From the IMG/VR virus record IMGVR_UViG_3300047509_000156, positions 1 to 64,000 of that record: a stretch of DNA of 64,000 bases. One strand, 5' to 3'. The notes beneath the pieces were generated by a model. It was not told the origin of the DNA. It searched no databases and saw only the letters and a list, made by a program, of their open reading frames with translations. This DNA is from a virus. The translations under genes were made by a program, and so were the position numbers. Of this stretch, positions 1 to 64,000 are shown one piece after another. Each line of letters begins with the position of its first letter. Position 1 is the stretch's first letter.

Positions 1-31
1 GCGCAAACAACTCGACGCCGTCAAGCGGGCC

Positions 32-838
32 ATGATCGGCAAGCCCCAACCACTCGACCGCTTCTGGCTCGACCCATCCCGCCTCATGTCGGACGCCGGC
101 ATGACACCCGATCCCTGGCAGATGGACCTGCTGCGGACGCCGGACTGCTGGACGCTCTGCATAGCTGCACGCGGCGGAGGGAAGTCACAAGTAGCGGCGG
201 CGCTGGCGCTACGCAAGATCATTCTGGAGCCCAAGACGCTGGCCATCGTCATCTCCCAGAAAGAGGACCTTGCCAAGGAGTTCTTCAACGACCGCTTCCT
301 GCCGCTGTGGCGCGGCCTTGGTGAACCGCTCAAAAAGGGCAACCCTTTCGTTGCCGAGATAAAACTTTCCAATGGCAGCCGCTTCAAGGCGTACCCGCAA
401 ACCGAAGGGATTCGCGGCATCCATCCGCACCTGGCTGTCATCGACGAGGCTGCCCGTATCGATGACAAGATGTTTACAGCTATCACGGGAATGCTCGGCC
501 CCAACAACGGCAGGATCATTGCCATCTCGACTCCAGTTGGCCAGCAGGGATTCTTCTTCTATTCGTGGAAGAATGACGACCAGTACCCCGATGGCAAGGA
601 AGGTGTGCAGACGGGCAAAGTCATGTGGAAGAAGATCCGCGTGACAGCCGATATGTGCCCACGACTGACTCCGCAGTTTCTTGCCGAGGCACGTCAGCGA
701 CTCGGCGAGAGGGATTTTGCCACGGAATTCTTCTGTGCCTTCCCGACACTGATCAACCAGATGTTCTCCGATGACGATATCGAGGCCGCCTTCCGCCCCC
801 ACGACGGCACCCGACCGCTGCGTCTCAGGAGAGACTGA
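32..838 (+). CDS. terL: Terminase large subunit, ATPase domain only (frame is open to the window edge, so the true start may be upstream)
   Basis: PDPWQ adenine-binding motif, Walker A ARGGGKS, Walker B LAVIDEAA, motif III ISTP, FATEFFCAF end of the ATPase domain; no nuclease domain before the stop. Confidence 0.9.
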   Translation: MIGKPQPLDRFWLDPSRLMSDAGMTPDPWQMDLLRTPDCWTLCIAARGGGKSQVAAALALRKIILEPKTLAIVISQKEDLAKEFFNDRFLPLWRGLGEPLKKGNPFVAEIKLSNGSRFKAYPQTEGIRGIHPHLAVIDEAARIDDKMFTAITGMLGPNNGRIIAISTPVGQQGFFFYSWKNDDQYPDGKEGVQTGKVMWKKIRVTADMCPRLTPQFLAEARQRLGERDFATEFFCAFPTLINQMFSDDDIEAAFRPHDGTRPLRLRRD

Positions 839-1035
839 TGGATCGTAAGACCGCCTACCAGCAAGCGTATGCCGATCTCTTCCGCCTGATCGTCACCAGC
901 AACTGGTGCGATATCCAGCAAGAGTACCACGACCGTGTCACTCGCATGGATGCCTTGCCGGGCAGCGACCGCGACAAGACGGCATGGGGACTAGAGGTTG
1001 GCGCACTGCTCTACCAGCGTCTGGTGTATGGTTAG
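838..1035 (+). CDS. Small hypothetical protein
   Basis: TGATG stop/start overlap with the terminase ATPase gene; AGGAG upstream. Confidence 0.55.
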   Translation: MDRKTAYQQAYADLFRLIVTSNWCDIQQEYHDRVTRMDALPGSDRDKTAWGLEVGALLYQRLVYG

Positions 1036-1289
1036 AACGGTATTTGCACTTCAAGTGATATGTAGTCGGCGTACTCCTCGTATCCCAGATCGATGATGCG
1101 GTCGCGAAGCACACACAATCTCTCGTCGATCTGTTCCTTACCCTCTGGCTCACGAGGAAAGTACCTGTGGTTGATGAAGTCAAAACTCGGGTAGAGAGCG
1201 TCGAATACCGCCCTCTCTAACTGGAGGAATGTTTCATCCTCGCGGCAGAGTTTGTAGGCGGCACGATGAGTAAAGTAGCGACTGCTCAT
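1032..1289 (-). CDS. Hypothetical protein
   Basis: 85-aa ORF with GAGG RBS. Confidence 0.5.
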   Translation of the reverse strand: MSSRYFTHRAAYKLCREDETFLQLERAVFDALYPSFDFINHRYFPREPEGKEQIDERLCVLRDRIIDLGYEEYADYISLEVQIPF

Positions 1290-1557
1290 GTCAGCCTCGT
1301 TCCACAGTGGAAGCAGAAGTTGCCGTTTTCCCTCACTGCGTTATGTGTATACGGACAATTGCTTCGACGGTCCATGTCGATTGGTAACGATTGCCGGTGA
1401 CGCTCAACCACGTCGGCCAGGGCGTCAGGAAGATCGTCACTGTGGGCAGTTCTGTGACATGGGCACGGATCTCGATGCCGGTGATGCCCATTCCACCATT
1501 AGGGTCTTATCCCCAGGACGAGGCAGAGTTGCCGGCCGAATTCGAGTCCGCTGATCA

Positions 1558-2133
1558 TCAGAACAGATTCTCCACCGTCCCTGGACTGTTCCCAGTCTGA
1601 CGGAACCTTTTCCTCTCCACCTGATTGTCGCTCTCCCTGTCATCCTCGACGTTCCACCAACCTCTGCGGATCACCTCGACAACCGCCTCGAAGGCGGCAC
1701 GGCAGGTTTTGAACGGTTGAACGATACCGAGTCCACCAGCACCGACGATGTATTCCATGAGGTGTTCCGGTAAGTTGCACGGCCTATCGTTCAGACTGAT
1801 CATCGGTGATCTGGCCCAGAACCACGTCCTGTTCTGGTACTTGTGGTGCGGCCAGCGGTGCGTCGCCGCCAGCCATCCCCATCCTTTCGCCCTCATCTCG
1901 TCGCCACGGTCCAGGGCGTCGTCCGCGAGTAGCAACAGAACCTCGTTGCGGTCCTCGTCGATCATCGCCAGGAGATGTTCGCGATCCGTCGCCTTACTTC
2001 TCTGCTCCAGTTTCTTCTCGGCTATCTCACAGCGAGAGTAGAGCATCAAGATCCGTCTCTCGATGTCCCCACCGGGAATGCTGGCGTTGTCGAGTATTTC
2101 GAGGATGGCCAGTTCTTGTCTAGGAGTGATCAT
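1558..2133 (-). CDS. Hypothetical protein with divergent TIGR02996-like segment (start reassigned to MITPRQE)
   Basis: LLLLADDALDRGDEMRAKGWGW resembles the RLxLADWLxExG...A motif; ATGA overlap with the upstream gene. Confidence 0.55.
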   Translation of the reverse strand: MITPRQELAILEILDNASIPGGDIERRILMLYSRCEIAEKKLEQRSKATDREHLLAMIDEDRNEVLLLLADDALDRGDEMRAKGWGWLAATHRWPHHKYQNRTWFWARSPMISLNDRPCNLPEHLMEYIVGAGGLGIVQPFKTCRAAFEAVVEVIRRGWWNVEDDRESDNQVERKRFRQTGNSPGTVENLF

Positions 2134-2771
2134 GGCTTTTCTCGCAGGTACTTGTCTGCTTCCAGCACGGCCGCTTGCGGCGTGACGCGAGAGTTGTGAT
2201 CGTAACTGAGAAGTTCGCGCGGGCAGAATCCGTCCTGATTTATTACTCCCCAGCCGCCATCTCTCCATTGCCGTACCGACCAGCCTTTTCGTATCAGTAC
2301 GTCGAACGCCTTCTTGCTCTCGCCAGAATTCTCGGCCTCCTCGTAGCCGCTCTTGTACGCCTCCCCCACGTTATCGAGGGATAGGTCGTGGACTATCCTG
2401 GTGAGCCAGCGGATGTGCGCGAAGAGGCTGGGGATTATCTCTGTCGCAAGCCGAGCCTTGTCCGCGATCTCGACAAGGTTCCCTAATCGTGCCGTCTCCA
2501 AACGTCGGCAGGCTTCATTCCACCTTCCTTGAGACTCCGCTACCTCCTCCTCGCTCATGGGCGCCCCCGGCAGGTCGTTCGCCAGGGCCTCAGCGGCGCC
2601 TTCGCGGCGGGCACGCTCCAGGAGGGGGAGGACGGCCTTGCGGTATGCCTCAACCTGTTTCTGGAAGCCGCTTGGGAACCGCCTCGAAGATCCGGCGATG
2701 GCCATGCTGCCGAGCAAGATGAGGTCGCCCTCCAGGCGGATCATCTCCTCCGCGATCTTCTCGTTGGTCAT
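2130..2771 (-). CDS. Hypothetical protein, paralog of 60218..60832
   Basis: Shared MTNExIAxEM, VLPLLxxARxxG and LFAHIxxLTR motifs. Confidence 0.7.
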   Translation of the reverse strand: MTNEKIAEEMIRLEGDLILLGSMAIAGSSRRFPSGFQKQVEAYRKAVLPLLERARREGAAEALANDLPGAPMSEEEVAESQGRWNEACRRLETARLGNLVEIADKARLATEIIPSLFAHIRWLTRIVHDLSLDNVGEAYKSGYEEAENSGESKKAFDVLIRKGWSVRQWRDGGWGVINQDGFCPRELLSYDHNSRVTPQAAVLEADKYLREKP

Positions 2772-3319
2772 GGCTTCCTCTTCAGTCCGAAGTCCCGCTT
2801 CTTAATCTTGGCGAATTTCCCTTCTGGTCCGTGGAAGACGATCCCCTCGATGTCCTTGTCGGATAGGTAGGCGCGCAGTCCGTCGAAATTGCGTGGCACA
2901 CCGTCGAGGATCAATCCAACCGAATAGGGTACAACCTTGACCAGCGTGTGCTCGGTGTACTTCTCCGGGTTTCCCTGGATCTTTGGTCCAACCGCTTCGT
3001 AGATACCATCAGCGGGCCAGAAGGTATCAATAACATAGCGGTGTTCCTTGGCCAGGAGATCGAACGCTTCCCACAGATACTTGTCGGCCGGATCGCCTCG
3101 CTCGCACTCGACGTAACTGGCCTCATCGTAGTCGCCATCTGTCGGCTTCTGCCGCTTCATGAGAACACCGCCGTGAACGCAGACGTTGGTCCCATCCAAC
3201 TTTCGAGTCGCCACCCCGAGGCCGTCAGCGACCCACTGGCATTCCGTCTTGAGGACGTTCTTGACCGGGTGGCCTTTAATTGTCTCGTCGCGCTCGAACA
3301 TGGTTGGAATCTTCCGCAT
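2768..3319 (-). CDS. ATP-dependent RNA ligase-like nucleotidyltransferase (DUF5565/RLIG1-like); true start MRKIPT
   Basis: Motif I ATRKLDGT, motif IV IEGIVF, motif V AKIKK; AAGGAG RBS before ATG 3319; the longer ORF call runs through a tRNA. Confidence 0.75.
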   Translation of the reverse strand: MRKIPTMFERDETIKGHPVKNVLKTECQWVADGLGVATRKLDGTNVCVHGGVLMKRQKPTDGDYDEASYVECERGDPADKYLWEAFDLLAKEHRYVIDTFWPADGIYEAVGPKIQGNPEKYTEHTLVKVVPYSVGLILDGVPRNFDGLRAYLSDKDIEGIVFHGPEGKFAKIKKRDFGLKRKP

Positions 3320-3342
3320 CGATAATCTCCTTGAAATGTTAG

Positions 3343-3417
3343 TCGGAATGATTGGATTTGAACCAATGCCCTCCCGGTCCCAGGCCGGGCGCTCTAGCCA
3401 AACTGAGCTACATTCCG
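3343..3417 (-). tRNA. tRNA-Pro(UGG) with C33 instead of U33; CCA not encoded
   Basis: Cloverleaf CGGAATG/CATTCCG, D stem GCTC/GAGC, anticodon stem CCCGG/CCGGG with loop CCTGGGA, T arm ATTGG-TTCAAAT-CCAAT, C1-G72 and A73. Confidence 0.9.
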
Positions 3418-3424
3418 CATAAAA

Positions 3425-3509
3425 ACCCTGCCGAGGAGACTCTTGCGGGTCGTTACCACCAAATGACACGCCGGTAAAGAATCCGTGTCGCTGGTATCCT
3501 CGGCAGGGT
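3425..3509 (-). ncRNA. Structured intergenic RNA (three-way junction) just 5' of tRNA-Pro
   Basis: 13-bp closing stem ACCCTGCCGAGGA/TCCTCGGCAGGGT, inner GACACG/CGTGTC stem, GCAA-capped hairpin, then a U-run. Confidence 0.5.
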
Positions 3510-3520
3510 GGCTCAAGTGG

Positions 3521-5329
3521 TTAATCAAATCGATCCAGCCTTACCGTCCACACCCCGGCTGCTGTCCGTACGCGCAACAGGCAGTCGAGGCTCTTGTCGT
3601 GGCTCTGGATCGCGTACCCGTTGGCGTCTCCCTCCTCCTTGTCGGTGACGATTGCCGAGTTGGCATACGCCTCCATCGCGTGACGGATGTCGCGGTACTC
3701 ACTGCGGAGCGATTCGGGGAAAAAGGCGCCACCAATGTCCATCGTCGCCCTGGCCCCTTCGAGGGCGAACAGTGCCATCTCTGGATGGTGGGCAAACTGC
3801 TCCGGCTTTTGCCAGTGCGGCGGGCAGCGGCAGATCAGGTTCACCTTGACCCAGGATGGCGAGTGGAGCGACCACTGCTGCGGTGGCGATCCGTAGGTGT
3901 GCAAGTACCACGACACGGGGTTGCGCTGCCGCTGGTACTCGAACTTCAGTTCTTCGCTTGCTCCAGACTCCAGAGCAGCAGCCGACATATCCCACGGCGC
4001 CACGACGATCCGTTCGCTCGTCGGAATAAGAACGTCCAACCAATCCCACTGAAGTATTGGTGGCGCCTCCGCGTTGACTGCCGTCACTAGGCCATAGTAG
4101 GACGTTTGCCGGCCCGAGACGTAATACTCCAGCGATAGTGCCTCGGGTAATACCGTGTCGCGGAACTTCACCCACGTCATCGTCTGCTGAGGCAGTTCGA
4201 GGAATGACGCTCCGGTTTCCTTGGATCGCTGGATGAGGTGATCGAAGGCGCCACGGATTGTGTCCTCTCGCTGTGTTCGCGGCTTCCAGATGATTCCCTG
4301 TGGCAGGATGTCGCTCATCTTGGCAAACCGCCGCTGGAGCGCGCCGGCGGACTTCAGTTTCTCCACGACCGCGTTGCCGGCCGCGATCTGGCCTTCCGTG
4401 ATCGTCTGCGGACGTTGATAGGCGAGAGGGTGCATCTTCTGCGCCCACCGCCTCTTGATGGCGTCGAAGGTCATACCGCTCTTGATGTCGTCGAGCAGCG
4501 TCGAGATCATCGTCGAGCGAACGTGGCAGAATCCCACCGGCGCCGTGGCCACGGCGAGCCAGATCATGTTGGCGCGTCGTAATTCGTGCTTTACATCCTT
4601 AAGCCTCTGGTGGAGAGACAGGAACCACTCCGCGACGCCGTGGACCTTCTCGCTCCTCTCCAGGGAATCCGACTTGAGGACGGCAACAGCCTGCTCGACG
4701 GTGCCAAGCGAGTAGTCGGCCAGAGCGGACGAGAGCATTCCAAACTCCTCCCGCTTCTGCGCCATCATCTGCTCGGCCGTCAGGGTGGGGTGCTTGAACG
4801 GTCGCGTGTTGATCCCCGACAGGTGCGTCCACGTCCCCGTCTGCGGTATACCCCACACCTCGTCGGAGGAGAGAAAGACGCCCGTGACGCGAGCCCTGGC
4901 GACAATGCCACACATTGCCACTCCAGAGTCTTGGAAGAATGGCGGGAACCCACCGACCGCGTTATCCCACAGCACAGGCCAAGACTTCCCGTGTCCATCG
5001 ATTGTCGTCAGCCCGCCGTATCTCTCGATAAAGTGGCGACATGCCGAGCAGCAATAATGCTGCCGTGGTCCGCTATAGATGACAACTGTTGCCGGGCAGT
5101 GCTTTTGGTGTGCCTCGGCAGACGGACCAGTGCGGTCAGCGCCGCAGGTGCAGATACTGTAGGCTTTCCCTCCAGGGATACCGTGAAGGTACTCATCGAA
5201 CAAGTAACTGGCATCCGTGGCAAAGAGCGGTCCCCGTGCCGCCGCCGTCCTCTGGCGTATCAGGTTCTCGAACTGGTGGTAGGCATGGTCGCTCTCGACA
5301 CGCGCTGACATGGCGGTTTTCTCGGACAT
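3521..5329 (-). CDS. Large hypothetical phage protein (602 aa) with CxxC/His motifs
   Basis: Long ORF with AGGAG RBS; HYCCSACRHF and GFCHVRS motifs. Confidence 0.8.
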   Translation of the reverse strand: MSEKTAMSARVESDHAYHQFENLIRQRTAAARGPLFATDASYLFDEYLHGIPGGKAYSICTCGADRTGPSAEAHQKHCPATVVIYSGPRQHYCCSACRHFIERYGGLTTIDGHGKSWPVLWDNAVGGFPPFFQDSGVAMCGIVARARVTGVFLSSDEVWGIPQTGTWTHLSGINTRPFKHPTLTAEQMMAQKREEFGMLSSALADYSLGTVEQAVAVLKSDSLERSEKVHGVAEWFLSLHQRLKDVKHELRRANMIWLAVATAPVGFCHVRSTMISTLLDDIKSGMTFDAIKRRWAQKMHPLAYQRPQTITEGQIAAGNAVVEKLKSAGALQRRFAKMSDILPQGIIWKPRTQREDTIRGAFDHLIQRSKETGASFLELPQQTMTWVKFRDTVLPEALSLEYYVSGRQTSYYGLVTAVNAEAPPILQWDWLDVLIPTSERIVVAPWDMSAAALESGASEELKFEYQRQRNPVSWYLHTYGSPPQQWSLHSPSWVKVNLICRCPPHWQKPEQFAHHPEMALFALEGARATMDIGGAFFPESLRSEYRDIRHAMEAYANSAIVTDKEEGDANGYAIQSHDKSLDCLLRVRTAAGVWTVRLDRFD

Positions 5330-5368
5330 GGGGGAACTCCTGTGCGTAAGTGCGTAAATCAGAAACAG

Positions 5369-5440
5369 AGCCAGGTGGGGGAATCGAACCGCCCATCTCC
5401 GTCTTACGCTGACGGCGCCTTACCGTTGGGCCAACCAGGC
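5369..5440 (-). tRNA. tRNA-Thr(CGU)-like, atypical (A32, G33, U4-U69 mismatch, C-C mismatch in T stem)
   Basis: GCCTGGT/ACCTGGC acceptor, CCGTC-AGCGTAA-GACGG anticodon arm, GGCGG-TTCGATT-CCCCC T arm. Confidence 0.75.
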
Positions 5441-5455
5441 TTCTACACGACAGTA

Positions 5456-5483
5456 TATACGCTGGACTGGTTCGTGCGTGACA
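5456..5483 (-). promoter_or_regulatory. Repeated ECF-like promoter TGTCAC-N15-GCGTATA (copy 1, facing tRNA-Thr and its operon)
   Basis: Same motif and spacing found six times in the window. Confidence 0.75.
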
Positions 5484-5494
5484 GGAAAATCAGA

Positions 5495-5509
5495 TAGAAT
5501 TTCGGAATG
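5495..5509 (+). promoter_or_regulatory. -10 box for a leaderless transcript (TAGAAT-N6-ATG)
   Basis: No SD before ATG 5507; same geometry at 13462, 28829 and 43222. Confidence 0.6.
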
Positions 5510-6385
5510 GCCGAATACACCATCAACCCACCATGGGTCTTCGCTCAACCCGGCTTCAAGCCAGGGTTATCCTGTCCGATCTGTTGCGCCAACCTGCCAC
5601 CACTGGACGAGGACGGCAAGTCTTTCTGCTCCGTCTGCGGCACGATGCATGAGGATGCCTCTCAGAAGCGTCCGTCCAGTGTCCCCTACATCGTCGGCGT
5701 TGATCTGGGAAAACTCCGCGACCCGTCCGCTTTCGTCGCCTACAAGACTTCTGCCGTGGGAGAACAGACAGCTTACTCAGCCGTCGCTCTGGAGCGATTC
5801 GATAAGGGTACTCCTTATCCCAAGATCCGCAAGACGATAGCCAGTTGGGTATCCAGAGAGCCTCTGGATGAGGCACCTCTTGTTGTGGACGCCACAGGCG
5901 TAGGAGGACCCGTCGTCGATGAGATGCAGGAGATGCCCGAACTTCGCGGTCGCATCGTCCCCGTGACGATCACTCAGGGTTTAGCAATATCCTGGGATAA
6001 GACGACGAAGATGTGGCACGTCGCCAAGAGGCACCTGGCCTCGGTGATTCAGGCCACCCTCTCCAGCGGACGGCTCATCATCCCTCCCGCCGACGAGAGT
6101 TGGACGCCCCAGGAAAAGGGTTCGTGGACACGGATAATTAAGGTTCTTGAGGAGGAGTTCAAGAACTTCACCATCAAGATCACGACTCACGGAAACGAGA
6201 CTATGTCCGCATGGCGAGACAACGTGGACAACGATGACATTCTCATGGCAACCGCAACGTGTCTGTGGTGGTCCGAGTACCGCCAGTTGGCCCAGGCTGT
6301 CAGTTTCGCCAGCGGTGCTCCAACAATCAGTCCCGACGCCTTCTCTCTGCCCGGCATGACGGACCCCAGGACGATTCGGATATGA
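5507..6385 (+). CDS. Terminase large subunit, RNase H-like nuclease domain as a separate gene, with N-terminal Zn finger
   Basis: YIVGVDLGKLRDPSAF, LVVDATGVGGPVVD and DDILMA acidic motifs of the terminase nuclease; CPICC...CSVC. Confidence 0.85.
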   Translation: MAEYTINPPWVFAQPGFKPGLSCPICCANLPPLDEDGKSFCSVCGTMHEDASQKRPSSVPYIVGVDLGKLRDPSAFVAYKTSAVGEQTAYSAVALERFDKGTPYPKIRKTIASWVSREPLDEAPLVVDATGVGGPVVDEMQEMPELRGRIVPVTITQGLAISWDKTTKMWHVAKRHLASVIQATLSSGRLIIPPADESWTPQEKGSWTRIIKVLEEEFKNFTIKITTHGNETMSAWRDNVDNDDILMATATCLWWSEYRQLAQAVSFASGAPTISPDAFSLPGMTDPRTIRI

Positions 6386-6424
6386 GACACACCGACGCCG
6401 AGCCGTTCTTCGTGGCGCTGATGC

Positions 6425-6697
6425 TCAACCTGATCCTGGTCGCTCTTGGGCTGGCTGGACTGGGGTTGGAGCATCTAAGTCGAACTCTTCTGACTCTATC
6501 GGGAGTTCCCCAGCGCGAATGACGTTCTGTGGTCCCGGAGATCCATCGCCGTACATGATCAGGTCCTCGTCGATAAACTGCGCCAGTAGCGCAATCGCCG
6601 CCTCGTCGCGTATCATTAGACGAGGGTTACGATTGATCTCCTGACGCAATCGCTTGTAGGCGTTGCGGGCCATACGCTGGATCACTTCTCCGGTCAC
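6425..6697 (-). CDS. Hypothetical protein
   Basis: GGAG RBS; member of a minus-strand operon. Confidence 0.5.
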   Translation of the reverse strand: MTGEVIQRMARNAYKRLRQEINRNPRLMIRDEAAIALLAQFIDEDLIMYGDGSPGPQNVIRAGELPIESEEFDLDAPTPVQPAQERPGSG

Positions 6698-6698
6698 T

Positions 6699-6902
6699 TT
6701 AACTCCTTGGTACTCTCGACAGTCTCAGCGCCAAGGCGGTTGCCGAAGCAGGCGTTTCTTCGCCGACGTTAGCGGTGTAGTTCCTGTACTCAACGCTGCC
6801 GCCACAGCCGCGAAGTTCGCACTCGCACCAGGCACAAATGCCGTGTCGAAGGTGGTAGAGTTGCTTCCCACATCGCGTGCATTCTTCAAGTCCTTCGTCC
6901 AT
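6699..6902 (-). CDS. Small Cys-rich (Zn ribbon) protein
   Basis: CTRC...CAWC. Confidence 0.5.
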   Translation of the reverse strand: MDEGLEECTRCGKQLYHLRHGICAWCECELRGCGGSVEYRNYTANVGEETPASATALALRLSRVPRS

Positions 6903-7106
6903 TTACCACTCCGATGTTGTTTCGGCGAGCAAGACAACTGGCGTGTAGGTGTCGTGCCCCGACTGGCATTCCCAGCGGACGCTGACGACACGCCACTGGC
7001 GATCGTCGATGCGGATAGTGTGTCCTGTCAGCGGCACGGCCAACATCGACAGGATACAGTCTTCCTTCTTTGATAGTTGGTGGAAGATGACGTGGACGGG
7101 GATCAT
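6903..7106 (-). CDS. Hypothetical protein
   Basis: AGGAGG RBS. Confidence 0.55.
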   Translation of the reverse strand: MIPVHVIFHQLSKKEDCILSMLAVPLTGHTIRIDDRQWRVVSVRWECQSGHDTYTPVVLLAETTSEW

Positions 7107-7279
7107 GTGGCCTCCTTGGGCGTATCGTTCTTGTGGATCATGCGCAGGTAGTGCGTGACGAGTTGCTTGTGGATACGAACCATAGCAGCATCGTCATCGC
7201 GAGACTGGGCGTGTTCTAGCTCCCTCTCCAGCCTTTCGGCAATCTTGATGTCGTCCTGATTTCCCTTGAGTGGACTCAC
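7103..7279 (-). CDS. 58-aa helical protein coupled to the giant sigma gene (below the ORF-track cutoff)
   Basis: GTGA overlap with the stop at 7276; MSPLKGNQDDIKIAERLERELEHAQ...; ATGA overlap with the next gene. Confidence 0.55.
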   Translation of the reverse strand: MSPLKGNQDDIKIAERLERELEHAQSRDDDAAMVRIHKQLVTHYLRMIHKNDTPKEAT

Positions 7280-10200
7280 TGCTGTGCCTCCAGAAGTTTC
7301 CTGAGTTGCTTCCGCGCCCGCTCCCGTGTCTTGCGGTAGGCGTCCTTGGCTTTCTTCTGTTCTTCACCGGCCATTTCTTCGATGTGTTTCGGGTAGTCTC
7401 CCTGCCCGGTGAGGTCGAAGTTAATCACGTCCTGGTGTTCTTGCGGCAGTTTGGCGATGACAGGCTTCAGTCGCTGGATCTCCTCGTGGGTCGCCTCCTT
7501 CTCCTCGCTGCCGTGATCGGTCGCCGCCGGATCAATCCTTCCCTCTCCCTCTTCGCCATATCCTTCGATACTTGACGCTTTCTCTCTCTTGTTTTTGCGT
7601 CCTAGGTCACGGGTGCGACTGACGACCGCCTTGTGGACAAACCCCTTCCAGTCGTCCCGCGAGGGATCGAATCTTCCGTCACGGATTGCCTTGAGCAGAG
7701 TCAGCGAGGCTTCCTGAGCGATGTCGTCTGCCTCGCTGCCGCTCTTGCTGATGCTTCGCGCCCACTTCGTTGCCGATCTTAGTACGTCCTGGTGGTGTTC
7801 GTTGAAGAACGTGTCGGCGATCTGTTGCCGCCGCTTTGTTTCCTCCGGAGAAGGTTCTGCTGTATCCGCTGGTTTTACCGCTTCTTCGGTAGGCTTTTCC
7901 ACCGCCTCGCCTTCCGGCATGGTCGCCGCCTCGGCCTGTTTCGCCAGAGGGACGCTTTTCTTCTTCATGGCGGCGACGCGATCGGAGACGGACTTCTTCG
8001 GCTTTGCCGCCGTCTCGGTTGCTGGTGTCTCTGTTCGCAACTTACCTTCAATGTCGGAGAGTTGCTGCTCGTACTCGTGTATCTGGTTGAGACGATCATC
8101 GTATCCCTGTCCTACCTTGCCAGCAGGTCTTTTGCCGGACGGGAATGACCTCTCGAATTCAGCCTTGGCATCAGCCAAGTTTTTGGCGGATCGCTCTCTC
8201 GTCGCCTTTAGACGCTCAGTCGTAGGCGACGAGGCGGTAGTCGCTGGTGCCTCGGTCGGCGTTTCTTTTGCCGTATCTCCTTGCTTCTTCATATCCACGA
8301 ACATCAACTGGCCCTTGTCCGATGGGATACCACGGTTCCAGTTGGGAGTCGTCTTTCCCGTGTGTCCGGCCTGAAGAACCAACTTATCATCCGTCTGCCA
8401 CTTCAAGAGGAGATCGTGAACCTGATTTTCGCTGATCTCCGGGTGCTTCTCGCGGATAGCGTCCACGATATCGGGTATCGGCACTGAGGCGCCATTGAGT
8501 TTCCTCTCGATATCATCAAAGGCGACTCTAGCCGTCTTCTCGATGGCCGGCTCCTGCTCCGGTGTTATCGCTGCTGTCTCTGGTTGCTGCGTGGCTTCGG
8601 TACTGCCGTTAGTAGCAGGCACAGCGTCTCTGCCTGTCGGAGGCGTTGCGTTCTGCCGTTCTGCAAGTCTCTTTTTCGCTTTCTCGATTATCCCTTGCGT
8701 CTTTTTACTTAAAGAAGAATATCCTTCCCTGGCCCACATGGCAGATTCCACGAGATCGCCAGTACGTACCGGCCTTCCTTCAGCAGAGGCACATTCCTGT
8801 GCAATGGCAGAAGCGAGATTGGCGTCTACGCCCATCTTTTTCGCTGTCTTGCCGATCTTGTCCGACATTGCATCGTCGATAGCCCCGGGCTTTTCTTGCT
8901 CGATTGCGCCGCCTGACGGGGCCTCTACCCCAGCCTCTCGTTTGGCGGTAAGGGCAGCAGGTTCTGCTTTTGTCTCCGTCGCTGGGGAAGTATTACCGAC
9001 AGGTTTGACAGCAGCCGGAGCAATCTGTGTCTCGCTGGCAGGCTTTGCCTCGGCTGCGGCTGGTTCGCTGGTGGCAGGAGCGGCTTCTGGTTTAGCTTCT
9101 GCTGGCGGCGTCTCGTTTACTAGTCCGACTGCCGCCTCTTTTTTTGGCTCTGCCGGCTTTTCTTCGGCCATATCCTTGACCATGCCACGATCACGCCATC
9201 GCTGCATTCCTGCTTCACTTGCCGGATATTCACCACTTTCAGTTTCCCAACTATTAGGACCAGTACGGACGTAAACTGTACCTTCTCCCTCCTCGCCACG
9301 ATGCTTGACGCGGACACGCTCCTCTGCCGGCTTCTGTTCAACCCGCTGCGGTGCCGCAGGAGTCTGTTCAGTTGGCGCTGTCGTGGCTGGCGTCTCAGTT
9401 GATGCACCTTCTGGCGGAGTATTTTCGCCCGGCGTCTCTGGCTGCTTCTCCTGTACCGCAGGTTCCGTCGCCACAGCTTCCTGCTTCACTTCCGACTCGG
9501 CTGGTGTAGCCTTGGCGGCAGGTTTGGCTTCCTCTGCCGGAGTATCGACGGGTGTCTGATCGACGGCGGCGGCAGTGTCCTCGGGTGTGGCTTGCTGTCC
9601 CGACTCAACTTTACCCTTGTTCTTTGGTTTCAACTCGCGACCTGCTGGCGGTCCTTTTACCTTTGGCTTTCCTTCGATCTCGCCTTGCGCCTGTTCCTTG
9701 GCAGATTGCCAGTCTGTTTCTGCCTGCTTGATAGCCTGCCTTTTTGCTTTCGCATCTCCTCCAGCAGAGCCAAGTCTCTTCTTGACTTCTGCTTGAACCT
9801 CTTCCTGATTCGGATGAAACCCTGGGCTTTCCTGTCCTTGCATGACGGCGATTACGTCTCGCAAGAACTCCTCTTTGGCTTGCGGATTCATCTCTGCGAC
9901 AGGTTCTGATGGCGTTTCTGCACTGGCCGTTGACGCTTCGGCTGGTTTAGCCTCTGGCGTTACGGTCGGCTTTTCCTTGCGGGTGAGTTTGCGTGGCGTA
10001 AACTCTCGCTTTGTGCCAGTTTCACGATGCGTTACCGCCACTTCTTCTGGTGTGCCAACTGTCGCTGTCATACCTCCTGTTGCCAGATTGGCTTCTTTGG
10101 TTTGATTGCGCAACTCGTTCTTAATCAGGCTAGCCAGCGCCTCCTTGTTGTGCGCTTCTGCCTCCTTGTTGCCCTGCTGCTCGTTCTGCTTGATCGTCTC

Positions 10201-10896
10201 CAGTAAGTGGTGGGCAACGTGGCTGGCCTCTTTGAAGTGATGGGCCGTTCCTCCTTCTTCCTCGGAGGAGGTGTGCGGGCCTTCCTTATCGGTGCCGAAG
10301 ACCTTCTCGACGGCGTTGGTCCAGCGATGGCTGCCCACCTTGGCGTACTTCTCACCTCCCGTACCTTCCTTGACCGACGGCGCCTCCTGGGTGCCCTGGA
10401 CATGCTCGCCGTTGACGTAGGTTTGCTTGCGACCCAGCGAGTCCGTGATCGTTCCCGTGAAGTTAGGATGCGGCAGCCCGCCGGAAACGCCGGCTGACTT
10501 CTTGGTTCCAAGACCTTCGGAACCTCGCGGCGTCTTGCCGGCATCCTTGCCCAGATGCCAGTCGCTTTTCTTCTGCCACCAGTCGGAGAGATCGAAGGGG
10601 ATGTCGCCGGCATAAGCCCATGACTTCTCGCCAACTCCTCCCTCCTTCTCGGTGATGTTGCCGGCGCGGAGGTAGCCCCGGTACTGAAAGCGGAGGTTGC
10701 TCATCCAGGCGCGAGGATCTTCCTCGGCCTCGACCCAGTCCTGTTTCTCCACGTCGAAACATGGTGTTTGGAGGATGTTCAGGAGTGCGGTGCGGTCCTT
10801 GGGTTCGAGGTGGAACGTCGCACCATCGTGGGAAATGGTGCCGGCCGTAACGTCCTTGCCTTGAGCATCAAACTCGTAGATTTCGACGGACAGCAT
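7276..10896 (-). CDS. 1206-aa multidomain protein: long A/E/K/P-rich linkers, winged-helix-like module, C-terminal ECF-type sigma-70 (regions 2 and 4)
   Basis: EADDIAQEASLTLLKA...FDPSR..WKGFVHKAVVSRTRDLGRK (sigma2); LKPVIAKLPQEHQDVI...RERARKQLRKLL (sigma4). Confidence 0.85.
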   Translation of the reverse strand: MLSVEIYEFDAQGKDVTAGTISHDGATFHLEPKDRTALLNILQTPCFDVEKQDWVEAEEDPRAWMSNLRFQYRGYLRAGNITEKEGGVGEKSWAYAGDIPFDLSDWWQKKSDWHLGKDAGKTPRGSEGLGTKKSAGVSGGLPHPNFTGTITDSLGRKQTYVNGEHVQGTQEAPSVKEGTGGEKYAKVGSHRWTNAVEKVFGTDKEGPHTSSEEEGGTAHHFKEASHVAHHLLETIKQNEQQGNKEAEAHNKEALASLIKNELRNQTKEANLATGGMTATVGTPEEVAVTHRETGTKREFTPRKLTRKEKPTVTPEAKPAEASTASAETPSEPVAEMNPQAKEEFLRDVIAVMQGQESPGFHPNQEEVQAEVKKRLGSAGGDAKAKRQAIKQAETDWQSAKEQAQGEIEGKPKVKGPPAGRELKPKNKGKVESGQQATPEDTAAAVDQTPVDTPAEEAKPAAKATPAESEVKQEAVATEPAVQEKQPETPGENTPPEGASTETPATTAPTEQTPAAPQRVEQKPAEERVRVKHRGEEGEGTVYVRTGPNSWETESGEYPASEAGMQRWRDRGMVKDMAEEKPAEPKKEAAVGLVNETPPAEAKPEAAPATSEPAAAEAKPASETQIAPAAVKPVGNTSPATETKAEPAALTAKREAGVEAPSGGAIEQEKPGAIDDAMSDKIGKTAKKMGVDANLASAIAQECASAEGRPVRTGDLVESAMWAREGYSSLSKKTQGIIEKAKKRLAERQNATPPTGRDAVPATNGSTEATQQPETAAITPEQEPAIEKTARVAFDDIERKLNGASVPIPDIVDAIREKHPEISENQVHDLLLKWQTDDKLVLQAGHTGKTTPNWNRGIPSDKGQLMFVDMKKQGDTAKETPTEAPATTASSPTTERLKATRERSAKNLADAKAEFERSFPSGKRPAGKVGQGYDDRLNQIHEYEQQLSDIEGKLRTETPATETAAKPKKSVSDRVAAMKKKSVPLAKQAEAATMPEGEAVEKPTEEAVKPADTAEPSPEETKRRQQIADTFFNEHHQDVLRSATKWARSISKSGSEADDIAQEASLTLLKAIRDGRFDPSRDDWKGFVHKAVVSRTRDLGRKNKREKASSIEGYGEEGEGRIDPAATDHGSEEKEATHEEIQRLKPVIAKLPQEHQDVINFDLTGQGDYPKHIEEMAGEEQKKAKDAYRKTRERARKQLRKLLEAQQ

Positions 10897-11125
10897 AATG
10901 AAACTCGTCGGCTAGAAATTCGTATCTGTTCCTCGCTAGCACGTCGCACATCTTTAGTGCCGACTTAGCCAGTTCCGAGTATTCTCCTGACTCTGCTAGT
11001 CCAAGAAGGGCGATGACGACAGCGGTTATGGTGTCCTTGAGAAACATAATGTTATCTTCGCCGCGACGAAGATAAACCGTGGCACAGTTATCATCAAATT
11101 CAACGTGGACCTTTTTTGCTTTCAT
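10868..11125 (-). CDS. Hypothetical protein
   Basis: ATGA coupling with the kinase gene; GGGAG RBS. Confidence 0.55.
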   Translation of the reverse strand: MKAKKVHVEFDDNCATVYLRRGEDNIMFLKDTITAVVIALLGLAESGEYSELAKSALKMCDVLARNRYEFLADEFHYAVRRNLRV

Positions 11126-12420
11126 GCCGCTCCCTTCTTGCGCAACTTCCGCGTCGGCGGCGGGCTGCCCATGTCACCGGATAGTTTCGCCTCCGGTTCC
11201 CTGGCGACACTCACTAAAGATCGAGGCTCCTCTGGATTAACCGCCACCTGAGTGCCTTCTGCCGCTTTCTGTTTGGGCGTCGCCTGCCGCAATGGCTGAG
11301 GCTCGCCTTCTTTTTGCTTTGGACGCATCAGGCGTTTGGTGGGACCAATGTCCTCGTTGCCAGCCTTGCGCTTACGTTCACCGATCAGGTCGCGGAGTTT
11401 ACCGTGCGGTTCATCCAGAATCGGTAGATCGCCGATCTTCAGGGCATTGCCTTGAATCACGGCCGATAGTCGCGCGCCAGTCATCTTGATCGCTTCCTCG
11501 TCCAGTCCGAGCCGCTGGAACTCCTTCTCGATCTCCCCCCACTTACCTTCCAACTCCTTGGTGTCGGGGATGTCCCAGTCCAGCGCATGATGCAGGATCA
11601 AATTGTGCGAGGCGCGGAAGTCTCTCCTGTCGTGTTTGCTGGGAAAGGCCAGGCCGTTGTCGATCAGTTTCAACTCCCCATCCTTGACGAGCCAGTTACC
11701 CGCGTGGCGGTCGAGGTGGCCGGCGATGTAGTCAAGGATGGCCGCTCGCGCCGCATCCTTGTGGCCGTCATAGGCTTTCTCGGCCATGACGACACCACGG
11801 CGGTTCCAGGCACCTAGATGTGTCATGGCTGCTTCGCCCCGTTCTTCCCTCTCACCTGATTCCTCCTTGATCAAATCGCTTGCCGTCTGGGCATCGCCAA
11901 CAAACTTCTGGATCGAGCCAACTATCTCGCCCTGCTGGCGAATCGTTGTCTCGGGGACAAGGTCGCCGAACCCAAGAATGTCAGCCAAACGCCAGAACGC
12001 CGCTTCGCGGAGGTACATGGTCCCCGGCTTGACGCCGCGCTTGAGGATATAGCGCTCCGTGCCAGGAGCGACGCCGATCTCACCATCGGCCGGCTTCCAC
12101 ATGGCCTTCTCGCCCGTGGACAGGGTGACGATAAAGGTCGTGTTGACGCCACCACGCGCCGGAGGCTCCTGTGAGGAGAAGTCACTCGTCTCCAGGTGCG
12201 CCAACCGCTCATCCTCGCGCTTTTCCGGCGCCCGGATACGCGGTGTCTGCTTGGGCTGTGCGGGCGTCGGCACTGTGCCGATCTTGGCCCTCTCCTCGCG
12301 TAACTTGGCCTCCTCGGTATCGGCGTGGACCTTCTGTTCCTCGCCGAACTGGCTGCCGAGTTCCCCTGTCTGCTTCTTGGTGAGTTTCCTCTTCGGCTCG
12401 TCGGTCTGAACCCGCTTCAT
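11122..12420 (-). CDS. PI3/PI4-kinase-like (HipA-superfamily) kinase
   Basis: AMWKP (ATP-binding Lys), REAAF, LVPET, GSIQKFV, catalytic loop DRHAGN, IDNG. Confidence 0.85.
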   Translation of the reverse strand: MKRVQTDEPKRKLTKKQTGELGSQFGEEQKVHADTEEAKLREERAKIGTVPTPAQPKQTPRIRAPEKREDERLAHLETSDFSSQEPPARGGVNTTFIVTLSTGEKAMWKPADGEIGVAPGTERYILKRGVKPGTMYLREAAFWRLADILGFGDLVPETTIRQQGEIVGSIQKFVGDAQTASDLIKEESGEREERGEAAMTHLGAWNRRGVVMAEKAYDGHKDAARAAILDYIAGHLDRHAGNWLVKDGELKLIDNGLAFPSKHDRRDFRASHNLILHHALDWDIPDTKELEGKWGEIEKEFQRLGLDEEAIKMTGARLSAVIQGNALKIGDLPILDEPHGKLRDLIGERKRKAGNEDIGPTKRLMRPKQKEGEPQPLRQATPKQKAAEGTQVAVNPEEPRSLVSVAREPEAKLSGDMGSPPPTRKLRKKGAA

Positions 12421-12496
12421 CCGGTGCCCATCGCGCCACTCGTAGAGTCGCCCAGCGGAATCCTTGGCAGTACCAGTGAAATGAGGTGGTAAGGAC

Positions 12497-13462
12497 TTAG
12501 TCCCGAAAGGATTCGGCTGGAGAGCCGACCGCCTTTCGCTTGAGTTTCCTGCCCAGCAGCGTCAGCGACTTGGCGGACACCCTGGGACGCTTGAGATGGA
12601 TCGCAGGTCCAGGCGAAGCGGGCGGTACAAAGGAGCCACCGCCCGACTGGCTGGTCGCTGACATAGCAGGCCCGGCAGCCGACTTGACGCAGAGAGTACG
12701 AGGCGAGAAGCCGGCGCCGTAGATGGTCGCTCTCTTGCCAGTCAACCACGGCTGCCAGCGCATCTTGTAGTAATCCGAGATCCCGCCGGTACCCCAGTTG
12801 AGTCCCATCGCCTTGCGGACAGCACCAGCACAGTCGGCGTTGATGGGGATGGCTGTCAGGGATGGTTCCAGGAGTTCGGTTCGGACGAGGTGCAACCCCG
12901 AAGGCTTCCCTTCACCGTGCCGGCCAACCTTGTTGAAGTGGCCGTCGCTCGGATCGGGCGGCAGTGGCCGTGCCAGGATAATGCGGTATCCTACACTGCC
13001 GGAGGAAAGGATCTCTTCCTTGTAGAGTTTGTACGCTTGATCGGACTCCCGCAGAGAGGATGACATAAAAGCGTCGCACTCGGCCAGTCCTTCCTTCGCG
13101 TGGACGTAGACCGTGTAATTGTGCGCTGCGTCCTTGGTCTTGCCCACCGGCCAGGGACACCACTTGCCGTGATCGATAAGGACGGTCCCCGGACCCTTCC
13201 TGTGGTTCTTCGTATCCATCCCCGAGACTTCGTAGAGGTCGCCTTCGCGGTCTCTGCCATGCGTGGCGGCGAAGATGAAGCGGATCGACATGAGGGCGTC
13301 GTTGGTGGTCGGCATTTTCCCATGCTCGCCCACGGCGACCTCCATGCCGTACTGGCCCTGACCGATCTGGTAGGCCGACATCGATGGCATGGCAGCGCCC
13401 TGGGCAGCCTTTTCGCCACGCAGACGGAGAACGAGATCAACTTCCGGCGTCAGGAGACTCAT
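12497..13462 (-). CDS. HK97-family prohead protease (peptidase S78)
   Basis: DREGD, LIDHG..PVGK (catalytic His), SGSVGY (catalytic Ser), LLEPSLTAIPIN; leaderless TACAAT-N6-ATG. Confidence 0.88.
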   Translation of the reverse strand: MSLLTPEVDLVLRLRGEKAAQGAAMPSMSAYQIGQGQYGMEVAVGEHGKMPTTNDALMSIRFIFAATHGRDREGDLYEVSGMDTKNHRKGPGTVLIDHGKWCPWPVGKTKDAAHNYTVYVHAKEGLAECDAFMSSSLRESDQAYKLYKEEILSSGSVGYRIILARPLPPDPSDGHFNKVGRHGEGKPSGLHLVRTELLEPSLTAIPINADCAGAVRKAMGLNWGTGGISDYYKMRWQPWLTGKRATIYGAGFSPRTLCVKSAAGPAMSATSQSGGGSFVPPASPGPAIHLKRPRVSAKSLTLLGRKLKRKAVGSPAESFRD

Positions 13463-13466
13463 GTCG

Positions 13467-13724
13467 TTATTGTAGGGAACCGCGTGCCTTGCGTAGCGCT
13501 CCCAGTGCCTCGATGGGTGTGTCGAAGACCGCCAGGAGATTACCGTTCATGAGGATCGTCTCGTTGCCACCCGGTGAGGCCAGGTACTTGCCGATATTTT
13601 GCCGCCAACTCTTGATCTTGAATATCAGCGGCGAGCGAGCATCGTGTGTGACTGTCAGCCAGTAATCGCCATGCTCGTTGGGTTCTGGCAGTTTACCGAG
13701 AGGATCGACTGGTTTGCTGAACAC
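13467..13724 (-). CDS. Hypothetical protein
   Basis: GAGGAG RBS; operon member. Confidence 0.5.
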   Translation of the reverse strand: MFSKPVDPLGKLPEPNEHGDYWLTVTHDARSPLIFKIKSWRQNIGKYLASPGGNETILMNGNLLAVFDTPIEALGALRKARGSLQ

Positions 13725-13725
13725 A

Positions 13726-13935
13726 TCAGGCTCCTCGGATCGCTTTTGCCGCTGCCTTGCCCGTCTTCTGTCCTTCCGCCAGGAGAGCGTCAGCCTCGCG
13801 CTGCTGCTGGCGTATCGTGTCGAGAATCTCCGCGAGTCGGCTGGAGATCAGCCTGTCAGGCGGGATGTGGCCGGGGTTGAAGAGGATGGCGTTGGCGATC
13901 TCTTTGCCGAGATCACCGATCTGTTCGGTGGTCAT
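13726..13935 (-). CDS. Hypothetical protein
   Basis: ATGA coupling. Confidence 0.5.
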   Translation of the reverse strand: MTTEQIGDLGKEIANAILFNPGHIPPDRLISSRLAEILDTIRQQQREADALLAEGQKTGKAAAKAIRGA

Positions 13936-14114
13936 GAGTTTACCTGTTCATCGATGGCTTGTGCTATCGCGAGTTGTTCCTCGAACGGCAGGTCCTCGAA
14001 CCGCCCAAGGATGATTGGCCCTGCCAGTCGTGGGATCGTGTCGTTGATGACCACGGGAAAGCCGGCGATGTAGCCAATCACGTCGCCGTTCTTGAGGTTT
14101 AGTTCGTCACTCAT
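13932..14114 (-). CDS. 60-aa protein containing an HK97 major-capsid-like motif
   Basis: IAGFPVVINDTIP..IILGRF resembles the capsid motif lxGxPVvxxdxxP...ixfGdf. Confidence 0.5.
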   Translation of the reverse strand: MSDELNLKNGDVIGYIAGFPVVINDTIPRLAGPIILGRFEDLPFEEQLAIAQAIDEQVNS

Positions 14115-14374
14115 AGCTTCTCCGGTAAGCAGTAACTGGTTATCACTCCAGGCAACCAGTCGGCTGGCAATTTCTTGTAGTAGGGCACGCAGTCGATCCG
14201 CTGCCCTGGTTGGAGATAGGGGCCGTCCTCTTCGAGGAAGTCCACCCTGAGCGTATTCCCGCCAAGACCGACATCGACCACCGTTGCTGATCGCTCGCCC
14301 AGATCGCCGTGGAAGTAGCGGACACGCTCGAAACGCTTGGGTAGGACGACCTTTTCTGGTTTCTTCTTGGCCAT
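14111..14374 (-). CDS. Hypothetical protein (start MAKKKPEK)
   Basis: GGGAGG RBS before ATG 14374. Confidence 0.6.
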   Translation of the reverse strand: MAKKKPEKVVLPKRFERVRYFHGDLGERSATVVDVGLGGNTLRVDFLEEDGPYLQPGQRIDCVPYYKKLPADWLPGVITSYCLPEKL

Positions 14375-14390
14375 TTTTATTTCCTCCCTA

Positions 14391-14431
14391 TTTAGGAGGA
14401 ATCGGGCAAATTTTGCCCGATTCCTCCTAAA
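14391..14431. repeat. Perfect 41-bp inverted repeat (20-bp arms)
   Basis: TTTAGGAGGAATCGGGCAAA-T-TTTGCCCGATTCCTCCTAAA. Confidence 0.95.
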
Positions 14432-14441
14432 AGTGTCCGCT

Positions 14442-14678
14442 TTACGCCGTCTGCCTCCGCAGCAGCCCCGGTGCTGCCGCCTTGGCCATGCCCTCATTGA
14501 TCCAGCCGAGGACGGTGTGCTGAAGCAGTTGGTTGCCGGATGCCGCCATTTCCAGCGTGGCGATCAAGTCGCCATCCACCGTACCGGGGCGTCCCGTCTC
14601 GATCGCTCTGAGAAATCCAGCAAAGTCCGGCAGGGCGGCGGCGAGATCCTGCAAGGTGAGAGGCTTCTGGGGATTCAT
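14442..14678 (-). CDS. Hypothetical protein (start MNPQKPL)
   Basis: GAGGAA RBS; ATGA coupling. Confidence 0.5.
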   Translation of the reverse strand: MNPQKPLTLQDLAAALPDFAGFLRAIETGRPGTVDGDLIATLEMAASGNQLLQHTVLGWINEGMAKAAAPGLLRRQTA

Positions 14679-15127
14679 GCTGCTTCCTCCTCTCGCGTTT
14701 CCTCTTCCTCCACCGCCTCGCACGCTTCGGTCGGCTTGCCAAGGAACTTCTCGGCCAGGCCCTCATGCTTGGCTTCCAGGGTCCCGGCCTCGTTACGCTT
14801 CCTGAGAAGATCGACGATGAGCGCCGTGGCTGATGGCGTCAGACGGAAAGTTCGCTCGAAGTCTCTCTCCCAGGTGCTTTGCCCAAAGAGCGGGTCAAAT
14901 ATCGGTGTTCCAACCGGCGTCTTCATCTCCTTACCCTCGGCGTCCTTCATGAATCTCTCGTTGTGGTCCTGCCAGCCGCACGCCTCCTTGTCCTGATCCG
15001 ACAGGTGGGACAGTGCCTCGCGCAAGCGGCGCACCAGTTTGAGCGTTGCCAGGTTGCCCTGCTCGGGCAGCAGCGCCACGAGGTTGAATCGCTCGGGCAG
15101 GTTGAGTTTGACGTTCGTCGCCGTCAC
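14675..15127 (-). CDS. Hypothetical protein (start GTG, VTATNVKLNL)
   Basis: GGAG RBS; GTGA coupling. Confidence 0.55.
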   Translation of the reverse strand: MTATNVKLNLPERFNLVALLPEQGNLATLKLVRRLREALSHLSDQDKEACGWQDHNERFMKDAEGKEMKTPVGTPIFDPLFGQSTWERDFERTFRLTPSATALIVDLLRKRNEAGTLEAKHEGLAEKFLGKPTEACEAVEEEETREEEAA

Positions 15128-15450
15128 TTCTGTTCTCCGTGAGCCTGGATCATGGGCAGCATCTTCTGGATGACTTCGAGAGGATCGCAGTTGCGGGCGT
15201 GCCAGTTCCAGTGCGTCTCGCCGCTGATCTCCTCGGGCGTACCACGGTAACTGCCCTGCTGGCAGAGGATCGTACCACGGAAGGTGTCCCTCCTGAGCAG
15301 TTCGGCGATCAACTCCTCGGTGGTGGCCAGTTCGAGCGACGTTGGTGCCTTGGCGGCACGGGTGACGCAGTCCCAACACATCGCCCCCTTACCCAGATCG
15401 AGGAAGGCGCTGGTGGTCATGTCGCAACCGCAGCCGGGACAGGTAAGCAT
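15124..15450 (-). CDS. Zn-finger hypothetical protein (start MLTCPGC)
   Basis: CPGC...CWDC; AAGGA RBS. Confidence 0.55.
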   Translation of the reverse strand: MLTCPGCGCDMTTSAFLDLGKGAMCWDCVTRAAKAPTSLELATTEELIAELLRRDTFRGTILCQQGSYRGTPEEISGETHWNWHARNCDPLEVIQKMLPMIQAHGEQK

Positions 15451-15462
15451 GGGAGGGTCCTT

Positions 15463-15490
15463 TGTCACAACGAGGAGAAGGCTGCGTACA
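15463..15490 (+). promoter_or_regulatory. ECF-like promoter motif copy 2 (TGTCAC-N15-GCGTACA), pointing antisense to the fibre gene
   Basis: Motif and spacing identical to the other copies apart from one base. Confidence 0.6.
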
Positions 15491-15560
15491 TGGTAGCGGA
15501 AAACCACCGGCGTACAACAGGTGATTCGTTCCTTCGTCGCACATGCCATCAATCGAAGGA

Positions 15561-17696
15561 TCAACTCGACGTGGTAAACGTGGCCCAGACAGTGCTTCCT
15601 GTCGTGTTCACGAACAACCGCGACGTGGTCGAGTTGCCGCCCGTGTTCAGACAGAGACTGCCCTGTGCGGCAGTAAACGTCGGCACTGTCGAACTGACGT
15701 AAATGCCGAACGCGGCCGTGCTGGAGATCAGGACTGCTGCCGTGGTGGCCGCGTTTGATGGCGCCACGTTGGAACAGATCGTCACCGTGCCGGCCGTGCC
15801 GGCACTGGTGCCGCCGTTGATCGTCACCGATCCGCCGCTGCCCGACGTGTTCCCGCCCGCACCGCCAGCGATGGCCACTGCCCCGCCGGTACCCGAACCG
15901 GCGCCTGGTCCTCCGGCGCCTGCCGTAAGGGTAAGGTTCCCGCCAGAGGATGAACCAGAGCCACGGCCACCGACCATACTGGCTGCACCACCGGCCGAGT
16001 TACCGGCCGTTCCTGCCCCGCCAGCGACGGCTACAGCACCACCAGCGCCCGATGTCGCTCCACCCGCTCCGCCCGTCATACTGACTGCGCCGCCGGCGCC
16101 TGTTGCTCCACCTGCTCCGCCTGTCAGGCTTGCCAGTCCGCCAGCAACGGCGGTTGCGCCTGCACCGGCAGCCATGATAAGTGTGCCGCCGCCGGCGCCC
16201 GTTCCGGCGACATTTGTACCGGCCGCCCCGGCCGTGATCGCCACATTGCCTCCAGCACCTGAAGTTCCGGCGCCCGATGTTGCCCCGCCGGCCCCGGCGA
16301 GAATCGTCACTGCTCCACCGGCACCACCCGTTCCTGTCGCCGAACCGGCACCGCCGACGCCAGCCGTGAGTTGGCCTGACCCGCCGATGCCACCGGCACC
16401 AGTGGAACTTGACGCACCACCGGCACCGCCGATCAAGGCTGCCGTGCCGGCCTGGGCTGCCGCCGAGGAACCCGCGACGGTGCCCGAGGCGCCGGCCGTG
16501 ATTGTCACCGCACCACCAGCAGCGCTGGCCTGGCCGCCCGTGGCCGAGCAGGCACCGCCGGCCCCACCTGTGATCGTCACTGCGCCACCAGCGCCAGTGA
16601 TACCAGACGTGGCTGATGAGCAGGCGCCACCAGCACCGCCTGTGATCGATACTGCCGAACCGGCACCACCGATACCGGCCGCTCCTGTCGTTGCTCCGCC
16701 GGCAACGCCAGTGATCGAGATTGTGCCACCAGCGCCACCAGTTCCTGTGGTCGCCGTGCCCGTCGTGCCGCAAGTTAGAGTAATGGCACCGGAAGCCGAG
16801 GCAACGGTTGTCGTGGCGTTGGAAGAGGCGCCCGTCGTGATCGTACAGGCACCACCAGCACCGGATGTTGCACCACCTGCTCCACCCGTCAGGCTGGCGG
16901 CACCGCCGACGCCGGTAGCGCCGCCGGCGCCGGCTGTAGTGGTGCTGGCGCCACCGGCTGCCGAACCCTGGCCGGCACCGCCGACGAGGGAAGCCGCCCC
17001 GCCGGCAGCGTTACCGTTGACGCCGGCACCACCAGTAAGACTCACAGCGCCGCCGGCACCCGAGGTAGCACCACCCGCCGCACCAGCGATGACGACGGCG
17101 CCGCCAGCGGTAGAAGTCGTCGAGGCCCCACCTGTAATGTTGAACGCCTCGCCGCCGGTCGAGGAGATAGCCTGCATCAGGACGCCGCCAGCGGCAGCAG
17201 ACGACGTGATCTTGACGCCAGTGGCGGCACTGCCAGCGCTGGCGGAAACTGCAAACGCCGGGTTCGTCGTGCCGTTGGGACCAACGACAAAGGCGTTTGC
17301 CGACGCCGAGGTGATTGTCTGGGCCACGTTGGTTGTCTGGAGAATGCCGGACTTCAGTGCTCCGGTATTGTCCAGGGTGTACACGTCGAAGAAGCCGCCC
17401 TCGCCCGTCGTGATGAGATAATCAACCGTCGTGGCATCCGTCGTCGCCGCCATCAGGATGTCGCCGGCGCCCAGAGGTAGGTTGACGATGAACAGTTGCT
17501 CGTTTGGTCCCAGTTGCGCCCGCACGATCTGACGTTCCGTCAGGGCACCGGCCGGGTCGATGGAGATGAGAACCGTCTCCGTCAGCGATCCCGACTTGTT
17601 CTGGAGGATCAGCGTGACCTGATTGGGGTAGTTGATGACCCCGGTATAAAGTGCGGTATCGGCGACGGCAAGTTGACCCGAAGCGAGTACAGACAC
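15561..17696 (-). CDS. Gly/Ala-rich repeat fibre-like virion protein (GGAVTITGGAG repeats); start reassigned to GTG 17696
   Basis: About 25 GGx(V/A)x(I/L)xxGxG units; GAGGTG RBS. Confidence 0.8.
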   Translation of the reverse strand: MSVLASGQLAVADTALYTGVINYPNQVTLILQNKSGSLTETVLISIDPAGALTERQIVRAQLGPNEQLFIVNLPLGAGDILMAATTDATTVDYLITTGEGGFFDVYTLDNTGALKSGILQTTNVAQTITSASANAFVVGPNGTTNPAFAVSASAGSAATGVKITSSAAAGGVLMQAISSTGGEAFNITGGASTTSTAGGAVVIAGAAGGATSGAGGAVSLTGGAGVNGNAAGGAASLVGGAGQGSAAGGASTTTAGAGGATGVGGAASLTGGAGGATSGAGGACTITTGASSNATTTVASASGAITLTCGTTGTATTGTGGAGGTISITGVAGGATTGAAGIGGAGSAVSITGGAGGACSSATSGITGAGGAVTITGGAGGACSATGGQASAAGGAVTITAGASGTVAGSSAAAQAGTAALIGGAGGASSSTGAGGIGGSGQLTAGVGGAGSATGTGGAGGAVTILAGAGGATSGAGTSGAGGNVAITAGAAGTNVAGTGAGGGTLIMAAGAGATAVAGGLASLTGGAGGATGAGGAVSMTGGAGGATSGAGGAVAVAGGAGTAGNSAGGAASMVGGRGSGSSSGGNLTLTAGAGGPGAGSGTGGAVAIAGGAGGNTSGSGGSVTINGGTSAGTAGTVTICSNVAPSNAATTAAVLISSTAAFGIYVSSTVPTFTAAQGSLCLNTGGNSTTSRLFVNTTGSTVWATFTTSS

Positions 17697-17713
17697 AATA
17701 TCACCTCGATTAT

Positions 17714-17929
17714 TTAGGAGGTTCGATACCACTCGGGCAGCGTGCCAACAGCGGCCTCTGCCGATTTCGTTTGCCGCTCCCCGATTCCCCAGAACTCGAC
17801 TTCCTTGACCGTGCCATCGTCCCCGTAGACGATTTTCTTTACGCGCGGGCAGGTACCGCCGTGCAGGCAGCCGCACCAGCGGCAGGCGCCTTCGAGATCA
17901 AGACCGGGAGTCAGGCTGTCGGCGTTCAT
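17714..17929 (-). CDS. Small CxxC protein
   Basis: CRWCGCLHGGTCPRVK; ATGA coupling. Confidence 0.55.
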   Translation of the reverse strand: MNADSLTPGLDLEGACRWCGCLHGGTCPRVKKIVYGDDGTVKEVEFWGIGERQTKSAEAAVGTLPEWYRTS

Positions 17930-18285
17930 CCATTTTCCCTGGCTGATTCATGAACTTGTTCTGCGGTAGCCGCAAACCAGTAGCCACGCACCCACTCTTC
18001 TCTCTCGGGAGATCCTTCTGGATAAGGGATGTTATTAGCATCCCTACCTGCGGCGTATGCCTCGAATCCCTGGAGATACTCCGGCGAGTTCTCGGCTGGC
18101 TTACGGTTTGTGACAAGGTCGTCGTCGATACCCAGCCGTCTCTTGATGCCGCTGATGGCCTTGATCATTCCCAAAAGAAAGGGCACGAAGAAGGCACAGA
18201 ACAGCAGGAGAAACACCAGTTCCATCACCTGAGACGAACTCATGGCTGGTTTACTGCCCGCCTGCTGAACTATCTGTGCTGTCAT
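17926..18285 (-). CDS. Membrane-anchored protein with RMF-like (ribosome modulation factor-like) C-terminal motif
   Basis: Hydrophobic helix LVFLLLFCAFFVPFLLGMI, then YLQGFEAYAAG...PY....REEWVRGY. Confidence 0.55.
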   Translation of the reverse strand: MTAQIVQQAGSKPAMSSSQVMELVFLLLFCAFFVPFLLGMIKAISGIKRRLGIDDDLVTNRKPAENSPEYLQGFEAYAAGRDANNIPYPEGSPEREEWVRGYWFAATAEQVHESARENG

Positions 18286-18695
18286 GTCAGGCTCAAAACC
18301 ACGTTGACTGGGGGATCGGGCGGCACGTTCTGCGTCGGGATCGTCAGCGAGTTGGATGTCGCCGGTGCCGAGGAGAGGTTCGTCGCGCCGTTGACGGCCA
18401 CTACTGTGGCAACCAGCACGTCACCGCCTGCCAGCGTGACGCCAGGATTGGCGGCATCCCAGGTTGAAGAGTAGCCTGACGCATCTCCGGATGCCGACTG
18501 GGGCACAGTGACAGGCGAACCGGCGGCGACGCCGTTACGCTGCCAGGAAACGCCATAACTCGTCACTCCCGAGGAGTCTGAAGCGTTCCACGTCACCTTG
18601 GGGTTGATGGCCATGTGATGATGCCTCTTGTGGTAGTGCAGCCGCAGGCGAACATGTCGCGGCGGTTTGGGTGGACGGTGCAATGCTGCGTCCAT
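18282..18695 (-). CDS. Fibronectin type III/Ig-like virion protein
   Basis: VTWNAS...VTSYGV...TVVAVN...SS...PPDPPVNV pattern; directly after the portal gene. Confidence 0.6.
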   Translation of the reverse strand: MDAALHRPPKPPRHVRLRLHYHKRHHHMAINPKVTWNASDSSGVTSYGVSWQRNGVAAGSPVTVPQSASGDASGYSSTWDAANPGVTLAGGDVLVATVVAVNGATNLSSAPATSNSLTIPTQNVPPDPPVNVVLSLT

Positions 18696-20278
18696 CAGGG
18701 ATGGTATCCATTGCCGTTGATACGAGCAAATTTCCGCGTATATGCAGACTTTCCGCCCTGCGTCGGTACAACCGGCGAGCCGCTATTCGTTGGCCGGGTC
18801 CTCTCGACATTACCCGCCTGCCGCATCCGGTTAGGCTGGGAGTTACCTGCCGTGCCTTCGAGGAGCGACTGGAGCTGAGCGTCTTCGGGAGACTCCTCCT
18901 TGGCCGGCGGTTCTCCCGCCTGCTGGACCTGGCCGGGCATTATCTGCCCTTCGCTGCCACCTTCCATTCCTGGCTTCTGGGCAAAGATGGCGCCGTTGAT
19001 GGCTCGCTCCTCGCCCCAGTCCTCGTCGATCTTCTTCAGCTTCCGCAAGTGGCGGATCTCGTTGATGGTCCTGATCCCCGCCTGGAGATCCGTGTTAATC
19101 TGCCTCTCCCTCAACTCCTCGTCGTCGATGGGTTTGGGCTCGTACTCGGCGAAGTAGTTAAAGCCGTAGAACGGCCAGACAAGCGAGAGATTGTCAGCGT
19201 CGGCTAATTGTTGCAGCAGTGGCATCAGGGTGAAGAGGTTGAACTGTTTCAGGGCCGCGTAGAGGATCGCGTAACTCGTGTCCTCGTTCTGGAAGGCCAG
19301 TTGGCGAGAGACGCCAAAGATGCTCATGACGAAGGACATGAGTTGCTTCCAACTCTCCACCCAGCCCATTTCGATGTCTGTTTCTCCGTAGGACTTCATC
19401 GTTAATCCAGGCGAAAGGACGACGGTACTTCCCGTCTTCCACGGCCCGGAGTACATTTGACGCAATTCGTGCTTCAGGCGGTCGAGTTCGGCGCCACGGG
19501 GGAAGAGGATCTGCGGGTCGGCCTCGACGACGTTGTCCGGTTTGGCCGCGTTCTGAGTGCGAGCAAATCTTCCCTGCTCGATCGAATTAAGCGTGTCCAA
19601 AGGCAAGGAACAGGCTGTCAGAGGCGAGAGTCCTTCCTGATCGGTGAGCGGATGAGGGAATCGCGTCGCCGTGATATAGCGCGCCGGCACGACGACGCCG
19701 CCTTGGTTCCAGGCGCCGGGCATCAGGTTTAGTGGACCTGGCCAGAAAGGCTGGATGCGGTAGGCGCCATCGGGATAGACGGATGATGGAGCAATAGGCT
19801 GGTAGGTCCCCGTGGGTACGTTCCACTGCTCGTGCGGCCTGCCGAAACCGTCTTTCACCTGCCAGATGAGCGAGGTGCCGGTTAACTCCAACTGCTGTAC
19901 CCGTCGTCGCCTGAGCGTGGCCCCTGTCTCCTTGGGGTTGGGGTGGTTAAAGACGCGGCAGAGGTCATGGCTCCTTGGCAGCGCCTCGCGGTGTTCGAGG
20001 TCGTTGCCCATCCTGGCTTCCTCTTCCCACTGGTAGAGGCGCAGGGAAGCAGCGGCAGCCTGGTCCATCAGTACCTTGATGGCTACGTAGACGGCGCCGA
20101 TGTCGCGGAAACTTTCCTTGAGGTGGTCGCTCCACCAGTTGACGGGGGCGGGAGAACGGCGGGCGGCGAGATAGTTCTCCCGTGCCATCACGTCGGCAGG
20201 CGAGCCTTCACCGGCCATCTCGGAGACTGGCTGATGGTAGACGGCGGAGAACAGGCCCTGGTAGGAAGGTTTGGCCAT
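18695..20278 (-). CDS. Portal protein (HK97-like)
   Basis: VYVAIKVL, PNPKET, LELTG, GLSPL, IFGVS, TINEIR motifs; 527 aa. Confidence 0.9.
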   Translation of the reverse strand: MAKPSYQGLFSAVYHQPVSEMAGEGSPADVMARENYLAARRSPAPVNWWSDHLKESFRDIGAVYVAIKVLMDQAAAASLRLYQWEEEARMGNDLEHREALPRSHDLCRVFNHPNPKETGATLRRRRVQQLELTGTSLIWQVKDGFGRPHEQWNVPTGTYQPIAPSSVYPDGAYRIQPFWPGPLNLMPGAWNQGGVVVPARYITATRFPHPLTDQEGLSPLTACSLPLDTLNSIEQGRFARTQNAAKPDNVVEADPQILFPRGAELDRLKHELRQMYSGPWKTGSTVVLSPGLTMKSYGETDIEMGWVESWKQLMSFVMSIFGVSRQLAFQNEDTSYAILYAALKQFNLFTLMPLLQQLADADNLSLVWPFYGFNYFAEYEPKPIDDEELRERQINTDLQAGIRTINEIRHLRKLKKIDEDWGEERAINGAIFAQKPGMEGGSEGQIMPGQVQQAGEPPAKEESPEDAQLQSLLEGTAGNSQPNRMRQAGNVERTRPTNSGSPVVPTQGGKSAYTRKFARINGNGYHP

Positions 20279-20281
20279 ATT

Positions 20282-21130
20282 TCACCAATTATAGCGTATC
20301 GGGAGCCGGATACCCTCTTCCTCGTCGCCCTGAAAGGTCCCCGCCGCCGGCCGCAGGGCAAACTGCTGGTAGCAGAGGATGTTGCCCGACGCGGCGGCGC
20401 TGTCGTTGACTGTGAAGGCTCCCGTCGCTCCGGCGGGCGACGTGGCAGCCTTGGCGTAGCACAGCGCCATCTGGCAATTCGTGGGGCTGCTTGCCAGAAT
20501 GTTAAACGATGCTTGTGTGAACGTGTTAGCGCCGTTGAAGTTGGCGATACAGAACAACTCTAGCGACTTATCCGTCACCGTGTTGAACGTCGCCACGCTG
20601 ATCGAGTTGGCGCCCGTGTTGCTGCTGCCCGTGCCCGTAGCGTCGATGGGTGTCACGTTGTCCACGCCCGTGAACGATGCGACTTCCCACGACAGGTCGG
20701 CTGCCCCAACTGCGGCGTTGGCCGTGAAGCCGAGGTTGGCGACAGACTGCAACGCCACCCAGACGGCAATCCATACTTTGGTGCTGGTGATTGCCGAGCC
20801 GATGAGAGTCCATCCAGCCGGTCCCGTTACTGTGCCGGCTGTGGTTCCGGCGTTCGTGGCGAAGGAACAGATGAGGATGTCGCCGGTCGATACCGTTGGC
20901 TTTGTGATCGTCTCGGTCTTGGGCAGGACTGGAGCGTGGTCCGTACCCGTCGTACTGTTGTGGAAGGTAATGGCGTTTAGCGTGATCGCCGCAGGCGGCT
21001 TCCACAACTCAGGCTTTCGCTGCTGCTTTCTCCTACGGCGCACGGGCATGCGGCTGTCGAAGAGGCACAGGTCGCTCGCGCGTGCCTCCTCGATTTGAGG
21101 AGAGTACCAGTCTAGACGGCGACAGCCCAT
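20282..21130 (-). CDS. S/T/A-rich beta-sandwich virion protein, paralog of 35698..36381
   Basis: TVSTGDILI...TGPAGWTL and FTGVD motifs; acidic tail ending in Trp. Confidence 0.65.
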   Translation of the reverse strand: MGCRRLDWYSPQIEEARASDLCLFDSRMPVRRRRKQQRKPELWKPPAAITLNAITFHNSTTGTDHAPVLPKTETITKPTVSTGDILICSFATNAGTTAGTVTGPAGWTLIGSAITSTKVWIAVWVALQSVANLGFTANAAVGAADLSWEVASFTGVDNVTPIDATGTGSSNTGANSISVATFNTVTDKSLELFCIANFNGANTFTQASFNILASSPTNCQMALCYAKAATSPAGATGAFTVNDSAAASGNILCYQQFALRPAAGTFQGDEEEGIRLPIRYNW

Positions 21131-21385
21131 TTACGAGAAACACCCCTGTAAATGTGCCTCTTTTGCCTCGACCATCTGTCCGGAACCTGGACAAGCAACC
21201 ATACCTTCTTTGACCCAGCAATTGGCCGTCTTGGCAAACCCATCCTCTCCGGCGAACGAAGCGTTCTTGTCCGCAGATTCAGCCAAATGAGGCGTTAGCG
21301 GAACCATTTTGTCGGCCTGTCCAGGAGGACGGACAAAAACAGCCAAACCGCATACGGGGCATTTGGCTGCGTACATAGGGAACAT
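21131..21385 (-). CDS. Small Zn-ribbon protein
   Basis: CPVCG...H...CPGSG. Confidence 0.55.
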   Translation of the reverse strand: MFPMYAAKCPVCGLAVFVRPPGQADKMVPLTPHLAESADKNASFAGEDGFAKTANCWVKEGMVACPGSGQMVEAKEAHLQGCFS

Positions 21386-21430
21386 AACTTTTCCTCTTGT
21401 CTGTCTAGTTTGCGGCAGCCCACTCTCACC

Positions 21431-21844
21431 TCACGGGGTATCGTAACTCAACTGGATGCCGGCGTTGAGCGAACTGCCCAGCGTGTCGAAGTTGATTCTC
21501 ATGGCGTCGGGCAACTTGCCCTGAGCATTGACAGGCAAAGGGAAGGTTTCGGACGGCACCGTGAAACTGCCGTCCTTGGGACTGAGCCCGCCCTGCCAGT
21601 TGTATACCGCACCCGTAGCGGAAAAGTTCAATCCGCCGTCCCAGGAGGCGCTGACCGTGACGCGGCAGGAGTTCGCCGGGTTCTTGGCGTCCGTGTCCGA
21701 CATGACACCCTGAACGACGAAGCGCTTGTAGGGCTGGCCGGTGACAGGGTCCAGCGCGGGAAGCACCACGGACGCAGAGTCGTAGGCGCCGCCGCTGCGG
21801 ACTTGCTGCACGAGGCCGGTGACGGGGACAGAGGCGGATGGCAT
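21431..21844 (-). CDS. Small beta-rich virion protein (start MPSASVP), paralog of 22037..22375
   Basis: GAGGAG RBS; DAKNPANS vs QAKDPTNS and WQG vs WNG. Confidence 0.6.
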   Translation of the reverse strand: MPSASVPVTGLVQQVRSGGAYDSASVVLPALDPVTGQPYKRFVVQGVMSDTDAKNPANSCRVTVSASWDGGLNFSATGAVYNWQGGLSPKDGSFTVPSETFPLPVNAQGKLPDAMRINFDTLGSSLNAGIQLSYDTP

Positions 21845-22036
21845 ATTAGTTCTCCTCTTGTGGGACGTGTGACCACTCGATAGTAGGAGAAGATTTACCC
21901 TTCTCGGGCAACCCGATTGAAACAAGCACCAGATTATTGTCAGAAGGCACCCGAAGCGTCGTTGTCTCAATCTGGTTCAGGTTGTCCTCCGGCCCTACCG
22001 TTGACACTTGCAATGTAATCGCCATCTCGTCTCCTC

Positions 22037-22375
22037 TCAGGTAAAGGCCAGGTCCACTTCCTTGACGATGACCTGGGTGATGGTGTGCAGCACGCCACGC
22101 ACGCGCTTCGGCGGGGCGAGTTTGCTGAACTGGAAGGGAACAGAAGAGGGAGGAGTCCCGGCGGCATTCCCGTTCCAGACCGGCCCGGATGCAACCCAAC
22201 TGAAGCCCGTGCCGAAATCAGCCTCTATGTCGAGCTGGAGGCTGTTCGTCGGGTCTTTCGCCTGATTGTCACCCAGAACAGCCGTCAGCGTGGCCGTGGA
22301 CGTGCCGGCTGGCGGGGGTTGCCAGGCCGTGTTGAACGAGCCGACGACGTTGTTGGTGAGATCGAGTACCTTCAT
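22037..22375 (-). CDS. Small beta-rich virion protein
   Basis: AGGAGG RBS; similarity to 21431..21844. Confidence 0.6.
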   Translation of the reverse strand: MKVLDLTNNVVGSFNTAWQPPPAGTSTATLTAVLGDNQAKDPTNSLQLDIEADFGTGFSWVASGPVWNGNAAGTPPSSVPFQFSKLAPPKRVRGVLHTITQVIVKEVDLAFT

Positions 22376-22390
22376 TCTACCCTCCTTTCC

Positions 22391-22723
22391 TCATGCACTT
22401 CCCGTGATCGCCACCTGCGCCGTGCCCGATATCCAGTTACCCGGTTGTGCCCGCAATAGTCGCGGCCCCAGCGCTGGCAAGACAGCGATAAATGTATCGC
22501 TGCCCTCTCTTTCACTGGTGATCGTGGCCAGTGGGATACTCACACCCTCACCGATTGAGGGGTCGCTCCAGAGGTGGATCGTGCCCGTCCACGGCAGGGG
22601 CGTTTGCGTGACCGGATCGACGGCTGTGGTGACAAGGACGGTCAATCGCGACTCACCGCCAGCGGGCGCCAGGATAATGGGCGGGTCGTCGATGCTGCTG
22701 ATTATTCCGCTGACTTGACTCAT
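22391..22723 (-). CDS. Ig-like virion protein (start MSQVSG)
   Basis: AGGAG RBS; beta-strand pattern. Confidence 0.55.
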   Translation of the reverse strand: MSQVSGIISSIDDPPIILAPAGGESRLTVLVTTAVDPVTQTPLPWTGTIHLWSDPSIGEGVSIPLATITSEREGSDTFIAVLPALGPRLLRAQPGNWISGTAQVAITGSA

Positions 22724-22734
22724 GGAGTTTTCTC

Positions 22735-23055
22735 CTACGGCTGAAACAAACACAGCGCGCCCGTCGAGAGTTCCGCCGCATTGCCGGGATCGGTGCGGCG
22801 AATCTTGTACTGATACGTTCTCGCTGTCAGGTTGACGGTGGCCGATGCCGGTATGACGATGGTAACGATGCCATTGGCCGGGTCGGTGATCGTGACGCTC
22901 CCTCCGGCGATTCCAGGGATGACGATATCCGTGTAATTCACCGAGAATGAGATACCCCAGCCGGCGATCGACTGCGGTGTACCGTCGGCGGCGAGGATCT
23001 GATCGGTGATGCCGATGTCGTCGCCCAGAGTAAAGCCAAGGTTCGTCTGGCTCAT
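22735..23055 (-). CDS. BppU-N-like adaptor/fibre-associated protein
   Basis: GDD...DGTPQSIAGW...ITDPANGIVTIVI...T..L...TYQY pattern. Confidence 0.55.
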   Translation of the reverse strand: MSQTNLGFTLGDDIGITDQILAADGTPQSIAGWGISFSVNYTDIVIPGIAGGSVTITDPANGIVTIVIPASATVNLTARTYQYKIRRTDPGNAAELSTGALCLFQP

Positions 23056-26000
23056 TAACTCCCCTGGATCTTCTTACTGGGGTTGTAGGTTCCCTTGATA
23101 TTTCCATCAAGGGTTGGCGTTCCAGACGGCTGGCCGCTGCCGGAACCCGTTATCGGCAGCGTTCCTGGTGTTTCGGTCGTGACGACGCTCCTGCCGGGAT
23201 TGTACATATCTTTCATGGATACGGTAAGCGTCGGTATGGGTGGCGGCGGTGGGAACCAGTTAATGTTGTTGCCCAGGTCAACAGAGTTGGCCGGATCAAC
23301 GAGGACCCCCAGAGAGTTGTCCGAGTCTCTTACGCTCACGTAGGCGACGTTGTGCGTGGTGGGGGACTGAATTTGGAATTGCGAACCCATCGTGTCGCTT
23401 CGGATGGCCAGGAATCCGCCGGGAACTCCGGTCGCCGTGAAGCGGTTGAGGATCGTGGTCAGGTTGCCCGCCTGGAAGGTCCAAGTGTCAGCAGTCGTCA
23501 CCTGCTTCACGAGGTTCCAGAAGGTCGTCTGGCCACGGATCGACTGGTTCGTGCCGTTGAACGTGACGGTGCCCTGCCGCGCGATAAAGGCTCCCGGAGA
23601 GAATCCCGCCCCGGCGTTCCAGTTACCGGCTACCGCAATGGAAAAGTTGCTTGCCGACACGTCCAAAGTGCTACTGTTGAAGTTCAGCGTGCCTCCCAGG
23701 ACGACGTTGCTCTGTAGCGCCAGGAGGACGCCACCTGAAGCATTCAGGTTGTAGAGCGTGTTTCCGCCCGTGTCGAGGAGGGACGTGCCGAATCCACCCT
23801 GGAACGTGAGGCTGTTCGTGCCGGCGGTGAACGTGCCCGACAGTTTGACGAAGCCGCCACCGGACATTTTGATGTCATCGCCGGGAGCGAAGGAGTTACC
23901 CAGGGGCAAGAGGAGGGAGTTGCCGTTGGCGACAGTCAGCGCCGAACCGAACACGTTGTACACGTTCACGAGGTCCGCGTCGCCGTTGTTCGCCTGAGCG
24001 AGAATAGCGTTCGTCATCATCCCGCCATCGGAGCGGGGGATGAGCGTGTGTTCGTTGATGTCGAGGTTGCTGAGGCTTGCCCCCGTCGAGGTTGTGACCG
24101 TGCCGCCCTCGGGCGGGGTGTTCTGGAGGTAGACCGCCAGGGGGGTACCGGCGGCTGGTTGGAGGACGCTGATCGTGTAAACGCTGTCCGTATCGGTGAG
24201 TGCCGTGCCGGCGATAGGGCCGCCATTAACGGCTGCGGCAACGCTGATACCGGCACCGGCAGGCGTGGTGCCGTCCTGGAGGTACACCTTACCCGACAGG
24301 GTAATTGTGGCAAAGAACAGCGACTCGGTGTCACTAAATGAGACAGGAAGCCAGGGTGCGCTCTGGATGGCAGCCAGCCACGGTTCTTCCAGATCGATTC
24401 CCAGGGCAGTAGCGACAACCTCATCCTCAAAAGCTACCCTTGCGGTCCAGGTGAGCGTCTGCGTCTGGGTTTGCCAGGACTCCTCTTGGTCGAGTGCGGC
24501 GGCAAAACTTCGCGTCTCATCATCGCGGGATGGTGAGGCTGTCCAGACGGTCGTCGTGACCAGTGCCGGCCAGCCGTCTTCCTGCTCGCGGTAAAAGTTG
24601 GCCAGGGTAGCCGTATCGATCGCTTCGTCGAGATACGGTCGGGCAAGCCAGGCAATCGTCTGGACCTGCGTCAGCCATGGTTCTTCCTGGTCGAGTCCAA
24701 GGGTGGCAGGGGCGACGGAGATAGTATCGTCATCGCGGAAGGGCAGAGAAGTCCAGGGGGCCACCGTTGCCTGCGCGCCCCACGGCTCCTCCTGTTCCCT
24801 GGGGAAGTTGGCTAGCGACGCCGTGTCGATTGCCTCATCGAGAGAAGGTCGAGGTGCCCAAAGGATCGACTCTACGAGTTGCGGCCAGGCGTCTTCCTGA
24901 TCGACGCCAAGGGTGGCGAAACTGCTGATCTCGTCATCGGCGAAAGGACGTGGCAGCCAGAGGATACTCTCGACGGCGCCTACCCAAGGCTCCTCCTGTT
25001 CACGGTAGAAGTTAGCCAGAAGGGCCGTATCGGGAGACTCGTCGAGGAAGTGGCGGGAGGTCCAGGGAATAACCTCGATGGCGCCAGCCCACGGTTCTTC
25101 GAGGTCGAAGCCGAGTCGCGCTTCGGGGTCCTCATCAAGGAATGTGATGGCGAGCCACGGAGCAGACGTGACTTGTGCGGTCCAAAATTCCTCCTGTTCG
25201 CGGTAGAAGTTACTGAGCAGTGCTATGTCGGTAGATTCATCGAGAAACGCCACTCCCAGCCACGGAATGGTTGTAACAGCGCCTACCCAGGGTTCCTCTT
25301 GCTCACGGTAGAAATTAGCCAGAACAGCTAGGTCGATCGCCTCATCCTTAAACGGCAAGGCAAGCCACGGGATTGCCGTGATTTGAGTTACCCACGGTTC
25401 CTCCTGATCGAATCCCAGTCGTGCTTCAGGGTCCTCGTCGGCGAAGACCACCGAGAGCCACGGAACATTCGTTGTCTGCGCCGTCCAGAACTCTTCTTGC
25501 TCCCGGTAGAAATTTGTTAACAGTGCCGTGTCTGGGGACTCATCCGTGAACGGACGCGGCAGCCAAGGGATAACCGTAGTCTGTGCTACCCACGGTTCTT
25601 CCTGATCAAAACCCAGGCGAGTTTCCGGGTCCTCGTCAAGGAAAGATACGCCCAGCCAGGGGATTACCGTGACCTGGGTAATCCACGGTTCCTCCTGTTC
25701 GCGATAGAAGTTTGCCAGCGTCGTCAGATCGATCGCCTCATCCGTAAACGGTCGTGCGAGCCAGGTGATCGTCGTTATTTGAGTGACCCACGGTTCTTCG
25801 AGATCGAAACCAAGTCTTGCTTCAGGATCTTCGTCGAGGAACGTGACGGAGAGCCACGATACTGTTGTGGTTTGAGTTACCCACGGTTCTTCTTGTTCGC
25901 GGTAATAATTCTTCAGTATCGCTATGTCGATCGCTTCATCGAGAAACGTAAGAGCCATCCAGGGGACGTTCTGCACGGCCATGCGCAGTTGTGGCCATGT

Positions 26001-26102
26001 TTCTTCCTGTTCTCTGTAGAAGTTATTGCCCGGAAGAAGAGGCTCCTCAAAATCGATGAACGCCCCAGGACGAGGCAGTGTGATGATCTGAAGGAGGTCC
26101 AC
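23055..26102 (-). CDS. 1015-aa virion protein: 17 acidic W-x8-W repeats, then an Ig-like and a beta-helix-like domain
   Basis: Repeat (E/D)QEEPW-x8-W-x4-F-x-DE; TLSGKVY...G...YTI Ig module; G/N/T-rich C-terminus. Confidence 0.85.
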   Translation of the reverse strand: MDLLQIITLPRPGAFIDFEEPLLPGNNFYREQEETWPQLRMAVQNVPWMALTFLDEAIDIAILKNYYREQEEPWVTQTTTVSWLSVTFLDEDPEARLGFDLEEPWVTQITTITWLARPFTDEAIDLTTLANFYREQEEPWITQVTVIPWLGVSFLDEDPETRLGFDQEEPWVAQTTVIPWLPRPFTDESPDTALLTNFYREQEEFWTAQTTNVPWLSVVFADEDPEARLGFDQEEPWVTQITAIPWLALPFKDEAIDLAVLANFYREQEEPWVGAVTTIPWLGVAFLDESTDIALLSNFYREQEEFWTAQVTSAPWLAITFLDEDPEARLGFDLEEPWAGAIEVIPWTSRHFLDESPDTALLANFYREQEEPWVGAVESILWLPRPFADDEISSFATLGVDQEDAWPQLVESILWAPRPSLDEAIDTASLANFPREQEEPWGAQATVAPWTSLPFRDDDTISVAPATLGLDQEEPWLTQVQTIAWLARPYLDEAIDTATLANFYREQEDGWPALVTTTVWTASPSRDDETRSFAAALDQEESWQTQTQTLTWTARVAFEDEVVATALGIDLEEPWLAAIQSAPWLPVSFSDTESLFFATITLSGKVYLQDGTTPAGAGISVAAAVNGGPIAGTALTDTDSVYTISVLQPAAGTPLAVYLQNTPPEGGTVTTSTGASLSNLDINEHTLIPRSDGGMMTNAILAQANNGDADLVNVYNVFGSALTVANGNSLLLPLGNSFAPGDDIKMSGGGFVKLSGTFTAGTNSLTFQGGFGTSLLDTGGNTLYNLNASGGVLLALQSNVVLGGTLNFNSSTLDVSASNFSIAVAGNWNAGAGFSPGAFIARQGTVTFNGTNQSIRGQTTFWNLVKQVTTADTWTFQAGNLTTILNRFTATGVPGGFLAIRSDTMGSQFQIQSPTTHNVAYVSVRDSDNSLGVLVDPANSVDLGNNINWFPPPPPIPTLTVSMKDMYNPGRSVVTTETPGTLPITGSGSGQPSGTPTLDGNIKGTYNPSKKIQGS

Positions 26103-26112
26103 GACTACCTCC

Positions 26113-27870
26113 TTAACTGGTGACGATAACGGTGAGCGTGTCGGTCATGTTGATGACGCGATACGGCCGGCGTGTCAGCGGGTAGAGATCGTCGTCTGCA
26201 AAGGGCAGAGCAATCCAGAGGACGGTGTTTTTCTGTGCCGTCCATCCCTCGTCCTGATCGATACCAAACCCGCTAGCGTTACCCAGCGCCTCGTCATAGG
26301 TGAAGATGGCACTGGCCCAGGAGAGGGTTGTCCTCTGAGCGGTCCACGACTCCTCCTGCTCTAGGGCGAATCGTTTCAGTCCGGCGCTGATCTCGTCGTC
26401 CGTGAAGACTCTTGCCGTCCAGGGAATCGTCCCTACAAGGGCAGCCCAGTATTCATCTTGATCGATACCACGGTGTTCCTGGGCGTCCTCGTCGGTGAAG
26501 ACAACCGGCGTCCAGATCGATCGCGTCGTCTGGGCTGTCAAAAACTCATCCTGATCGATGCCAAATCCGCGAGGGTTTCCTACCGTCTCGTCGTCGGAGA
26601 ACACCCTGGAAACCCAGGGGACGGCCTCGACGAGAACGAGATACGGCTCGGGTTGATCGATACCCAGATGCTCGAAGGACGGCTCGTCGAGGAATGGACG
26701 TGACAGCCAGGGAGTAACCATTGTCTGTGCTGTCCAGAATTCCTCCTGATCGAGGCCGAATCCTTCGAGATTGGTGCTGATCTCGTCATCCATTGCTGGA
26801 CGCGATGTCCAGGGTATCGACTGGACGGCAGCAACCCACGGTTCCTCCAGTTCGACGCGGAGGTTCTTGGCAGCGCCGAGTGTTTCATCGTCCAGTGCAG
26901 AGCGTGGCAGCCAGGGAGCAGTGGTGACGAAACCTACCCAAGGCTCCTCCTGATCAAGTCCAAAAGCTCGCAGACTTGTACTGATCTCGTCGTCGAGGCT
27001 GGCTCTGGGCACCCACTGAATCGTGGTAACGGTAACGAATGGCGGTTCCTCCTGATCGAGTCCGAACTTCTCAAATATCCCTGCAACCTCGTCGTCGAGG
27101 AATGCTCTGGCAGCCCACTGAACCGCCGTCGTCAGGACAGGCCAGGCGTCTTCCTGTTCGCGGACGTTAGCCAGCCGTGTCGAGTCGATTCCTTCGTCGA
27201 GAAATGGCCGAGGAAGCCAGGCGGTGGTTGTGACCAGTTGCGGCCAGGCGTCGTCCATCTGAACAATGTTGGCCAGACTGGTGCTGTCGATGGCCTCGTC
27301 GAGGAATGGCCGGGGCAGCCAGGGTGACGACATGAAGGCCGCGACCCACGGCTCGTCCATCTGGATGATATTGGCCAGAGACGCCGAGTCTAAAGCCTCA
27401 TCCGTGAATGGGCGGGAGAGCCAGGGAACCGTCGTTGCCTGGGCGATCCACGGCTCCTCCTGATCGAACTTAGGCTGGCCCCATTCGTCGTTGTCGAGAG
27501 AGGAGCGTGCAACCCAGACTGTCGTCGTGACAAGAGCCGTCCAGAACTCTTGCTGTTCAAGGAAGAAGTTAATCTGCGGATATGTGGGGTCCTCATCCCT
27601 GGAGGTAAAGACATACCACGGCTGACTGCCGATCACGGCGACAAGGATCTGCGGCCAGAACTCATCATCTGGGCAGGTGAGGTCTTCGAGGCGTGCGTCA
27701 ATTTCGTCATCCGTGAACGCCCTGGAAACCCAGGGAATGTTCTGGATGGGCGTCAGAGAGGGCGGCCACGGTTCTTCCTGCTCGCGGGGAAAGAATTTAG
27801 CCGCAGGGAGTTCGTCTACCTCGACGAACGCCTGCGGCCTAATTCTTTGGCGTGGGAAATAGAGGTCCAA
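26113..27870 (-). CDS. 585-aa protein composed of 16 acidic W-x8-W repeats
   Basis: Same repeat as 23055..26102; GGAGG RBS with TTG start. Confidence 0.85.
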   Translation of the reverse strand: MDLYFPRQRIRPQAFVEVDELPAAKFFPREQEEPWPPSLTPIQNIPWVSRAFTDDEIDARLEDLTCPDDEFWPQILVAVIGSQPWYVFTSRDEDPTYPQINFFLEQQEFWTALVTTTVWVARSSLDNDEWGQPKFDQEEPWIAQATTVPWLSRPFTDEALDSASLANIIQMDEPWVAAFMSSPWLPRPFLDEAIDSTSLANIVQMDDAWPQLVTTTAWLPRPFLDEGIDSTRLANVREQEDAWPVLTTAVQWAARAFLDDEVAGIFEKFGLDQEEPPFVTVTTIQWVPRASLDDEISTSLRAFGLDQEEPWVGFVTTAPWLPRSALDDETLGAAKNLRVELEEPWVAAVQSIPWTSRPAMDDEISTNLEGFGLDQEEFWTAQTMVTPWLSRPFLDEPSFEHLGIDQPEPYLVLVEAVPWVSRVFSDDETVGNPRGFGIDQDEFLTAQTTRSIWTPVVFTDEDAQEHRGIDQDEYWAALVGTIPWTARVFTDDEISAGLKRFALEQEESWTAQRTTLSWASAIFTYDEALGNASGFGIDQDEGWTAQKNTVLWIALPFADDDLYPLTRRPYRVINMTDTLTVIVTS

Positions 27871-27885
27871 GGGTGCCTCCGGGTG

Positions 27886-28182
27886 TTACCCCTTCGGCAA
27901 GGACGCAAGGATGCCTTCGAGGTCCTCGGGGGACTGGATGGGGCTTGTCAGGTGGATGCGCCAACTCGATCGCGGCATACGCTGCAACATGGCGCTGCCG
28001 TCGTCATATCTGCCGAGACGGTGGTCGAGGTTCGCCACGGCCATCTTGGTTTGCCCCTTGAAGATGGCGATACCGCAGGAAATCTGGTCGATGCTCCACT
28101 CGTTGCCGCGCATCGTGGGCCGCAGCGAGTCATCGACAAAGCCGTTTGGAGGCGCGGCGGTGGAAGAGGCAAGTTCGCTCAT
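27886..28182 (-). CDS. Hypothetical protein (start MSELASS)
   Basis: ATGA coupling with the endonuclease gene. Confidence 0.5.
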   Translation of the reverse strand: MSELASSTAAPPNGFVDDSLRPTMRGNEWSIDQISCGIAIFKGQTKMAVANLDHRLGRYDDGSAMLQRMPRSSWRIHLTSPIQSPEDLEGILASLPKG

Positions 28183-28829
28183 GTAGAGTTTCCCTTTTGG
28201 ATGCGATCCTGAAAATCCTTCAGGTATTGTATCGCATTGGTAAGGAACGTCGGGTTGTCGCGGAACCGTCCAAGGCCGAAGTTGCAGTCGGCGCACAGGA
28301 GGCCACGGAAGAGTCCTGTCACATGGTCGTGGTCGATGGTGTAGTACACTCTGTTTTTTCCTCCGACCACAGGTCCGCCGCAGATGCCGCAACCCTTAGC
28401 GGTCAGCTTCTTGTACGTCTCTACATCGAGTCCGTGTGCCTTGAGGCGACGAGCGAGGAGTTTTTCCTTGTTGGTGGCAATGGCGGCAGCGTACCACTCG
28501 GGCTTGTTGGCCTTCTTACGCTGAAACCAGTCGGCGTTGTAGGCGACTCTGCACTCGTTGCAAAAACTCTGAAGTCCGTTTGGCATCGACTTGTTTCTTT
28601 GCCACCCTTCGGTTGACTTCGTTTGTCCGCATCGCGGACAAAACTTCTCGCTCGGTATCTCGCGTTCCTGGCTCCTTCTTCTCGCACGGCTGGAAGCCTG
28701 AATCTCTCTGTGGCAGGCAATACAGTGACATTGCCTGCCGTTCTTTCTGCTTCGGTTGCTACCGAACTGCTCAAGAGGTTTTACCTCTTCGCAGCGAGGG
28801 CAGCGCATGGTGGTTGGTGCTGTTTCCAT
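28179..28829 (-). CDS. Endonuclease VII-like homing endonuclease with two N-terminal Zn fingers
   Basis: CGICG...IDHDHVTGLFRGLLCADCNFGLGRFRDN; leaderless TATAAT-N6-ATG. Confidence 0.88.
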   Translation of the reverse strand: METAPTTMRCPRCEEVKPLEQFGSNRSRKNGRQCHCIACHREIQASSRARRRSQEREIPSEKFCPRCGQTKSTEGWQRNKSMPNGLQSFCNECRVAYNADWFQRKKANKPEWYAAAIATNKEKLLARRLKAHGLDVETYKKLTAKGCGICGGPVVGGKNRVYYTIDHDHVTGLFRGLLCADCNFGLGRFRDNPTFLTNAIQYLKDFQDRIQKGNST

Positions 28830-28847
28830 ACCACCATTATATCAGAC

Positions 28848-29645
28848 TCACGTTCCAACTTCGCTGAAGTCACAGGCAAATTCAAACGAGAGTCCCGTGG
28901 TGGGACAGCTTGAAACCAGATCTTGCGTCTTCGTCACTCCCCCGTCGAGTGTCGGTGCGTCATCAGGGTTGATGGCCACCCAGCCGCCAGGACCGGACGC
29001 GCCACAGGAAGCGTAACCGACGTAGTTTGGCCCACCCGTACCCACGGTGACGGTGGACTGCGCGGCCGATGCCAACCCGCAGGTGGCAACGCAAGCCGGA
29101 ACGAGGTTGTTCTTCGGCGGCGGCGTGACCGAAGTAGCGGCCACGGTCGTCGATGCAGTGGAAGTCCACTGTTTCAGGCGGATAGAGATACCTGACAGCG
29201 CTGTCAGGCCGGCGCCCTTACCCTGGACGCGGACGGCGACGACGGACATTGAGCGGGAGGCGCCAGGTTTCAGGAAGAAAAACGATTTGTTGCTCTCCAG
29301 GCGCATCTGGAGGGGTTGGTCGTTTCCGCCAACCTCTGCATGTCGCCATGCAGTCCGGACTGTATCATCACCCGTTTGGGTGCCCCTCGTTCAGTCTCTG
29401 AGGCTCCTCACCCCGATCTCTCGGGTCGTTGCCTGCTGATTGTCCGCACCTGTCGGATTGTCACGATTGCTCGTACCGCAGGATTCTCGGGGTTTCCAGC
29501 ATACAGAGGGGTTTTCACCCGCCGATTACTCGGCGGGGCGACTTCTGCTACCAGCATCGAGTTCCGTATTGCCGCTACCGCTCGTCGTCAAGTTTTCGAG
29601 CGCCTGGGCACCGGATTTGGTTTGCACTTCATACAAGAACGGCAG
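28848..29645 (-). CDS. Intron-split virion protein, join(29556..29645, 28848..29282), 174 aa, CTG start
   Basis: GAGGTG RBS then CTG CCG TTC...; splicing gives the in-frame product MPFLYEV...NTELD|FFFLKPG... Confidence 0.75.
29283..29555 (-). ncRNA. Group I intron, 273 nt, no internal ORF
   Basis: P ATGCTGGAAA, Q AATCAGCAGG, R TCAGAGACTG, S ATGATACAGTCC; P1 CGAU/GUCG with U.G splice pair; P2, P3, P8 and P9 hairpins; terminal G. Confidence 0.92.
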
Positions 29646-29667
29646 AGATCACCTCTCTTTTTAGTGG

Positions 29668-30228
29668 CTAATTCGGTGCCCCATCTGGCACATCAAGCAA
29701 GTGGCCTCTGCGCTTGCCTGATCCTATCCGGCTGACTGTTTGCTGCCGGATACCGAACGCTTCGGCGATGATCGTCTGTTTGACGCCTTCGCGAAGCAAC
29801 TTGCGAATCTCCCTGACTTCGCCGTCAGAGAGTTTGTGAAGAGGGTGCCTCTCGCCCCGATTGTCTGTCCCGTCTCGAACACGATCCATCATATTCTCGG
29901 AGTGAGTCCCCCAACGAAGATTGGCGCGCGAGTTGTCGCTGACGCCTGCCTGGCCGTGAAGAACATCCAATCCTTCCGGGCGTGGACCAGCGAAAGTCTC
30001 CATCACCAGATGGTGAACGTACATCGTCCTTGGCTTGCCGTTCGTGCGAAGATCAACCGTCATGTACCCGTTCTTGGTTCTGCCAGGGCGCAGTAACCTC
30101 GGCTCTGAGGCGGTACCCCAGCGTCCGTTGCGCCATGTCCTGACGTTACCCAGATTGGACACGTCGTAGATCCCCTCGTAGCCTCGGACTGGTAGCCAGT
30201 TCTCGACGATGTTATCCTGACTCTGCAT
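29668..30228 (-). CDS. NUMOD4-HNH homing endonuclease with C-terminal HTH (start MQSQDN)
   Basis: ENWLPVRGYEGIYDVSNLGNVR (NUMOD4); VHHLV...VLH...DN...NLRWGT..EN. Confidence 0.9.
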   Translation of the reverse strand: MQSQDNIVENWLPVRGYEGIYDVSNLGNVRTWRNGRWGTASEPRLLRPGRTKNGYMTVDLRTNGKPRTMYVHHLVMETFAGPRPEGLDVLHGQAGVSDNSRANLRWGTHSENMMDRVRDGTDNRGERHPLHKLSDGEVREIRKLLREGVKQTIIAEAFGIRQQTVSRIGSGKRRGHLLDVPDGAPN

Positions 30229-30385
30229 GACGACCTCGTATGGTGGGGTTGTTGTGCCGGGCAGGCCAGCGACGCGATCCGCTGCCTGCCCATCTTTACG
30301 CGCGCATCGTACTCGGGAATCCGTATATGCGTCCAGACGTAACGCCGTCTTGCCGTCCGAAGCGCTTGTCACTACAAAGAGAAGC

Positions 30386-30516
30386 AGGTCAATGGTGTAG
30401 CGGTAGCACACCCTGCCAGAAGCGGGTAACGACGGTTATCCGTGAAGGCACAGGCTGGCGGCGACGGCTGCTCGGCTTGATTCGGGAGGGGCCTGTTCGA
30501 CTCAGGCGTCCGACTT
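30386..30516 (+). ncRNA. tRNA-like RNA with a structured insert of about 60 nt
   Basis: tRNA D-arm TGGTGTAGCGGTAGCAC and T-arm GCCTG-TTCGACT-CAGGC about 80 nt apart; upstream TTGCCG-N17-TACAAA; downstream U-run. Confidence 0.6.
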
Positions 30517-30534
30517 TTTCCAAGAGAGAAGATA

Positions 30535-30849
30535 ATGAACAAGGTGTACGCCGTCTCAGGCTGGAAGGAAGATTCAGGCGAATCCGATAGAGACTGGGAA
30601 TGGGTCGTCTGCTGCTACACCGAAGAGGAGATGGCGCAAAAGCACGTCAAGATGCTCAAGGAGGCGGTTGCAAGTGGCAGGGAAGAAGCTAAGGGGAAAC
30701 GCGACAAGTTGCAGTCGTTTCGGACGGAACTGGACCCGAAACTATACGGCATCAGCCATAGTTCCTGGTACGGGCCATCGTACACCGTTGAGGAGATCGG
30801 CCTATTCCTGCACGTCGATCAGTTTATGGAACAGGTGGCGGTAAGGTGA
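30535..30849 (+). CDS. Hypothetical protein
   Basis: 104-aa ORF with plausible composition, downstream of the tRNA-like RNA. Confidence 0.6.
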   Translation: MNKVYAVSGWKEDSGESDRDWEWVVCCYTEEEMAQKHVKMLKEAVASGREEAKGKRDKLQSFRTELDPKLYGISHSSWYGPSYTVEEIGLFLHVDQFMEQVAVR

Positions 30850-31369
30850 TTCCTGGCAGGCCCGCTCGCTTACGCATCACGCACAGCACGTTATCCGCCG
30901 GCGCATTCTCCCGCAGATCGTACACCGTGAAGCCGATCTGGCGCCAGTGCGATAGTGTACCGGCGTCCGCCACATCCTCGATCACGTAGAAGCCGCCTAG
31001 AGCCACGAAAGGCCAGAGAAGGAACCAACTCGTCAGTTGATCGCACAGATGGTGCGAACCGTCGTCCACGATCAAATCGAATGTATGCCCGCGAACGATC
31101 GGCTCCATGTCGCTCCAGATGGTTGCATCACCACGGTGGCAGGTGATACGTGGATCGGCGAATTGCGGCTGGCTGGCGGCGGAGTCCACGCCGATGATTC
31201 TCGCATGGGGGAAGTAATCACCCCATGCCAGGAGGCTCTGCCCGGAGAGGACGCCGATCTCCAGGATCGTGCGGATATCCTTGCCTCTGAGGATGGCCTC
31301 GTAGGCGGCGCCGTAGCCGTGGTGTCCCGGCTCGCGGTTCTTGTCGGTGTCGCGGCCGTCAAAGAGCAT
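30824..31369 (-). CDS. Class I SAM-dependent methyltransferase (sugar O-methyltransferase-like)
   Basis: TDK...HHGY, ILEIGV..G.SL, FDLIVDDGSH, GGFYVIED. Confidence 0.85.
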   Translation of the reverse strand: MLFDGRDTDKNREPGHHGYGAAYEAILRGKDIRTILEIGVLSGQSLLAWGDYFPHARIIGVDSAASQPQFADPRITCHRGDATIWSDMEPIVRGHTFDLIVDDGSHHLCDQLTSWFLLWPFVALGGFYVIEDVADAGTLSHWRQIGFTVYDLRENAPADNVLCVMRKRAGLPGITLPPPVP

Positions 31370-31372
31370 GGT

Positions 31373-32230
31373 TCAATCCCAGACGGTTACTTCGCCGTTG
31401 CCATTCCACCAGCAAATCTTTTCGCCATTGATCCACTGATTCCATTGCCGGGTTGGATAACCCTTGTCGATCAGAGATAGGCTGCCGCCGCACTTCGGGC
31501 AACTGCGGGCGTTGGCTGCTTCCGGCTGGATTTCGCATTTCAGACACGCCCTGACGGTGGCGATGTGGAAACCGAAGGCGTGGCGAGTCGTGTCCGCCAG
31601 GACTTTCAGGCCGAGGGAGGCAGCGTTGCGATAGAAAAAGGTGTCTTCCGTGTAGCCAATGTCGATGACGCCACGCTCGTCTTGACTGGTGTCCTCGAAG
31701 GAATCCGACGTGCGATACCATCGCGGACGGCCGTACTTGTCCTTACCCAGATCCAGTTCGGCGGCCATCCTATCGTAGACTTCGCGGCGAACAAGAGTCA
31801 GCCCCATATGGGCCGCGAACACCTCGTAAATCATGTCTGGGCGGAAAACGTCGGCGCCTCCACCCGGTTCCGGGTAGATCAAAGGGGAAGTCAGATCGTC
31901 GGCTAGTTTTTGGAAGTAGACGCCGTTGACAATCGGGACGTTAAACTTCTTGCTCTGATGGAGCAGTTCGAGCATGGCGCCTGGCATCACAAGAACGTCG
32001 TCGTCTACCCAGAAAAGGTGGCTAATGGGCGTGTTTTCTCGACTGTACGTAAGGACGGAATCGACGATACCGTTGCGAACCTCGGCGATTTCTCCCCCCA
32101 CGCCGTCGCGGAGGTAGAAGATGCACTTGCCGGCGAAATTGCTGAGGAGTACGGATTGCATACAGCGCGCCCAGAAAATGGAGACTACCCCTAGGCTGGG
32201 AGTGCAAAATGCCACATTTTCCTTTGCCAT
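31373..32230 (-). CDS. GT-A fold glycosyltransferase-like protein with C-terminal Zn ribbon
   Basis: RN..V, LFWVDDDV (DxD), MGLTLVRREV, EDTFF, H; CLKC...CPKC. Confidence 0.75.
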   Translation of the reverse strand: MAKENVAFCTPSLGVVSIFWARCMQSVLLSNFAGKCIFYLRDGVGGEIAEVRNGIVDSVLTYSRENTPISHLFWVDDDVLVMPGAMLELLHQSKKFNVPIVNGVYFQKLADDLTSPLIYPEPGGGADVFRPDMIYEVFAAHMGLTLVRREVYDRMAAELDLGKDKYGRPRWYRTSDSFEDTSQDERGVIDIGYTEDTFFYRNAASLGLKVLADTTRHAFGFHIATVRACLKCEIQPEAANARSCPKCGGSLSLIDKGYPTRQWNQWINGEKICWWNGNGEVTVWD

Positions 32231-32327
32231 CTTGATGATTCCTCATAGAATAAACGGGCCGGCGACGTGTTGATGCACGCCAACCGGCTCTAGCCAAAGA
32301 AGATCCTTCTCAAGAAAGGACCCGTCA

Positions 32328-33089
32328 ATGGATACCCCTCAGTTTCCGGAAAACAACTGGAGAATTCAAGACCTGCGAGGCCACGAGCCGTTCGGCAGAC
32401 TCACCGTCATCGCCTTTGCTGGCTTCAGGGGCAAGAGAAACTACTGTATGTGGCTTTGCCGGTGCGAGTGCGGCAACGAAACCGTCTGCATCGGCAGTAA
32501 TCTTCTTTCCGGTCATGCACAAAGTTGCGGGTGTCTGTGCAGGGAGAAGATAGTCGCCGCCGTCAGAACGCACGGATACACCAGTATCAAAGGCAAGTCG
32601 CGTCGCTACATCAATTGGCAATCCATGCTCGGCAGGTGTTGTAACGAGAAAAACAGGAACTACCCCGGATACGGCGGCAGGGGAATAACCGTTTGCGAGC
32701 GCTGGCGCAATTCGTTCCCAGATTTTCTTCATGATCTTGGCGATCCTCCATCTCCAAAGCATACCGTTGATCGCATCGACAACGACGGCGGTTACTGGTG
32801 CGGCAAGGCTGAGTGTCCAGAGTGCGGACCACTCAAGAGGATTCCCAACTGTCGCTGGGCCACAAAGAAGGAGCAGAGTCTCAACAGGAGAAACAATCGT
32901 CGCCTCACCTACGATGGTTTGACACTAACGGTTTCTGAGTGGGCGGAAAGGACGGGTATTTCAAGGATAACTCTCGCTGGCCGTCTGAAACGCGGATGGT
33001 CTATTGAGAAGACTCTGACGCAACCGGTAACTCGATCTCGTCCTCACAATACCGCCACGGATCGTCAGGTAACCGATCCCCACGGCTAA
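32328..33089 (+). CDS. HNH-type homing endonuclease, antisense to its neighbours
   Basis: FGRLTVI..WLCRCECG, YGGRGITVCERW, TVDRIDND...NCRWAT..EQ..NRR. Confidence 0.88.
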   Translation: MDTPQFPENNWRIQDLRGHEPFGRLTVIAFAGFRGKRNYCMWLCRCECGNETVCIGSNLLSGHAQSCGCLCREKIVAAVRTHGYTSIKGKSRRYINWQSMLGRCCNEKNRNYPGYGGRGITVCERWRNSFPDFLHDLGDPPSPKHTVDRIDNDGGYWCGKAECPECGPLKRIPNCRWATKKEQSLNRRNNRRLTYDGLTLTVSEWAERTGISRITLAGRLKRGWSIEKTLTQPVTRSRPHNTATDRQVTDPHG

Positions 33090-34315
33090 AGCCGGGGGCT
33101 TTCCGGCTGACTACGCACTAATGGTATGCGCCGTAGTCGCCAGTTCTATGGCCAGGTTACAAGTGGCCAGAGCACTCAGATTGAGTGCGGCGTTCCAATC
33201 GGCGTTGCAGGAGAAACCGCAGTGCAGACAGACAAACTGAGCCTGACTCTTGCGGTTGGCCTTCTCGCAGTGTTGGCAAGCGCTGCAAGTGCGGCTGGTG
33301 TTCCGTGGATCGACAGCCATGACGGGCACACCTTCCCTCAACGCCTTGTAGTCGATGAAGCTGCGAAGCTGGTGGAACGCCCAGCCCGACAGCCTGTTGC
33401 GTGCATCACCGCCCCTGGCTCTGATCCGTTCGCGTATACCCTTGAGTTCTTCAAGAGCAATCCCGCGCCCGGTGCGTTTGGCGGATTCGACGATGCGCCG
33501 ACTGATGACGTGGTTTTCATGCCGGCGGAACCTGGCTTCCTTGCTGGCGATCCGCTTCAGCTTCTTCTTCGCCCCCTTCGTGTTCCGGCGCTGAAGGCGT
33601 TCGCGCTGGAGGTTGTGCTTGCGGCGAACCTTCTCCACCGGCTTGCCGGAGTAGGCGTTGCCGTCGCTGTCCGTGGCGATCTGCGCTATTCCCAGATCGA
33701 CGCCAAGGAACTCGGTTGCCTTGATCGGCTCGGGCGCTTCGTCGATCAACTGGACGTGGAGGAAGTAACCGCCATCGCGCCGCTTGACGAGAGTTGCCGA
33801 AGTCGGCTTGCGGCCCTTGAGTGCTGCCTTCTGCCGTTCGCCGAGTTCCGTGGCGATGCGAGCGCGGCCCGAGAGCATGGTCAGGCCGAACGTCCAGTTC
33901 CATTCGTGGAAGGAGAAAATACGAGCATCGTAGTCGATGCTGGTGGGCGCGAAGCCCGAGTGCATCTTCTCCGGCACCTTGAGTGCGTTGCAAGCCCTGG
34001 CAATGGCCCTGATCGCCAGGTTGGCGGACAGTCCGAAGTTCGCCCTGATGGCATGGTAGGCTTCCTTCTGCACCGTCACCTTGTTCGTGGAGTTGATGCG
34101 CCTGGCCGTGTCGGCGGCATACTCGCACCCCTGAGCGAACGCCTGCAAGGTGGCGTCGATGTCGGAAGCCTGCTCTTGCGTCGGGATCAGCTTGCAGACG
34201 ATGGTGCGGATGGTTTCCATAAGGGACATTCTATCACAGGAAGTATTCACAGTGCAAGGTCGGCAGGCGACCGTTCTACCCCATGCCTGAAGGCAGGGGC
34301 TTCCAGGATCGTCAG
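33069..34315 (-). mobile_element. IS200/IS605-family (IS1341-like) solo TnpB element, no tnpA
   Basis: End hairpins AAGCCCCTGCCTTCAGGCATGGGG (left) and AAGCCCCCGGCTTTAGCCGTGGGG...GTTAC (right); left boundary uncertain (34305 or 34315) because of a junction duplication. Confidence 0.8.
33111..34220 (-). CDS. tnpB: RNA-guided endonuclease TnpB (start METIRT)
   Basis: RuvC D/E/D intact (GVDLG, IALEEL, NADWNAA); Zn finger CSAC..CLHC; promoter TTGCAC-N18-TAGAAT-N7-ATG. Confidence 0.93.
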   Translation of the reverse strand: METIRTIVCKLIPTQEQASDIDATLQAFAQGCEYAADTARRINSTNKVTVQKEAYHAIRANFGLSANLAIRAIARACNALKVPEKMHSGFAPTSIDYDARIFSFHEWNWTFGLTMLSGRARIATELGERQKAALKGRKPTSATLVKRRDGGYFLHVQLIDEAPEPIKATEFLGVDLGIAQIATDSDGNAYSGKPVEKVRRKHNLQRERLQRRNTKGAKKKLKRIASKEARFRRHENHVISRRIVESAKRTGRGIALEELKGIRERIRARGGDARNRLSGWAFHQLRSFIDYKALREGVPVMAVDPRNTSRTCSACQHCEKANRKSQAQFVCLHCGFSCNADWNAALNLSALATCNLAIELATTAHTISA

Positions 34316-34511
34316 GTGACTTCCTGCCCCACTGACAGTTGACGTGTCCCTGTATCTTGAGGATCTCTTCTTCGGTGATGATCCAATGTTTCTCGCAAGA
34401 CCAGCACTTGACGGCATCGATATCCGGCTTTGAGCAGTCCTCAACGTCGCCGTCGTTGATCCAGTTCGCCTTGCCGCAGTGTGGGCAGGGGAGTCGATGC
34501 CAGGTGTCCAT
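34306..34511 (-). CDS. Zn-ribbon protein interrupted by the TnpB element and now in frame with tnpB
   Basis: CPHC...CWSC; GAGGAGG RBS; no stop before tnpB. Confidence 0.6.
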
Positions 34512-34658
34512 GTTGATTCCTCCTCTCCTTGTTCCTGCTGGCGAGTATCCTCCTCGCCTTGTTCAGGTAATAGAGAACTCCTATCCAGTAGATGATCTGC
34601 GCAAAGATCATGATGGCGTTAAGCGCGACAGCGATCTTTAACAAGTCGTAGTTTATTC

Positions 34659-35213
34659 TCAGTCTCTTCTGGTTAGCGTAACCTCTAGGTCATCTACCAC
34701 ATTCAGGTAGTGCCGGACACCCTGTAACTTCGTCACATCGTCAGGGAAGTCTACCTCTGGATTGTAGATGTGCCTGTAGGTGTAGTCGAAGTTGCACTTG
34801 ATCGGGTAGTGCCCCAACTTGTTCTCTTGCCGCCACTGCCGGGAGAAGTAGAGGTAGGACTGCTCCACGATGGGCGGGAAGAGATGTGTAGGATCACTAA
34901 CGGCACGCCAACTTGACCAGTAGGGCGTGATGATAACAGCCTTGCCGCCGGGGGCGAGGATTCGCCATAGTTCGTCGAAGAAGGCCATTCTTTCCGTGCC
35001 GTTCAGATGTTCAACGAAGTGGGCACACCGAACAGGCTCGACAGGTTCACCAATAAAATCCAGCCAGGGCCAGGGAGTGATGCGTAGATCCCACACCACA
35101 TCAGCGTCCGTGTCTCGCGATATATCAACGCCGACATGACCAGGCGCTTTCCGCCGGCCGCAAGCCAGATCAAGTTTAATGCCCACGGGTGGAGGACCTA
35201 GATTAATGCCCAT
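34659..35213 (-). CDS. Class I SAM methyltransferase domain protein (start MGINLG)
   Basis: LDLACG, GVDI...DVVWDL, HFVEHL, ELWRILAPGG, DPTH. Confidence 0.8.
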   Translation of the reverse strand: MGINLGPPPVGIKLDLACGRRKAPGHVGVDISRDTDADVVWDLRITPWPWLDFIGEPVEPVRCAHFVEHLNGTERMAFFDELWRILAPGGKAVIITPYWSSWRAVSDPTHLFPPIVEQSYLYFSRQWRQENKLGHYPIKCNFDYTYRHIYNPEVDFPDDVTKLQGVRHYLNVVDDLEVTLTRRD

Positions 35214-35673
35214 AAGTGGGGACCGGGTAAGGTGTCTCGCGGAGGAGCATTTGCAGGCCGACAGAGAGATTTTGGTCCTCGTAGAGCTGGAGCAGTTCCA
35301 CGTCGGAGAGGTAGCGGCCGTATTTCGACAACATCTCGTCTTCGAGTTTGCGGTTGAACTCTTCCTCGCTGCCCACCATGCCGGCAAAGCAAGCGGGGTC
35401 GCGATCGTAGCATTTACGGCAGATCAAGGCGATATGAACCGTCGTATCCTTGGGCACCTTGGAGAGCCACTTGCCGCAACTAACGCAGTAGGCTGGTATC
35501 GCCTCGACACGGACGCGGGTTCCGTCGGCGCATTCCCAAAGGCCTTGCTCCGAGCGGGCGTTTTTATCCGCGAGTCGGCTGTCAGGGAGAACGTTGAACT
35601 TGCTGGCGCCGCCCAAGAGGTGGGCCGTGAAATCGATGATGTGGGAGTTATCCGTCGTGATCTCGTTTTGCAT
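35203..35673 (-). CDS. Hypothetical Zn-binding protein
   Basis: CVSCG...CRKC; GGAGG RBS and TACAAT -10. Confidence 0.6.
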   Translation of the reverse strand: MQNEITTDNSHIIDFTAHLLGGASKFNVLPDSRLADKNARSEQGLWECADGTRVRVEAIPAYCVSCGKWLSKVPKDTTVHIALICRKCYDRDPACFAGMVGSEEEFNRKLEDEMLSKYGRYLSDVELLQLYEDQNLSVGLQMLLRETPYPVPTYGH

Positions 35674-35697
35674 CTGTCACCTCCGCGAGACATTGTA

Positions 35698-36381
35698 TCA
35701 CCAACCGTCTAATGGATTCCACGTCAGCCCCGATTCATCCTCGACCGTTGCCGGCCCCTTGATGGCAATAGACAATCCCACCCAGGGCGAGGACAGGCTG
35801 TTGACGGCCGTCTGGGTATCCCCAGCACCACCGGCTGTCACGGTGAGATGCCGCCAGCCCACGTCGGCGTTGAGTAGGGCGCCGCTGCCCGTTACCTGTC
35901 CCAGATCCGTCTGGGGTGAGTCCACGCTGATAGTCCCGGCCACGACGCCCCAGCCGGCGATGATGAGGTACTGCCCGCCTGCACTCAGCCCCGTATTGCC
36001 GCCATCGTCGAGACGGGTGTTCGTGTTCGTGTCACCTGTCGATAGGACGACAATCGGCCCCGATGCCTGCCCCGTGACTCGACAGACATAGACGATGGAC
36101 TCCGATCCCAAACCGGCGCCGTTGAACGCCTGCGTCGCCCCTTCACCACTGGCAATCTTCGTGTAGATGGCCAGATCACCCACACCGCCGTGCCAGGACT
36201 GCCTGGGTAACTGGAGCGTCCAGCCGGCCGGCGTCGTCGGGTTGGCAACGACTCCATTGGAAAACTCCAGCGCCACCAACAAATTGCCATCCACTGTCCC
36301 TGATGGCGTAGTCGGAGTCATACCTGTGCCGGCGCCGCCGTTGTCGGCTGTGGAGAAACTGGCTAGCGTCGGGAAGGACAT
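35698..36381 (-). CDS. S/T/G-rich beta-sandwich virion protein
   Basis: PSGTVDGNLLVA...TPAGWTL; paralog of 20282..21130; follows the tail genes. Confidence 0.65.
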   Translation of the reverse strand: MSFPTLASFSTADNGGAGTGMTPTTPSGTVDGNLLVALEFSNGVVANPTTPAGWTLQLPRQSWHGGVGDLAIYTKIASGEGATQAFNGAGLGSESIVYVCRVTGQASGPIVVLSTGDTNTNTRLDDGGNTGLSAGGQYLIIAGWGVVAGTISVDSPQTDLGQVTGSGALLNADVGWRHLTVTAGGAGDTQTAVNSLSSPWVGLSIAIKGPATVEDESGLTWNPLDGW

Positions 36382-36394
36382 CAGGGGTCCTTTC

Positions 36395-37942
36395 TCAGGG
36401 ATAGGGGGCGAATCCTACCAGAACGCCCTTGATGTAGGTGGCGATAAAAAATCCATTCAGTCCTTGAAAGACCTGGGCGCCCGTAAAGCCAGGAATAATG
36501 CTGCCGTTATTGATAAAGCCAGCAGAGCAGATGCCGAAGTTAAAGCCTCCAGTCAGCGGGTTGGCACTAATATCGCCACAGGTGACGCTCGGTACCGTGT
36601 TAAAAAAGGAAGTGGTGATGTAGACGCCGTTGGGCGGGTTTTGGATGTCGGCCAGGATGATCCGGTAGCCGCCCAAAAGCGCCTGGTTGGTCGGGTTAGG
36701 AAACGGCCCCACATCCAGAAAGGGAGAGCCAGGAAGCGTTGGACTGCCGAAGTTTGGCTGGCGTATCTGGAAATGCTGGTAGTTGAGCGAATCGACATAG
36801 TAGCGTAGCCCACCAAGAATGGTTGAACTGTTGGGATCGGGGGCGAGCGGCGTCGCCACGTCTACCAGTTCGATAGTAAGTTCCGGCCCCGTCACCTGAT
36901 TGGGCAAGCTCACGCCATACCAGCTTCCACCTACCTCCTGACTCCAGAAAGATCCGGAAACTCGTACTCCGTAATAGCCCTGGGCGGCGTCTGTTCCTGT
37001 AACAAACAGGAGTGTGCCAAGGATATTCTTGTCGCCGTTGAGAGTTTGCGGGCCGACAGTGATGATGCCGTTGTGGGTCGGATCGGCGAGAACCATATCC
37101 ACCGTAACTTCGACGGCCGTGTCCGGCGTGTAGATGTTCTTGTCCTTGCCGATGTCGAAGTACGTCAGGAATGGAGCACTCCACGAGTTTAAAAAGCCGA
37201 TCGCCGTCTGCATAAGAACGGTCGTGCCAGGAGTCGTTGAGAGGGGTAAACCGACGAGATACTCAATACTGTTAAATCCCTGTAACGTCTTGTTGAATTG
37301 CAACTCGCTGGGAGCAGGATAGGTAGGGTCTTTCAGAAGAATTGGCGTGCCGCCAAAGATCGGATAGTTGAGTCCATCGACATCGTTGTCGTCGAGACTT
37401 GTGATGCCTGTATCTTTGAACAGCCAGGTAGCGGGTTGCTGGTACATTGGATCGGGGATGTAGAGTGTCGCTTCCTGTTCGTATCCAGGAGTCAGGTACT
37501 GATAAGAACCAATCCTGACGCTCAGTTTTCCCGTTACTTCGTAGCAAATGCCGTAGCAGCCGCCGTCGAACGTCTGCTGGATAAACGGCTGACTCGGCGT
37601 GGACTGGTTGTAAGGCACATTAGTCGTCGTCATGACGAACTCCTGCGCCATGACCAGATTGCGCGGGTCGCTCACCCGGTAATCGACGATCTGCTGAAAG
37701 TAGTAAAGAGGCGTAACCAGACTGAGGCCGTTGTAGACGGCCACCTGTTGGCCGACGATCTTTACCCACATGGGCTTTTGTGCCACCTGGCGCGCCGATC
37801 TTGGCGGACTCACGTCTCCAGCGTCGCCGCCAAACTGATCCACGTCCCTCTGAACGCGGTCATCCAGACGCGCCAACTCGCTGAGGCGGATCGGCTGCCG
37901 AGAGTCCATCTTCCAGTCGGGGTGGTTCTTTGGATTGTCCAT
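36395..37942 (-). CDS. Tail tip/minor tail protein
   Basis: Position after the tape measure; GIITVGPQTLNGDK fibre-like motif. Confidence 0.6.
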   Translation of the reverse strand: MDNPKNHPDWKMDSRQPIRLSELARLDDRVQRDVDQFGGDAGDVSPPRSARQVAQKPMWVKIVGQQVAVYNGLSLVTPLYYFQQIVDYRVSDPRNLVMAQEFVMTTTNVPYNQSTPSQPFIQQTFDGGCYGICYEVTGKLSVRIGSYQYLTPGYEQEATLYIPDPMYQQPATWLFKDTGITSLDDNDVDGLNYPIFGGTPILLKDPTYPAPSELQFNKTLQGFNSIEYLVGLPLSTTPGTTVLMQTAIGFLNSWSAPFLTYFDIGKDKNIYTPDTAVEVTVDMVLADPTHNGIITVGPQTLNGDKNILGTLLFVTGTDAAQGYYGVRVSGSFWSQEVGGSWYGVSLPNQVTGPELTIELVDVATPLAPDPNSSTILGGLRYYVDSLNYQHFQIRQPNFGSPTLPGSPFLDVGPFPNPTNQALLGGYRIILADIQNPPNGVYITTSFFNTVPSVTCGDISANPLTGGFNFGICSAGFINNGSIIPGFTGAQVFQGLNGFFIATYIKGVLVGFAPYP

Positions 37943-37944
37943 GT

Positions 37945-39162
37945 TTAGCTGAGGATAAAGTCGGGTGCAAAAAGATAGGCCGGGTTTCTAGCCTGAAAGA
38001 ATTCGGTGCCGTTAAATGTCGCCGTCTTGTAGGGAACAATTCCAAAGGGATCGTTTTGTATCGGCGTTGTCGTGCCGCTCGACGAGAAGGGCCACCAGTA
38101 GAACTGACCGTTGTACACCCTGGGAACGGCATTGTGACCGGCAGCCACGCTGGTTCCCGCTGGTACCGTGGCGTCCCAGCCGGCGAGAGTCCAGTTGGGC
38201 TGGAAAAGGAAGTTGTGCGCCACGTTCATGACACGATAACCCAAAGGTGAATAGCCTGGCTCAAACTCGGAGGTAAGATATTTGAGCGTCCCCGGAGGGT
38301 AGCGATCGAAACTGAACTGGTTTACCGTGTTGGCGAGTATGGCAATCGTGTTAAAGGGAATGGCGGAATAGGGAACGTTCATCCACACGTAACGAATATA
38401 GGCACGGAATACTGGGACGATTAATCCAGAAGGTACGAAGGGAGGTTCCAGCGTTGCCGGGTCGCTGGTCAGTCTGTTGTATCGTGGCGGTCCCTGGGGA
38501 ATCTCAACCGTCGTTGGCGCCGGCTTGATGTACTTGGCAATGTAACGGCTGCTTTCCCAGCCGTAGTAGCCCAGAATAAATCCCTCGTGCGGGTTAGCGT
38601 TGTCGAAACTTCCGTAGGCCGGTGGAACGCTGCCCATCAGCGTGGTGGCAAAAGCGTCGTTGTAGATGTAATAGGGTAAGGCGTTGTACTCGACCGTGAA
38701 GCGAACCGCGTCGTAGACCGGAGTTGGACCCCACGTCACAGGAATCGTGGACAGTCCAGTTGGTTCCGCCGCACCCTTACCCATCGGTTCGGCTCTGGGG
38801 ATCGACGTGGCCCACAGAAACGGTACGCCGTTGGGGCTGAAAGGAAGAACGGGCGGATTCGTGTCCGGATCGGGCACGGGAGGATAATAAGCTGGTACGG
38901 CTCGCGAGAGATACTTGGTCGGCCTACCAAGGACGCTGTTGCCGTTCTGGACGTTGGCAAAGCCAAGAAGCGCCTTGGCGGCGGCGTGCCGGCCGCCGTC
39001 GTCGGTGTTGGTGTATTTCGGGTTGGGCGGCGGCGTCTTGTAGGCCAGGCGGGTTTTGAGGGTGCGGATAAATCTGCCGGAGTCGGAGGCATACTGGCTC
39101 TCGGGCGACTTGTGGCCACCAGCCTCGCATTCTTCCTGGAATTCCACACCGTTGATGTTCAT
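37945..39162 (-). CDS. Minor tail (distal tail/hub-like) protein
   Basis: Immediately downstream of the tape measure; aromatic/Pro-rich, beta-type composition. Confidence 0.6.
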   Translation of the reverse strand: MNINGVEFQEECEAGGHKSPESQYASDSGRFIRTLKTRLAYKTPPPNPKYTNTDDGGRHAAAKALLGFANVQNGNSVLGRPTKYLSRAVPAYYPPVPDPDTNPPVLPFSPNGVPFLWATSIPRAEPMGKGAAEPTGLSTIPVTWGPTPVYDAVRFTVEYNALPYYIYNDAFATTLMGSVPPAYGSFDNANPHEGFILGYYGWESSRYIAKYIKPAPTTVEIPQGPPRYNRLTSDPATLEPPFVPSGLIVPVFRAYIRYVWMNVPYSAIPFNTIAILANTVNQFSFDRYPPGTLKYLTSEFEPGYSPLGYRVMNVAHNFLFQPNWTLAGWDATVPAGTSVAAGHNAVPRVYNGQFYWWPFSSSGTTTPIQNDPFGIVPYKTATFNGTEFFQARNPAYLFAPDFILS

Positions 39163-39165
39163 AAC

Positions 39166-41244
39166 TCACCGAAAGGCTGGGAAGATGTTCTGTGTGTTTC
39201 GGTCGATATTTTCCAGGCTGCCGCCGAGAGCCTTGAGATTTTGCATCTGAAGCTGAAAGAGTCGATTCTCGACGCTGCCGGCACCCATATTGATGGAGCG
39301 GTCCACGAGTCTCTGGTAGGACTCCTCCGCACCCATCATGCCGCCTTTCGGCAAACCCTGCATGGAAAAAAGATCGGTTTTTTCACCCATTATTCTAAGT
39401 CCAAGGTTCGTTGCCGCACGGCGTAAAGCCAGAGAGCCTGTGCTCTCGGCAAGTTTAGCCTTGAATATCTCCCATGCTCCAGCGGCACGGCCGGCTTCCT
39501 GCGGCGATGCGGCAGCGACGATGGAGTCAAACATATGCTTAACGGCGGACATCGCCTCGGCGCCTCCAGCAGCGGCCATGCCGGCATCCTTGCTGGCAAT
39601 ACCACCAGCAAGCCGTCCTGCTCCGCCAGCCAAACGGCCTAAATCGCCGCCGGCACGGCTAACAGCCTCGGCGCCACGCATAAAGGTAGCGGCGGCGCGA
39701 CCGTACTTGTCGTCCATCTGCTGGCGGGCGATCTCCTTCTGGAGGTTAATGAGTTCTTTCTGGTCCTGGGCATCCTGTTGGCGTTGTTCCTTTCCTGCTG
39801 GAGACGACATGGCTGTCAGTTGGTTACGACGCTCCAGGATCTCCTTCTGAAGTTCGACGCCGTGCAGTTGACGCTGATGGAGATACTCCGCTTGCTCGTG
39901 CTGGCGGACTGTTGGGTCTTGCCGCATTGCCAGGTTCGCCCTGGCTTCTGCTATCTCCTGTCTCTGCTGGGAAGGACGAATAACTTCCTGTATCTTGCGC
40001 AGTTCCGCCTGTTCGTTCTGAAGCCTCTGCGCCATCGCCTTGCCTTCATCGCTCATACCGAATCGCAACTCTTGTTTCTGGGCACGAACTTCTTCGATGC
40101 GCGCCTGTGCTGCTCTTTCGGGAGCCTTGAGCATCTCACGACTTCTCGCGTCCCTGGCAATGCGCTCTGCTTCTGCGTCTTCCTTATCGGTAAACGGACG
40201 CAGTTCTGCCTTAATCTGTTCGGCGGCACGCATGGCATCGATACGCGCCAACGATTCGCCCACGGCGGCATCGCGAGCTACGGCGTTTGTCCTGAGCAGT
40301 TCAAGTTGCTTTTCAAGATTGTCTCGATCGTCCCGTGCCGCTCTGAGTCTCTTATCGGCGGCTTCCAGTGCCTTATCCTCTGTCAGTTGTTTTCCTTCCG
40401 GGGAGAACGTCTTGATCTCCCTTTCCTTCTCGGCAATACCCCTCTGGAGTTGCATGGTTCGCGACTCTTCCGCGAACCTCTGTCTCTCCTGTGCTTCTCC
40501 TGCTGGTTTGTTGAGCAGATCCAACCTCTTCTGGAGTTCGTCCGCGTCGCTCTTACGTCCTTCTTCAGCGATACGCTGCTGCTGTTCGTACAACTCGTCG
40601 GCGCGTGGTTTCCCTTGGCCTTGGAGGAAGGCACGACTTTCCTCCATACGATCAGCCTGGGCACGAGCGTCGCTGATGGCTTTATCCAGTGCTGCTGTAC
40701 GGTTTTCGTCGGTTAATGGTTTGCCGACGCCCGTCTCAAAGGATCGCTGTGCCTGCTTCTCCGCTGTCTCGGTGCGCGTCACCTGGAGTGACGCCCTGGC
40801 TTCCTCGATCCGCCGTGCCGTGTCAGCAGGCTGGCTGATTTGTGTTCTCTGCGCCGCTGAAGTGATCTGCTCCTGCATCGCCTGCCGTGTCTGTCTGGCA
40901 ATGGCAAGTTGGGCAATCGCAGCGGCGTTTTGCTCCGTCAGAGGATTGACGCCAGGCTGCAACTGGCCCATGCGGGCTTGCTCGACGCGCCGTGCCATCT
41001 GGAGAACAGACGACTGAGCGTGAATGGCATCCTGAAGGAACTGCTCAATGAGAGGTGGGACAAGCGGGTTGTTTAATCCGCCGCCTGGACCGCCAGGAAG
41101 GCTTTCGATCTGCGACTTTATCCTCTGCCGTGTCAGATCGATAGCGGCGTTCGATTGGATCGTCTGCGTCATCCCTTCCAGAGTGGCAATAAGCCTCTCC
41201 AGAAGGTGTGCCGGCCCCAATCCTTCCAGTGAGCGTTCCGCCAT
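39166..41244 (-). CDS. Probable tail tape measure protein
   Basis: 692-aa helical A/E/Q/R-rich ORF after the frameshifted chaperone pair. Confidence 0.7.
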   Translation of the reverse strand: MAERSLEGLGPAHLLERLIATLEGMTQTIQSNAAIDLTRQRIKSQIESLPGGPGGGLNNPLVPPLIEQFLQDAIHAQSSVLQMARRVEQARMGQLQPGVNPLTEQNAAAIAQLAIARQTRQAMQEQITSAAQRTQISQPADTARRIEEARASLQVTRTETAEKQAQRSFETGVGKPLTDENRTAALDKAISDARAQADRMEESRAFLQGQGKPRADELYEQQQRIAEEGRKSDADELQKRLDLLNKPAGEAQERQRFAEESRTMQLQRGIAEKEREIKTFSPEGKQLTEDKALEAADKRLRAARDDRDNLEKQLELLRTNAVARDAAVGESLARIDAMRAAEQIKAELRPFTDKEDAEAERIARDARSREMLKAPERAAQARIEEVRAQKQELRFGMSDEGKAMAQRLQNEQAELRKIQEVIRPSQQRQEIAEARANLAMRQDPTVRQHEQAEYLHQRQLHGVELQKEILERRNQLTAMSSPAGKEQRQQDAQDQKELINLQKEIARQQMDDKYGRAAATFMRGAEAVSRAGGDLGRLAGGAGRLAGGIASKDAGMAAAGGAEAMSAVKHMFDSIVAAASPQEAGRAAGAWEIFKAKLAESTGSLALRRAATNLGLRIMGEKTDLFSMQGLPKGGMMGAEESYQRLVDRSINMGAGSVENRLFQLQMQNLKALGGSLENIDRNTQNIFPAFR

Positions 41245-41247
41245 AGA

Positions 41248-41646
41248 TCACCTGAACGTCGGTTGTTCCCGTTCCCCTGCTTCCATTCGCCAGCGGTTCT
41301 CCTCTTCCTGTTGCTTCTTCCTGTTTACCGCCTCTGCTGCCCATTGTGTTGACCGTCTCCAGCCAAACCCCTCGTTCAGGTGCTTATTCCTCATCGTCTC
41401 GTAGAAGTTGTCCTCGTACTCGTCCACGAGGATCTGGCCGAACTCATCGGTTGCCGAGCAGAGTAGGCGGAATATTTCCCATCTTGTAAGTGTTCCTACT
41501 TCATCGCGGCTCATACGCCAGGGGGCACGACGGAAGAGGGCGTAGACTCTGCGGTGGAAGGTGTAGGGACGACCGTCGCCAAGAATGGTGAACTTCCAGT
41601 TTCCGTTATCGTTTCCCCGCTCATCGGCGGGGCTTGTCCGTTTCCC
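41248..41646 (-). CDS. Tail assembly chaperone, -1 frameshift extension (gpT-like)
   Basis: -1 frame is open from the slippery site (GKRTSPADE...). Confidence 0.75.
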   Translation of the reverse strand, partial: GKRTSPADERGNDNGNWKFTILGDGRPYTFHRRVYALFRRAPWRMSRDEVGTLTRWEIFRLLCSATDEFGQILVDEYEDNFYETMRNKHLNEGFGWRRSTQWAAEAVNRKKQQEEENRWRMEAGEREQPTFR

Positions 41647-42089
41647 TCCGATACCGGAAAGTCGTTCTTCAGCACCCTGAGCGTCAAGTCGGCCCAGGAT
41701 TCCTTGTCGTTGTTCTTGATCCACGAGAGTTCATCGGGTTTGATGGGCGTGCTTCCGTACTTCGCCTGGCCCATCTGGAACTTGAGTAGGATGTACTCGA
41801 ATAGGCCGAACTCCGTGAACAGCCACTTGAGCGAGCATGGCGTGCCAAAGGCGTATTCATTGCCGGCCTGTCTCTCAAGGAAAGTGTCCTCGATCCGGTG
41901 AAAATTGTCCGCCGATGAGAATTCCCGCAGCGCCATCATACGGTTGAAGGCCCACTGCTCATGTCGCGTCTGGAATCGCAACTCCATGTCCATGTCGCAC
42001 GGTGCCAGGATATAGCGATTCTTTCTCTCTCCCTGCCCATACCACCACTCGACGGGAGCCTTGAGGAGCAATTGCGCGTCGGACGGCAC
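41511..42089 (-). CDS. Tail assembly chaperone (gpG-like)
   Basis: Between major tail and tape measure genes; contains an in-frame G GGA AAC. Confidence 0.75.
   Translation of the reverse strand: MPSDAQLLLKAPVEWWYGQGERKNRYILAPCDMDMELRFQTRHEQWAFNRMMALREFSSADNFHRIEDTFLERQAGNEYAFGTPCSLKWLFTEFGLFEYILLKFQMGQAKYGSTPIKPDELSWIKNNDKESWADLTLRVLKNDFPVSEGNGQAPPMSGETITETGSSPFLATVVPTPSTAESTPSSVVPPGV
41640..41646 (-). other. Programmed -1 ribosomal frameshift site GGGAAAC
   Basis: X XXY YYZ heptamer in the correct frame (GAG GGA AAC). Confidence 0.85.
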
Positions 42090-42127
42090 GATAATTCCTT
42101 TGATAAGATCGGGCGAACCTTATCTTA

Positions 42128-42631
42128 TCACGTAATACCAGGCCCGTATGTGGTCGCGTTCGTCGTCCACGGTTCGTGGTAACCGCCATCGGACTCGCCG
42201 TGGATGGTAACAGGTTGGGCGCCAGGGACTCGGCCGCCATGATCGATCTGGCCGACGCAGACGGCCGGGAAGTTCCAGCCGTTCGTGCCGGTTCCAGAAG
42301 GCTCGATCTTGACGGAATAGAACTCACCGATGGACAGGGAAATGGGAGTGAGGAAGGGGTTGGCGGCGTCGTCGAAGGTCATGTTACGAATCGTGACCCG
42401 CGCCACGGGCACGTCGGCGAGTTTGGCGCTGCTGCCCAGCCAGGTGGCGCCGACGCCAGGGCCTGTCGTCTTGCCGTTGGGAAGGACGAAGTTGGGACCG
42501 GCGATGGAGGTGGGGATGCCCTCGGTGTTGCTCATGTCGAGCAACTGGGCAGTTTCCTGCACGTTCCATTCCTGGGTCGCGTACAGTGTTCCCGCGATGG
42601 TTATGCGGGCATCGACGGCACGGCGGCGCAT
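42128..42631 (-). CDS. Probable major tail (tube) protein
   Basis: Position upstream of the chaperones; W...E....LDMSN...GESDG pattern. Confidence 0.65.
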   Translation of the reverse strand: MRRRAVDARITIAGTLYATQEWNVQETAQLLDMSNTEGIPTSIAGPNFVLPNGKTTGPGVGATWLGSSAKLADVPVARVTIRNMTFDDAANPFLTPISLSIGEFYSVKIEPSGTGTNGWNFPAVCVGQIDHGGRVPGAQPVTIHGESDGGYHEPWTTNATTYGPGIT

Positions 42632-42700
42632 GGGATACCTCTTCTCTGGGGTGTTCCGGCCCCGCGCGAATCCTAGCAGAAGAGGCGTATATGGGAACAG

Positions 42701-43222
42701 TCAGCCCGTTCCCTGACAGGGTTCAACCACCTCGAAGGAGATGTGAAGCGCCGACACGTCGTAGTTCTCGTACCACGCCGGCCTGTCGATGGGAGGGTCC
42801 TCGTCGTAGTTTACCTCGTAGAGTTCGCTGTACTGCCCTGTGACCGTAACCTCCGTTGGAGACCCGGCGACGGCGCGGACGCAGATTTGCTGCCAGGAGA
42901 GGTAATCTGGAAGTCCTGCCGTGTTGTCGAGGTTTCCTGCTGCGATGCGGGTGAGTTCGACGATGTAGGTGTTCAGTTTCGTGTTCAGGCCGTTGGCGCG
43001 GGGATCGGCTGTCGTGTTCCAGACGGAGCGGACTGGACGCCCTGAGCAGGTGACGTAGATGAGGGGAAGATTCTCAGGAACGATGTCGGCCTCTTTTTTC
43101 GGCACTTTTCCAGTTATAACCGTGACCGGCGTGCCATTCGTTGTCGCCAGGCTCAGGCCGCTGACGACGTTGTAGGTGCCAACGAGAAGATCATTCCAAT
43201 TGGATACGGGTGTGGTAGGCAT
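42701..43222 (-). CDS. Probable tail terminator/completion protein
   Basis: Position upstream of the tail tube gene; LPLIYV motif; leaderless TAGAAT-N6-ATG. Confidence 0.55.
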   Translation of the reverse strand: MPTTPVSNWNDLLVGTYNVVSGLSLATTNGTPVTVITGKVPKKEADIVPENLPLIYVTCSGRPVRSVWNTTADPRANGLNTKLNTYIVELTRIAAGNLDNTAGLPDYLSWQQICVRAVAGSPTEVTVTGQYSELYEVNYDEDPPIDRPAWYENYDVSALHISFEVVEPCQGTG

Positions 43223-43226
43223 GCCG

Positions 43227-44003
43227 CTATTCTAGCGGCGGCAGGCCGACAGCGGCGCGGCCATAGGCGATGCAGGCTTTCGACAGATAGGCGTTGGCGT
43301 CGATAATCGAGTTGTACCGGCGGCGAAGAGGCTCTCGAAACCCATCTCTTTCGTCAACTTCTCCTTCCAAGAGGCCAGCAACGCCTTTCACAATCATGCT
43401 TCTGTCTTCAGGACTGACATATGGATACTCGCCAAGGTATTCAAGAATACTGCAATACCAGCGGTAGTATTCCCTTCCCTCGAAAATTGGTACTACTGTT
43501 GACGGCGCACGGTCGCGTAGTACGACCTCCTCGATGGGGTGTTTGCTGAAGATAATGTCGGCGTGCTTGAGGAACCGTTCCTGCGTCAGGGCGATCCGGG
43601 CGATGAATCCACGACGGAAGACGACGCTCATATCGCCGGGACGCATATCGCGATAGAGAGGTTCGCGGTTGTGCAGGCACTGTAGCGGCATGTCGCCTGT
43701 CATCTCTTCCCAGACGAGTGGAAAAAGTTCTAACTCGCGGTAGAGGATATCCCTGGTGTCCATGTCGTCGCAAGCACAAGTGCCGTTTGTGTGCTGCCCA
43801 CCGCCACGCTTGCGGACACAGGAACCACAGGAGCATTTCTGACGCACCGGATCGAGCGTCAACTGGCCACGGATAAAATCGGCCAGGTTGTCGCGGCCGT
43901 TTTCCTCGAACCAGTCGGCCAGTGCCAGACGCGGTAGATCGTCTCGTGGGGATTCGAGGATAGAGTACATCAGGCTGACGCCGGTATCGACGGTCAATCG
44001 CAT
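43227..44003 (-). CDS. TIGR02996 domain protein (Planctomycetes-type); start MRLTVD
   Basis: SILESPRDDLPRLALADWFEENG...ADFIRGQ; FRRGFI. Confidence 0.85.
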   Translation of the reverse strand: MRLTVDTGVSLMYSILESPRDDLPRLALADWFEENGRDNLADFIRGQLTLDPVRQKCSCGSCVRKRGGGQHTNGTCACDDMDTRDILYRELELFPLVWEEMTGDMPLQCLHNREPLYRDMRPGDMSVVFRRGFIARIALTQERFLKHADIIFSKHPIEEVVLRDRAPSTVVPIFEGREYYRWYCSILEYLGEYPYVSPEDRSMIVKGVAGLLEGEVDERDGFREPLRRRYNSIIDANAYLSKACIAYGRAAVGLPPLE

Positions 44004-44145
44004 ATCCTCCTGGCGATCGTGGTCCAGTATGCCAGTTTTTTGCGGAGTATCGGCGCACAGGTGATAACCGTGCCGTCCTTCACGGTAAAGCCGGCACAAA
44101 GATAGGACGTGGTTACTTGATACAGGCCATCAGCAAGGTTTGTTT

Positions 44146-44484
44146 TCACAGCTTAACCACACTGCCGTCGCAAATTTCGTTCAGGAACGGATATTCGGCA
44201 TTCTGCGGGTGATCGTAGTATTTCCTGCCGCAGTCCGAGCAGACGCAATCGCCACCGCAGCGGTCCCGGTCGAGGCGCGCCACGTCCTTACATCGCAGCA
44301 CCTCACGTGTCCTTGACGTGGCTACCTGTCGTCTCTCGACGGCGTGGAGCCAGCACAGATGGGTGAGGCTATCGCCTCACCCAGATGGGTGGGTTACTGG
44401 CAGGCTGGCGTCGGGAACGCTATCGCAATACTCCGTCGCCTCGTCGCAGAAAGCACACGTCAGGGATACTTCGGCTGGTTTCAT
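44146..44484 (-). pseudogene. Two-Zn-finger ORF with an in-frame UGA at codon 36 (pseudogene or recoded)
   Basis: ATGA-coupled start; CAFC...SG*GDSLTHLCWLH...CVCSDCG..Y.DHP...CDG; UGA at 44377-44379 lies in a 10-bp hairpin. Confidence 0.55.
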
Positions 44485-44774
44485 CGACTGTCCTCGTAGT
44501 TGTTTCTCGTCAGATTACGGATCTCCGCATCAATTCCCTCGGAGTCGAGGGTAATGTGCGTTCTTGGTTTAGTGGCGAAGAACTCCTCGATCTTCTGCCG
44601 CACTTCACCGGCTGTCATGGTGCCCGGCCAGGTGGTGCGGTATTCCTTGAACTCGCTGTAGCATTCTCCGCAGATGTAGTAGCCGCACAGAAGGCCGCAG
44701 TGGGGGCAGGGGAAGTTCACAACGTCGCACATACAGTTCCCGCAGCCGTACCGGTGGCAGGCAAGTACGCTCAT
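44481..44774 (-). CDS. Cys-rich hypothetical protein
   Basis: Multiple CxxC; ATGA coupling. Confidence 0.6.
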   Translation of the reverse strand: MSVLACHRYGCGNCMCDVVNFPCPHCGLLCGYYICGECYSEFKEYRTTWPGTMTAGEVRQKIEEFFATKPRTHITLDSEGIDAEIRNLTRNNYEDSR

Positions 44775-45211
44775 TTATTCATCTCCTCTTCCATCAACCC
44801 CGTCGCTTCGAGGAAGAACGCCGCGATACCTACGCGAAGCATATCCACGGGAGAAACTCCATTATCCTTGGCTGCCTTTATCGTTGCGGCGGCAACGATG
44901 ATCAGACTGTCGTCTTTCATGGCGCGGTGGATGTCGTTCTCGCTGAACCAGGATTCCCCCATGCACTCCAGTCGCCGCATCCGCCCAGGAGCGGGCGCCT
45001 TGAGTGTACCCTTCTCCACATTGACGCCAATATTAGCTTCGAGTAGTCCCAGAATGCCGACAACGAAGGCGTCCTTGACGAGCCTCTGCACGTCGGTGTC
45101 CTCCGGATCGAACGGATGCCGGCGGATCAGGTCCTCGATGCCTCCTCCACGGCGAAGGTTCTGCCAGAGAGCGTCGGCAACGGCAGCGTGTTCTTCAGGT
45201 ACGTCGGACAT
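44771..45211 (-). CDS. Hypothetical protein
   Basis: AGGAG RBS; follows promoter motif copy 3. Confidence 0.65.
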   Translation of the reverse strand: MSDVPEEHAAVADALWQNLRRGGGIEDLIRRHPFDPEDTDVQRLVKDAFVVGILGLLEANIGVNVEKGTLKAPAPGRMRRLECMGESWFSENDIHRAMKDDSLIIVAAATIKAAKDNGVSPVDMLRVGIAAFFLEATGLMEEEMNK

Positions 45212-45241
45212 GGGTGTTCTCCTGGGTGGGCGACTCTATCC

Positions 45242-45269
45242 TATACGCGGCCGTCGCTATTGTGTGACA
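45242..45269 (-). promoter_or_regulatory. ECF-like promoter motif copy 3
   Basis: TGTCAC-N15-GCGTATA. Confidence 0.75.
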
Positions 45270-45464
45270 GGAAACCCGGACGTTACGGCGTCATCCCCAT
45301 TCGATATGTCTTCTGTAGGCTCATCCGAGACTGCCAGGATTTACCCTTTTCCTGCCTCCAGATCCACAGGTAGCACAGCCTATCGCACCAGACGCAGTAG
45401 ACATCCCACGTCCCCCACGGATCGGCGACGGGGACAGGCTTGCCGCAGTGGGGGCAGGGGAAGT

Positions 45465-45746
45465 TCACGTCGTCCTCTCGGGGATTGCCGCGATGTCGAA
45501 CTCGATGGGTTCGACTGGTTCTCCCTTGTCGTACCTGCTGATGAAATCCTGCAAGGCATCCGGTGTCAGGTGTCTTCCACCGCCAATACTGACGTGAAAG
45601 GGACTGACACTGACGTAGTTCGTCAGGAGCGGGTCGTACTGCTCGGGCCAGCCGAGTGTCCTGAGAATGCACAGCGACCCGGCGCACTTGCGGGCGTCGC
45701 TCCTGATGCCCCTGTCGATGTCTTCCTGCGTTATCTGGAATTTCAT
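45465..45746 (-). CDS. Hypothetical protein
   Basis: AGGAG RBS; MKFQITQEDIDRG. Confidence 0.6.
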   Translation of the reverse strand: MKFQITQEDIDRGIRSDARKCAGSLCILRTLGWPEQYDPLLTNYVSVSPFHVSIGGGRHLTPDALQDFISRYDKGEPVEPIEFDIAAIPERTT

Positions 45747-46108
45747 GGGTCTCTCCTTCCGAATGTCTGCTTGACCGCCTCAATGATGGCAGAAACGTCC
45801 TCTTCCGTGCCGCGTTTCTTCGTGATGGGCAGGAAATACTTACCGCTCGACGGCCACCACTGAAATATCTGCGCCGAGCCTTCGTAGAGACAGACGTGAG
45901 GAACTTTGGCCGGTTGAATCATACTGATGCGGACCTCGATCCCCAGTGGCGTCATGGCGTCTGTTAGTTGTCGTAGAATGTCGGCGTAGTCACCCGTATC
46001 ATCGGTGCCGACGCCAGAGTGTTCGCCACCGCCCATTCCACGTTGGCGTGGTCTCCTTCGCCTGCCTCCTCTTGGCTGTGTCATGTCGTTCTCTGGCTCC
46101 TGTGACAC
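45743..46108 (-). CDS. Hypothetical protein
   Basis: ORF with QWWPSSGK motif; coupled to the next gene. Confidence 0.55.
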   Translation of the reverse strand: MSQEPENDMTQPRGGRRRRPRQRGMGGGEHSGVGTDDTGDYADILRQLTDAMTPLGIEVRISMIQPAKVPHVCLYEGSAQIFQWWPSSGKYFLPITKKRGTEEDVSAIIEAVKQTFGRRDP

Positions 46109-46186
46109 GTTTTCGCTCGTCCACCACTCCTCTTCGCCCGCCTCGCGGATTCGGCAAGGCAGTGCGTTATCCTCGCAGTACCACTT

Positions 46187-46516
46187 TCACACTGTCTCCA
46201 GCGGTGAAAGAAGCGGCATGTCGAGCGTGACGACGAGTTCTCCTGTTTCTAGAGCGTTCTCGAATCGCGCCGAATCGTACTCGTCGAGTTCGATACCGCA
46301 CACCGTTCGCGCCTCGGCTGTCGGCAGGGGAATGTCTCTCACCTTGTAGCGTTTCTGCGACTCGATCACCTTCTCGCGTCTTCGCCTCAGTTCTCCCGTG
46401 ACGAATCGTCGCAGATCGTCTTCGAGCCAGTCCTGCCGATCCAGCCAGTCTAGGTAGCCAATCGGGATATCACTCCACCGCTTCCCGACGTACTTCCCGA
46501 ACGGCATGACTCGCAT
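46187..46516 (-). CDS. MPFGKY-motif (DUF3820-like) protein
   Basis: MPFGKYVGKRWSDIPIGYLDWL. Confidence 0.7.
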   Translation of the reverse strand: MRVMPFGKYVGKRWSDIPIGYLDWLDRQDWLEDDLRRFVTGELRRRREKVIESQKRYKVRDIPLPTAEARTVCGIELDEYDSARFENALETGELVVTLDMPLLSPLETV

Positions 46517-47114
46517 AATAGTTTCCCTCTGCGCAGACCTTCCCCCGGCACACTCCCTCACTCCCTCCTGGGTCCTGTAAGCCTTCGTGTCCTACCCTGC
46601 GTGGGAACAGCGATCATCTGCGTCGTGGCTTGTGCCGCGATCAGGATGCTCTTGTTCCCACTGCCGGATCGTTTGCGATTTTGACTGGGCGAGTGTCGTT
46701 TCGCGTTGGCTTTCTTACAGTCCCCTATCGGTCGTTCGGTCGTTTCGGTGTGTTCGGCGGCCTGGGCTATTGGCCATAACCGCCTCTCCGACACCGGCCA
46801 CCCCTCGGAACGTCGCTTTCCGCTTGGAACCCGTAGGTCCTCTTCCCTAGCCCGCCAGGAACTACCCCCGGCCTGCTGGACTACCGACTTGCTGGCGGGA
46901 ATCGGCCTTTCGTGGGAAAGTGATCAGCAAGTACCACTTTCGCAGCCGACGCACCGGCGTTTCGTCTCCGGCGCTTCTCTTGTCGATGGGGTTCGTCTTG
47001 CGGCACTTGGAAGGGAATCCTAGAATTGCCTTCATGGTGACGCCGCCAAGCAGACACCATCGTGCCGAACTCGTTCTGGGTTCGGCATCGTTATTGATAC
47101 AGTATCTCCCGCTT

Positions 47115-47951
47115 CTACGCAATCAGTCTTCCGAGAGTCAACTTGTCCGACAGGTCGATCTGCCGCTTCCGCCGATCCGCCTGGGCATAGAGTGCCCGCA
47201 TGAATCCTGGGTGCGCACGCAACTTGTCCAACGCCCGCGCCACCAGTTGCCGCACCCTCTCCCTGGTAATTCCCAACTCGTTGCCGATATCCTGTAACGT
47301 CCTATCCTCGAAGACGTGCAGGCAAAGAAGACGGAAATCGCGGTCGCTGTCCACGGTGATTTTGAGCAGCAAGAGCAGTTGCTCTGGTAACTCTTTCTCG
47401 ACTTCCTCGGTTTCCTCTCGGTCGAGAACCTCGAAGATGTGGTTCTCCTCGCGATGTGATGACGGGTTGCCGTGAGAGTCGCTTACTCGCTCCAGTTCGC
47501 TGAAATGGATGGGAATGCGGATTTGGTTCTTGCTTCCACTCCGGTACTGAGGCCCGACACGCAGATCAGCCGATTCGGCTGCGATGCCGATGTATGAGCG
47601 TATCCAGTGGTAGGCAAAAGAGGAAAACTTGGCGCCAGTTTCCTCATCCCACGGCAAATCGCTGTAGGGGTGCCATGCCCACGGAGTAATGTACCGCTGG
47701 GCGGCAACAGATAGTCCTATCCAGCCGGCGTCGATCAGGTCGTCGAAGTATTGATCGGTGATGGCTTTGAAACCAACAACGGCCCAGCCATAGCGCCGAC
47801 GTGCCAGGGCGCAGGCGATCCGCCGCGCCTCCTTCCATACCAGTCCCTGGTTGTCGGTAACGAGTTGTTGCTCCTCGGGAGTCAGTTTTCGCAGGGGTGC
47901 GTACTTGACCCTACCCGAAAGGTGCCCAAGATGATGATTGTCGGCGTCCAT
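47115..47951 (-). CDS. Sigma-70 family RNA polymerase sigma factor (start MDADNH)
   Basis: NQGLVWKEARR, DDLIDAGWIGL..AA.RY, KFSSFAYHWIR (sigma2); TLQDIGNELGITRERVRQL (sigma4). Confidence 0.9.
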   Translation of the reverse strand: MDADNHHLGHLSGRVKYAPLRKLTPEEQQLVTDNQGLVWKEARRIACALARRRYGWAVVGFKAITDQYFDDLIDAGWIGLSVAAQRYITPWAWHPYSDLPWDEETGAKFSSFAYHWIRSYIGIAAESADLRVGPQYRSGSKNQIRIPIHFSELERVSDSHGNPSSHREENHIFEVLDREETEEVEKELPEQLLLLLKITVDSDRDFRLLCLHVFEDRTLQDIGNELGITRERVRQLVARALDKLRAHPGFMRALYAQADRRKRQIDLSDKLTLGRLIA

Positions 47952-48008
47952 GTTTCTCCTTCGCTGACTGGCCACGGATGTTAGAAGCATCGCGTGGCCT
48001 TTCCCTTA

Positions 48009-48036
48009 TATACGCTCAATCGGGCAACTTGTGACA
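48009..48036 (-). promoter_or_regulatory. ECF-like promoter motif copy 4, upstream of the second sigma gene
   Basis: TGTCAC-N15-GCGTATA. Confidence 0.75.
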
Positions 48037-48276
48037 GACGTGATCGGGTTGCACGTCCTCACCGGCTGCCGGGATACCCAACAGGGCAGCGGGGGCGCCG
48101 AAAGATTCGAGAACACCGTCGCGCATTTTCTCGTAGCCTTCGGCGTACTGTGCCGAACCGCACTCGTCCGTCATGTAGACGGGCAAGCCGCGATCGGGTG
48201 CCATGATCCATTCTTGTTGGGGCAGCATACCAAAGACGCTCCCCAGCGACACGATGATCGAGTCCTTCTCTTCCAT
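48016..48276 (-). CDS. 86-aa protein with capsid-like and portal-like motifs
   Basis: GLPVYMTDEC and EKMRDGVLESFGAPAALLG. Confidence 0.5.
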   Translation of the reverse strand: MEEKDSIIVSLGSVFGMLPQQEWIMAPDRGLPVYMTDECGSAQYAEGYEKMRDGVLESFGAPAALLGIPAAGEDVQPDHVCHKLPD

Positions 48277-48277
48277 C

Positions 48278-48664
48278 TCACACTCTCTTCTGTACGTAGG
48301 TATTGATCCTCTGATCGTTCAACCCGGTAGCCACCCCACCCATGCGGACGATGTTCCACGTCGTTCCATCGGCTAGAGTCCAGTAGTCGGCAATCTTCGG
48401 TTTCGGACATGGTGATGGAGTCGCGGCGGCAAGGATCTCGGCCCAGACTTCCACCATCTTCGTCGATTTGGCAAGCGTGGCGCCGACGTGGGATACCTCG
48501 ATAGCCGTCAGGGGACGGGATTTCACGAACGGCATTCCGTATTTTACAAACACCCCGTCTGACACCTTGACGTTCAGGGTCACTGTCTGATTGCTTTGTG
48601 CTTCCGGCTCGGTATTCGGTTCAGTCAGCCAATGAAAATCGCCTCCAAGGATGGCGTCGAGCAT
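48278..48664 (-). CDS. Probable head closure/head-tail joining protein
   Basis: P..ADYWTLADGTTWNIV beta-barrel-type pattern; 128 aa. Confidence 0.5.
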   Translation of the reverse strand: MLDAILGGDFHWLTEPNTEPEAQSNQTVTLNVKVSDGVFVKYGMPFVKSRPLTAIEVSHVGATLAKSTKMVEVWAEILAAATPSPCPKPKIADYWTLADGTTWNIVRMGGVATGLNDQRINTYVQKRV

Positions 48665-48760
48665 TTTCCTCTACCTCTCGTCTGCAAAGACTATAGGATA
48701 GATTGAAAGCCCTGGCGTGGTGTAAACACCCAGGGCACGACACGAACCACCTTCAGGGAG

Positions 48761-49381
48761 ATGGCCATGTCCAGTCAGGATACTCCTTTTCGGCTAGCCA
48801 GGAAATGCCTTTGGTGCGGGACCGGCTTTGTCGCTAGGCTCTGTGACGTTGTCAGGGGAAGGGGGAACTTTTGCAGCCGCACCTGTTCGTCAAGGTACAG
48901 GTGCGCAAACAGTAAATTTTCCACGACTGATCTGTTCTGGTTGAAGGTCGATAAGAATGGACCTGTGCAGGAGCATTGTCCAGAAATAGGACCATGCTGG
49001 GTGTGGACGGCCTGTAAGTTTCCCAACGGATACGGCAAGTTTCGTAGCGGGTCGGCCCACCGTGCCAGTTGGAAGATCAGCAATGGCGACATCCCAGAAG
49101 GCATTAGAGTTCTCCATCGCTGCGACAATCCTCCGTGCGTAAATCCATGCCACCTCTTTCTTGGGACCGACGCTGACAATAAGCAAGACGCGGTTGCCAA
49201 GTGTAGGCATTATTGCGGCGACGGCCACCATCTGGCGGTTCTGAACGAGGAAATCGTTCGCAAGGCGCGAGCGATGTACGAGAATGGTATGAGAGCCTGC
49301 GATGTTGCTCGTAGCCTCGATGCTCCTTATGGGCCGATACTGCAAGCCGTCACTAGGAGAACGTGGAAGCATGTCTCCTAG
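48761..49381 (+). CDS. HNH homing endonuclease (antisense)
   Basis: FWLKVDK..CWVWT..GYG..AHRASW..VLHRCDNPPCVNPCHLFLGT..DN. Confidence 0.9.
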   Translation: MAMSSQDTPFRLARKCLWCGTGFVARLCDVVRGRGNFCSRTCSSRYRCANSKFSTTDLFWLKVDKNGPVQEHCPEIGPCWVWTACKFPNGYGKFRSGSAHRASWKISNGDIPEGIRVLHRCDNPPCVNPCHLFLGTDADNKQDAVAKCRHYCGDGHHLAVLNEEIVRKARAMYENGMRACDVARSLDAPYGPILQAVTRRTWKHVS

Positions 49382-49689
49382 TCGCAGGTCGGGCAGCGGT
49401 ATCCTTTGAGACGTTCGTGGACCATTATACCGCCGCACTTCGCACAGCGCCCGTCGTCGCGGCACAGCTTACCAATAGCCTCCTCTACGGCGGCGTCACG
49501 CTGTTCATCAGTCGAGCCGTTGAACGCCGACGCCACGAGTTTGTTGAGCGACTTCTTCGTGTCGTCTGGTATCCGCTTGTACCAGCAGGAGGAGCAAATG
49601 CCACGCTCGCCCTCGTGGATCGAGTGCAGAACGCGGTTACAGCCTTCCACGGTACAGCGGTCGTGGACGGTGATTGTTCGGGTGGCCAT
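49378..49689 (-). CDS. Zn-finger hypothetical protein
   Basis: CTVEGC..CSSC..CAKC..CPTC; AGGAG RBS. Confidence 0.6.
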   Translation of the reverse strand: MATRTITVHDRCTVEGCNRVLHSIHEGERGICSSCWYKRIPDDTKKSLNKLVASAFNGSTDEQRDAAVEEAIGKLCRDDGRCAKCGGIMVHERLKGYRCPTCD

Positions 49690-49700
49690 TCTCTTCTCCT

Positions 49701-49934
49701 TCAGACTGCCTTCTTTCGCACCTTGACCGTGACGACTCCAGCGACTGGGCCGTCAAACCGCCCCAACTCTTCCAGTTCGGGGAACTTCGCCAGGAGTTTC
49801 CGGACATAGCGATCCGCCTTGCCTGGGTCGATGTCCGTGCAGAAGGCGATCACTCCACCATTCATGGCCTGCTGGCCGATGATCGTGATGCGGTCATCCT
49901 CGGGCAGATCGGCAATGTCGGCGAAGGCGGTCAT
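49701..49934 (-). CDS. Hypothetical protein (start MTAFAD)
   Basis: ATGA coupling. Confidence 0.5.
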   Translation of the reverse strand: MTAFADIADLPEDDRITIIGQQAMNGGVIAFCTDIDPGKADRYVRKLLAKFPELEELGRFDGPVAGVVTVKVRKKAV

Positions 49935-50136
49935 GATTGGCACCCCCGGATGCAGCGATAACCGTACAGACGATAATGGGCCATCTGTCCGCCACATTTG
50001 GGACAACAAAGGCCGGGGCCGTGTTGGACTTCTTCCTCATCCATCTCCTTGAGGATCGCGGCGGCCTTGGCACGGATCTCCTCGACGGTCAACTCGCGGC
50101 CCAGATCGGCGCCGCCGTCGCTTGGGTGGTACGGCC

Positions 50137-50586
50137 TCATATTCCCCCTCCTATGTGCTTCTCTGCTTCCTTACGGCGTTTCTCTTCCCAGAGAGCCTGT
50201 GCTTCTTCCGGCGTCGCGCCGACGGGGATCACGCGGTCGCCGTTCGCCTCGACCCAGTAGAACGCGGCCTGCTTGTGCAGGACCCTACCGCAGGCAATGT
50301 CGGCCGCGTCGAGCGGCGCTTCCACGTAACTGAACAGGTCGAAGTGCGTGCCGCAGTGGACGCACATCGTCCCGCCGTAGAATTTCGGATTTCTGGCGTA
50401 GGTCTCGCACAGGGCGAGCCCCATGTGCGTGTCGCAACCGCACTTCATGTGCCGGTAGGAGCGGTAGACGGGCATGACAAAACCCTTGGCGCGTTCCTCT
50501 TCGGAGAGGACGAGATACGCTACCTGTTGCCCGTCTGGTTGATGTTCTCGCAGTCGCGGGTCTTTCGGATCGGTTGTCAGTCCCAT
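50137..50586 (-). CDS. Cys/His-containing phage hypothetical protein
   Basis: YLVLSEEERAKGFV...H..CG...ETYARNPKFYG..MCVHC; GAGG RBS. Confidence 0.65.
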   Translation of the reverse strand: MGLTTDPKDPRLREHQPDGQQVAYLVLSEEERAKGFVMPVYRSYRHMKCGCDTHMGLALCETYARNPKFYGGTMCVHCGTHFDLFSYVEAPLDAADIACGRVLHKQAAFYWVEANGDRVIPVGATPEEAQALWEEKRRKEAEKHIGGGI

Positions 50587-50593
50587 CAGTACC

Positions 50594-51493
50594 TCAATTT
50601 GCGTTGACGTATGGCGCCAAGAGGCCCCCAGCTTCAGATGCCGTTATCGAATACTTGATCTGTTGCTGCATCATGGATAGCGCCGCGCCCTCATACGATA
50701 AATTTGAAAGCAGCGATCCAGCTCTTGTCGATGCCCTCAATTGCGCCACCATTCGCTCCGCTGCCAGGGTAATGTCGTAGGGTAGTTTATCCCAACCGGC
50801 ACAGTACGTGACCATCAGGTTGCCCTGGCCGTTGATGGGCACCGTGGAGAGGTTGATCCCTGGCGCGTAATACTTGGTACTCCACGTCTGGTTAATCCGC
50901 CACAGACAACCGCAGCGCGAAGAAGAATCAGGCTGGTCCCTGTCGATCCAGTAGTCGTTGCCGTAGTAGAGTTGCGACGATGGCGAAGAAAACGATCCCG
51001 GCACGCTGCCACCATATGACAGATCGTCCTGCACGATATTCGCCCCGAAGGAGAGCGTCGTCAACCCCGTCAACGCGGCAGCCTGCGACAGGGTGATCGT
51101 CCCCGTCCCCACCGTGGCAATCGTCGTCAGCGGCTGAATGGCAAACGAGCCGATACAGGATACCCCTTGGCCGGCGAAGAGGTACTTGGTACTGCTCATC
51201 CCCGTCACCACGCTCGATCCGGCGACCGTATTGCCCGTGTAGATGGGTGCCTGTACGGGCCGGTCGCGGAGGATAAGTGGCCCCTCCGAAGGTCCCGATC
51301 CCATCCAGGTGATCGGGTTGGCCGGGTTGGAGGCCAGCATTACCGTCCTTCCCAGGTGTTCCTGGATGGCTGCACTCACCTCGGCAATCAACTGGTTGAG
51401 GATGAAGTCGTAGAGCGTCTTGGAAGGCTGGATACCAAGGACGATCTTGACGGCCGGCAGGGAGGTACAGGGGTCTACGTTGGGGATGCTCAT
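50594..51493 (-). CDS. Head-tail connector (gp6-like) with an inserted beta domain
   Basis: TSLPAVKIVLGI..D..LNQLI..VS..I..HLGR; VTYCAGW..LPYDI..A. Confidence 0.75.
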   Translation of the reverse strand: MSIPNVDPCTSLPAVKIVLGIQPSKTLYDFILNQLIAEVSAAIQEHLGRTVMLASNPANPITWMGSGPSEGPLILRDRPVQAPIYTGNTVAGSSVVTGMSSTKYLFAGQGVSCIGSFAIQPLTTIATVGTGTITLSQAAALTGLTTLSFGANIVQDDLSYGGSVPGSFSSPSSQLYYGNDYWIDRDQPDSSSRCGCLWRINQTWSTKYYAPGINLSTVPINGQGNLMVTYCAGWDKLPYDITLAAERMVAQLRASTRAGSLLSNLSYEGAALSMMQQQIKYSITASEAGGLLAPYVNAN

Positions 51494-51813
51494 CAGGACG
51501 AACCCACTTTATCTTTGAGAATGTTGCCTATGTGCCAGCCTTTACAGTCAGGGCATTCGTAGGCTTGCAGGACAAAGCCGGGTCGCTTGCCCATGTGAGA
51601 GATAGCTTTTTCAGCCTTCTCTTTGGATCGGTAGCAGGTTTTTCGCACACATCGGTGGTAGATATGTTGTAGCCTGCCATTACTTCCTGCTGTTTCTCTG
51701 TGGTTGCCGGACAGGTTCAATATATCTGATGCTTTTTCCACAGAGCCACAGATCGATGTCCCGTTCCAGTTCACGCCGCGAGAACGCCGACGTGGCGAAG
51801 ACCCATTCGCCAT
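51493..51813 (-). CDS. Zn-binding hypothetical protein
   Basis: K..Y.S...A...AYECPDCKGWHI. Confidence 0.55.
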   Translation of the reverse strand: MANGSSPRRRSRGVNWNGTSICGSVEKASDILNLSGNHRETAGSNGRLQHIYHRCVRKTCYRSKEKAEKAISHMGKRPGFVLQAYECPDCKGWHIGNILKDKVGSS

Positions 51814-51912
51814 TCGCCATCACCCCATCGTCGGATCGGAAAACATACCCAACCCATACTCGCAGTTCCGAGACGAGCGGATGGCGCTGACAGCGGATCT
51901 GGGTGACGTGGC

Positions 51913-53751
51913 TCACACGGTTCTCTCAAAGGACATCGCCGGGCACTTCTCATCCTCTACTGCCATCGTATCGATGACGCCCTCGGGCAGGTCCTGCTTC
52001 CTACGGACAAACCACAGCGAATCAGGGCCGTGGCGCAGGACGCCGTACTTCCTCTGGAACCATGTCGAAGCGTAGCCTTCCGTCAGCGCTTTGTTGACAC
52101 CTTCCGAGTAGGTGTCATGGCCGCACAGAATCCCTCCCGGCTTGACGTTGATCATCCATAAATCGATGTCCCGCTGCGCTGACTCAAAGGCGTGGTCGCC
52201 GTCGATAAAGACGACATCCGCCGAGTCGGCAGCAAAGCGCGCCGCCGCCTGGAGCGACGTTGATAGCCACGATTCGATGGTTAGATCATGACGCAATCGT
52301 CGCAATTCGTCGCTCTGTGTTTGCCATGTCTTCATGGCCTCGGCGGGATCGAACTTTTCATTGTCGCCAATTCCCAGGAAGGGATCGACACAGATCAGTT
52401 TGCAGCCCGCAGGAAGGGCCAGGGCGACCGCCGAGGCGCTACGTCCCATCCAGGTGCCCACTTCAACCCAGACGCCTCCTGGGGCCAATTCTGACGCTCT
52501 CTTGGCCAGCCAGAGGAGTTCAGCGTGCGTCATCCATCCTGATACCGAGATGGCGTAGAGCGCTGCTACCTCGGGCGCGAAGGCGTTATGCTGTGGTTCC
52601 AGGGAAGCGTGCGGCACGACCTCAGTGGATCGCCTGGCGAACTCGTGGTTGGCCACCAGCATCTCGACCGCCTTGCCAGTCATCGTCTTGCCATTGACGT
52701 TCTTCTGGATCTTGTCCAGCAATTCGCCGCCGGAGCGAAGGTTTTCCATTTGCGTTTGCAGGATCGCGCCTGGTGCCCTATCTGTCCGGTCGCGGGGAAC
52801 GCTGGCCTCGTTCCTTCTCAGCAACGGCGTTCCCGTCGCTGGGCACAGTGCGAAGTGCGTCCAATGCCCGGCACGGTCCACGTAGGGCTTGAATTCCATC
52901 TCGCCATGTGAGGACCCGCACGCCTCGCAGTGCGGCACCAGCAGCGACACGATCCCCGCCTGCGACATCTTTGTCTTCCGTGCCGATGTGAGATCCGAGT
53001 GGATCTTCCGCTGGTGCTTGTGGAGATTGTCGAGTTGTTCGGGTGTGACGATGGCCGGCTTGCCAACCCAGTTGCTTTTGTGGTGCTGTGCCCAGTTGTC
53101 CCAGTCCACGTAGAGCGGCACGCCGGCAAAGAACAATTTGCGGTGGAAACAGCACTCCTCAGTCTCCAGAACCTCCGTCCCCTTGGCGTTGTAGGTGTAG
53201 TCGTACCAGGGCGGCTGGATGATATCGAAGCACTTCCCAGAGTAGGCAATACACCCAGTCCCGAGGTTGGCGACCCGCTCGATCCCCGTCCGCCGCGCCG
53301 CATCCTCGCGCCCCACGTTGACGACAAGATGCGTCTGGTCCTGTGTCCACGAGTGGATCAGGTTGTTCTCATCAATCGTTGGGTTCGATGCCGAACCCCA
53401 CTCGAAGACACAGACATTCTCCTGCACCCCACCCATACAGTAGGGCAATCCGATCACAGCCGGTCCCTGATGATTTAGAAGGAAGTCAACCATCCTCTCG
53501 AAGCATCCATCCTGCACCCACATATCGTCGTCGATCATGAAGACAACATCGGGCTTGATCTGTCTGAGCTGATCGGCGGCGAAGTTTCTTGCCACATTGG
53601 TGGGGAATCGCTTGACGGGCATGTAAACGAGTTCGCCCAGGTCCTCGCGGAGCCGGCAGGTGATCTCGGCATCGACGTGAAAGCGCGACACCTCTTCGCG
53701 ATGACTGCCTGAACCCAAGGGTTTGACGAGAGCGATGGTGTACTTGGCCAA
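51913..53751 (-). CDS. Glycosyltransferase-like domain fused to a class I SAM methyltransferase (Methyltransf_24-like)
   Basis: ARN..VFMIDDD..GTGC..EECCF (GT-A); VEVGTWMGRS, VFIDGDH, PGGILCGHD. Confidence 0.8.
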   Translation of the reverse strand: MAKYTIALVKPLGSGSHREEVSRFHVDAEITCRLREDLGELVYMPVKRFPTNVARNFAADQLRQIKPDVVFMIDDDMWVQDGCFERMVDFLLNHQGPAVIGLPYCMGGVQENVCVFEWGSASNPTIDENNLIHSWTQDQTHLVVNVGREDAARRTGIERVANLGTGCIAYSGKCFDIIQPPWYDYTYNAKGTEVLETEECCFHRKLFFAGVPLYVDWDNWAQHHKSNWVGKPAIVTPEQLDNLHKHQRKIHSDLTSARKTKMSQAGIVSLLVPHCEACGSSHGEMEFKPYVDRAGHWTHFALCPATGTPLLRRNEASVPRDRTDRAPGAILQTQMENLRSGGELLDKIQKNVNGKTMTGKAVEMLVANHEFARRSTEVVPHASLEPQHNAFAPEVAALYAISVSGWMTHAELLWLAKRASELAPGGVWVEVGTWMGRSASAVALALPAGCKLICVDPFLGIGDNEKFDPAEAMKTWQTQSDELRRLRHDLTIESWLSTSLQAAARFAADSADVVFIDGDHAFESAQRDIDLWMINVKPGGILCGHDTYSEGVNKALTEGYASTWFQRKYGVLRHGPDSLWFVRRKQDLPEGVIDTMAVEDEKCPAMSFERTV

Positions 53752-53753
53752 GA

Positions 53754-54137
53754 CTATTCTCCCTTTGGATACTTCAACCGTTCAATCTTCCACTTCTCCA
53801 TGCGGAATATCGTGCCTTCCTTTTCCATAACGCCTTCGCGTGTTCCCGGCTTGATCTTGATGGTGTGGACGGAGTAGTAGGATTCATCCCTCAGAGGCAT
53901 TATCGCCTCGCGGAACCACAGACGGCCGTTGCTGATGCCCCAGCGTCCGGCGTATCTGGTAGAGAGCCAGGAGGATTCGTAGTAGCCGTCCGCACGAAGA
54001 ATGGCGTCGAACTTGTTTGTCCCCCATGTTATTTGCCAGTGGCCAGCAAACGCCGGAACCGTCAGCGGTACGGCAGGTGCAGGCCGAGGAAACGGCGCCG
54101 GTGCCGCGATGGCCAGGCAGAGGAGGAGATGGTTCAT
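53754..54137 (-). CDS. Secreted small beta protein with planctomycete-type signal (start MNHLLLCLAIAAPAPFP)
   Basis: Signal peptide plus APAPFP; GHWQ..GRW. Confidence 0.65.
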   Translation of the reverse strand: MNHLLLCLAIAAPAPFPRPAPAVPLTVPAFAGHWQITWGTNKFDAILRADGYYESSWLSTRYAGRWGISNGRLWFREAIMPLRDESYYSVHTIKIKPGTREGVMEKEGTIFRMEKWKIERLKYPKGE

Positions 54138-54138
54138 G

Positions 54139-54438
54139 CTACTCCGGTATGACGATGACTTGTTTCGATGGCACCACGACGCCGCCTTCCGCCCATGCGC
54201 CGGGAAGATAACTGGCAGGCCAGCCGGGGAACTCCTTGATCCTCCAGGCACCGTCAGGATAGAGCGGCGACGGTTCGATATAGGTGGCGCATTCTTTTGG
54301 GATGTGGCAAACTCTCAGCAACCGTCCGAATCCATCCTTGACGTTCCAGAGAAGCAGTTTGCCTGTCTGTTTTTCTTTCTCGGGAAATGCCCATCCAAAG
54401 AGACAGGCGATCGTCGATAGGAATACTCGTCTGATCAT
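54139..54438 (-). CDS. Tat-like leader fused to a portal-derived segment (99 aa)
   Basis: MIRRVFL; 34/66 ungapped identity to the portal at 18695..20278; AGGAG RBS. Confidence 0.85.
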   Translation of the reverse strand: MIRRVFLSTIACLFGWAFPEKEKQTGKLLLWNVKDGFGRLLRVCHIPKECATYIEPSPLYPDGAWRIKEFPGWPASYLPGAWAEGGVVVPSKQVIVIPE

Positions 54439-54656
54439 GTTGACTCCTGCCAATGTTTGTCGATTGGTTTGAGTTTACGCAGGCGACGTATTTCATTGAT
54501 GGTGAGCGGCCCCGTCTGAAGATCAGGAGCGAAACAGATCATCTTGGCGCATCGTCTGCTTGTTTGTCGTGGTTTCTTTGGCTGTGGCGTCTTCTTGACG
54601 AGGAGCGACAACCCGGTAAGGCCAATAAGAGAAGCAAGAAAGTTTCGCCGGATCAT
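54435..54656 (-). CDS. Tat-like leader fused to a portal crown-derived peptide (73 aa)
   Basis: MIRRNFL plus hydrophobic stretch; 19/27 ungapped identity to portal DLQAGIRTINEIRHLRKLKKIDEDWGE; GGAGG RBS. Confidence 0.85.
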   Translation of the reverse strand: MIRRNFLASLIGLTGLSLLVKKTPQPKKPRQTSRRCAKMICFAPDLQTGPLTINEIRRLRKLKPIDKHWQEST

Positions 54657-54859
54657 GCGTATTCCTCCACTTCCTGTCCGCCATCGGCGAAAGCGTTACC
54701 AATCTCCTTGACGGCGTCGTACATACCGCCAGTTGGTGGCCCCATGAGGAAACCACCGCCACGGTGAAGGAGTGCCTTGTAGAGATGCACGAAGACCCTG
54801 TCCTGGCATTCCGGTGGCAGTTTGTCGAACTTCTTCCGCAGGTATTCTCCCGTCGTCAT
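54653..54859 (-). CDS. Hypothetical protein
   Basis: GGAGG RBS; ATGA coupling. Confidence 0.55.
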   Translation of the reverse strand: MTTGEYLRKKFDKLPPECQDRVFVHLYKALLHRGGGFLMGPPTGGMYDAVKEIGNAFADGGQEVEEYA

Positions 54860-55062
54860 CGCTTCCTCCGTCCGTAACTTAACTCATTGAGTGCCGCTGA
54901 AATCTTCCTTGCCGCCTGACGCTCCGTCTGATCCATCTTGCCCCACGGGTCGCTCTGCGCCTCGTAGAGTCGTTCCATCTCCACCGTCTCGGCAGCATTT
55001 CCATCGGGGTCGATGTCGTTGAGTTGCAGGAGTATCGAGACATACTTGGCGAAGGGACTCAC
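54856..55062 (-). CDS. Hypothetical protein (start GTG, MSPFAKY)
   Basis: GGAG RBS 8 nt upstream of GTG 55062. Confidence 0.5.
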   Translation of the reverse strand: MSPFAKYVSILLQLNDIDPDGNAAETVEMERLYEAQSDPWGKMDQTERQAARKISAALNELSYGRRKR

Positions 55063-55393
55063 GGTGGTTGCTCCGTGACGGGCTGCACGCCAGCATATAC
55101 ACTCGCCGCGTTCTCCACAATGAGACACGGACACAGGTAGAGCATCCTGTGTCCGTGTGACCAGCGTGGAGAGATTGGCGATGGGAGATTTCTCAGGCCG
55201 GCTTGTCCTGTGTACCCATTTGGGCCGTGAAGAGAGCGGCCATGTAGGCGTCGGCCGCAGCCACGGATTTCAGGCTCTCCGGTTTGCCCTGTGCGTTTGC
55301 CAGAGATGCTGCAAGGATCGAGGTTGCTGCGCCGATAAGTGTGTCATTGGCGGCTACGGTTGGTTTGCTCATTGTTTCTCCTCAGAGTAAGAA

Positions 55394-55717
55394 TCAGATC
55401 GAACCGGAAGAATGCCGCGTGATCGTCAGTTCGCCCCTCTCGTCCACGGCGGCATCCTCAACGAAGTATGGCTCGGCGGCGCAACCTCCTGCAAGGGCGC
55501 TGGTAATCTCGGCCATCATGTCCTTGTCGGGATGCACACAGATGTACGCTTCCAGAATCTTGCCGCACTCGGCCACAAGGACGATTTTCTTGGTTGGCAG
55601 CCTGATGCTCTGTTTGTGACCGATGCCCAGAGCGTTCAGAAAGGCGTCAACGGCGTCGATTCCTCGCATGGCCATGACTTGTCTCCAGAGGCGGGCGGCA
55701 CCGGCAGTATACAGCAT
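55394..55717 (-). CDS. Hypothetical protein
   Basis: Operon member downstream of the decoration gene. Confidence 0.45.
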   Translation of the reverse strand: MLYTAGAARLWRQVMAMRGIDAVDAFLNALGIGHKQSIRLPTKKIVLVAECGKILEAYICVHPDKDMMAEITSALAGGCAAEPYFVEDAAVDERGELTITRHSSGSI

Positions 55718-55734
55718 GGCGGCGCGAGATCGTC

Positions 55735-56214
55735 TCAGACGGACGGACTTCTACTGAACCCGCCTTCACCAGTACCGAAACCGGGCTGACGTTTCTTCCC
55801 GCTGATCAGGAACCCCGACAGCCCAAACGCCCCAGTCGCGGTCGTCGCCGCGAAGGTATTGGCGTTCATGCGGACGTACCGCTGCGTCCGCAGTCCCATG
55901 ATGGCCTGGAACAAGTTGGCGCCTGCCGTCGTGGCCGTCACCGTGAGGATCATCTGCGTGATCCCGTAGTCCGCCGAATTGACGCCGGAGATCACGGTCC
56001 ACGACCCCGTGCCAGAGGGTGATTCCTCGGCCTGCACGACGAGGTTGGTTACGTTGGCCACTGTGGGTACGGAGGCGATCAGCTGCATGGCGATACTGAA
56101 CTCGCCGTCGCCCGACGTGGCCCAATCAGCCGAAGCACCCTGCGACGTGGCGGCGAGGGTGACGTTGTTGAACTGGAAGGAGCGAAGCGTCTCATTGACG
56201 TAGTCCAGAAGCAT
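55735..56214 (-). CDS. Probable capsid decoration/cement protein
   Basis: First co-oriented gene after the capsid; EES..G.G.WT...RYVR pattern; GAGGTG RBS. Confidence 0.65.
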   Translation of the reverse strand: MLLDYVNETLRSFQFNNVTLAATSQGASADWATSGDGEFSIAMQLIASVPTVANVTNLVVQAEESPSGTGSWTVISGVNSADYGITQMILTVTATTAGANLFQAIMGLRTQRYVRMNANTFAATTATGAFGLSGFLISGKKRQPGFGTGEGGFSRSPSV

Positions 56215-56257
56215 CGGAATCACCTCATGGAAAATGGGTTACGACGAGTGGAATTGA

Positions 56258-56285
56258 GGTCACTCGCGATGGGTTTGGGCGTATA
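56258..56285 (+). promoter_or_regulatory. ECF-like promoter motif copy 5 (GGTCAC-N15-GCGTATA)
   Basis: Same spacing; upstream of an HNH gene. Confidence 0.65.
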
Positions 56286-56366
56286 ATGAAGGCGGACCCG
56301 GCACCGTCCCTTAACGGTGTCAGGTCCTGACCGATCAAAGCACCCTTGACTAGAAAGGGCACCTCG

Positions 56367-57260
56367 ATGGCTACAGGACAGCGTATCAGGGATCTCGCCG
56401 GGCAGCGCTTCGAGCGGCTTCTCGTTCTCCGCTTCGACTCGATCAACCACAACAGCAAGGTTGTCTGGTGGTGCCGTTGCGACTGCGGGACCGAGAAGGC
56501 GATCCTGGGCGCGCATATGACACGAACCACTGATCCGGTCGTCTCCTGTGGTTGCTGGCGACGGGAGATGCCGAAGATCCGCGACAGTAAACCGGGGCGA
56601 CAGACGGACGGCAAGCGAGCGCCGGAATACACGGCATGGTGTGGCGCCAAGGATCGCTGCTGTCGAAAAGGCGCCAGGAGTTATCCCGATTACGGCGGGC
56701 GAGGCATCGTCATGTGCGACGAGTGGCGCGACAGTTTCGATGCCTTCCTGGCCGACATGGGAACCAAACCGGGTCCGGAATACTCTCTCGAAAGGCAGGA
56801 CGTTAATGGGCCGTATGCGCCATGGAATTGTGTCTGGGCGCTGCCGGTTGAACAGGGCAACAACAAGAGGAACAACGTCCTGCTGACTTTCCAGGGACGG
56901 ACGATGAGCGTTTCGCAGTGGGCGCGAGAGTTGGGGATGAAGGTACTTACGCTTTATCAGAGGATTCGTCGTGGCATGTCGATTGAGGACGCTTTTACCG
57001 CTCCGCTTCGCCAGCAAGGAACACTGACTCCTGAAGAACGAAACAGGAGATACCTGGCTCGTTCCGCTATCAGAGATCGTGTTCGTCGCGGCAAGATGCC
57101 TCACGTTTCAACCCTCAAGTGTGTCTTTTGCGGTAAGCAAGCCGAGCATTACGACCACTACGCGGGCTACGATAGGGCTAATCGGCTTACGGTTCGTCCT
57201 GTTTGCGAGCGGCATCACCTCTGGGAACATGGCTCTCTTTTGGTCGAGCCAAAAGACTGA
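56367..57260 (+). CDS. HNH-type homing endonuclease inserted antisense between capsid and decoration genes
   Basis: GQRFERLLV..WWCRCDCG, YGGRGI.MCDEW, SLERQDVNGPYAPWNCVWA..EQ.NN; extra C-terminal CVFC..H.DH..C..HH. Confidence 0.88.
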   Translation: MATGQRIRDLAGQRFERLLVLRFDSINHNSKVVWWCRCDCGTEKAILGAHMTRTTDPVVSCGCWRREMPKIRDSKPGRQTDGKRAPEYTAWCGAKDRCCRKGARSYPDYGGRGIVMCDEWRDSFDAFLADMGTKPGPEYSLERQDVNGPYAPWNCVWALPVEQGNNKRNNVLLTFQGRTMSVSQWARELGMKVLTLYQRIRRGMSIEDAFTAPLRQQGTLTPEERNRRYLARSAIRDRVRRGKMPHVSTLKCVFCGKQAEHYDHYAGYDRANRLTVRPVCERHHLWEHGSLLVEPKD

Positions 57261-57269
57261 CAAATCGCG

Positions 57270-58769
57270 TCATGGGCCGACAGTGGCGCAGGAAATTGAA
57301 TCGCAAAAAGCCACTGTTCCGGGGTGTCTTGGACCTCCGTCGCCCGTGAGCACGCACCTGACCGCGCATTGGTCGCTCGACAGAAGTGTATAGCCCACAT
57401 CGGTTTGTACGAACTCAATTGCGCCGAAGAGGCCCAAGAGGTAGTCCGCCCATCCCGAAAAAAGTACATACGTCGCGTTCGTCACTCCACCCCGATTGTT
57501 GACGACCTGCACCGTCTTCGTCACCGGGTAGCCCGCCAGGTGCGGAATCGCCTTGCCCTTCAAATCGCGCACCAGCTCGTACACGAAGCCGCCCACTTGC
57601 CCGGCCCCGGAGTAAGGCGTCCACCGCGTCTGACTGAACGCATAACTCAACTGCGGCCTCATGATGAAGCCGCCGTTGTCCTGGTCGGGATTGCCATTGT
57701 TTTCCTCGACCACCATCGGGAAGGAGTAGGCGTCCTGCGGCGAGAGTTGGTTCGGTGAACCCGACGCTCCCGTCTGCGTCACTAGCGCCAACCCGTATGG
57801 GTTGCCCGAAGCGCTGCCCATCGTGGCCAGTCCCAGCGGTTGTGTCTGAGAGCCGTTGCCCTGGAGGAGGTAGAAGTCCAACTGCAAGGCGACACTCTTG
57901 AAGATGTCCGCCCTGATCAGGGCCTCGGTAGCCGGCGCCCCGTAGCGCAGCAACTCGTTGGGCAGCACCACCACGGTGATCATCTTGCGGGCGTTGAGGT
58001 TCAGCGCCCCCGTCGTGACCGTGGTTGGGGTTGTCTGGTTATTTTCCAGTTGCCCCTGGCTGGCTGTGGGCGTGATGAGGCGGGGGTAGGTGATTCGGCC
58101 CGAAGGACCCAGCGGCACGACGGTGGCGCCGGCGTTGAGCAATGCCTCGCGATTTCTCAGGAGTTCGATGGGCGGCCCGAAGGTTGGGGGAGGGACAAAG
58201 GTGCCGCCGCCGGCCTGGTCGGTCCAACTCTGCGCGGGTAGCGCGGCTGCCTTGCCGCCGTAGCCGGAAAGATCGTCGCGCAGGCCCTTGTTGTCGTAGG
58301 CTTTCTTGTACCAGTGCTGGATCTCTTCGGGGTCGGCACGATCGACGCCATGCTGAAGGAGCGATTTCATCTCGTAGTAGTCATCGTTGCTCATCATCTC
58401 CGAGTTGAACCCATCGGGCCACAGAGGGGCGAAGCAGTGCCCCGCTCCGGCGAACTTCTGGAAGCCGCCGCCGGCCTGGAAGGTAGCGTTGCGGATCTTT
58501 TCGGAGAGCATTCCCTCGACCTTGCAGAACTCAGGAGGGATGTGGCCGCCCACCATGCCCAGCATCTTGCCGAAGTAGAAGCCGCGCGAGGTCATGATGT
58601 TTTCACCACGCCGGGCATAGGGCGCCGATCCTGCGGGGGCGCCGAGAACTGGCTGCGCCCCCGTGTCGCGGGCGGCGGCGAGGCGGGCGTCGGTCGTCTC
58701 GATCTTGTTGAGCCGGCTTTCCATGTTGGACAGGACCTTGAGGACCTGTTCAGTGGCGGATTCTGGCAT
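57270..58769 (-). CDS. Major capsid protein, HK97 fold, with N-terminal delta-like domain
   Basis: GGGTFVP, IELLR, NELLR, G.G...QPLGL, LAGYPV. Confidence 0.9.
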   Translation of the reverse strand: MPESATEQVLKVLSNMESRLNKIETTDARLAAARDTGAQPVLGAPAGSAPYARRGENIMTSRGFYFGKMLGMVGGHIPPEFCKVEGMLSEKIRNATFQAGGGFQKFAGAGHCFAPLWPDGFNSEMMSNDDYYEMKSLLQHGVDRADPEEIQHWYKKAYDNKGLRDDLSGYGGKAAALPAQSWTDQAGGGTFVPPPTFGPPIELLRNREALLNAGATVVPLGPSGRITYPRLITPTASQGQLENNQTTPTTVTTGALNLNARKMITVVVLPNELLRYGAPATEALIRADIFKSVALQLDFYLLQGNGSQTQPLGLATMGSASGNPYGLALVTQTGASGSPNQLSPQDAYSFPMVVEENNGNPDQDNGGFIMRPQLSYAFSQTRWTPYSGAGQVGGFVYELVRDLKGKAIPHLAGYPVTKTVQVVNNRGGVTNATYVLFSGWADYLLGLFGAIEFVQTDVGYTLLSSDQCAVRCVLTGDGGPRHPGTVAFCDSISCATVGP

Positions 58770-58793
58770 TGGATACCTCTTCTTGTTTTTGGC

Positions 58794-59612
58794 TCAACTC
58801 GCCGCTGTTCCGGAGCGGCGTGCCTCGATCGAGGCGAGTTTAGAATCGAGTTTCTGGATAAAGGGAACGATCCCCTTCATCTGGTGTTCATCCATCTCTT
58901 CCATCGGCGCCCCTTCGCCTTCCTCTCCTTCGCCCATGTCGTCCTTGGTACACATCTTCTGACAGTAGGCGCGGAGCGATTGGGCGTGCTGCATGTGCAG
59001 ATCGCGCATCATCCTGTCGGGGTGCGTCTTGCCCTGGCTCTCCAGCCAGTCGGCGACGTGATGAATTGGTGAGAGCGTCTCGTTAACCGCATCGCCCGTG
59101 TGCATTCCCTTGCCCGTCATCGCCTTTCCACCCTTGCCGCCCTTCTCCTCCTCTTCCTTGGTGGGCGGCTTCTCTTCCTTCTTGGGCTTTTCCTCGTCCT
59201 TACCTTCCTCGCCGGGCTTCTCCTCGTCGGCCATCGGCTTCTTTTCCCGCTCGCCCTCGGCGGTTTCGGCTTCCTCGATGCGAGTCTCCCCTTCGGGTTT
59301 CTTGGCTGCCGGGTGGACTTCGGGCAACTCCTCGTAACCCCCTTCGATGTCGGGGTATTCCTTCTCGTGGATCGCCCTGGCCTCGTTGCCCGACTTGCCG
59401 AGCATCGTGGTCATCTTGTGGGCAAATTTGCGGACGGGAGGATGTTCGGACTTGTGGCCGCACTCCAGAGCATTCGTGTGCGCCAGTTTGATCGATTCGT
59501 GCAAATTGGCGAGGTGCTGGCAGGAGTAGGGGATCTCCAACTCCTCGTCGCGGTGTTCCGGTGTGGTAGGAGTGTTGGCCGCTGCTGCGTTTGCCTGCTC
59601 TTGTTCGGCCAT
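58794..59612 (-). CDS. Probable scaffolding/head assembly protein
   Basis: E/K/H-rich helical ORF immediately upstream of the capsid. Confidence 0.55.
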   Translation of the reverse strand: MAEQEQANAAAANTPTTPEHRDEELEIPYSCQHLANLHESIKLAHTNALECGHKSEHPPVRKFAHKMTTMLGKSGNEARAIHEKEYPDIEGGYEELPEVHPAAKKPEGETRIEEAETAEGEREKKPMADEEKPGEEGKDEEKPKKEEKPPTKEEEEKGGKGGKAMTGKGMHTGDAVNETLSPIHHVADWLESQGKTHPDRMMRDLHMQHAQSLRAYCQKMCTKDDMGEGEEGEGAPMEEMDEHQMKGIVPFIQKLDSKLASIEARRSGTAAS

Positions 59613-59890
59613 TGCGGTGTTCCGGGTAGAAATACTGGCTGTATACCCGGTGAATCGGACGGGTTGGATTATCCAGACATAATCGCGGCAGTTGAGGCGT
59701 TCAAGGCAATTCGCGGAATAGGCGTAGACGCCATATACGCCAGGAGTCTAGGATTTTCGGTGGAACAGCGCGCATCCTGGCTTCTCCCCCGGCGAGTGAA
59801 TCCGCCGGGGGAGATTGCTTTTATGGGAGGTGGCTAGTAGAGTTGGTGCCAGTAGGGAACCGCTCGTACCAAATACTTTACGGGGGTGAG

Positions 59891-59927
59891 GCGCCGCCAG
59901 GCAGAGAAATCTGCCGGCGGCGTTTTT
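59891..59927 (+). terminator. Intrinsic terminator
   Basis: GCGCCGCCAGGCAGA-GAAA-TCTGCCGGCGGCGT hairpin followed by a T-run. Confidence 0.7.
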
Positions 59928-59930
59928 CCT

Positions 59931-59958
59931 TGTCACACCCAATCAAAACAAGCGTATA
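59931..59958 (+). promoter_or_regulatory. ECF-like promoter motif copy 6
   Basis: TGTCAC-N15-GCGTATA directly after the terminator, ahead of ORF 59990. Confidence 0.75.
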
Positions 59959-59989
59959 TGGACACGGTCGCCCCACTACTAGGGAAACC

Positions 59990-60217
59990 ATGTCCACCAT
60001 ATCGCAGCAGAGAATCGCCTCGATCCGCGTCTGGGCCGCTGATGTTCGTGATCAGGCAGACGATACCAGTGTCAGTGAACTGGCGTCTTCTCTGTGCCAC
60101 CTGATCGATTTACACGGCAGGATCGAGGCGGATAACGTCCGTCTTGGTATCGAGACGAGTATTGCACTTCTGATCGGTAAACTGGCTTTAACCTGGGCCG
60201 GCTGGCCGGGTAAGTGA
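59990..60217 (+). CDS. 75-aa hypothetical protein (start MSTISQQ)
   Basis: AGGGA RBS; own promoter motif. Confidence 0.55.
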   Translation: MSTISQQRIASIRVWAADVRDQADDTSVSELASSLCHLIDLHGRIEADNVRLGIETSIALLIGKLALTWAGWPGK

Positions 60218-60832
60218 TTATGTTGGTTGTTCCATGATGGCGTTACCAATGGCCGTGCCGCCGCCGAATTGTTCCTGCTGCATCTTCCACGCTACCTCGG
60301 CACACCTCTTCCGCTCCATTGTTGTGCCGAAGTTCAGCCCATCGTTGATTCCCTTTTCGCGTCCCTTCTCGAATCCGTGCTGGTACTGGTCGAGCGACCC
60401 GTCCTCCCTGGAGTCGCGGAGCAGGCGGGTCAAAAAGTCGATGTGGGCGAAGAGGTCATTGACGCTGGCGAATACGTATTCTCGGCTCATGCGGATCGAC
60501 CAACCACGGTCATTTTGTACGCGCACGTCGTCCTGCACCTTCTTCCACGCCAGCCGCGCCGATTCGAGCGCCTCGTCGGAAAGAGGATCGCCGGCCACGT
60601 CCAGCGACAGAGCGTCCTGCATACCCGCCTCGCGAGCCTCTTGGAGCAACGGCAGAACTTGACCGATCAGGCTTTCAGCCTCACCTCTGGCAATCGATTC
60701 AACCAGGAATGCCTTGATTTCAATGGCGCCGACGCGGATACCGTAAACATGATCCTGCTCGCCGCCGTTGGCCATACGGTCACGACACTGTACCTTTACC
60801 ATCTCCTGGGCGATCTGCTCGTTCGTCTTCAT
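60218..60832 (-). CDS. Hypothetical protein, paralog of 2130..2771
   Basis: Shared motifs with 2130..2771; GGAGG RBS. Confidence 0.7.
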   Translation of the reverse strand: MKTNEQIAQEMVKVQCRDRMANGGEQDHVYGIRVGAIEIKAFLVESIARGEAESLIGQVLPLLQEAREAGMQDALSLDVAGDPLSDEALESARLAWKKVQDDVRVQNDRGWSIRMSREYVFASVNDLFAHIDFLTRLLRDSREDGSLDQYQHGFEKGREKGINDGLNFGTTMERKRCAEVAWKMQQEQFGGGTAIGNAIMEQPT

Positions 60833-61113
60833 GATCTATCTCCTCCGCTGGCAAGACAGCGGCGTATCGACTGGTACGACGTGTGGTACTTATTACCGAT
60901 CGCCTCCAGCGTGGCACCTTGATCGCGCATAAGACGCATATCAGCCACGTCGGCAGGGGTGAATCGCGAGCGGCTCTTGTTGTTGCCGTCGCGAGCGCAG
61001 GCCGGCATGGTGGCGGCGCGATCGTCGTACTCTGACTGACAGCCGGCACAGATCCGCAGCGGTGCCGGGCAGATGCGTTTGCCGCACCATGTACACCCGT
61101 ACGGTTCGTTCAT
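60829..61113 (-). CDS. Zn finger plus HTH DNA-binding protein (start MNEPYG)
   Basis: CTWC..CAGC; GATLEAIGNKYHTSYQSIRR. Confidence 0.65.
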   Translation of the reverse strand: MNEPYGCTWCGKRICPAPLRICAGCQSEYDDRAATMPACARDGNNKSRSRFTPADVADMRLMRDQGATLEAIGNKYHTSYQSIRRCLASGGDRS

Positions 61114-61306
61114 GGCTTCCTCTCGGCTTTCCTTGAGAGCAGTTCGGACTGACGGAAGCAGCGTTCCGTCAACTCCTCGACGAGTTTCTTGAGGCGGGTG
61201 TTCTCCTCGCAGACAGCAACGATCACCTTGGGCGGTGCGTACTGCCAACTGTGGCCGAGGCGTACTGCCTCTCTAGCGTCGATCAGGAGTTCCTCGGTGG
61301 TACGTG

Positions 61307-61840
61307 TCATAGGTCCGAGAGCCCTTTCTTGCGAAACTCTTCGATCCACCTCTGCCAGTCGTCGGCCAGGGCAAAGAGGCGACGCCGAAGGTAGGAGACG
61401 TACTTTTTGTGGTAGAAGACGACTGTGGTGTCCTTCTCCGGGCGGACGGCGTAGTAGGCATAGGCTCCGATCAATCTTCTCTCTTCGTGGGTCGCTAGAG
61501 AGAATTCCTGTACGCTGGCGCGAAAGCCACCAATCATGACCGTACCAGGACCACTCACCTTCTCCTTATCGACCCGCAGCCACAGGGATTTGGGCGTCCA
61601 CCACGCCAATAGGGACATTCTCCAACCGTCGCCGTACTCTGTGTGGATCACAGTTCCAGGGCGGTGGCTAGTAACACGATCCGCCTTGCAGAACGCGACG
61701 ATGGGCGTGGCGATCCTGGCGCGCCGACGCCAGGATTTCCGTATCTGCACCTCGCCGGGACAGTTCTCCTCCAGCCAGTCGGCAAAGGCCAGCCACGACA
61801 CCGGGTCGAGTCCTCTCTGGAGATGCCGTGGCGGTTTCAC
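61307..61840 (-). CDS. Protein with TIGR02996-like N-terminus
   Basis: WLAFADWLEEN. Confidence 0.6.
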   Translation of the reverse strand: MKPPRHLQRGLDPVSWLAFADWLEENCPGEVQIRKSWRRRARIATPIVAFCKADRVTSHRPGTVIHTEYGDGWRMSLLAWWTPKSLWLRVDKEKVSGPGTVMIGGFRASVQEFSLATHEERRLIGAYAYYAVRPEKDTTVVFYHKKYVSYLRRRLFALADDWQRWIEEFRKKGLSDL

Positions 61841-62028
61841 GCTTCACCACCGCTTTCCTGCCAGTCGAGCCACCAGGGATGTTCCTCCTCGCACACGCTG
61901 TCGGTGTGAGCGTCATCATTGCGAGGCAGAAATCCGTATCCGTCGCAGTCGTGGCACACCGTATAGTCGTTCGTTGGCACCGGGAACCTATCGACGATTC
62001 CCTTACCGCCGCATCGTGTACAGATCAT
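61837..62028 (-). CDS. DnaJ-type Zn-finger mini-protein
   Basis: CTRCGGKG...CHDCDGYG. Confidence 0.6.
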   Translation of the reverse strand: MICTRCGGKGIVDRFPVPTNDYTVCHDCDGYGFLPRNDDAHTDSVCEEEHPWWLDWQESGGEA

Positions 62029-62246
62029 AGCTTCTCCTTTTCTGCTTCGTGGCTTCTCTGCCGCAACGCCTCTGCCAGCGCACGGGCGGTTTTCGGATCG
62101 AGACGCAAAACGGTGACGGGCTGGGCGAAAGCAACCACGACGCTTCCCTGGTGCGCCATGATGTTGACATCGACGTTGTGCGTCTCGGGCAGCGTCGCAT
62201 CTTGGGGCGGCAAGTTTACTCGCGGCTCGAAGTCGTCGTTGGTCAT
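62025..62246 (-). CDS. Hypothetical protein
   Basis: AGGAG RBS; ATGA coupling. Confidence 0.55.
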   Translation of the reverse strand: MTNDDFEPRVNLPPQDATLPETHNVDVNIMAHQGSVVVAFAQPVTVLRLDPKTARALAEALRQRSHEAEKEKL

Positions 62247-62428
62247 CGCTTGCTCCTTTCCTTTTCCTCTTGCGACATCAATTCCTCCCTGAGAACCGTA
62301 ACCGTCCTGGGTGCCTCGACGCCCAGCCGGCAGCGGCCTCGATCCGTGTTGATGAGGGTAATCCAGATCGGCCCATCCGATGTTTCCAGGTAGATCCGTT
62401 CACCCGTTTGTCGTCCCAGTACCAGCAT
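62243..62428 (-). CDS. csrA: Carbon storage regulator CsrA-like RNA-binding protein
   Basis: MLVLGRQTGERI...RCRLGVEAPRTVTVLREEL. Confidence 0.88.
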   Translation of the reverse strand: MLVLGRQTGERIYLETSDGPIWITLINTDRGRCRLGVEAPRTVTVLREELMSQEEKERSKR

Positions 62429-62664
62429 CCTTCTTCCTCCTTCTGTGAGAACGGCTTTCCGTTTTTACCTTCGGCCTCTTCGGTTGTCCGGCGTCTAGTT
62501 CGTCCAGCACATGAACCAGACACTCGCCGCACACTCTGGTTATCAGCAGCGGCAAAAATCCCTCGTCTTCCCGGTAAACGAGATGATCTCCCACGCTATC
62601 GCAGCGGTAGCACAGGCGATTTGTCTCGATAGTGCGCGTCGAGTAGGGCACGGCAGCCTCCCGC

Positions 62665-62958
62665 TCACGAGACCTGCGGCAAGGGTCGGACGTGCCAGCG
62701 TCCCTTGACCTGGAAGCCCCAGAAGACGTTGGCGTCGTGCCATCCCTTCTGCCACTGCCGGTAACAGTGCCGGTCGTCGGCGTGACTGTAGGGGTTGTCC
62801 GACAGCCCCTTACCGGCGATGCGGTCGCTGGACCCGCGATTGAACGCTGTCGCCATCTGTTCGGTGAGCGTTTCCTTGTACTCCTGTTTCAATCCGCCCC
62901 CCCGGTCATCCGAGGGGGAATTCTCGTCATAGCCTGGCATCTTCTCGTGGTCGATCAT
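62665..62958 (-). CDS. RMF-like (ribosome modulation factor-like) protein
   Basis: AFNRG....AGK....NPY.......QWQKGW. Confidence 0.55.
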   Translation of the reverse strand: MIDHEKMPGYDENSPSDDRGGGLKQEYKETLTEQMATAFNRGSSDRIAGKGLSDNPYSHADDRHCYRQWQKGWHDANVFWGFQVKGRWHVRPLPQVS

Positions 62959-63221
62959 TCCTCTTCCTCCACTCGCTCCACCTTGAATTCCGGTAGGCTG
63001 TCCACGTCGATCAGCCGCCGCATCGCCGCCCGCGCCTCACCAGCCGTCCACGCTTGGACGATGAAGTCGATCTCCGTTCCGGCCAGGCGCCACAGGGGAG
63101 TTGGTTTCTTGAGGTGGACGACGCGGGCACCTATTTCCTTGTTGATATTGGCAAACGCACGCCTCTTACTCTTGGCAGACTTCAGGGAGGCGATCTGTTC
63201 GCTGATGCTTACCCGGCGCAT
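62955..63221 (-). CDS. Hypothetical protein
   Basis: GGAGG RBS. Confidence 0.55.
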   Translation of the reverse strand: MRRVSISEQIASLKSAKSKRRAFANINKEIGARVVHLKKPTPLWRLAGTEIDFIVQAWTAGEARAAMRRLIDVDSLPEFKVERVEEEE

Positions 63222-63829
63222 ACTTCCTCCTCCGGATACTCGTTACCCCAGCCATCGAAACCCGATCGCCTCTTACGGGAGAATAGTTCCAGTCGCGGTT
63301 CTGGGCTGCACTTCTCGACCATCTCCATGAAGGAGTCTGGTTTGACGCTGTGCGGCAGGCGTTCGGAGAGAAATAGAGTTGGTATCGCCTCCTCGACTTC
63401 CAGACGAAGTTTTCCACGGACGGCGAATAGGCAATGTTCCGTGGCACTGCGGAACCAGTACCCCGTCTTGCACGACGGCTCGAAGGAAGCCTTGTCGGCC
63501 TTTCTTACCTTGCCCCAGGTGATGATCGTCTTGGGTTTGAATCCCCACGCCCTAGCGAGGTCGTGTGCTTCCTCCATGAAGGAGTTTGTCGTCCAAAGAT
63601 AGAGGTGGGCGTCCTCCTGAACGAGAGACTGTACGCCCAGACGGATCAGATCGATCATGCTCATCGTCTCGTAGTGACTGCCAAGATCGGCCTGAATGAT
63701 CTCTGCCGCCCTCCCCTCCTGGCTGCCCCTGCCGCCATTGCCGACGACGGCGCGTGGCGAGTGATAGGGCCACGGCGGGTCAGCCACGATGCAGCGGTAG
63801 TGCTTCGGAAGATCACTCAATTGTCGCAT
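63209..63829 (-). CDS. MT-A70 family N6-adenine methyltransferase
   Basis: IVADPPW, LYLWTT, WGF..TWGK, HSVKPD, LELFSR..GFDGWGNE. Confidence 0.92.
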   Translation of the reverse strand: MRQLSDLPKHYRCIVADPPWPYHSPRAVVGNGGRGSQEGRAAEIIQADLGSHYETMSMIDLIRLGVQSLVQEDAHLYLWTTNSFMEEAHDLARAWGFKPKTIITWGKVRKADKASFEPSCKTGYWFRSATEHCLFAVRGKLRLEVEEAIPTLFLSERLPHSVKPDSFMEMVEKCSPEPRLELFSRKRRSGFDGWGNEYPEEEVCAG

Positions 63830-63841
63830 TTCCGCTCCTTA

Positions 63842-64000
63842 TTAGATTTCCCAGAGAGTAACCACGATCTTGCCGCCCTTGCACACTTCCTTGCGGATGA
63901 CATGTAGATCGTCGATATGTTCATCATCCTGATAAACTCCGGCCTTTTGCAGGGCGTCCAAAGTCGATTTGGCTAAGTTATCGATATCGCGTCCTCGACG
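63842..64000 (-). CDS. rusA: RusA-like Holliday junction resolvase (C-terminal part, truncated by the window)
   Basis: RDIDNLAKSTLDALQKAGVYQDD. Confidence 0.85.
   Translation of the reverse strand, partial: RRGRDIDNLAKSTLDALQKAGVYQDDEHIDDLHVIRKEVCKGGKIVVTLWEI

Follow-up and report, generated by a model that had tools for sequence, protein, structure and literature searches.

A large terminase encoded as separate ATPase and nuclease genes 4.7 kb apart in an uncultured phage

We analyzed a window of 64,000 nucleotides (numbered from its first base) from an uncultured phage whose 106-kb metagenome-assembled genome is rated 100% complete. Its large terminase (TerL) consists of two plus-strand genes, a motor ATPase at 32-838 and a nuclease at 5507-6385, 4.7 kb apart (Table 1). 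Both genes are intact and single-copy in the genome, which contains nothing able to rejoin them. The two products lie end to end on the one-chain TerL of Thermus phage Riverbug, with aa 12-249 matched by the ATPase and 250-399 by the nuclease, collinear and non-overlapping. A division of this kind had been noted in a sequence-only reading and is confirmed here by motifs, alignments and the fold of the nuclease. The best explanation is that this phage falls within a large TerL clade of Terminase_6N/6C type, nearest to the TerLs of Thermus and Meiothermus phages; what sets it apart is solely its 4.7-kb antisense block together with the lost translational coupling.

Table 1. Features of the region holding the two terminase genes (window coordinates)
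Feature	Position	Strand	Basis
terL-A, large-terminase ATPase subunit	1..838	+	Pfam Terminase_6N, phrog_7579, Riverbug TerL identity, wrap-around ORF
65-aa ORF, coupled to ATPase stop via TGATG	838..1035	+	sequence
85-aa ORF, distal leftward operon	1032-1289	-	ORF list
236-aa ORF, distal leftward operon	1558-2268	-	ORF list
213-aa ORF, distal leftward operon	2130-2771	-	ORF list
RNA-ligase-like gene, about 183 aa	2768..3319	-	phrog_14301, weak Pfam RLIG1
tRNA-Pro (UGG)	3342..3417	-	ARAGORN; Rfam RF00005, 65.6 bits
602-aa protein, large phage family	3521..5329	-	phrog_1735
tRNA-Thr (CGU), leading gene of leftward operon	5368..5440	-	ARAGORN; Rfam 38.9 bits
Promoter-like GTCACA-N15-CGTAT copy, one mismatch	5457..5482	-	pattern search
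terL-N, large-terminase nuclease subunit, 292 aa	5507..6385	+	Riverbug BLASTP, phrog_27743, family alignment, AF2/Foldseek
Zinc ribbon CPIC...CSVC (CxxC...CxxC), N-terminal in terL-N	5573-5638	+	sequence
Catalytic Asp motifs of terL-N	5693-5713, 5882-5905, 6227-6244	+	family alignment

The ATPase gene matches Pfam Terminase_6N (E 1e-7; PF03237, 32.2 bits with a cut-off of 22) and phrog_7579 ‘terminase large subunit’ (E 2.5e-33), a profile of just 239 positions, and its product is 36% identical to the corresponding part of the 417-aa Riverbug TerL (E 7e-45). The motifs of an ASCE P-loop ATPase are intact, including Walker A (AARGGGKS, 164-187), Walker B (LAVIDEAA, 431-454) and the coupling motif (ISTP, 524-535). 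A C-terminal RPL motif at 812-826 is followed by a TGA stop at 836-838, and the short tail noted earlier amounts to 7 residues (PLRLRRD) past the end of the Riverbug alignment. The two domains are therefore not on one polypeptide, given this stop and a new start at 5507. The first in-window ATG of the ATPase is at 32 and the frame is open to base 2. Since the contig end is a direct repeat of the contig start, closing the assembly on itself, the ORF extends upstream across the contig end, and the true start probably lies about 30-45 codons upstream of 32. In searches of cultured phages, distant one-chain TerLs were retrieved only with the ATPase half.

The downstream gene encodes an RNase H-like nuclease with three catalytic acidic residues. 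BLASTP pairs its residues 61-254 with the nuclease part of Riverbug TerL, it matches phrog_27743 at E 1e-28, and all catalytic aspartates are kept, with D66, D128 and D243/D244 in invariant or near-invariant columns of the family alignment. The best PDB matches of its AF2 model (pLDDT 79.9) in Foldseek are TerL nuclease domains, headed by G20c (5M1F, E 9e-8, target-normalised TM-score 0.69), with further matches to T4 gp17, P74-26, SPP1 and HCMV UL89. Pfam PF17289 stays below threshold on this protein, though it is recorded for its homologues; in the genome, PF17289 and PF20441 miss the nuclease, while clade HMMs and the fold search find it. Neither this protein nor P0024, a typical member of its family, gave a tblastn match among 50,697 cultured-phage records. 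Its first residues, ‘MAEY’, are common to the closest homologue, P0002. The N-terminal zinc finger reported earlier is present, and the same ribbon is found in relatives that have the two genes side by side (L005, L056-58, L065), so it is not linked to gene separation. A leaderless promoter was also proposed for this gene and was not borne out: we found just TAGAAT 6 nt before the ATG, the promoter scan gave no match, and there is neither a -35 box nor a Shine-Dalgarno sequence.

The block between the halves proved to be, as described before, mostly on the opposite strand, with two tRNAs and an RNA-ligase-like gene. The 65-aa ORF sits where relatives have the nuclease gene; it had no match in Pfam, PHROG or NCBIfam and no homologue in 160 related loci. 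Facing it is the leftward operon, into whose tRNA-Thr gene a copy of the GTCACA-N15-CGTAT motif, repeated in the phage genome, is aimed. Searches of the same three family collections gave no match for the 85-, 236- and 213-aa ORFs, the last of which has a paralogue at genome 60221-60835. The RNA-ligase-like ORF matches phrog_14301 ‘RNA ligase’ (E 8e-38) and, weakly, Pfam RLIG1; its start was set at Met 3319 because a longer ORF (to 3469) overlaps tRNA-Pro. The 602-aa protein (phrog_1735, E 1e-84; 910 homologues; 475 phage records) carries the label PF26675 in the domain annotations precomputed for the homologue search. It has no PDB sequence match and no Atlas lead, its AF2 model (pLDDT 88) has no Foldseek match, and VIA-align gave nothing convincing, with a best Z of 5.6 confined to a helical part. 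We considered the block as an excisable element and rejected this: no direct or inverted repeats flank it, and nothing in the insert matches a recombinase-like family.

Among related viral and prophage loci showing both domains, the ATPase and the nuclease are separate same-strand genes in 152 of 155 (77/78 viral loci, 75/77 genomic loci). In this TerL clade separate genes are the norm, and the suggestion that the split is special to this phage did not hold up. All but one of the 120 best ATPase homologues are ATPase-only, 231-302 aa long, and most nuclease homologues have 180-260 aa and start where the domain starts. The domain-to-domain gap in relatives has a median of 60 nt (n=151) versus 4.7 kb here, the largest distance among about 150 loci. 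Junctions in relatives are mostly ATGA/GTGA or TGATG/TAATG overlaps and occur in all three relative frames, including an in-frame stop followed by a new start. This pattern fits reinitiation, not frameshifting, and a programmed frameshift making one chain was rejected on these grounds. One to four small genes are inserted at the same junction in L006, L007, L008, L033 and L072.

The closest relative, L005, has the ATPase, nuclease, portal and a MuF-like gene on a single strand, with the portal directly after the nuclease. In this phage the portal homologue is found away from the terminase genes, on the minus strand (18695-20278), and rearrangement extends to the wider packaging and head module. 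The split spans many bacterial and archaeal phyla, and in one Planctomycetota genome a single ATPase gene is followed by seven tandem nuclease paralogues. Megablast of 1-7200 gave no match among the 50,697 cultured-phage records, and no close relative came up when viral contigs were scanned with single proteins; an alignment-based scan did find relatives. An ATPase tree with T5-like and Ackermannviridae outgroups had long-branch problems and support too weak to give a direction or order of fission and fusion. No description of a two-gene TerL was found in the literature searched, which included few subscription journals.

These strong comparative data favour a two-chain packaging motor above other readings, as had been proposed; the part of that proposal making it special to this phage is not upheld. 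We consider it likely that two separate chains arise from a clade-wide cut in the linker and that the pair was then pulled apart in this lineage. The cut would fall in the interdomain linker, giving an ATPase subunit that ends just past a conserved x-P-L-(F) motif and a nuclease whose N-terminus lies only a few residues ahead of its first strand. In most members the two form an adjacent, translationally coupled pair. Here the pair appears to have been separated by a lineage-specific leftward operon, with the 65-aa ORF taking the coupled position, so that the nuclease gene would have to be transcribed and translated independently; that it shows no recognisable promoter or Shine-Dalgarno sequence counts against this reading. 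The distance and the lost translational coupling argue for two chains working in trans. We infer that the ATPase and nuclease chains come together non-covalently on the procapsid portal, where the ATPase ring would move DNA and the free nuclease subunit may be recruited to cut concatemers.

A broader possibility, which we regard as doubtful, is that the two-chain TerL is a widespread motor architecture in which the nuclease can be independently regulated, dosed or duplicated, and which may also blunt sensors that respond to the two TerL domains together, such as Avs3. Separate transcription here and the tandem Planctomycetota paralogues would be examples of such independence. KpAvs2 was predicted, and by pull-down shown, to bind the TerL ATPase domain (PMC11564622), so the split need not hide the protein. 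Moreover, a split this old, spread across many phyla, was not created by the arms race of this phage. Evasion of Avs is not needed to explain the arrangement, and the suggested tie of the split to Avs escape and to portal decoys is not supported.

It is improbable that the nuclease-like protein acts outside the terminase, either co-opted elsewhere or replaced by another enzyme that cuts while the ATPase packages alone, by analogy with phi29-type phages. Such a role would agree with the uncoupled, differently transcribed genes, with the extra zinc ribbon and with the seven tandem paralogues per one ATPase, which hint at functions beyond those of a 1:1 partner; in one MAG locus (L107, one query used) the nuclease was found with no ATPase. 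Yet the catalytic triad is kept, about 150 relatives place the gene directly after the ATPase and coupled to it, the genome yielded no further terminase nuclease, and the self-closing assembly suggests a need for concatemer cutting. Somewhat less probable still is an assembly artefact, with truly adjacent genes and a misjoined 4.7-kb block. The distance, the extreme among the loci compared, rests on a single contig because the genome is a metagenome assembly. However, GC content is even over both junctions, repeats are absent there, and the block holds the phage's own promoter-like motif, while one of its genes has a paralogue at another place in the genome. At the ATPase stop the coupled gene is a different, small ORF, and rearrangement extends to the packaging and head module, whose portal gene is displaced. 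The split itself is independent of the contig, since the genes would remain separate even if the block were misjoined.

Rejoining of the halves through a group I or II intron, a split intein or recoding is very unlikely, although terL in other phages often hosts introns and inteins (PMC12880540, PMC7156551). The earlier statement that no intron or intein features join the halves was borne out by Rfam and motif checks. Rfam, which covers described families only, returned two tRNAs, one chance miRNA match and no intron over 1-7500 at E<=1, and the genes in between run on the opposite strand. A split intein was rejected: the ATPase tail leaves too little room for an N-intein, the nuclease begins with a zinc ribbon and lacks HN followed by C, S or T, and there is no Hint or intein Pfam match. 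At the corresponding position, in addition, relatives have a stop codon and then a new start. We give as little credence to the two ORFs being decaying remnants in a phage packaged by another terminase. Nothing other than the unusual layout speaks for decay, whereas all motifs are intact. An intact terL elsewhere, which would have made remnants of these genes, was not found across the complete 106-kb genome in a search with clade-specific HMMs and Pfam PF03237, PF17289, PF03354, PF20441 and PF04466, nor was any other TerL ATPase or nuclease.

In tailed phages and herpesviruses, TerL is the textbook example of motor and nuclease on one chain, and it is the standard marker by which phages are detected and placed in phylogenies. 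Having the two activities on separate proteins across a large clade matters for how the nuclease is positioned and regulated with respect to the ATPase ring and portal. With genes that are not even co-translated, this phage represents the extreme and offers a natural test system for assembly in trans. Pipelines that expect a TerL of 400-600 aa will mis-score such genomes; the nuclease half is annotated as ‘unknown function’ in PHROG and ‘hypothetical’ in IMG.

The closest comparison is with one-chain Terminase_6N/6C TerLs such as those of Riverbug and Meiothermus phage MMP17 and, structurally, with the TerLs of G20c and P74-26 and with T4 gp17. These share the same ASCE ATPase, RNase H-like nuclease with three acidic residues and domain order; here and in about 150 relatives, in contrast, the linker is cut and each gene has its own stop and start. 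The phi29 gp16-type ATPase has a vestigial C-terminal domain, and phi29 needs no cutting of concatemers. This ATPase is likewise a packaging ATPase without a covalently attached active nuclease, but in our phage an intact nuclease is retained as a separate gene. Herpesvirus UL15 is encoded by two exons, with antisense genes in the intron, and is spliced to one protein with the break inside the ATPase. There as in our phage, a terminase ATPase/nuclease gene is divided by a few kb carrying opposite-strand genes; here, however, there are two proteins and the break is at the domain linker. The terL genes of Twort, Jug phages and cyanophage Mic1, interrupted by group I introns or inteins (PMC12880540, PMC7156551, PMC13729910), similarly have their coding sequence in pieces around foreign DNA. 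Splicing of RNA or protein restores one chain in those phages, whereas we found an antisense operon and no splicing element. The RNA polymerase of N4-like phages is encoded by one gene, by two adjacent genes or by two genes spaced by unrelated genes (PMC5418858). Although it is a different enzyme, with known subunit assembly, it presents the same series as the terminase described here, from one chain to two adjacent genes to two genes parted by insertions.

Family matches, motifs, alignment to a one-chain TerL and a structural model of the nuclease confirm the sequence-only reading that the large terminase (TerL) is carried here as separate ATPase and nuclease genes 4.7 kb apart. The ATPase half, ORF 32-838 (+), matched Pfam Terminase_6N above the cut-off as well as phrog_7579 ('terminase large subunit'), a profile of only 239 positions, i.e. 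of ATPase-only proteins. It aligns with the one-chain TerL of Thermus phage Riverbug (417 aa) at 36% identity over TerL residues 12-249, retains Walker A (AARGGGKS), Walker B (LAVIDEAA) and the ISTP coupling motif, and ends in ...TRPLRLRRD. The nuclease half, ORF 5507-6385 (+), matched phrog_27743, labelled 'unknown function', and residues 61-254 of its product pair with residues 250-399 of Riverbug TerL, starting exactly at the end of the ATPase alignment; as judged from these sequences, the break in TerL falls in the interdomain linker. Residues D66, D128 and D243/D244 fall in columns that are invariant or nearly so in a family alignment of 31 sequences. The best solved-structure matches of the AlphaFold2 model (mean pLDDT 79.9, core >90) are terminase nuclease domains, namely G20c, T4 gp17, P74-26, SPP1 G2P and HCMV UL89.

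The contig, of which the window is the first 64 kb, is 106,481 bp long, with direct terminal repeats and a completeness rating of 100% in IMG/VR; its first ~95 bases recur as its last ~95. Given this repeat, the ATPase ORF, which is open at window base 2 and stop-free for 51 further codons upstream, continues over the contig end. GC content (53-63%) is even across the region.

An alignment-based scan yielded 80 viral contigs and 80 loci from bacterial and archaeal genomes, in which both TerL domains were located by HMMs built from the scan's own sequences. This survey of relatives bears out the split: the domains lie in different same-strand ORFs in 77 of the 78 viral loci showing both (1 fused), and 75 of 77 such genomic loci are split (2 fused). 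Named hosts of the genomic loci are Planctomycetota (including Gemmata), Acidobacteriota, Gemmatimonadota, Chloroflexota, Bacillota, Pseudomonadota, Actinomycetota and the archaeon Methanothrix. Typical junctions are ATGA/GTGA (4-nt overlap) or TGATG/TAATG (1-nt overlap) and occur in all three relative frames, including an in-frame stop followed by an immediate new start, which is the mark of two translationally coupled genes rather than of a frameshift. ATPase genes of relatives stop just past a conserved (D/E)-V-(K/E)-P-L-F motif, and in an independent protein search that admitted proteins up to 469 aa, 119 of the best 120 ATPase homologues measured 231-302 aa. Nuclease homologues are mostly 180-260 aa and start a few residues ahead of the first catalytic motif. 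On sequence grounds, the two-gene split is a clade-wide variant of TerL.

A quick maximum-likelihood analysis covering 123 ATPase domains gave a tree, with weak support and outgroups on long branches, in which the neighbours of the window ATPase are L009, L005 (both related loci) and Planctomycetota prophages. One-chain forms (Riverbug with Meiothermus phage MMP17, the homologous proteins P0162, P0084, P0088 and P0090, and loci L150/L156) are interspersed with split forms, at four or more positions, in this weakly supported tree. Because of the weak support and long-branch outgroups, no direction of change is inferred.

Some relatives showed further elaborations. In the Planctomycetota MAG CAVYEC010000003.1, locus L087:3890-9623 has one TerL-ATPase gene followed by seven tandem stand-alone nuclease paralogues on the same strand, all keeping the catalytic Asp motifs, the last one frameshifted; a second locus, L104, has an ATPase and at least four nuclease-domain copies. 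ATPase ORFs of ~930-1060 aa (L007:6412-9588, L104:4179-6980 and P0278) match the ATPase in pieces and thus likely contain inteins.

The distance between the domains is usually short, with a median of 60 nt (IQR 35-115, n=151 split loci), exceeding 300 nt in 16 loci and 1 kb in 2. A single small same-strand gene occupies the junction in L007, L008, L033, L072, L056 and L030, and four small genes occupy that of L006. The 4.7 kb of mostly antisense genes in the window is the extreme of this series and the most dispersed arrangement among the loci examined. One L006 junction gene, 9462-9773 (+), shares 45% identity with the product of genome ORF 65124-65516, which lies a little beyond the window; junction cargo of this kind therefore comes from a common pool of accessory genes. 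The closest relative, L005 (identity 38% for ATPase, 42% for nuclease including the Zn ribbon, 55% for portal), encodes ATPase, nuclease, portal and MuF-like gene in that order on one strand, whereas in the window genome portal (18695-20278) and MuF-like gene (15561-17876) are on the minus strand, separated from the nuclease gene by 12 kb; the packaging and head module as a whole has therefore undergone rearrangement in this lineage. The L005 portal also matched a short ORF at 54139-54453, and the L005 nuclease subunit (9953-11713 (+), 586 aa) has ~340 extra C-terminal residues ahead of the portal gene.

Features between the two terL genes
Feature	Position	Strand	Remark
65-aa ORF	838-1035	+	overlaps ATPase stop as TGATG
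ORFs of 213, 236 and 85 aa	after RNA-ligase-like gene in leftward order	-	
RNA-ligase-like gene	2768-3319	-	phrog_14301, E 8e-38
tRNA-Pro(UGG)	3342-3417	-	
602-aa protein	3521-5329	-	phrog_1735 family
tRNA-Thr(CGU)	5368-5440	-	first gene of leftward block
GTCACA-N15-CGTAT motif	5457-5482	leftward	one-mismatch copy of the phage's repeat; start of leftward block

No homologues of the inserted genes were found in 160 related loci, which marks the block as lineage-specific cargo. The longest ORF of the RNA-ligase-like gene (2768-3469 (-)) runs through tRNA-Pro, and the Met at 3319 is the most likely true start of the gene. The 213-aa ORF (2130-2771 (-)) has a paralogue at genome 60221-60835 (-) of the same phage (E 9e-11). 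The family of the 602-aa protein is very large (475 cultured-phage records), is listed as PF26675 among the domains precomputed for the homologue search, and has one member carrying Pfam Intein_splicing; the AlphaFold2 model is confident (pLDDT 88), yet has no PDB fold match. Family members have a ligase as neighbour: in Pseudomonas phage phiH1 this is a 'DNA ligase' that lies between the TerL and portal genes, in Rhizobium phage RHph_X66 it is RtcB, and in the window phage it is the RNA-ligase-like gene.

It is very unlikely that the halves are remnants beside an intact terL, or pieces rejoined by an intron or intein. Clade-specific HMMs and five Pfam terminase families found no second terminase ATPase or nuclease in the genome. 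As previously proposed, nothing was seen to link the halves: an Rfam search gave no intron between them, motif inspection and family searches gave no intein motif or recombinase family in block or halves, and no repeats flanking the block were found. Both genes are intact and single-copy, no rejoining element was seen and the split is conserved in relatives, which supports a two-chain packaging motor in which the two products would form a non-covalent terminase. With coupling lost in the window phage, the nuclease must be expressed on its own. Expression may be leaderless; neither a Shine-Dalgarno sequence nor a recognisable promoter was found upstream of the nuclease gene, where a TAGAAT that precedes the ATG by 6 nt is the sole candidate. 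The nuclease begins with 'MAEY', as does its nearest homologue. The predicted N-terminal zinc finger is present as a ribbon (CPIC...CSVC, residues 21-50); relatives with adjacent halves (L005, L056-58 and L065) also have it, so it is not an adaptation to separation. A complete phage genome in which the two genes are fully uncoupled is an argument that the clade needs neither covalent linkage nor co-translation.

Evasion of defence had also been suggested. The host sensors Avs1-3 sense TerL, an Avs3-TerL structure exists, and KpAvs2 is reported to bind the ATPase domain (PMC11564622); PDB 8DGC is among the weaker fold matches of the nuclease model. Since the split is ancient and extends across many phyla, evasion is not needed as an explanation; that framing is not supported and evasion stays a low-probability possibility.

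A full-text literature search of incomplete coverage found no description of a two-gene TerL. Interrupted terL genes are well known in which the parts are spliced together again, by group I introns or inteins. For N4-type RNA polymerases a progression has been described in which a single gene gives way to an adjacent pair and then to a pair set apart.

Follow-up and report, generated by a model that had tools for sequence, protein, structure and literature searches.

A giant soil-phage protein with a predicted ECF-type sigma module behind a thousand-residue, largely disordered extension

Why would a phage place what looks like an ECF-type sigma factor at the very end of a giant protein, and encode that protein in the same gene string as its portal? 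We addressed this question in a 64,000-nucleotide stretch (the window) from an uncultured soil phage with a genome of 106 kb (Table 1).

Table 1. Features of the giant-gene locus and its regulatory surroundings, in positions of the window.
Feature	Position	Strand	Remarks
Candidate anti-sigma, 58-aa helical ORF	7103..7279	minus	GTG start overlaps the giant's stop (GTGA)
Giant ORF (P0001)	7276..10896	minus	1,206 aa, 131 kDa, pI 5.6
Predicted ECF-type sigma module	7279..7842	minus	residues ~1019-1206; TIGR02937, AlphaFold and Foldseek
Sigma4-like four-helix domain, diverged	7282..7512	minus	residues ~1129-1205; pLDDT 63-85
Sigma2 domain	7585..7785	minus	residues 1038-1104; PF04542 above gathering score; pLDDT > 90
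N-terminal extension	7843..10896	minus	residues 1-1018; rich in A/E/K/T/P and acidic; ~two thirds predicted to be disordered
Three-helix winged-helix-like island (weak)	8359..8553	minus	residues 782-846; pLDDT 58-84
85-aa ORF	10868..11125	minus	overlaps the giant's start by 29 nt; low GC3 (0.45)
Terminator-like hairpin	11052-11075		inside the 85-aa ORF; downstream of the kinase gene, ahead of the giant's start
PI3/PI4-kinase / HipA-like kinase gene	11122..12420	minus	432 aa; PF00454 E 5.3e-8
Prohead-protease-like gene (P0017)	12497..13462	minus	321 aa; weak tblastn matches, best E 5e-4
Portal gene	18695..20278	minus	PHROG 2662 and PHROG 12, E 1e-31 to 1e-32; upstream, same gene string
Nearest upstream ECF-type promoter on the giant's coding strand	45243..45270	minus	PWM 25.4 bits; head of a ~38-kb minus-strand block
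Second phage sigma gene	47115..47990	minus	291 aa; RpoD-like region 4; own ECF-type promoter

The giant gene and its C-terminal sigma module

The giant ORF starts with ATG and lies on the minus strand, which the earlier note on this DNA had left unassigned. About 3.5% of random codons are stops at the 58% GC of this sequence, so 1,206 stop-free codons are far beyond chance (probability of the order of e^-43 by our own arithmetic). Positions 6400-13500 are covered with no differences by a 40-kb Logan contig from sequencing run X1, possibly the source sample of the window itself, and two other soil studies (runs X2 and X3) contain pieces of 150-230 nt with zero or one difference; there were no RNA runs among the sequencing runs listed for the ORF. 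With its start codon, its stop-free length and an identical second assembly, the ORF is confirmed as a genuine gene.

Profile matches and structural models indicate that the final ~190 residues form a complete ECF-type (group 4) sigma factor. Sigma70_r2 (PF04542) matches residues 1038-1104 with E 2.6e-7 and 30.8 bits (cut-off 24; 36.6 bits in the genome scan), TIGR02937 (sigma70-ECF) reaches 50 bits against a cut-off of 42.9 and spans profile positions 5-165 of 165, and PHROG 1740 (sigma factor) matches with E 6.8e-11. AlphaFold modelling of residues 1000-1206, the structural check that the earlier note had proposed, returned a sigma fold with a mean pLDDT of 80. Its best Foldseek matches in the PDB and BFVD are all sigma factors, mostly ECF, in alignments of ~185-190 columns that cover both ECF domains. 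The sigma2 and sigma4 motifs that had been recognised from sequence at the C-terminus are therefore borne out by both profiles and fold.

The two domains are not equally well preserved. Conserved positions of regions 2.2 and 2.4 and the end of region 4.2 are retained, whereas Pfam sigma4 models stay below threshold on the giant protein, and its region 4 appears diverged in sequence. The sigma4-like domain nevertheless aligns with region 4 of ECF sigmas and is modelled as four helices (130-149, 153-164, 169-177, and 181-206 in the numbering of the model of residues 1000-1206). A linker of ~25-30 acidic residues (1111-1140) joins it to sigma2. This build, a sigma2 and sigma4 core with a short linker and neither sigma3 nor sigma1.1, is that of bacterial ECF sigmas such as SigH, SigE, SigW, and CnrH, from which the giant differs in its ~1,000 extra N-terminal residues, its diverged region 4, and its place in the portal/protease string of a phage. 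No other sigma-like module was detected by hhalign in residues 1-1000 (best E 0.24); residues 661-870, considered as a second, degenerate sigma unit, found no support (hhalign E 0.45, BLASTP E 1.5).

A disordered extension and a protein without relatives

The giant is rich in A, E, K, T, G, and P. When residues 1-1000 were modelled by AlphaFold from the single sequence, 656 of them had a pLDDT below 50, and the confident helices are few (215-272, 675-748, 782-835, and 891-956), consistent with the earlier description of mostly linker interrupted by small folded islands. One of these islands had been called winged-helix-like. Residues 782-846 do align in VIA with the winged-helix (WH) domain of SAMD1 (Z 8.3, rmsd 1.8 Å, 62 residues aligned), which lends this assignment weak support. 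A resemblance between the island and the N-terminus of P0002, the giant's best sigma relative, was not supported, as an equal score arose in 52 of 500 shuffles. Otherwise, Pfam found no match in six sub-pieces of the extension, an ESM Atlas search gave no usable match, Foldseek of the 1-1000 model against the PDB yielded nothing below E 0.1, and a wide VIA search returned only generic helical hairpins.

Pro-sigma factors such as pro-sigmaE and pro-sigmaK of Bacillus offer a comparison, although pro-sigma sequences measure tens of residues against ~1,000 in the giant. BldN of Streptomyces (ECF121) likewise has an N-terminal extension ahead of its sigma core, which is removed by proteolysis (PMC7826278). 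Published N-terminal extensions of ECF sigmas are rare and short (PMC7826278), and a disordered extension of ~1,000 residues is far beyond the range described for them.

Among 1.84 billion representative proteins, the giant matches only 15 distant sigmas of 168-386 aa, and its identity to any representative is at most ~30%; ECF-size sigmas align to its module across both domains. Searches of 50,697 phage records with the giant ORF (megablast and tblastn) gave no match. In word-indexed searches, neither the full-length sequence nor residues 1-130 recovered anything but the giant itself, and IMG/VR yielded no relatives when scanned with the giant, P0002, or either of the protease-like and kinase-like genes. 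P0002 itself was found only on contigs of up to 3 kb, which provide no gene context. By sequence, the giant is an orphan in the databases searched. Without relatives, conservation cannot vouch for its function, and general conclusions about such a singleton must await relatives or an isolate.

Gene neighbourhood and phage promoters

Gene coordinates and overlaps place the giant in a tightly coupled minus-strand string of portal, protease-like, kinase-like, 85-aa, giant, and 58-aa genes, and so confirm the co-oriented order from protease to giant that had been noted before. Co-transcription of the giant with the genes upstream has to be assumed, because a terminator-like hairpin separates the kinase gene from the start of the giant. 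Evidence that P0017 encodes a prohead-protease-like protein is weak but consistent: tblastn matches it to annotated head-maturation proteases, and PHROG 617 matches its N-terminal part (E 0.004), whereas neither a scan for Pfam S78 nor a sequence search of the PDB gave a match and no homologue of 176-562 aa was present in a set of 5.8 billion proteins. At this strength, the earlier description of a giant ECF-type sigma encoded behind a prohead protease holds. The kinase-like gene also matches TIGR03843 (E 1.7e-10, under its cut-off), and an Atlas search with a 771-aa neighbour gave only leads below 0.9.

The 58-aa product may hold the giant's sigma in check as an anti-sigma. Cognate anti-sigmas co-transcribed with ECF sigmas are common, though not universal, and structures of sigma/anti-sigma complexes have been solved. 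Predicted as a complex with the sigma module, the 58-aa product scored 0.58 against 0.01 for the best control, with at least 81% of contacts agreeing between runs and a partner pLDDT of at least 75. Solved complexes attained the mark for a pass in 58 of 80 cases and mismatched pairs in 2 of 110; passes at scores of up to 0.60 comprise only seven solved complexes and both of the passing mismatched pairs, and the verdict for our pair was 'weak support'. The pass may itself reflect likeness to solved sigma/anti-sigma complexes.

The phage carries 32 ECF-type promoters identified by position weight matrix (PWM; cTGTCACAa-N13-GCGTAT[A/C]T, core TGTCACA-N15-GCGTAT). Exact copies of GTCAC-N16-CGTAT number 28, against a chance expectation of ~0.2 (own arithmetic; 10 fixed bases, both strands). 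Their form, TGTCAC at -35 and, at a spacing of N16, CGTAT at -10 with the last -10 position unconserved, matches the ECF pattern of the B. subtilis SigW promoter (TGAAAC-N16-CGTATA). About 22 single-gene cassettes at 88-103 kb use this promoter, while canonical sigma-70 promoters show no excess (3 versus 5.3 in shuffles). Downstream of the site at 45243..45270, no other minus-strand promoter of at least 12 PWM bits occurs as far as position 5484, so that the giant gene lacks its own promoter. The phage yielded no second, late promoter motif; repeated 11-12-mers considered for this role proved to be protein repeats in the genes for 1015-aa and 585-aa proteins.

The second phage sigma (PF04545 E 1.7e-13; TIGR02937 68 bits) has no similarity to the giant's sigma and has one of the best promoter copies ahead of its gene (48010-48037, 34.3 bits). 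We found neither a T7-like nor a multisubunit RNA polymerase in the phage. Since both phage sigma genes sit behind an ECF-type promoter and the phage lacks a polymerase, a sigma must be present when infection starts.

One potential source is the host. In Gemmataceae, the start of a 195-aa ECF-like sigma (genome G031, locus L022) is preceded, 68 nt upstream, by a 20.4-bit match to the phage promoter, and an orthologue in G015 that is 45% identical has GTCAC-N16-CGTAT ~130 nt upstream. Eight phage-type promoter sites lie ahead of cellular genes in one MAG. From sequence, a host-lineage ECF-like sigma appears to use the phage promoter type; with this type ahead of such a cellular gene in two Gemmataceae genomes, the phage program could be started by a host sigma. 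Neither the giant's module (BLASTP E 0.69) nor the 291-aa sigma shows specific similarity to the 195-aa protein, and a catalytic-loop motif (E 0.066) is all that the phage kinase shares with the HipA-like kinase encoded next to the cellular sigma.

Candidate functions of the giant protein

We favour, with modest confidence, the reading that the giant is a working ECF-type sigma module with a disordered extension, acting on host core RNA polymerase at phage promoters. The gene would be expressed within the minus-strand string. The C-terminal module, with sigma2, the short acidic linker, and sigma4, would dock on the host core enzyme, which we infer because the phage lacks a polymerase of its own, and would direct it to the 32 ECF-type promoters, with the 58-aa product restraining the giant as an anti-sigma. 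Which of the two phage sigmas reads these promoters, and when, is likewise deduced; the 291-aa sigma seems the less likely reader of an ECF-type -35 because its region 4.2 is RpoD-like. The phage ECF-type sigmas gp36 of phiEco32 and gp32 of SU10 retarget host RNA polymerase to phage promoters (PMC4281155), an activity that the giant would share. Free-standing phage ECF-like sigmas, of which BFVD holds many, are the nearest viral structural neighbours of the giant's module, yet they measure 150-330 aa, whereas the giant has 1,206 aa and is encoded among virion genes without a promoter of its own. The SU10 sigma gene, for comparison, belongs to the middle genes and has a separate sigma-70 promoter (PMC4281155).

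A bolder alternative, which we regard as possible but rather unlikely, is that the giant is made late, enters the procapsid, is possibly cut by the protease, and is ejected with the DNA to switch host RNA polymerase to the early phage promoters. Its promoterless gene within the portal/protease string would suit such a role, as would its acidic build of small helical islands on long linkers, since 'beads on a string' are well suited to threading through a tail channel. Delivery with the virion would also resolve the bootstrap problem posed by cassettes and sigma genes that all use the phage promoter, by the lack of a sigma-70 excess, and by the missing polymerase; a host sigma like that of Gemmataceae could resolve it as well. 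Against this alternative, the string also contains the kinase and many small genes with no assigned function, and the major capsid gene lies 46 kb away.

The earlier note had pointed to K-S dipeptides near the N-terminus as similar to the bond cut by the HK97 protease; the dipeptides exist, but at chance frequency (6 observed, 5.8 expected from shuffles). Where the N-terminal domain ends (K133/S134), the sequence K-S-A-G is reminiscent of the K-(S/A)-A-A junction common to the protease tail and capsid N-arm, although the K[AS]A[AG] site matches once against 0.52 expected, and no motif common to the giant and the capsid, portal, protease, or other phage proteins was found. Loading of the protein into the capsid is a possible but rather unlikely role of the extension, which may instead have a cytoplasmic one, such as that of a pro-sequence, tether, or regulator.

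Injection of entire RNA polymerases is known from phages. The virion RNA polymerases of N4 and phiKZ follow the logic proposed here, as parts of the transcription machinery that are produced along with the virion genes and required at time zero (PMC4496689, PMC7598289). For these enzymes and for the capsid-targeted proteins of T4, packaging was shown experimentally. The giant is a sigma factor rather than a polymerase, and shows neither homology nor a recognised targeting sequence. We found no published packaged or injected sigma factor in the literature searched.

Improbable, in our estimate, is that the promoters are read by another sigma, either a Gemmataceae-type host ECF or the 291-aa protein, and that the giant's module is only a handle on RNA polymerase, for instance to sequester the enzyme or tether it to a phage structure. 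The divergence of region 4 would fit such a handle, the phage-type promoters at the 195-aa sigma and its orthologue point to a cellular reader, and the strong promoter copy at the 291-aa gene would fit autoregulation. Yet the link of the phage to Gemmataceae is one short domain match, the 195-aa type occurs in only 3 of the 81 genomes sampled, the region 4.2 of the 291-aa sigma looks RpoD-like rather than ECF-like, and the giant retains its key region 2 positions and the end of region 4.2.

We give least credence to a free sigma of ~214 aa that the giant gene would also yield, either through an internal start at M993 or through processing, in the cytoplasm, of a pro-sigma for which BldN is the ECF precedent (PMC7826278), with a separate role for the N-terminal 1,000 residues: a GAGG does lie 8 nt upstream of the M993 ATG, just ahead of the sigma module, but GAGG is expected often in a frame rich in Glu, Gly, and Ala, and no internal promoter was found in the giant gene.

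Even unpackaged, the giant is unusual, with an extension that exceeds the range described for ECF sigmas. The full scenario of loading into the head via the N-terminus, silencing by the 58-aa partner, ejection, and a switch of host RNA polymerase is one that we put forward as speculative; it would make the giant the first virion-delivered sigma factor. If true, a packaged sigma would be a cheap means of seizing host transcription at time zero, and would account for the start of infection by a phage that lacks a polymerase and seems to have nothing but phage-type promoters. The full scenario would also complete a circuit, with all transcription units of the phage, both sigma genes included, dependent on the phage-type promoter. 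The occurrence of this promoter type at a cellular ECF-like sigma in Gemmataceae offers a tangible entry point to promoter mimicry between phage and host in Planctomycetes.

The ORF and its C-terminal sigma module

The virus record is complete (106,481 bp, with direct terminal repeats of ~126 bp), and the window covers its first 64 kb. The 1,206-aa ORF described in the earlier note stands as drawn and encodes a 131-kDa protein with a pI of 5.6 and a net charge of -30. It recurs without any difference on a 40-kb contig of a second assembly, from the probable source soil sample, and 150-230-nt fragments matching its low-complexity middle are present in two other soil studies, which rules out an assembly artefact.

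Profiles and fold support the sigma identity of its C-terminal module. Pfam Sigma70_r2 matched residues 1038-1104 with a score over the gathering threshold, NCBIfam TIGR02937 (sigma70-ECF; cut-off 42.9 bits) matched the last 207 residues with 50 bits over positions 5-165 of 165, and PHROG 1740 (sigma factor) matched with an E-value of 6.8e-11. Searched exhaustively by phmmer with residues 940-1206 (E up to 1e-3), a set of 1.84 billion representatives yielded only 16 proteins: the query and 15 more, 168-386 aa long. Of the 15, 14 aligned with the module over both domains, and the sixth hit, a short repeated match, was excluded from the alignment. Modeling with AlphaFold from this alignment (mean pLDDT 80) predicted a three-helix sigma2 (pLDDT above 90) and a four-helix sigma4 (pLDDT 63-85) joined by an acidic, disordered linker. 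Foldseek neighbours were sigma factors only: SigH, SigL, SigE, SigW, CnrH, and AlgU in the PDB (probability ~1, ~185-190 columns) and phage sigmas of 150-330 aa, with one at 546 aa, in BFVD. The sigma2 and sigma4 motifs read earlier from the sequence are thus borne out, and Pfam sigma4 models did not match the protein, so region 4 has diverged. Just before the module, a GAGG lies 8 nt upstream of an in-frame ATG (M993; 7918-7932), a possible internal start that would yield a 214-aa free sigma.

The other 1,000 residues are dominated by A, E, K, T, G, and P, and 656 of them fell below pLDDT 50 in a single-sequence AlphaFold model, with confident helices at 215-272, 675-748, 782-835, and 891-956. 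Pfam assigned no family to any piece of this part, a search for its relatives turned up none, and no motif is common to the protein and any other phage ORF. The fold search returned generic helical hairpins and nothing further except a weak winged-helix-like match at residues 782-846 (Z 8.3). Residues 661-870 were also weighed as a second, degenerate sigma unit, an idea that gained no support.

Neighbouring genes

Features around the 1,206-aa ORF, and the second phage sigma
Feature	Coordinates	Strand	Remarks
Portal	18695-20278	minus	upstream of the 1,206-aa ORF along the minus strand
137-aa ORF, 119-aa ORF, 771-aa unknown, 234-aa ORF		minus	between portal and palindrome
Perfect palindrome	14396-14440		between 234-aa ORF and four small genes
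Four small genes		minus	between palindrome and 321-aa protein gene
321-aa protein	12497-13462	minus	protease-like; followed by kinase
PI3/PI4-kinase/HipA-like kinase	11122-12420	minus
85-aa ORF		minus	between kinase and 1,206-aa ORF; overlaps start of the latter by 29 nt
1,206-aa ORF	7276-10896	minus	single ORF, ATG start
58-aa ORF		minus	3' of 1,206-aa ORF, sharing GTGA with its stop; three more small genes follow
Second phage sigma	47115-47990	minus	291 aa; RpoD-like region 4 (4.2), weak region 2

The co-oriented order of protease-like gene, kinase-like gene, small ORF, and 1,206-aa ORF is supported. Pfam S78 does not detect the 321-aa protein; weak, consistent tblastn matches (best E 5e-4) tie it to proteins annotated as head-maturation proteases in unrelated phages, and it also matches PHROG 617 at the N-terminal part, the capsid protein matching that PHROG at the C-terminal part. 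We accept it, on sequence similarity, as a putative prohead protease homologue. Its C-terminal tail (12497-12700) repeats a motif of the capsid N-arm (58150-58260), GGG-[ST]-F-V-P-P ... G-P-[AP]-I, a pattern consistent with a fused protease-capsid gene (PHROG 617) as ancestor. The major capsid gene (57270-58769) lies 46 kb from the 1,206-aa ORF, so the head module is dispersed, and inference from neighbouring genes carries less weight than the title of the earlier note implies.

The palindrome, with perfect arms of ~15 bp (GGAGGAATCGGGCAAA / TTTGCCCGATTCCTCC), has a second copy at 71329-71373 of the genome (L008:7329-7373, beyond the window), and either copy is followed by an identical ribosome-binding stretch, AGGGAGGAAATAAA, and the start of a gene; the palindrome may act as an operator or as an RNA element. 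An A/U-rich hairpin of 9-10 bp with a weak U tail (11052-11075, minus strand) lies inside the low-GC3 85-aa ORF. The hairpin could act as an attenuator; alternatively, the ORF could be non-coding. The repeated 11-12-mers GAAGAACCGTGG and TCGATCAGGA (24380-27800) were ruled out as regulatory sites: they encode an acidic E-E-P-W unit that recurs in proteins of 1015 and 585 aa.

Complex prediction makes the 58-aa ORF a candidate anti-sigma. With the sigma module it scored 0.58 (best control 0.01), rated 'weak support'. Of 80 solved complexes 58 passed the mark, as did 2 of 110 mismatched pairs, and the range of 0.60 or under holds only 7 of those 58 together with both passing mismatches. Contact agreement between runs was at least 81% and partner pLDDT at least 75. 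Solved sigma/anti-sigma complexes may inform the prediction model.

Phage promoters and possible sources of the sigma

The 1,206-aa protein is most likely a phage sigma, predicted to direct host polymerase to the ECF-type promoters that the phage carries. The sequence cTGTCACAa-N13-GCGTAT(A/C)T occurs in 28 exact copies (32 at PWM level), and ~22 copies precede single small genes at 88-103 kb. Its form (TGTCAC, N16, CGTAT, with the last -10 position unconserved) is that of ECF promoters, read against, for example, the SigW consensus. The strand of the 1,206-aa ORF has no PWM site between 45270 and 5484, and the vicinity of the ORF lacks even a weak one; a 25.6-bit copy on the plus strand (15462-15492) faces into the string of virion genes on the minus strand, antisense to them. 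One of the strongest copies precedes the 291-aa sigma (47115-48037), which is unrelated to the module and for which the analysis turned up no separate promoter class. The search for a phage RNA polymerase was negative, and canonical sigma-70 promoters are not enriched in the phage (3 vs 5.3 in shuffles); therefore a sigma that reads the phage promoters must be present at DNA entry.

A host-lineage ECF sigma could be enough to set the phage program going, with no need for an injected protein. GTCACA-N15-CGTAT numbers 62 in 81 Gemmataceae genomes, against 33 for the reversed control, and 8 against 1 in one Gemmataceae MAG (G024). The G024 sites examined (in L014:8886-11878, L019:2844-4200, and L016:3598-4591) precede co-oriented cellular genes. 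Two of these genes are tandem paralogues carrying caspase-type motifs, and Pfam Peptidase_C14 matches a related G024 gene on another contig (L019). A further genome encodes a 195-aa ECF-like sigma (L022:6296-6982, G031:C1262) that is preceded, at a distance of 68 nt, by a 20.4-bit site; the neighbourhood, with DUF1559 and HipA-like kinase genes, is plainly cellular. The 45%-identical orthologue of this sigma in a third genome (G015:C1, L026:1335-2046) has GTCAC-N16-CGTAT upstream (13.5 bits). ECF sigmas typically autoregulate, and an autoregulated host-lineage group with the phage promoter specificity probably exists. Against a start by such a sigma, the link to Gemmataceae is weak, coming from one phage ORF that points weakly to this family. 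The 195-aa sigma has no specific similarity to the phage module. The kinase gene beside it (L022:5213-6139) recalls the kinase gene beside the phage sigma, the two having only the catalytic-loop motif D-R-H-x-x-N-W in common (E 0.066).

The earlier note had the 1,206-aa protein made late, packaged, processed, and injected to redirect host RNA polymerase. The need for a promoter-reading sigma when the DNA enters is the strongest argument for such delivery; with the head module scattered and a host-lineage sigma able in principle to start the program, we consider it possible, though less likely than not. Of the cues behind it, the ECF sigma (by profiles and fold) and the gene order hold up; the K-S dipeptides read as a protease signal occur at chance level (6 observed, 5.8 expected). 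One K-S-A-G site, at K133/S134, resembles a junction that occurs both in the tail of the protease and in the N-arm of the capsid protein, a single match where 0.52 is expected.

Known phage ECF sigmas are small and free-standing (PMC4281155), whereas here the sigma stands at the end of a much larger protein, and the N-terminal extensions published for ECF sigmas are uncommon and short, BldN being the studied pro-sigma (PMC7826278), whereas this one runs to ~1,000 residues. As a predicted phage sigma, the protein therefore belongs to a known type and departs from it in form.

Follow-up and report, generated by a model that had tools for sequence, protein, structure and literature searches.

Tandem phage genes joining twin-arginine-type leaders to pieces of the phage's own portal protein: candidate envelope-targeted portal mimics

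The signals of the twin-arginine (Tat) pathway share the consensus (S/T)-R-R-x-F-L-K near the N-terminus, followed by an h-region of ~12–20 moderately hydrophobic residues and then by a polar or basic c-region. Small membrane or periplasmic proteins are also known from phages, where they serve superinfection exclusion; examples are Imm and Sp of T4, gp15 of HK97 and Ltp of TP-J34. They are expressed early or from the prophage, and none of the known examples derives from a virion protein of the phage that encodes it. In T4, gp40 acts with gp20 in a membrane-associated initiation of the portal, and Gol, a short peptide derived from the capsid protein, acts on defence via the Lit protease. In SPP1, portal-dependent procapsid precursors form at the inner membrane, the tether being unknown (PMC13212656). 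In the procapsids of HK97, the portal wings are separated by a groove, and it is there that the capsid protein docks with its scaffold (delta) domain (PMC10275583).

We here describe two tandem phage genes, called ORF1 and ORF2, each of which has a leader of twin-arginine type ahead of a piece of the phage's own portal protein. They lie in a window of 64 kb, which is the first part of an IMG/VR virus record of 106,481 bp. The reading we favour, with a probability of about 0.5 for the full statement, is that they are real, translationally coupled and lineage-specific accessory genes, i.e., maintained orphans that would encode envelope-targeted mimics of portal surfaces. The features are compiled in Table 1.

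Table 1. Features of the portal gene, the two portal-derived genes and their surroundings; positions are those of the window.
Feature	Positions	Strand	Basis or remark
Portal gene, single full copy, 527 aa, HK97 family	18695-20278	minus	Pfam PF04860, E 2.6e-36
Portal aa 397-423, crown helices, counterpart in ORF2	19010-19090	minus	alignment and portal model
Portal aa 133-202, wing beta-sheet segment, counterpart in ORF1	19673-19882	minus	alignment and portal model
Lineage-specific island, ~2 kb of tightly coupled small genes	53754-55717	minus	synteny with the related 96-kb phage G002
127-aa gene, starts 1 nt after the ORF1 stop	53754-54137	minus	signal-like N-terminus; lipocalin-like structural neighbours
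ORF1, 99 aa, leader and portal-wing-like domain	54139-54438	minus	ATG overlaps the TGA of ORF2 (ATGA)
Wing copy in ORF1 (aa 25-94), from portal aa 133-202	54157-54366	minus	34/70 identical, ungapped, E 9e-21
ORF1 leader, aa 1-18, MIRRVFL and 14-residue hydrophobic stretch, then PEKEK	54385-54438	minus	sequence
ORF2, 73 aa, leader, basic linker and portal-crown-like C-terminus	54435-54656	minus	sequence and alignment
Crown copy in ORF2 (aa 45-71), from portal aa 397-423	54444-54524	minus	19/27 identical, E 1e-9
ORF1 Shine-Dalgarno site AGGAG, 5 nt before the ATG	54444-54448	minus	sequence
ORF2 leader, aa 1-20, MIRRNFL and 16-residue hydrophobic stretch, then KK	54597-54656	minus	sequence
ORF2 Shine-Dalgarno site GGAGGA, 6 nt before the ATG	54663-54668	minus	sequence

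The comparison with the described systems is instructive in both directions. Like Tat signals, including the uncleaved signal anchors of the Rieske type (PF10518, TIGR01409), both proteins begin with RRxFL directly behind the start. The h-region that follows is short, no more than moderately hydrophobic and contains much G, S and T, and a proline or basic residue is next to it. They differ in that the n-region is very short, the Tat models do not match and ORF2 has no AxA site; moreover, the passenger is a piece of a virion protein and not an enzyme or a cofactor protein. With the portals of the HK97 family (PF04860; structures 8FQL and 8CEZ, and 6TBA of the RcGTA portal) ORF1 shares the beta-sheet of the wing and ORF2 the helices of the crown, together with signature residues. 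The clip, the stem, the tunnel loop and the ring-forming body are missing from both. The segments have a length of just 70 and 27 residues, and of the residues that are invariant in portals roughly one in three has gone. The predicted products of ORF1 and ORF2 cannot be portals.

The superinfection-exclusion proteins are likewise small, leader-bearing, lineage-specific products of accessory genes, and ORF1 and ORF2, which lie among structural genes, are predicted to act at the envelope as they do. Unlike them, however, they reside in a late head operon without a promoter of their own, and a sequence relation is not seen. With T4 gp40 and the SPP1 precursors (PMC13212656) they would have in common a membrane-targeted factor among head genes and, conceptually, the link between portal, membrane and scaffold; there is no homology, and what is held at the membrane there is the complete portal, whereas here we are dealing with copies of portal pieces. 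As in the case of Gol, activity would reside in a short stretch from the interior of a head protein. Gol, however, is part of the capsid protein, not the product of a separate gene, and has no leader. We file the two genes under putative accessory envelope proteins of phages that arose by exaptation of a portal fragment.

The genome of 106,481 bp has direct terminal repeats and is rated complete. Few of its genes find a match in known phage families. A transposase of an insertion sequence (IS), encoded at 33111-34511, has its closest relatives in a Gemmataceae metagenome-assembled genome (70% identity), in Singulisphaera (63%) and in Isosphaeraceae. The public runs that contain sequence of the phage are soil metagenomes in every case, and none is an RNA run. 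Because of these transposase relatives and the restriction to soil metagenomes, the host is probably a soil planctomycete. The phage genome contains IS and HNH elements, i.e., element types that promote rearrangement.

Much of what the preliminary description had reported on the gene structure was reproduced. Both frames are found on the minus strand where it had placed them, each with a ribosome-binding site, coupled by the ATGA stop/start overlap at 54435-54438 and 33.9 kb away from the portal gene (~34 kb had been given); every motif it had named is present. The 19 identities in 27 positions between ORF2 and the portal were obtained again. The ungapped alignment of ORF1 with the portal also stands with its 34 identities, but it extends over 70 and not over 66 residues. 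The model of the portal made with AF2 has its best structural matches in the HK97 portals 8FQL and 8CEZ; there, residues 133–202 form six strands of the wing and residues 397–423 the C-terminal helices of the crown.

The relationship of ORF1 to portals is seen in several ways. Apart from ORF1, an exhaustive phmmer search of 1.84 billion representative proteins retrieved nothing but portals, and among these the portal of this phage ranked first (E 5.8e-13). The portal HMM matches the wing-like segment of ORF1 at iE 5e-18, and in the ESM Atlas (ESMFold) model of ORF1 the sole structural neighbour family is Phage_portal, with a TM of 0.54. Neither ORF1 nor ORF2 has a match in Pfam, PHROGs or NCBIfam. 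The complete portal fold of wing, stem, clip and crown, with which a 12-mer ring can be formed, is absent from the two ORFs; only residues 133–202 and 397–423 have been copied. In ORF1, ~8 of the 22 invariant or near-invariant portal residues are gone. When the portal HMM was run against all six frames of the region 52–58 kb, just the pieces in ORF1 and ORF2 and no further portal remnants were detected. The codon score of the ORF1 frame is 0.149, the best of its six frames and one that falls inside the range of real genes (windows of real genes have their 5th percentile at 0.10, off-frame windows their 95th at 0.04). That of ORF2 is −0.003 at a GC content of 0.50, below all real-gene windows tested and similar to the score of a mobile HNH gene. 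A spanin pair, i.e., an i-spanin with a lipoprotein o-spanin, was considered and rejected: a lipobox is missing, and ORF1 has its cysteine midway along the hydrophobic stretch.

The copies come from the portal of this very lineage. ORF1 shares 34 of 70 residues with the portal of its own phage and 18–30 of 70 with 20 other portals; for ORF2 the corresponding values are 19 of 27 and 6–14 of 27. Those portal blocks that are conserved best have been retained in the fragments. The fragments also have derived residues, such as VKDGF and LRKLKxID, which among 21 portals occur in that of this phage alone. When three placements of the fragments were compared with the codon model, the one as sister to the own portal was better by 12.5 lnL units, and this placement implies a duplication inside the lineage. 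DNA identity between fragments and portal is 55% and 65%, and the differences fall mostly on third codon positions. Since pS between fragments and portal is 0.74, synonymous sites are saturated. On sequence grounds the duplication of the portal segments is an old one.

In coding-strand order the crown piece (ORF2) comes first and the wing piece (ORF1) second, which implies that the locus is not simply a decayed portal copy. Decay of a full-length copy was rejected for this order and for the two pieces being all that the portal HMM finds. Instead, part of the portal gene would have been duplicated within the lineage, and two pieces would have survived, each behind a related leader. One consistent history is that a partial portal copy already tagged with a leader was duplicated in tandem, whereupon the two copies may have been trimmed differently.

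Whether such pieces are kept or merely left over can be judged from the way they change. We used a branch model of our own, of the GY94 type, with F3x4 codon frequencies, on 97 alignable codons from seven taxa. The values have to be read with the caveats that the model is home-made, that 97 codons are few, that synonymous sites are saturated and that only the alignable parts are covered. In the unconstrained model a dN/dS of 1 on the fragment branch was rejected with 2dlnL 18.4, but there the branch lengths ran to their bounds because of the saturation; a local clock, i.e., equal synonymous time for the fragment and its own portal, and simple counts were therefore used as well. The local clock yielded a dN/dS of ~0.12 for the fragment branch and of ~0.01 for the portals. 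Under this clock a value of 1 was rejected for all 97 codons (2dlnL 28.4) and also for the ORF1 part (15.8) and the ORF2 part (13.0) taken alone. Amino-acid changes numbered 28 along the branch of the fragments, as against 4 along that of the portal. The Nei-Gojobori values point in the same direction as the codon model and imply a dN/dS of at most ~0.5, so that the overall range for the fragment branch is ~0.1–0.5. If the sequences had drifted neutrally by 0.2–0.5 changes per site, the probability of finding both frames open would be 0.03–0.002, indels excluded.

The copies thus evolve ~7–10 times faster than the portal, yet they do so under purifying selection. The preliminary description had taken a dN/dS near 1 as the sign of decaying duplicates; the ratio is clearly below 1, and the neutral value is rejected. 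Its view that intact, coupled genes made from pieces of the own portal have been maintained is supported by the tree placement, by dN/dS and by the conservation in a diverged strain (see below). That ORF1 and ORF2 are maintained genes appears probable to us.

The surroundings of the two genes are best seen in comparison with phage G002 (96 kb), the portal of which is 48% identical. Its genes follow the usual order, with the portal and a gene X ahead of a protease-like gene, the capsid gene and a 145-aa gene, and with GT/HNH/MTase and the adaptor thereafter. Here, the block of portal, X and protease lies ~37 kb away from the capsid gene and is relocated relative to G002. ORF1 and ORF2 are found between the genes of the major capsid protein and the head-tail adaptor, in an island that has been inserted into the late head operon between a 162-aa gene and the GT/MTase gene; in G002 these two flanking genes are adjacent. 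The chain consists of a 92-aa gene, a 68-aa gene, ORF2, ORF1 and the 127-aa gene, joined by stop/start overlaps or 1-nt gaps. As no promoter or terminator signal was found inside the island, it is likely transcribed late, together with the head genes. The 127-aa gene, which has a weak homologue in G002, is the third gene of envelope type in the row.

Outside this phage the pair has not been met. No small-protein homologue of ORF1 turned up in the 1.84 billion representatives, none of either ORF in 5.8 billion word-indexed clusters, and tblastn with both against GenBank phages gave no match. The search for homologues suggested in the preliminary description was thus productive in that portals alone match ORF1, the own portal best, and unproductive as to non-portal homologues. 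The portal alignment covered 15 loci, and ten of these IMG/VR records were searched as a whole: none contains a distant portal fragment. The preliminary description had regarded absence from related phages as speaking for decaying duplicates, and the fragments are indeed absent from every record examined; these relatives are distant and mostly incomplete, their portals being at most 56% identical and one record alone being at least 89% complete. Scans of IMG/VR with peptide patterns of the portal and the capsid protein disclosed no close relatives. A leader-tagged portal fragment is not described in the literature we searched, in line with the earlier remark that no account of the arrangement was known.

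Some variation within the lineage can nevertheless be seen. Identical short pieces of the phage sequence occur in three other soil studies. A further one, the X5 soil study of 2018, contains a diverged strain, in which the stretch 54375-54580 around the ORF2/ORF1 junction differs at 2 of 206 positions, whereas the divergence of neighbouring genes reaches 13%. In one of the X5 contigs, position 54652 is linked directly to 54856; the 68-aa gene is missing there, and the start and the Shine-Dalgarno site of ORF2 are kept. Of the four differences listed for ORF2 in this strain, two are non-synonymous, one of them being L18P within the leader, and these were read from low-depth contigs. The X5 variant contigs are too few and too shallow for an estimate of pN/pS.

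The leaders are not of portal origin. Neither they nor the linker of ORF2 showed similarity to any part of the portal, and a derivation from portal sequence such as the RRRRV helix was rejected, the alignment scores being no better than those of shuffled sequences. The two leaders do resemble each other, with a score that was reached by 0 of 2000 shuffles and is driven by MIRRxFL. No other ORF starting with M..RRxFL and a hydrophobic stretch exists in the 106-kb genome or in G002. The motifs read MIRRVFLS in ORF1 and MIRRNFLA in ORF2, i.e., the RRxFL core is present and the flanking S/T and K are absent. For the hydrophobic stretches the Kyte-Doolittle mean, taken over 12 residues, peaks at ~2.0; PEKEK comes next in ORF1 and KKTPQ in ORF2. 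Stretches of 14–16 hydrophobic residues are shorter than a typical membrane helix. A possible G-W-A cleavage site is present in ORF1, and ORF2 has no signal-peptidase site of the A-x-A type.

Export via twin-arginine-type leaders is therefore plausible, because RRxFL follows the start directly, 14–16 hydrophobic residues come next and a proline or basic residue thereafter. TatC is present in all four planctomycete genomes that carry the closest relatives of the transposase; tatA was not found in the phage. The Tat HMMs PF10518 and TIGR01409 did not match the leaders in Pfam or NCBIfam searches with E up to 10, but these models are short, and the filters of HMMER drop weak matches. The Tat reading of the preliminary description is reasonable as far as the motif, the short h-region and the TatC of the host clade are concerned and is not backed by a Tat-signal model. 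If the hydrophobic segment of ORF2 serves as an anchor, the basic stretch behind it would favour a cytoplasmic C-terminus. Since this stretch is strongly basic in ORF2, the topologies of the two proteins may differ.

How the pair could work may be sketched as follows. ORF2 and ORF1 would be transcribed late, along with the head genes, and their leaders would bring both proteins to the cytoplasmic membrane or to the Tat translocon. Placed there, they would display surfaces of the portal wing and the portal crown and compete for whatever normally binds these surfaces. In view of the docking between the portal wings of HK97 (PMC10275583) and the membrane precursors of SPP1 (PMC13212656), subunits of the scaffold or the capsid, be it the phage's own or those of a competitor, could be engaged by a membrane-located mimic of the wing. 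Alternatively, the mimics could be exposed to the periplasm and act there on a related phage that is about to enter. A complex prediction with residues 20–430 of the portal and 19–99 of ORF1 scored 0.00, which argues neither for nor against binding. As to the mechanism, interference at the envelope in the manner of superinfection exclusion is an unlikely guess if taken by itself, and membrane-side nucleation of procapsids via the delta domain of the scaffold/capsid protein is somewhat less likely still. An immune decoy, to be dealt with below, has a very small share, and what remains goes to some other partner of the predicted mimics.

The whole scheme would be void if the two frames were non-functional scars, left behind by illegitimate recombination when the portal block was relocated, and if they were now decaying and just happened to be open still. 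The portal-X-protease block has indeed moved relative to G002, the genome harbours IS and HNH elements that promote rearrangement, and the island is specific to the lineage. None of the relatives examined has the fragments, which are singletons. They outpace the portal in evolution ~7-fold, residues invariant in portals have disappeared from them, and ORF2 combines poor codon usage with a low GC content. Scars, however, should not reject a dN/dS of 1 for ORF1 and ORF2 separately, nor should both frames have stayed open while synonymous sites became saturated (neutral probability 0.03–0.002). The translation signals of each ORF (start codon, Shine-Dalgarno site, stop/start overlap), the MIRRxFL that is common to two non-portal leaders beyond chance, the order of crown before wing without other portal remnants, and a region nearly unchanged in the diverged strain are equally hard to attribute to debris. 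We consider the scars unlikely, though by no means negligible. A different use of maintained genes would be a membrane platform for head assembly, on which anchored wing and crown pieces recruit scaffold, capsid subunits or the portal to the inner membrane; its function would be comparable to that of T4 gp40 with gp20 or of the membrane-bound portal of SPP1. The position of the genes between those of the major capsid and the head-tail adaptor suits this idea, as do the HK97 scaffold docking between portal wings (PMC10275583), the portal-dependent SPP1 precursors at the membrane with their unknown tether (PMC13212656) and the basic flank past the hydrophobic stretch of ORF2, which favours a cytoplasmic C-terminus. 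Yet related phages assemble without ORF1 and ORF2, RRxFL with a short h-region resembles an export signal more than a stable anchor, and a piece that imitates wing or crown should be a rival of the portal in scaffold binding, not something that holds the portal. The island, moreover, is accessory, with a gene content that varies even between strains, and such a platform is improbable.

The preliminary description had also thought of decoys against immunity of the Avs4 type. Cytoplasmic decoys for portal-sensing systems (Avs4, Avs11, RAZR-type) would bind the sensor without triggering it. The known Avs-type portal sensors are cytoplasmic, whereas both proteins here carry an export or membrane leader that points away from this compartment. 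It is established that several STAND sensors of bacteria are triggered by portals, which together with the preservation of the most conserved portal blocks in the fragments makes a decoy conceivable; but the Avs-type sensors directly bind conserved folds of phage proteins, the portal included, via extended interfaces and not via short segments (bioRxiv 10.64898/2026.01.04.697583). One paper suggests that RAZR-type sensors may ring portals. Because of the leaders and of this recognition of folds, the Avs4 decoy fits poorly; its genes, lying in the late head operon, would also be expressed with the portal and not before it, and a portal decoy is not described in the literature searched. It is the least likely of the readings discussed. 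A bolder proposal would reconcile the decoy with the export signal. It assumes a general phage design that combines a Tat-type leader with conserved pieces of the own virion, in its boldest version for ligand removal: in the cytoplasm the tagged piece would bind a host sensor of virion proteins or the assembly partner of a rival phage, and the bound ligand would then be carried by hitchhiking to or through the Tat translocon and hence out of the cytoplasm. We regard this design as about as improbable as the platform, if not slightly more so.

The maintained, envelope-targeted portal mimics that we favour would, if functional, mean that pieces of an essential and highly conserved virion protein have been recycled into small envelope-targeted proteins. 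They would provide a clear example of new genes that arise by partial duplication and the gain of a leader. The target of the mimicry could then be sought in the competition between phages, in membrane-linked head assembly or in immune evasion.

Clean cassettes seem to be the unit in which the island within the late head operon gains or loses its small genes. In the diverged strain of the phage that is present in a soil metagenome run (X5), the entire 68-aa gene (54653-54859) is missing; the contig junctions lie at 54652 and 54856, and in the contig without the gene two ATGA stop/start overlaps are fused exactly. It is this exact joining that points to cassette-like gain or loss of small genes here. 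The same strain also bears on a short 59-aa ORF of the island. Its differences fall mostly at third codon positions, and 7 of the 11 listed ones are synonymous, so this ORF is probably a real gene. The 127-aa gene has a weak homologue in a related 96-kb phage (G002), at 30196-30651, where its genomic position is different.

Features of the window
Feature	Position	Remarks
GTCACA-N15-CGTAT, copy 1	45243-45268	
GTCACA-N15-CGTAT, copy 2	48010-48035	
GTCACA-N15-CGTAT, copy 3	59932-59957	
59-aa ORF	55193-55372	compared with the X5 strain
127-aa gene	53754-54137	signal-like N-terminus; lipocalin-like structural neighbours
Capsid protein gene	57270-58769	shared stretch, aa 173-207
321-aa protease-like protein gene	12497-13462	shared stretch, aa 260-294
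IS transposase	33111-34511	70% identical to a Gemmataceae MAG protein, 63% to a Singulisphaera protein

The order of the head genes was compared with the related phage loci L019-L023. With G002 as the comparison, the portal-X-protease block (12497-20278) is displaced by about 37 kb from the capsid-adaptor block (50594-58769). Within the latter, glycosyltransferase and methyltransferase are joined as a single 612-aa ORF (51913-53751); in G002 (L019:10621-13657) the corresponding glycosyltransferase-like and methyltransferase-like parts are separated by a gene for an HNH endonuclease, which is encoded on the opposite strand. An HNH paralogue of the present phage (56346-57260) directly follows the capsid gene.

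The capsid protein and the protease-like protein have in common a stretch of about 35 aa that is 60% identical. In the capsid it sits where the N-terminal domain borders the HK97 fold, and the capsid stretch also matches within a 1005-aa ORF of a related record, G001. It is a second module common to head proteins.

Three copies of the motif GTCACA-N15-CGTAT are present in the window, where 0.07 would be expected; none of them lies inside the island.

A second copy of the IS transposase is found at 73013-74269 of the genome. The relatives of this transposase, in a Gemmataceae MAG and in Singulisphaera, help to assign the host.
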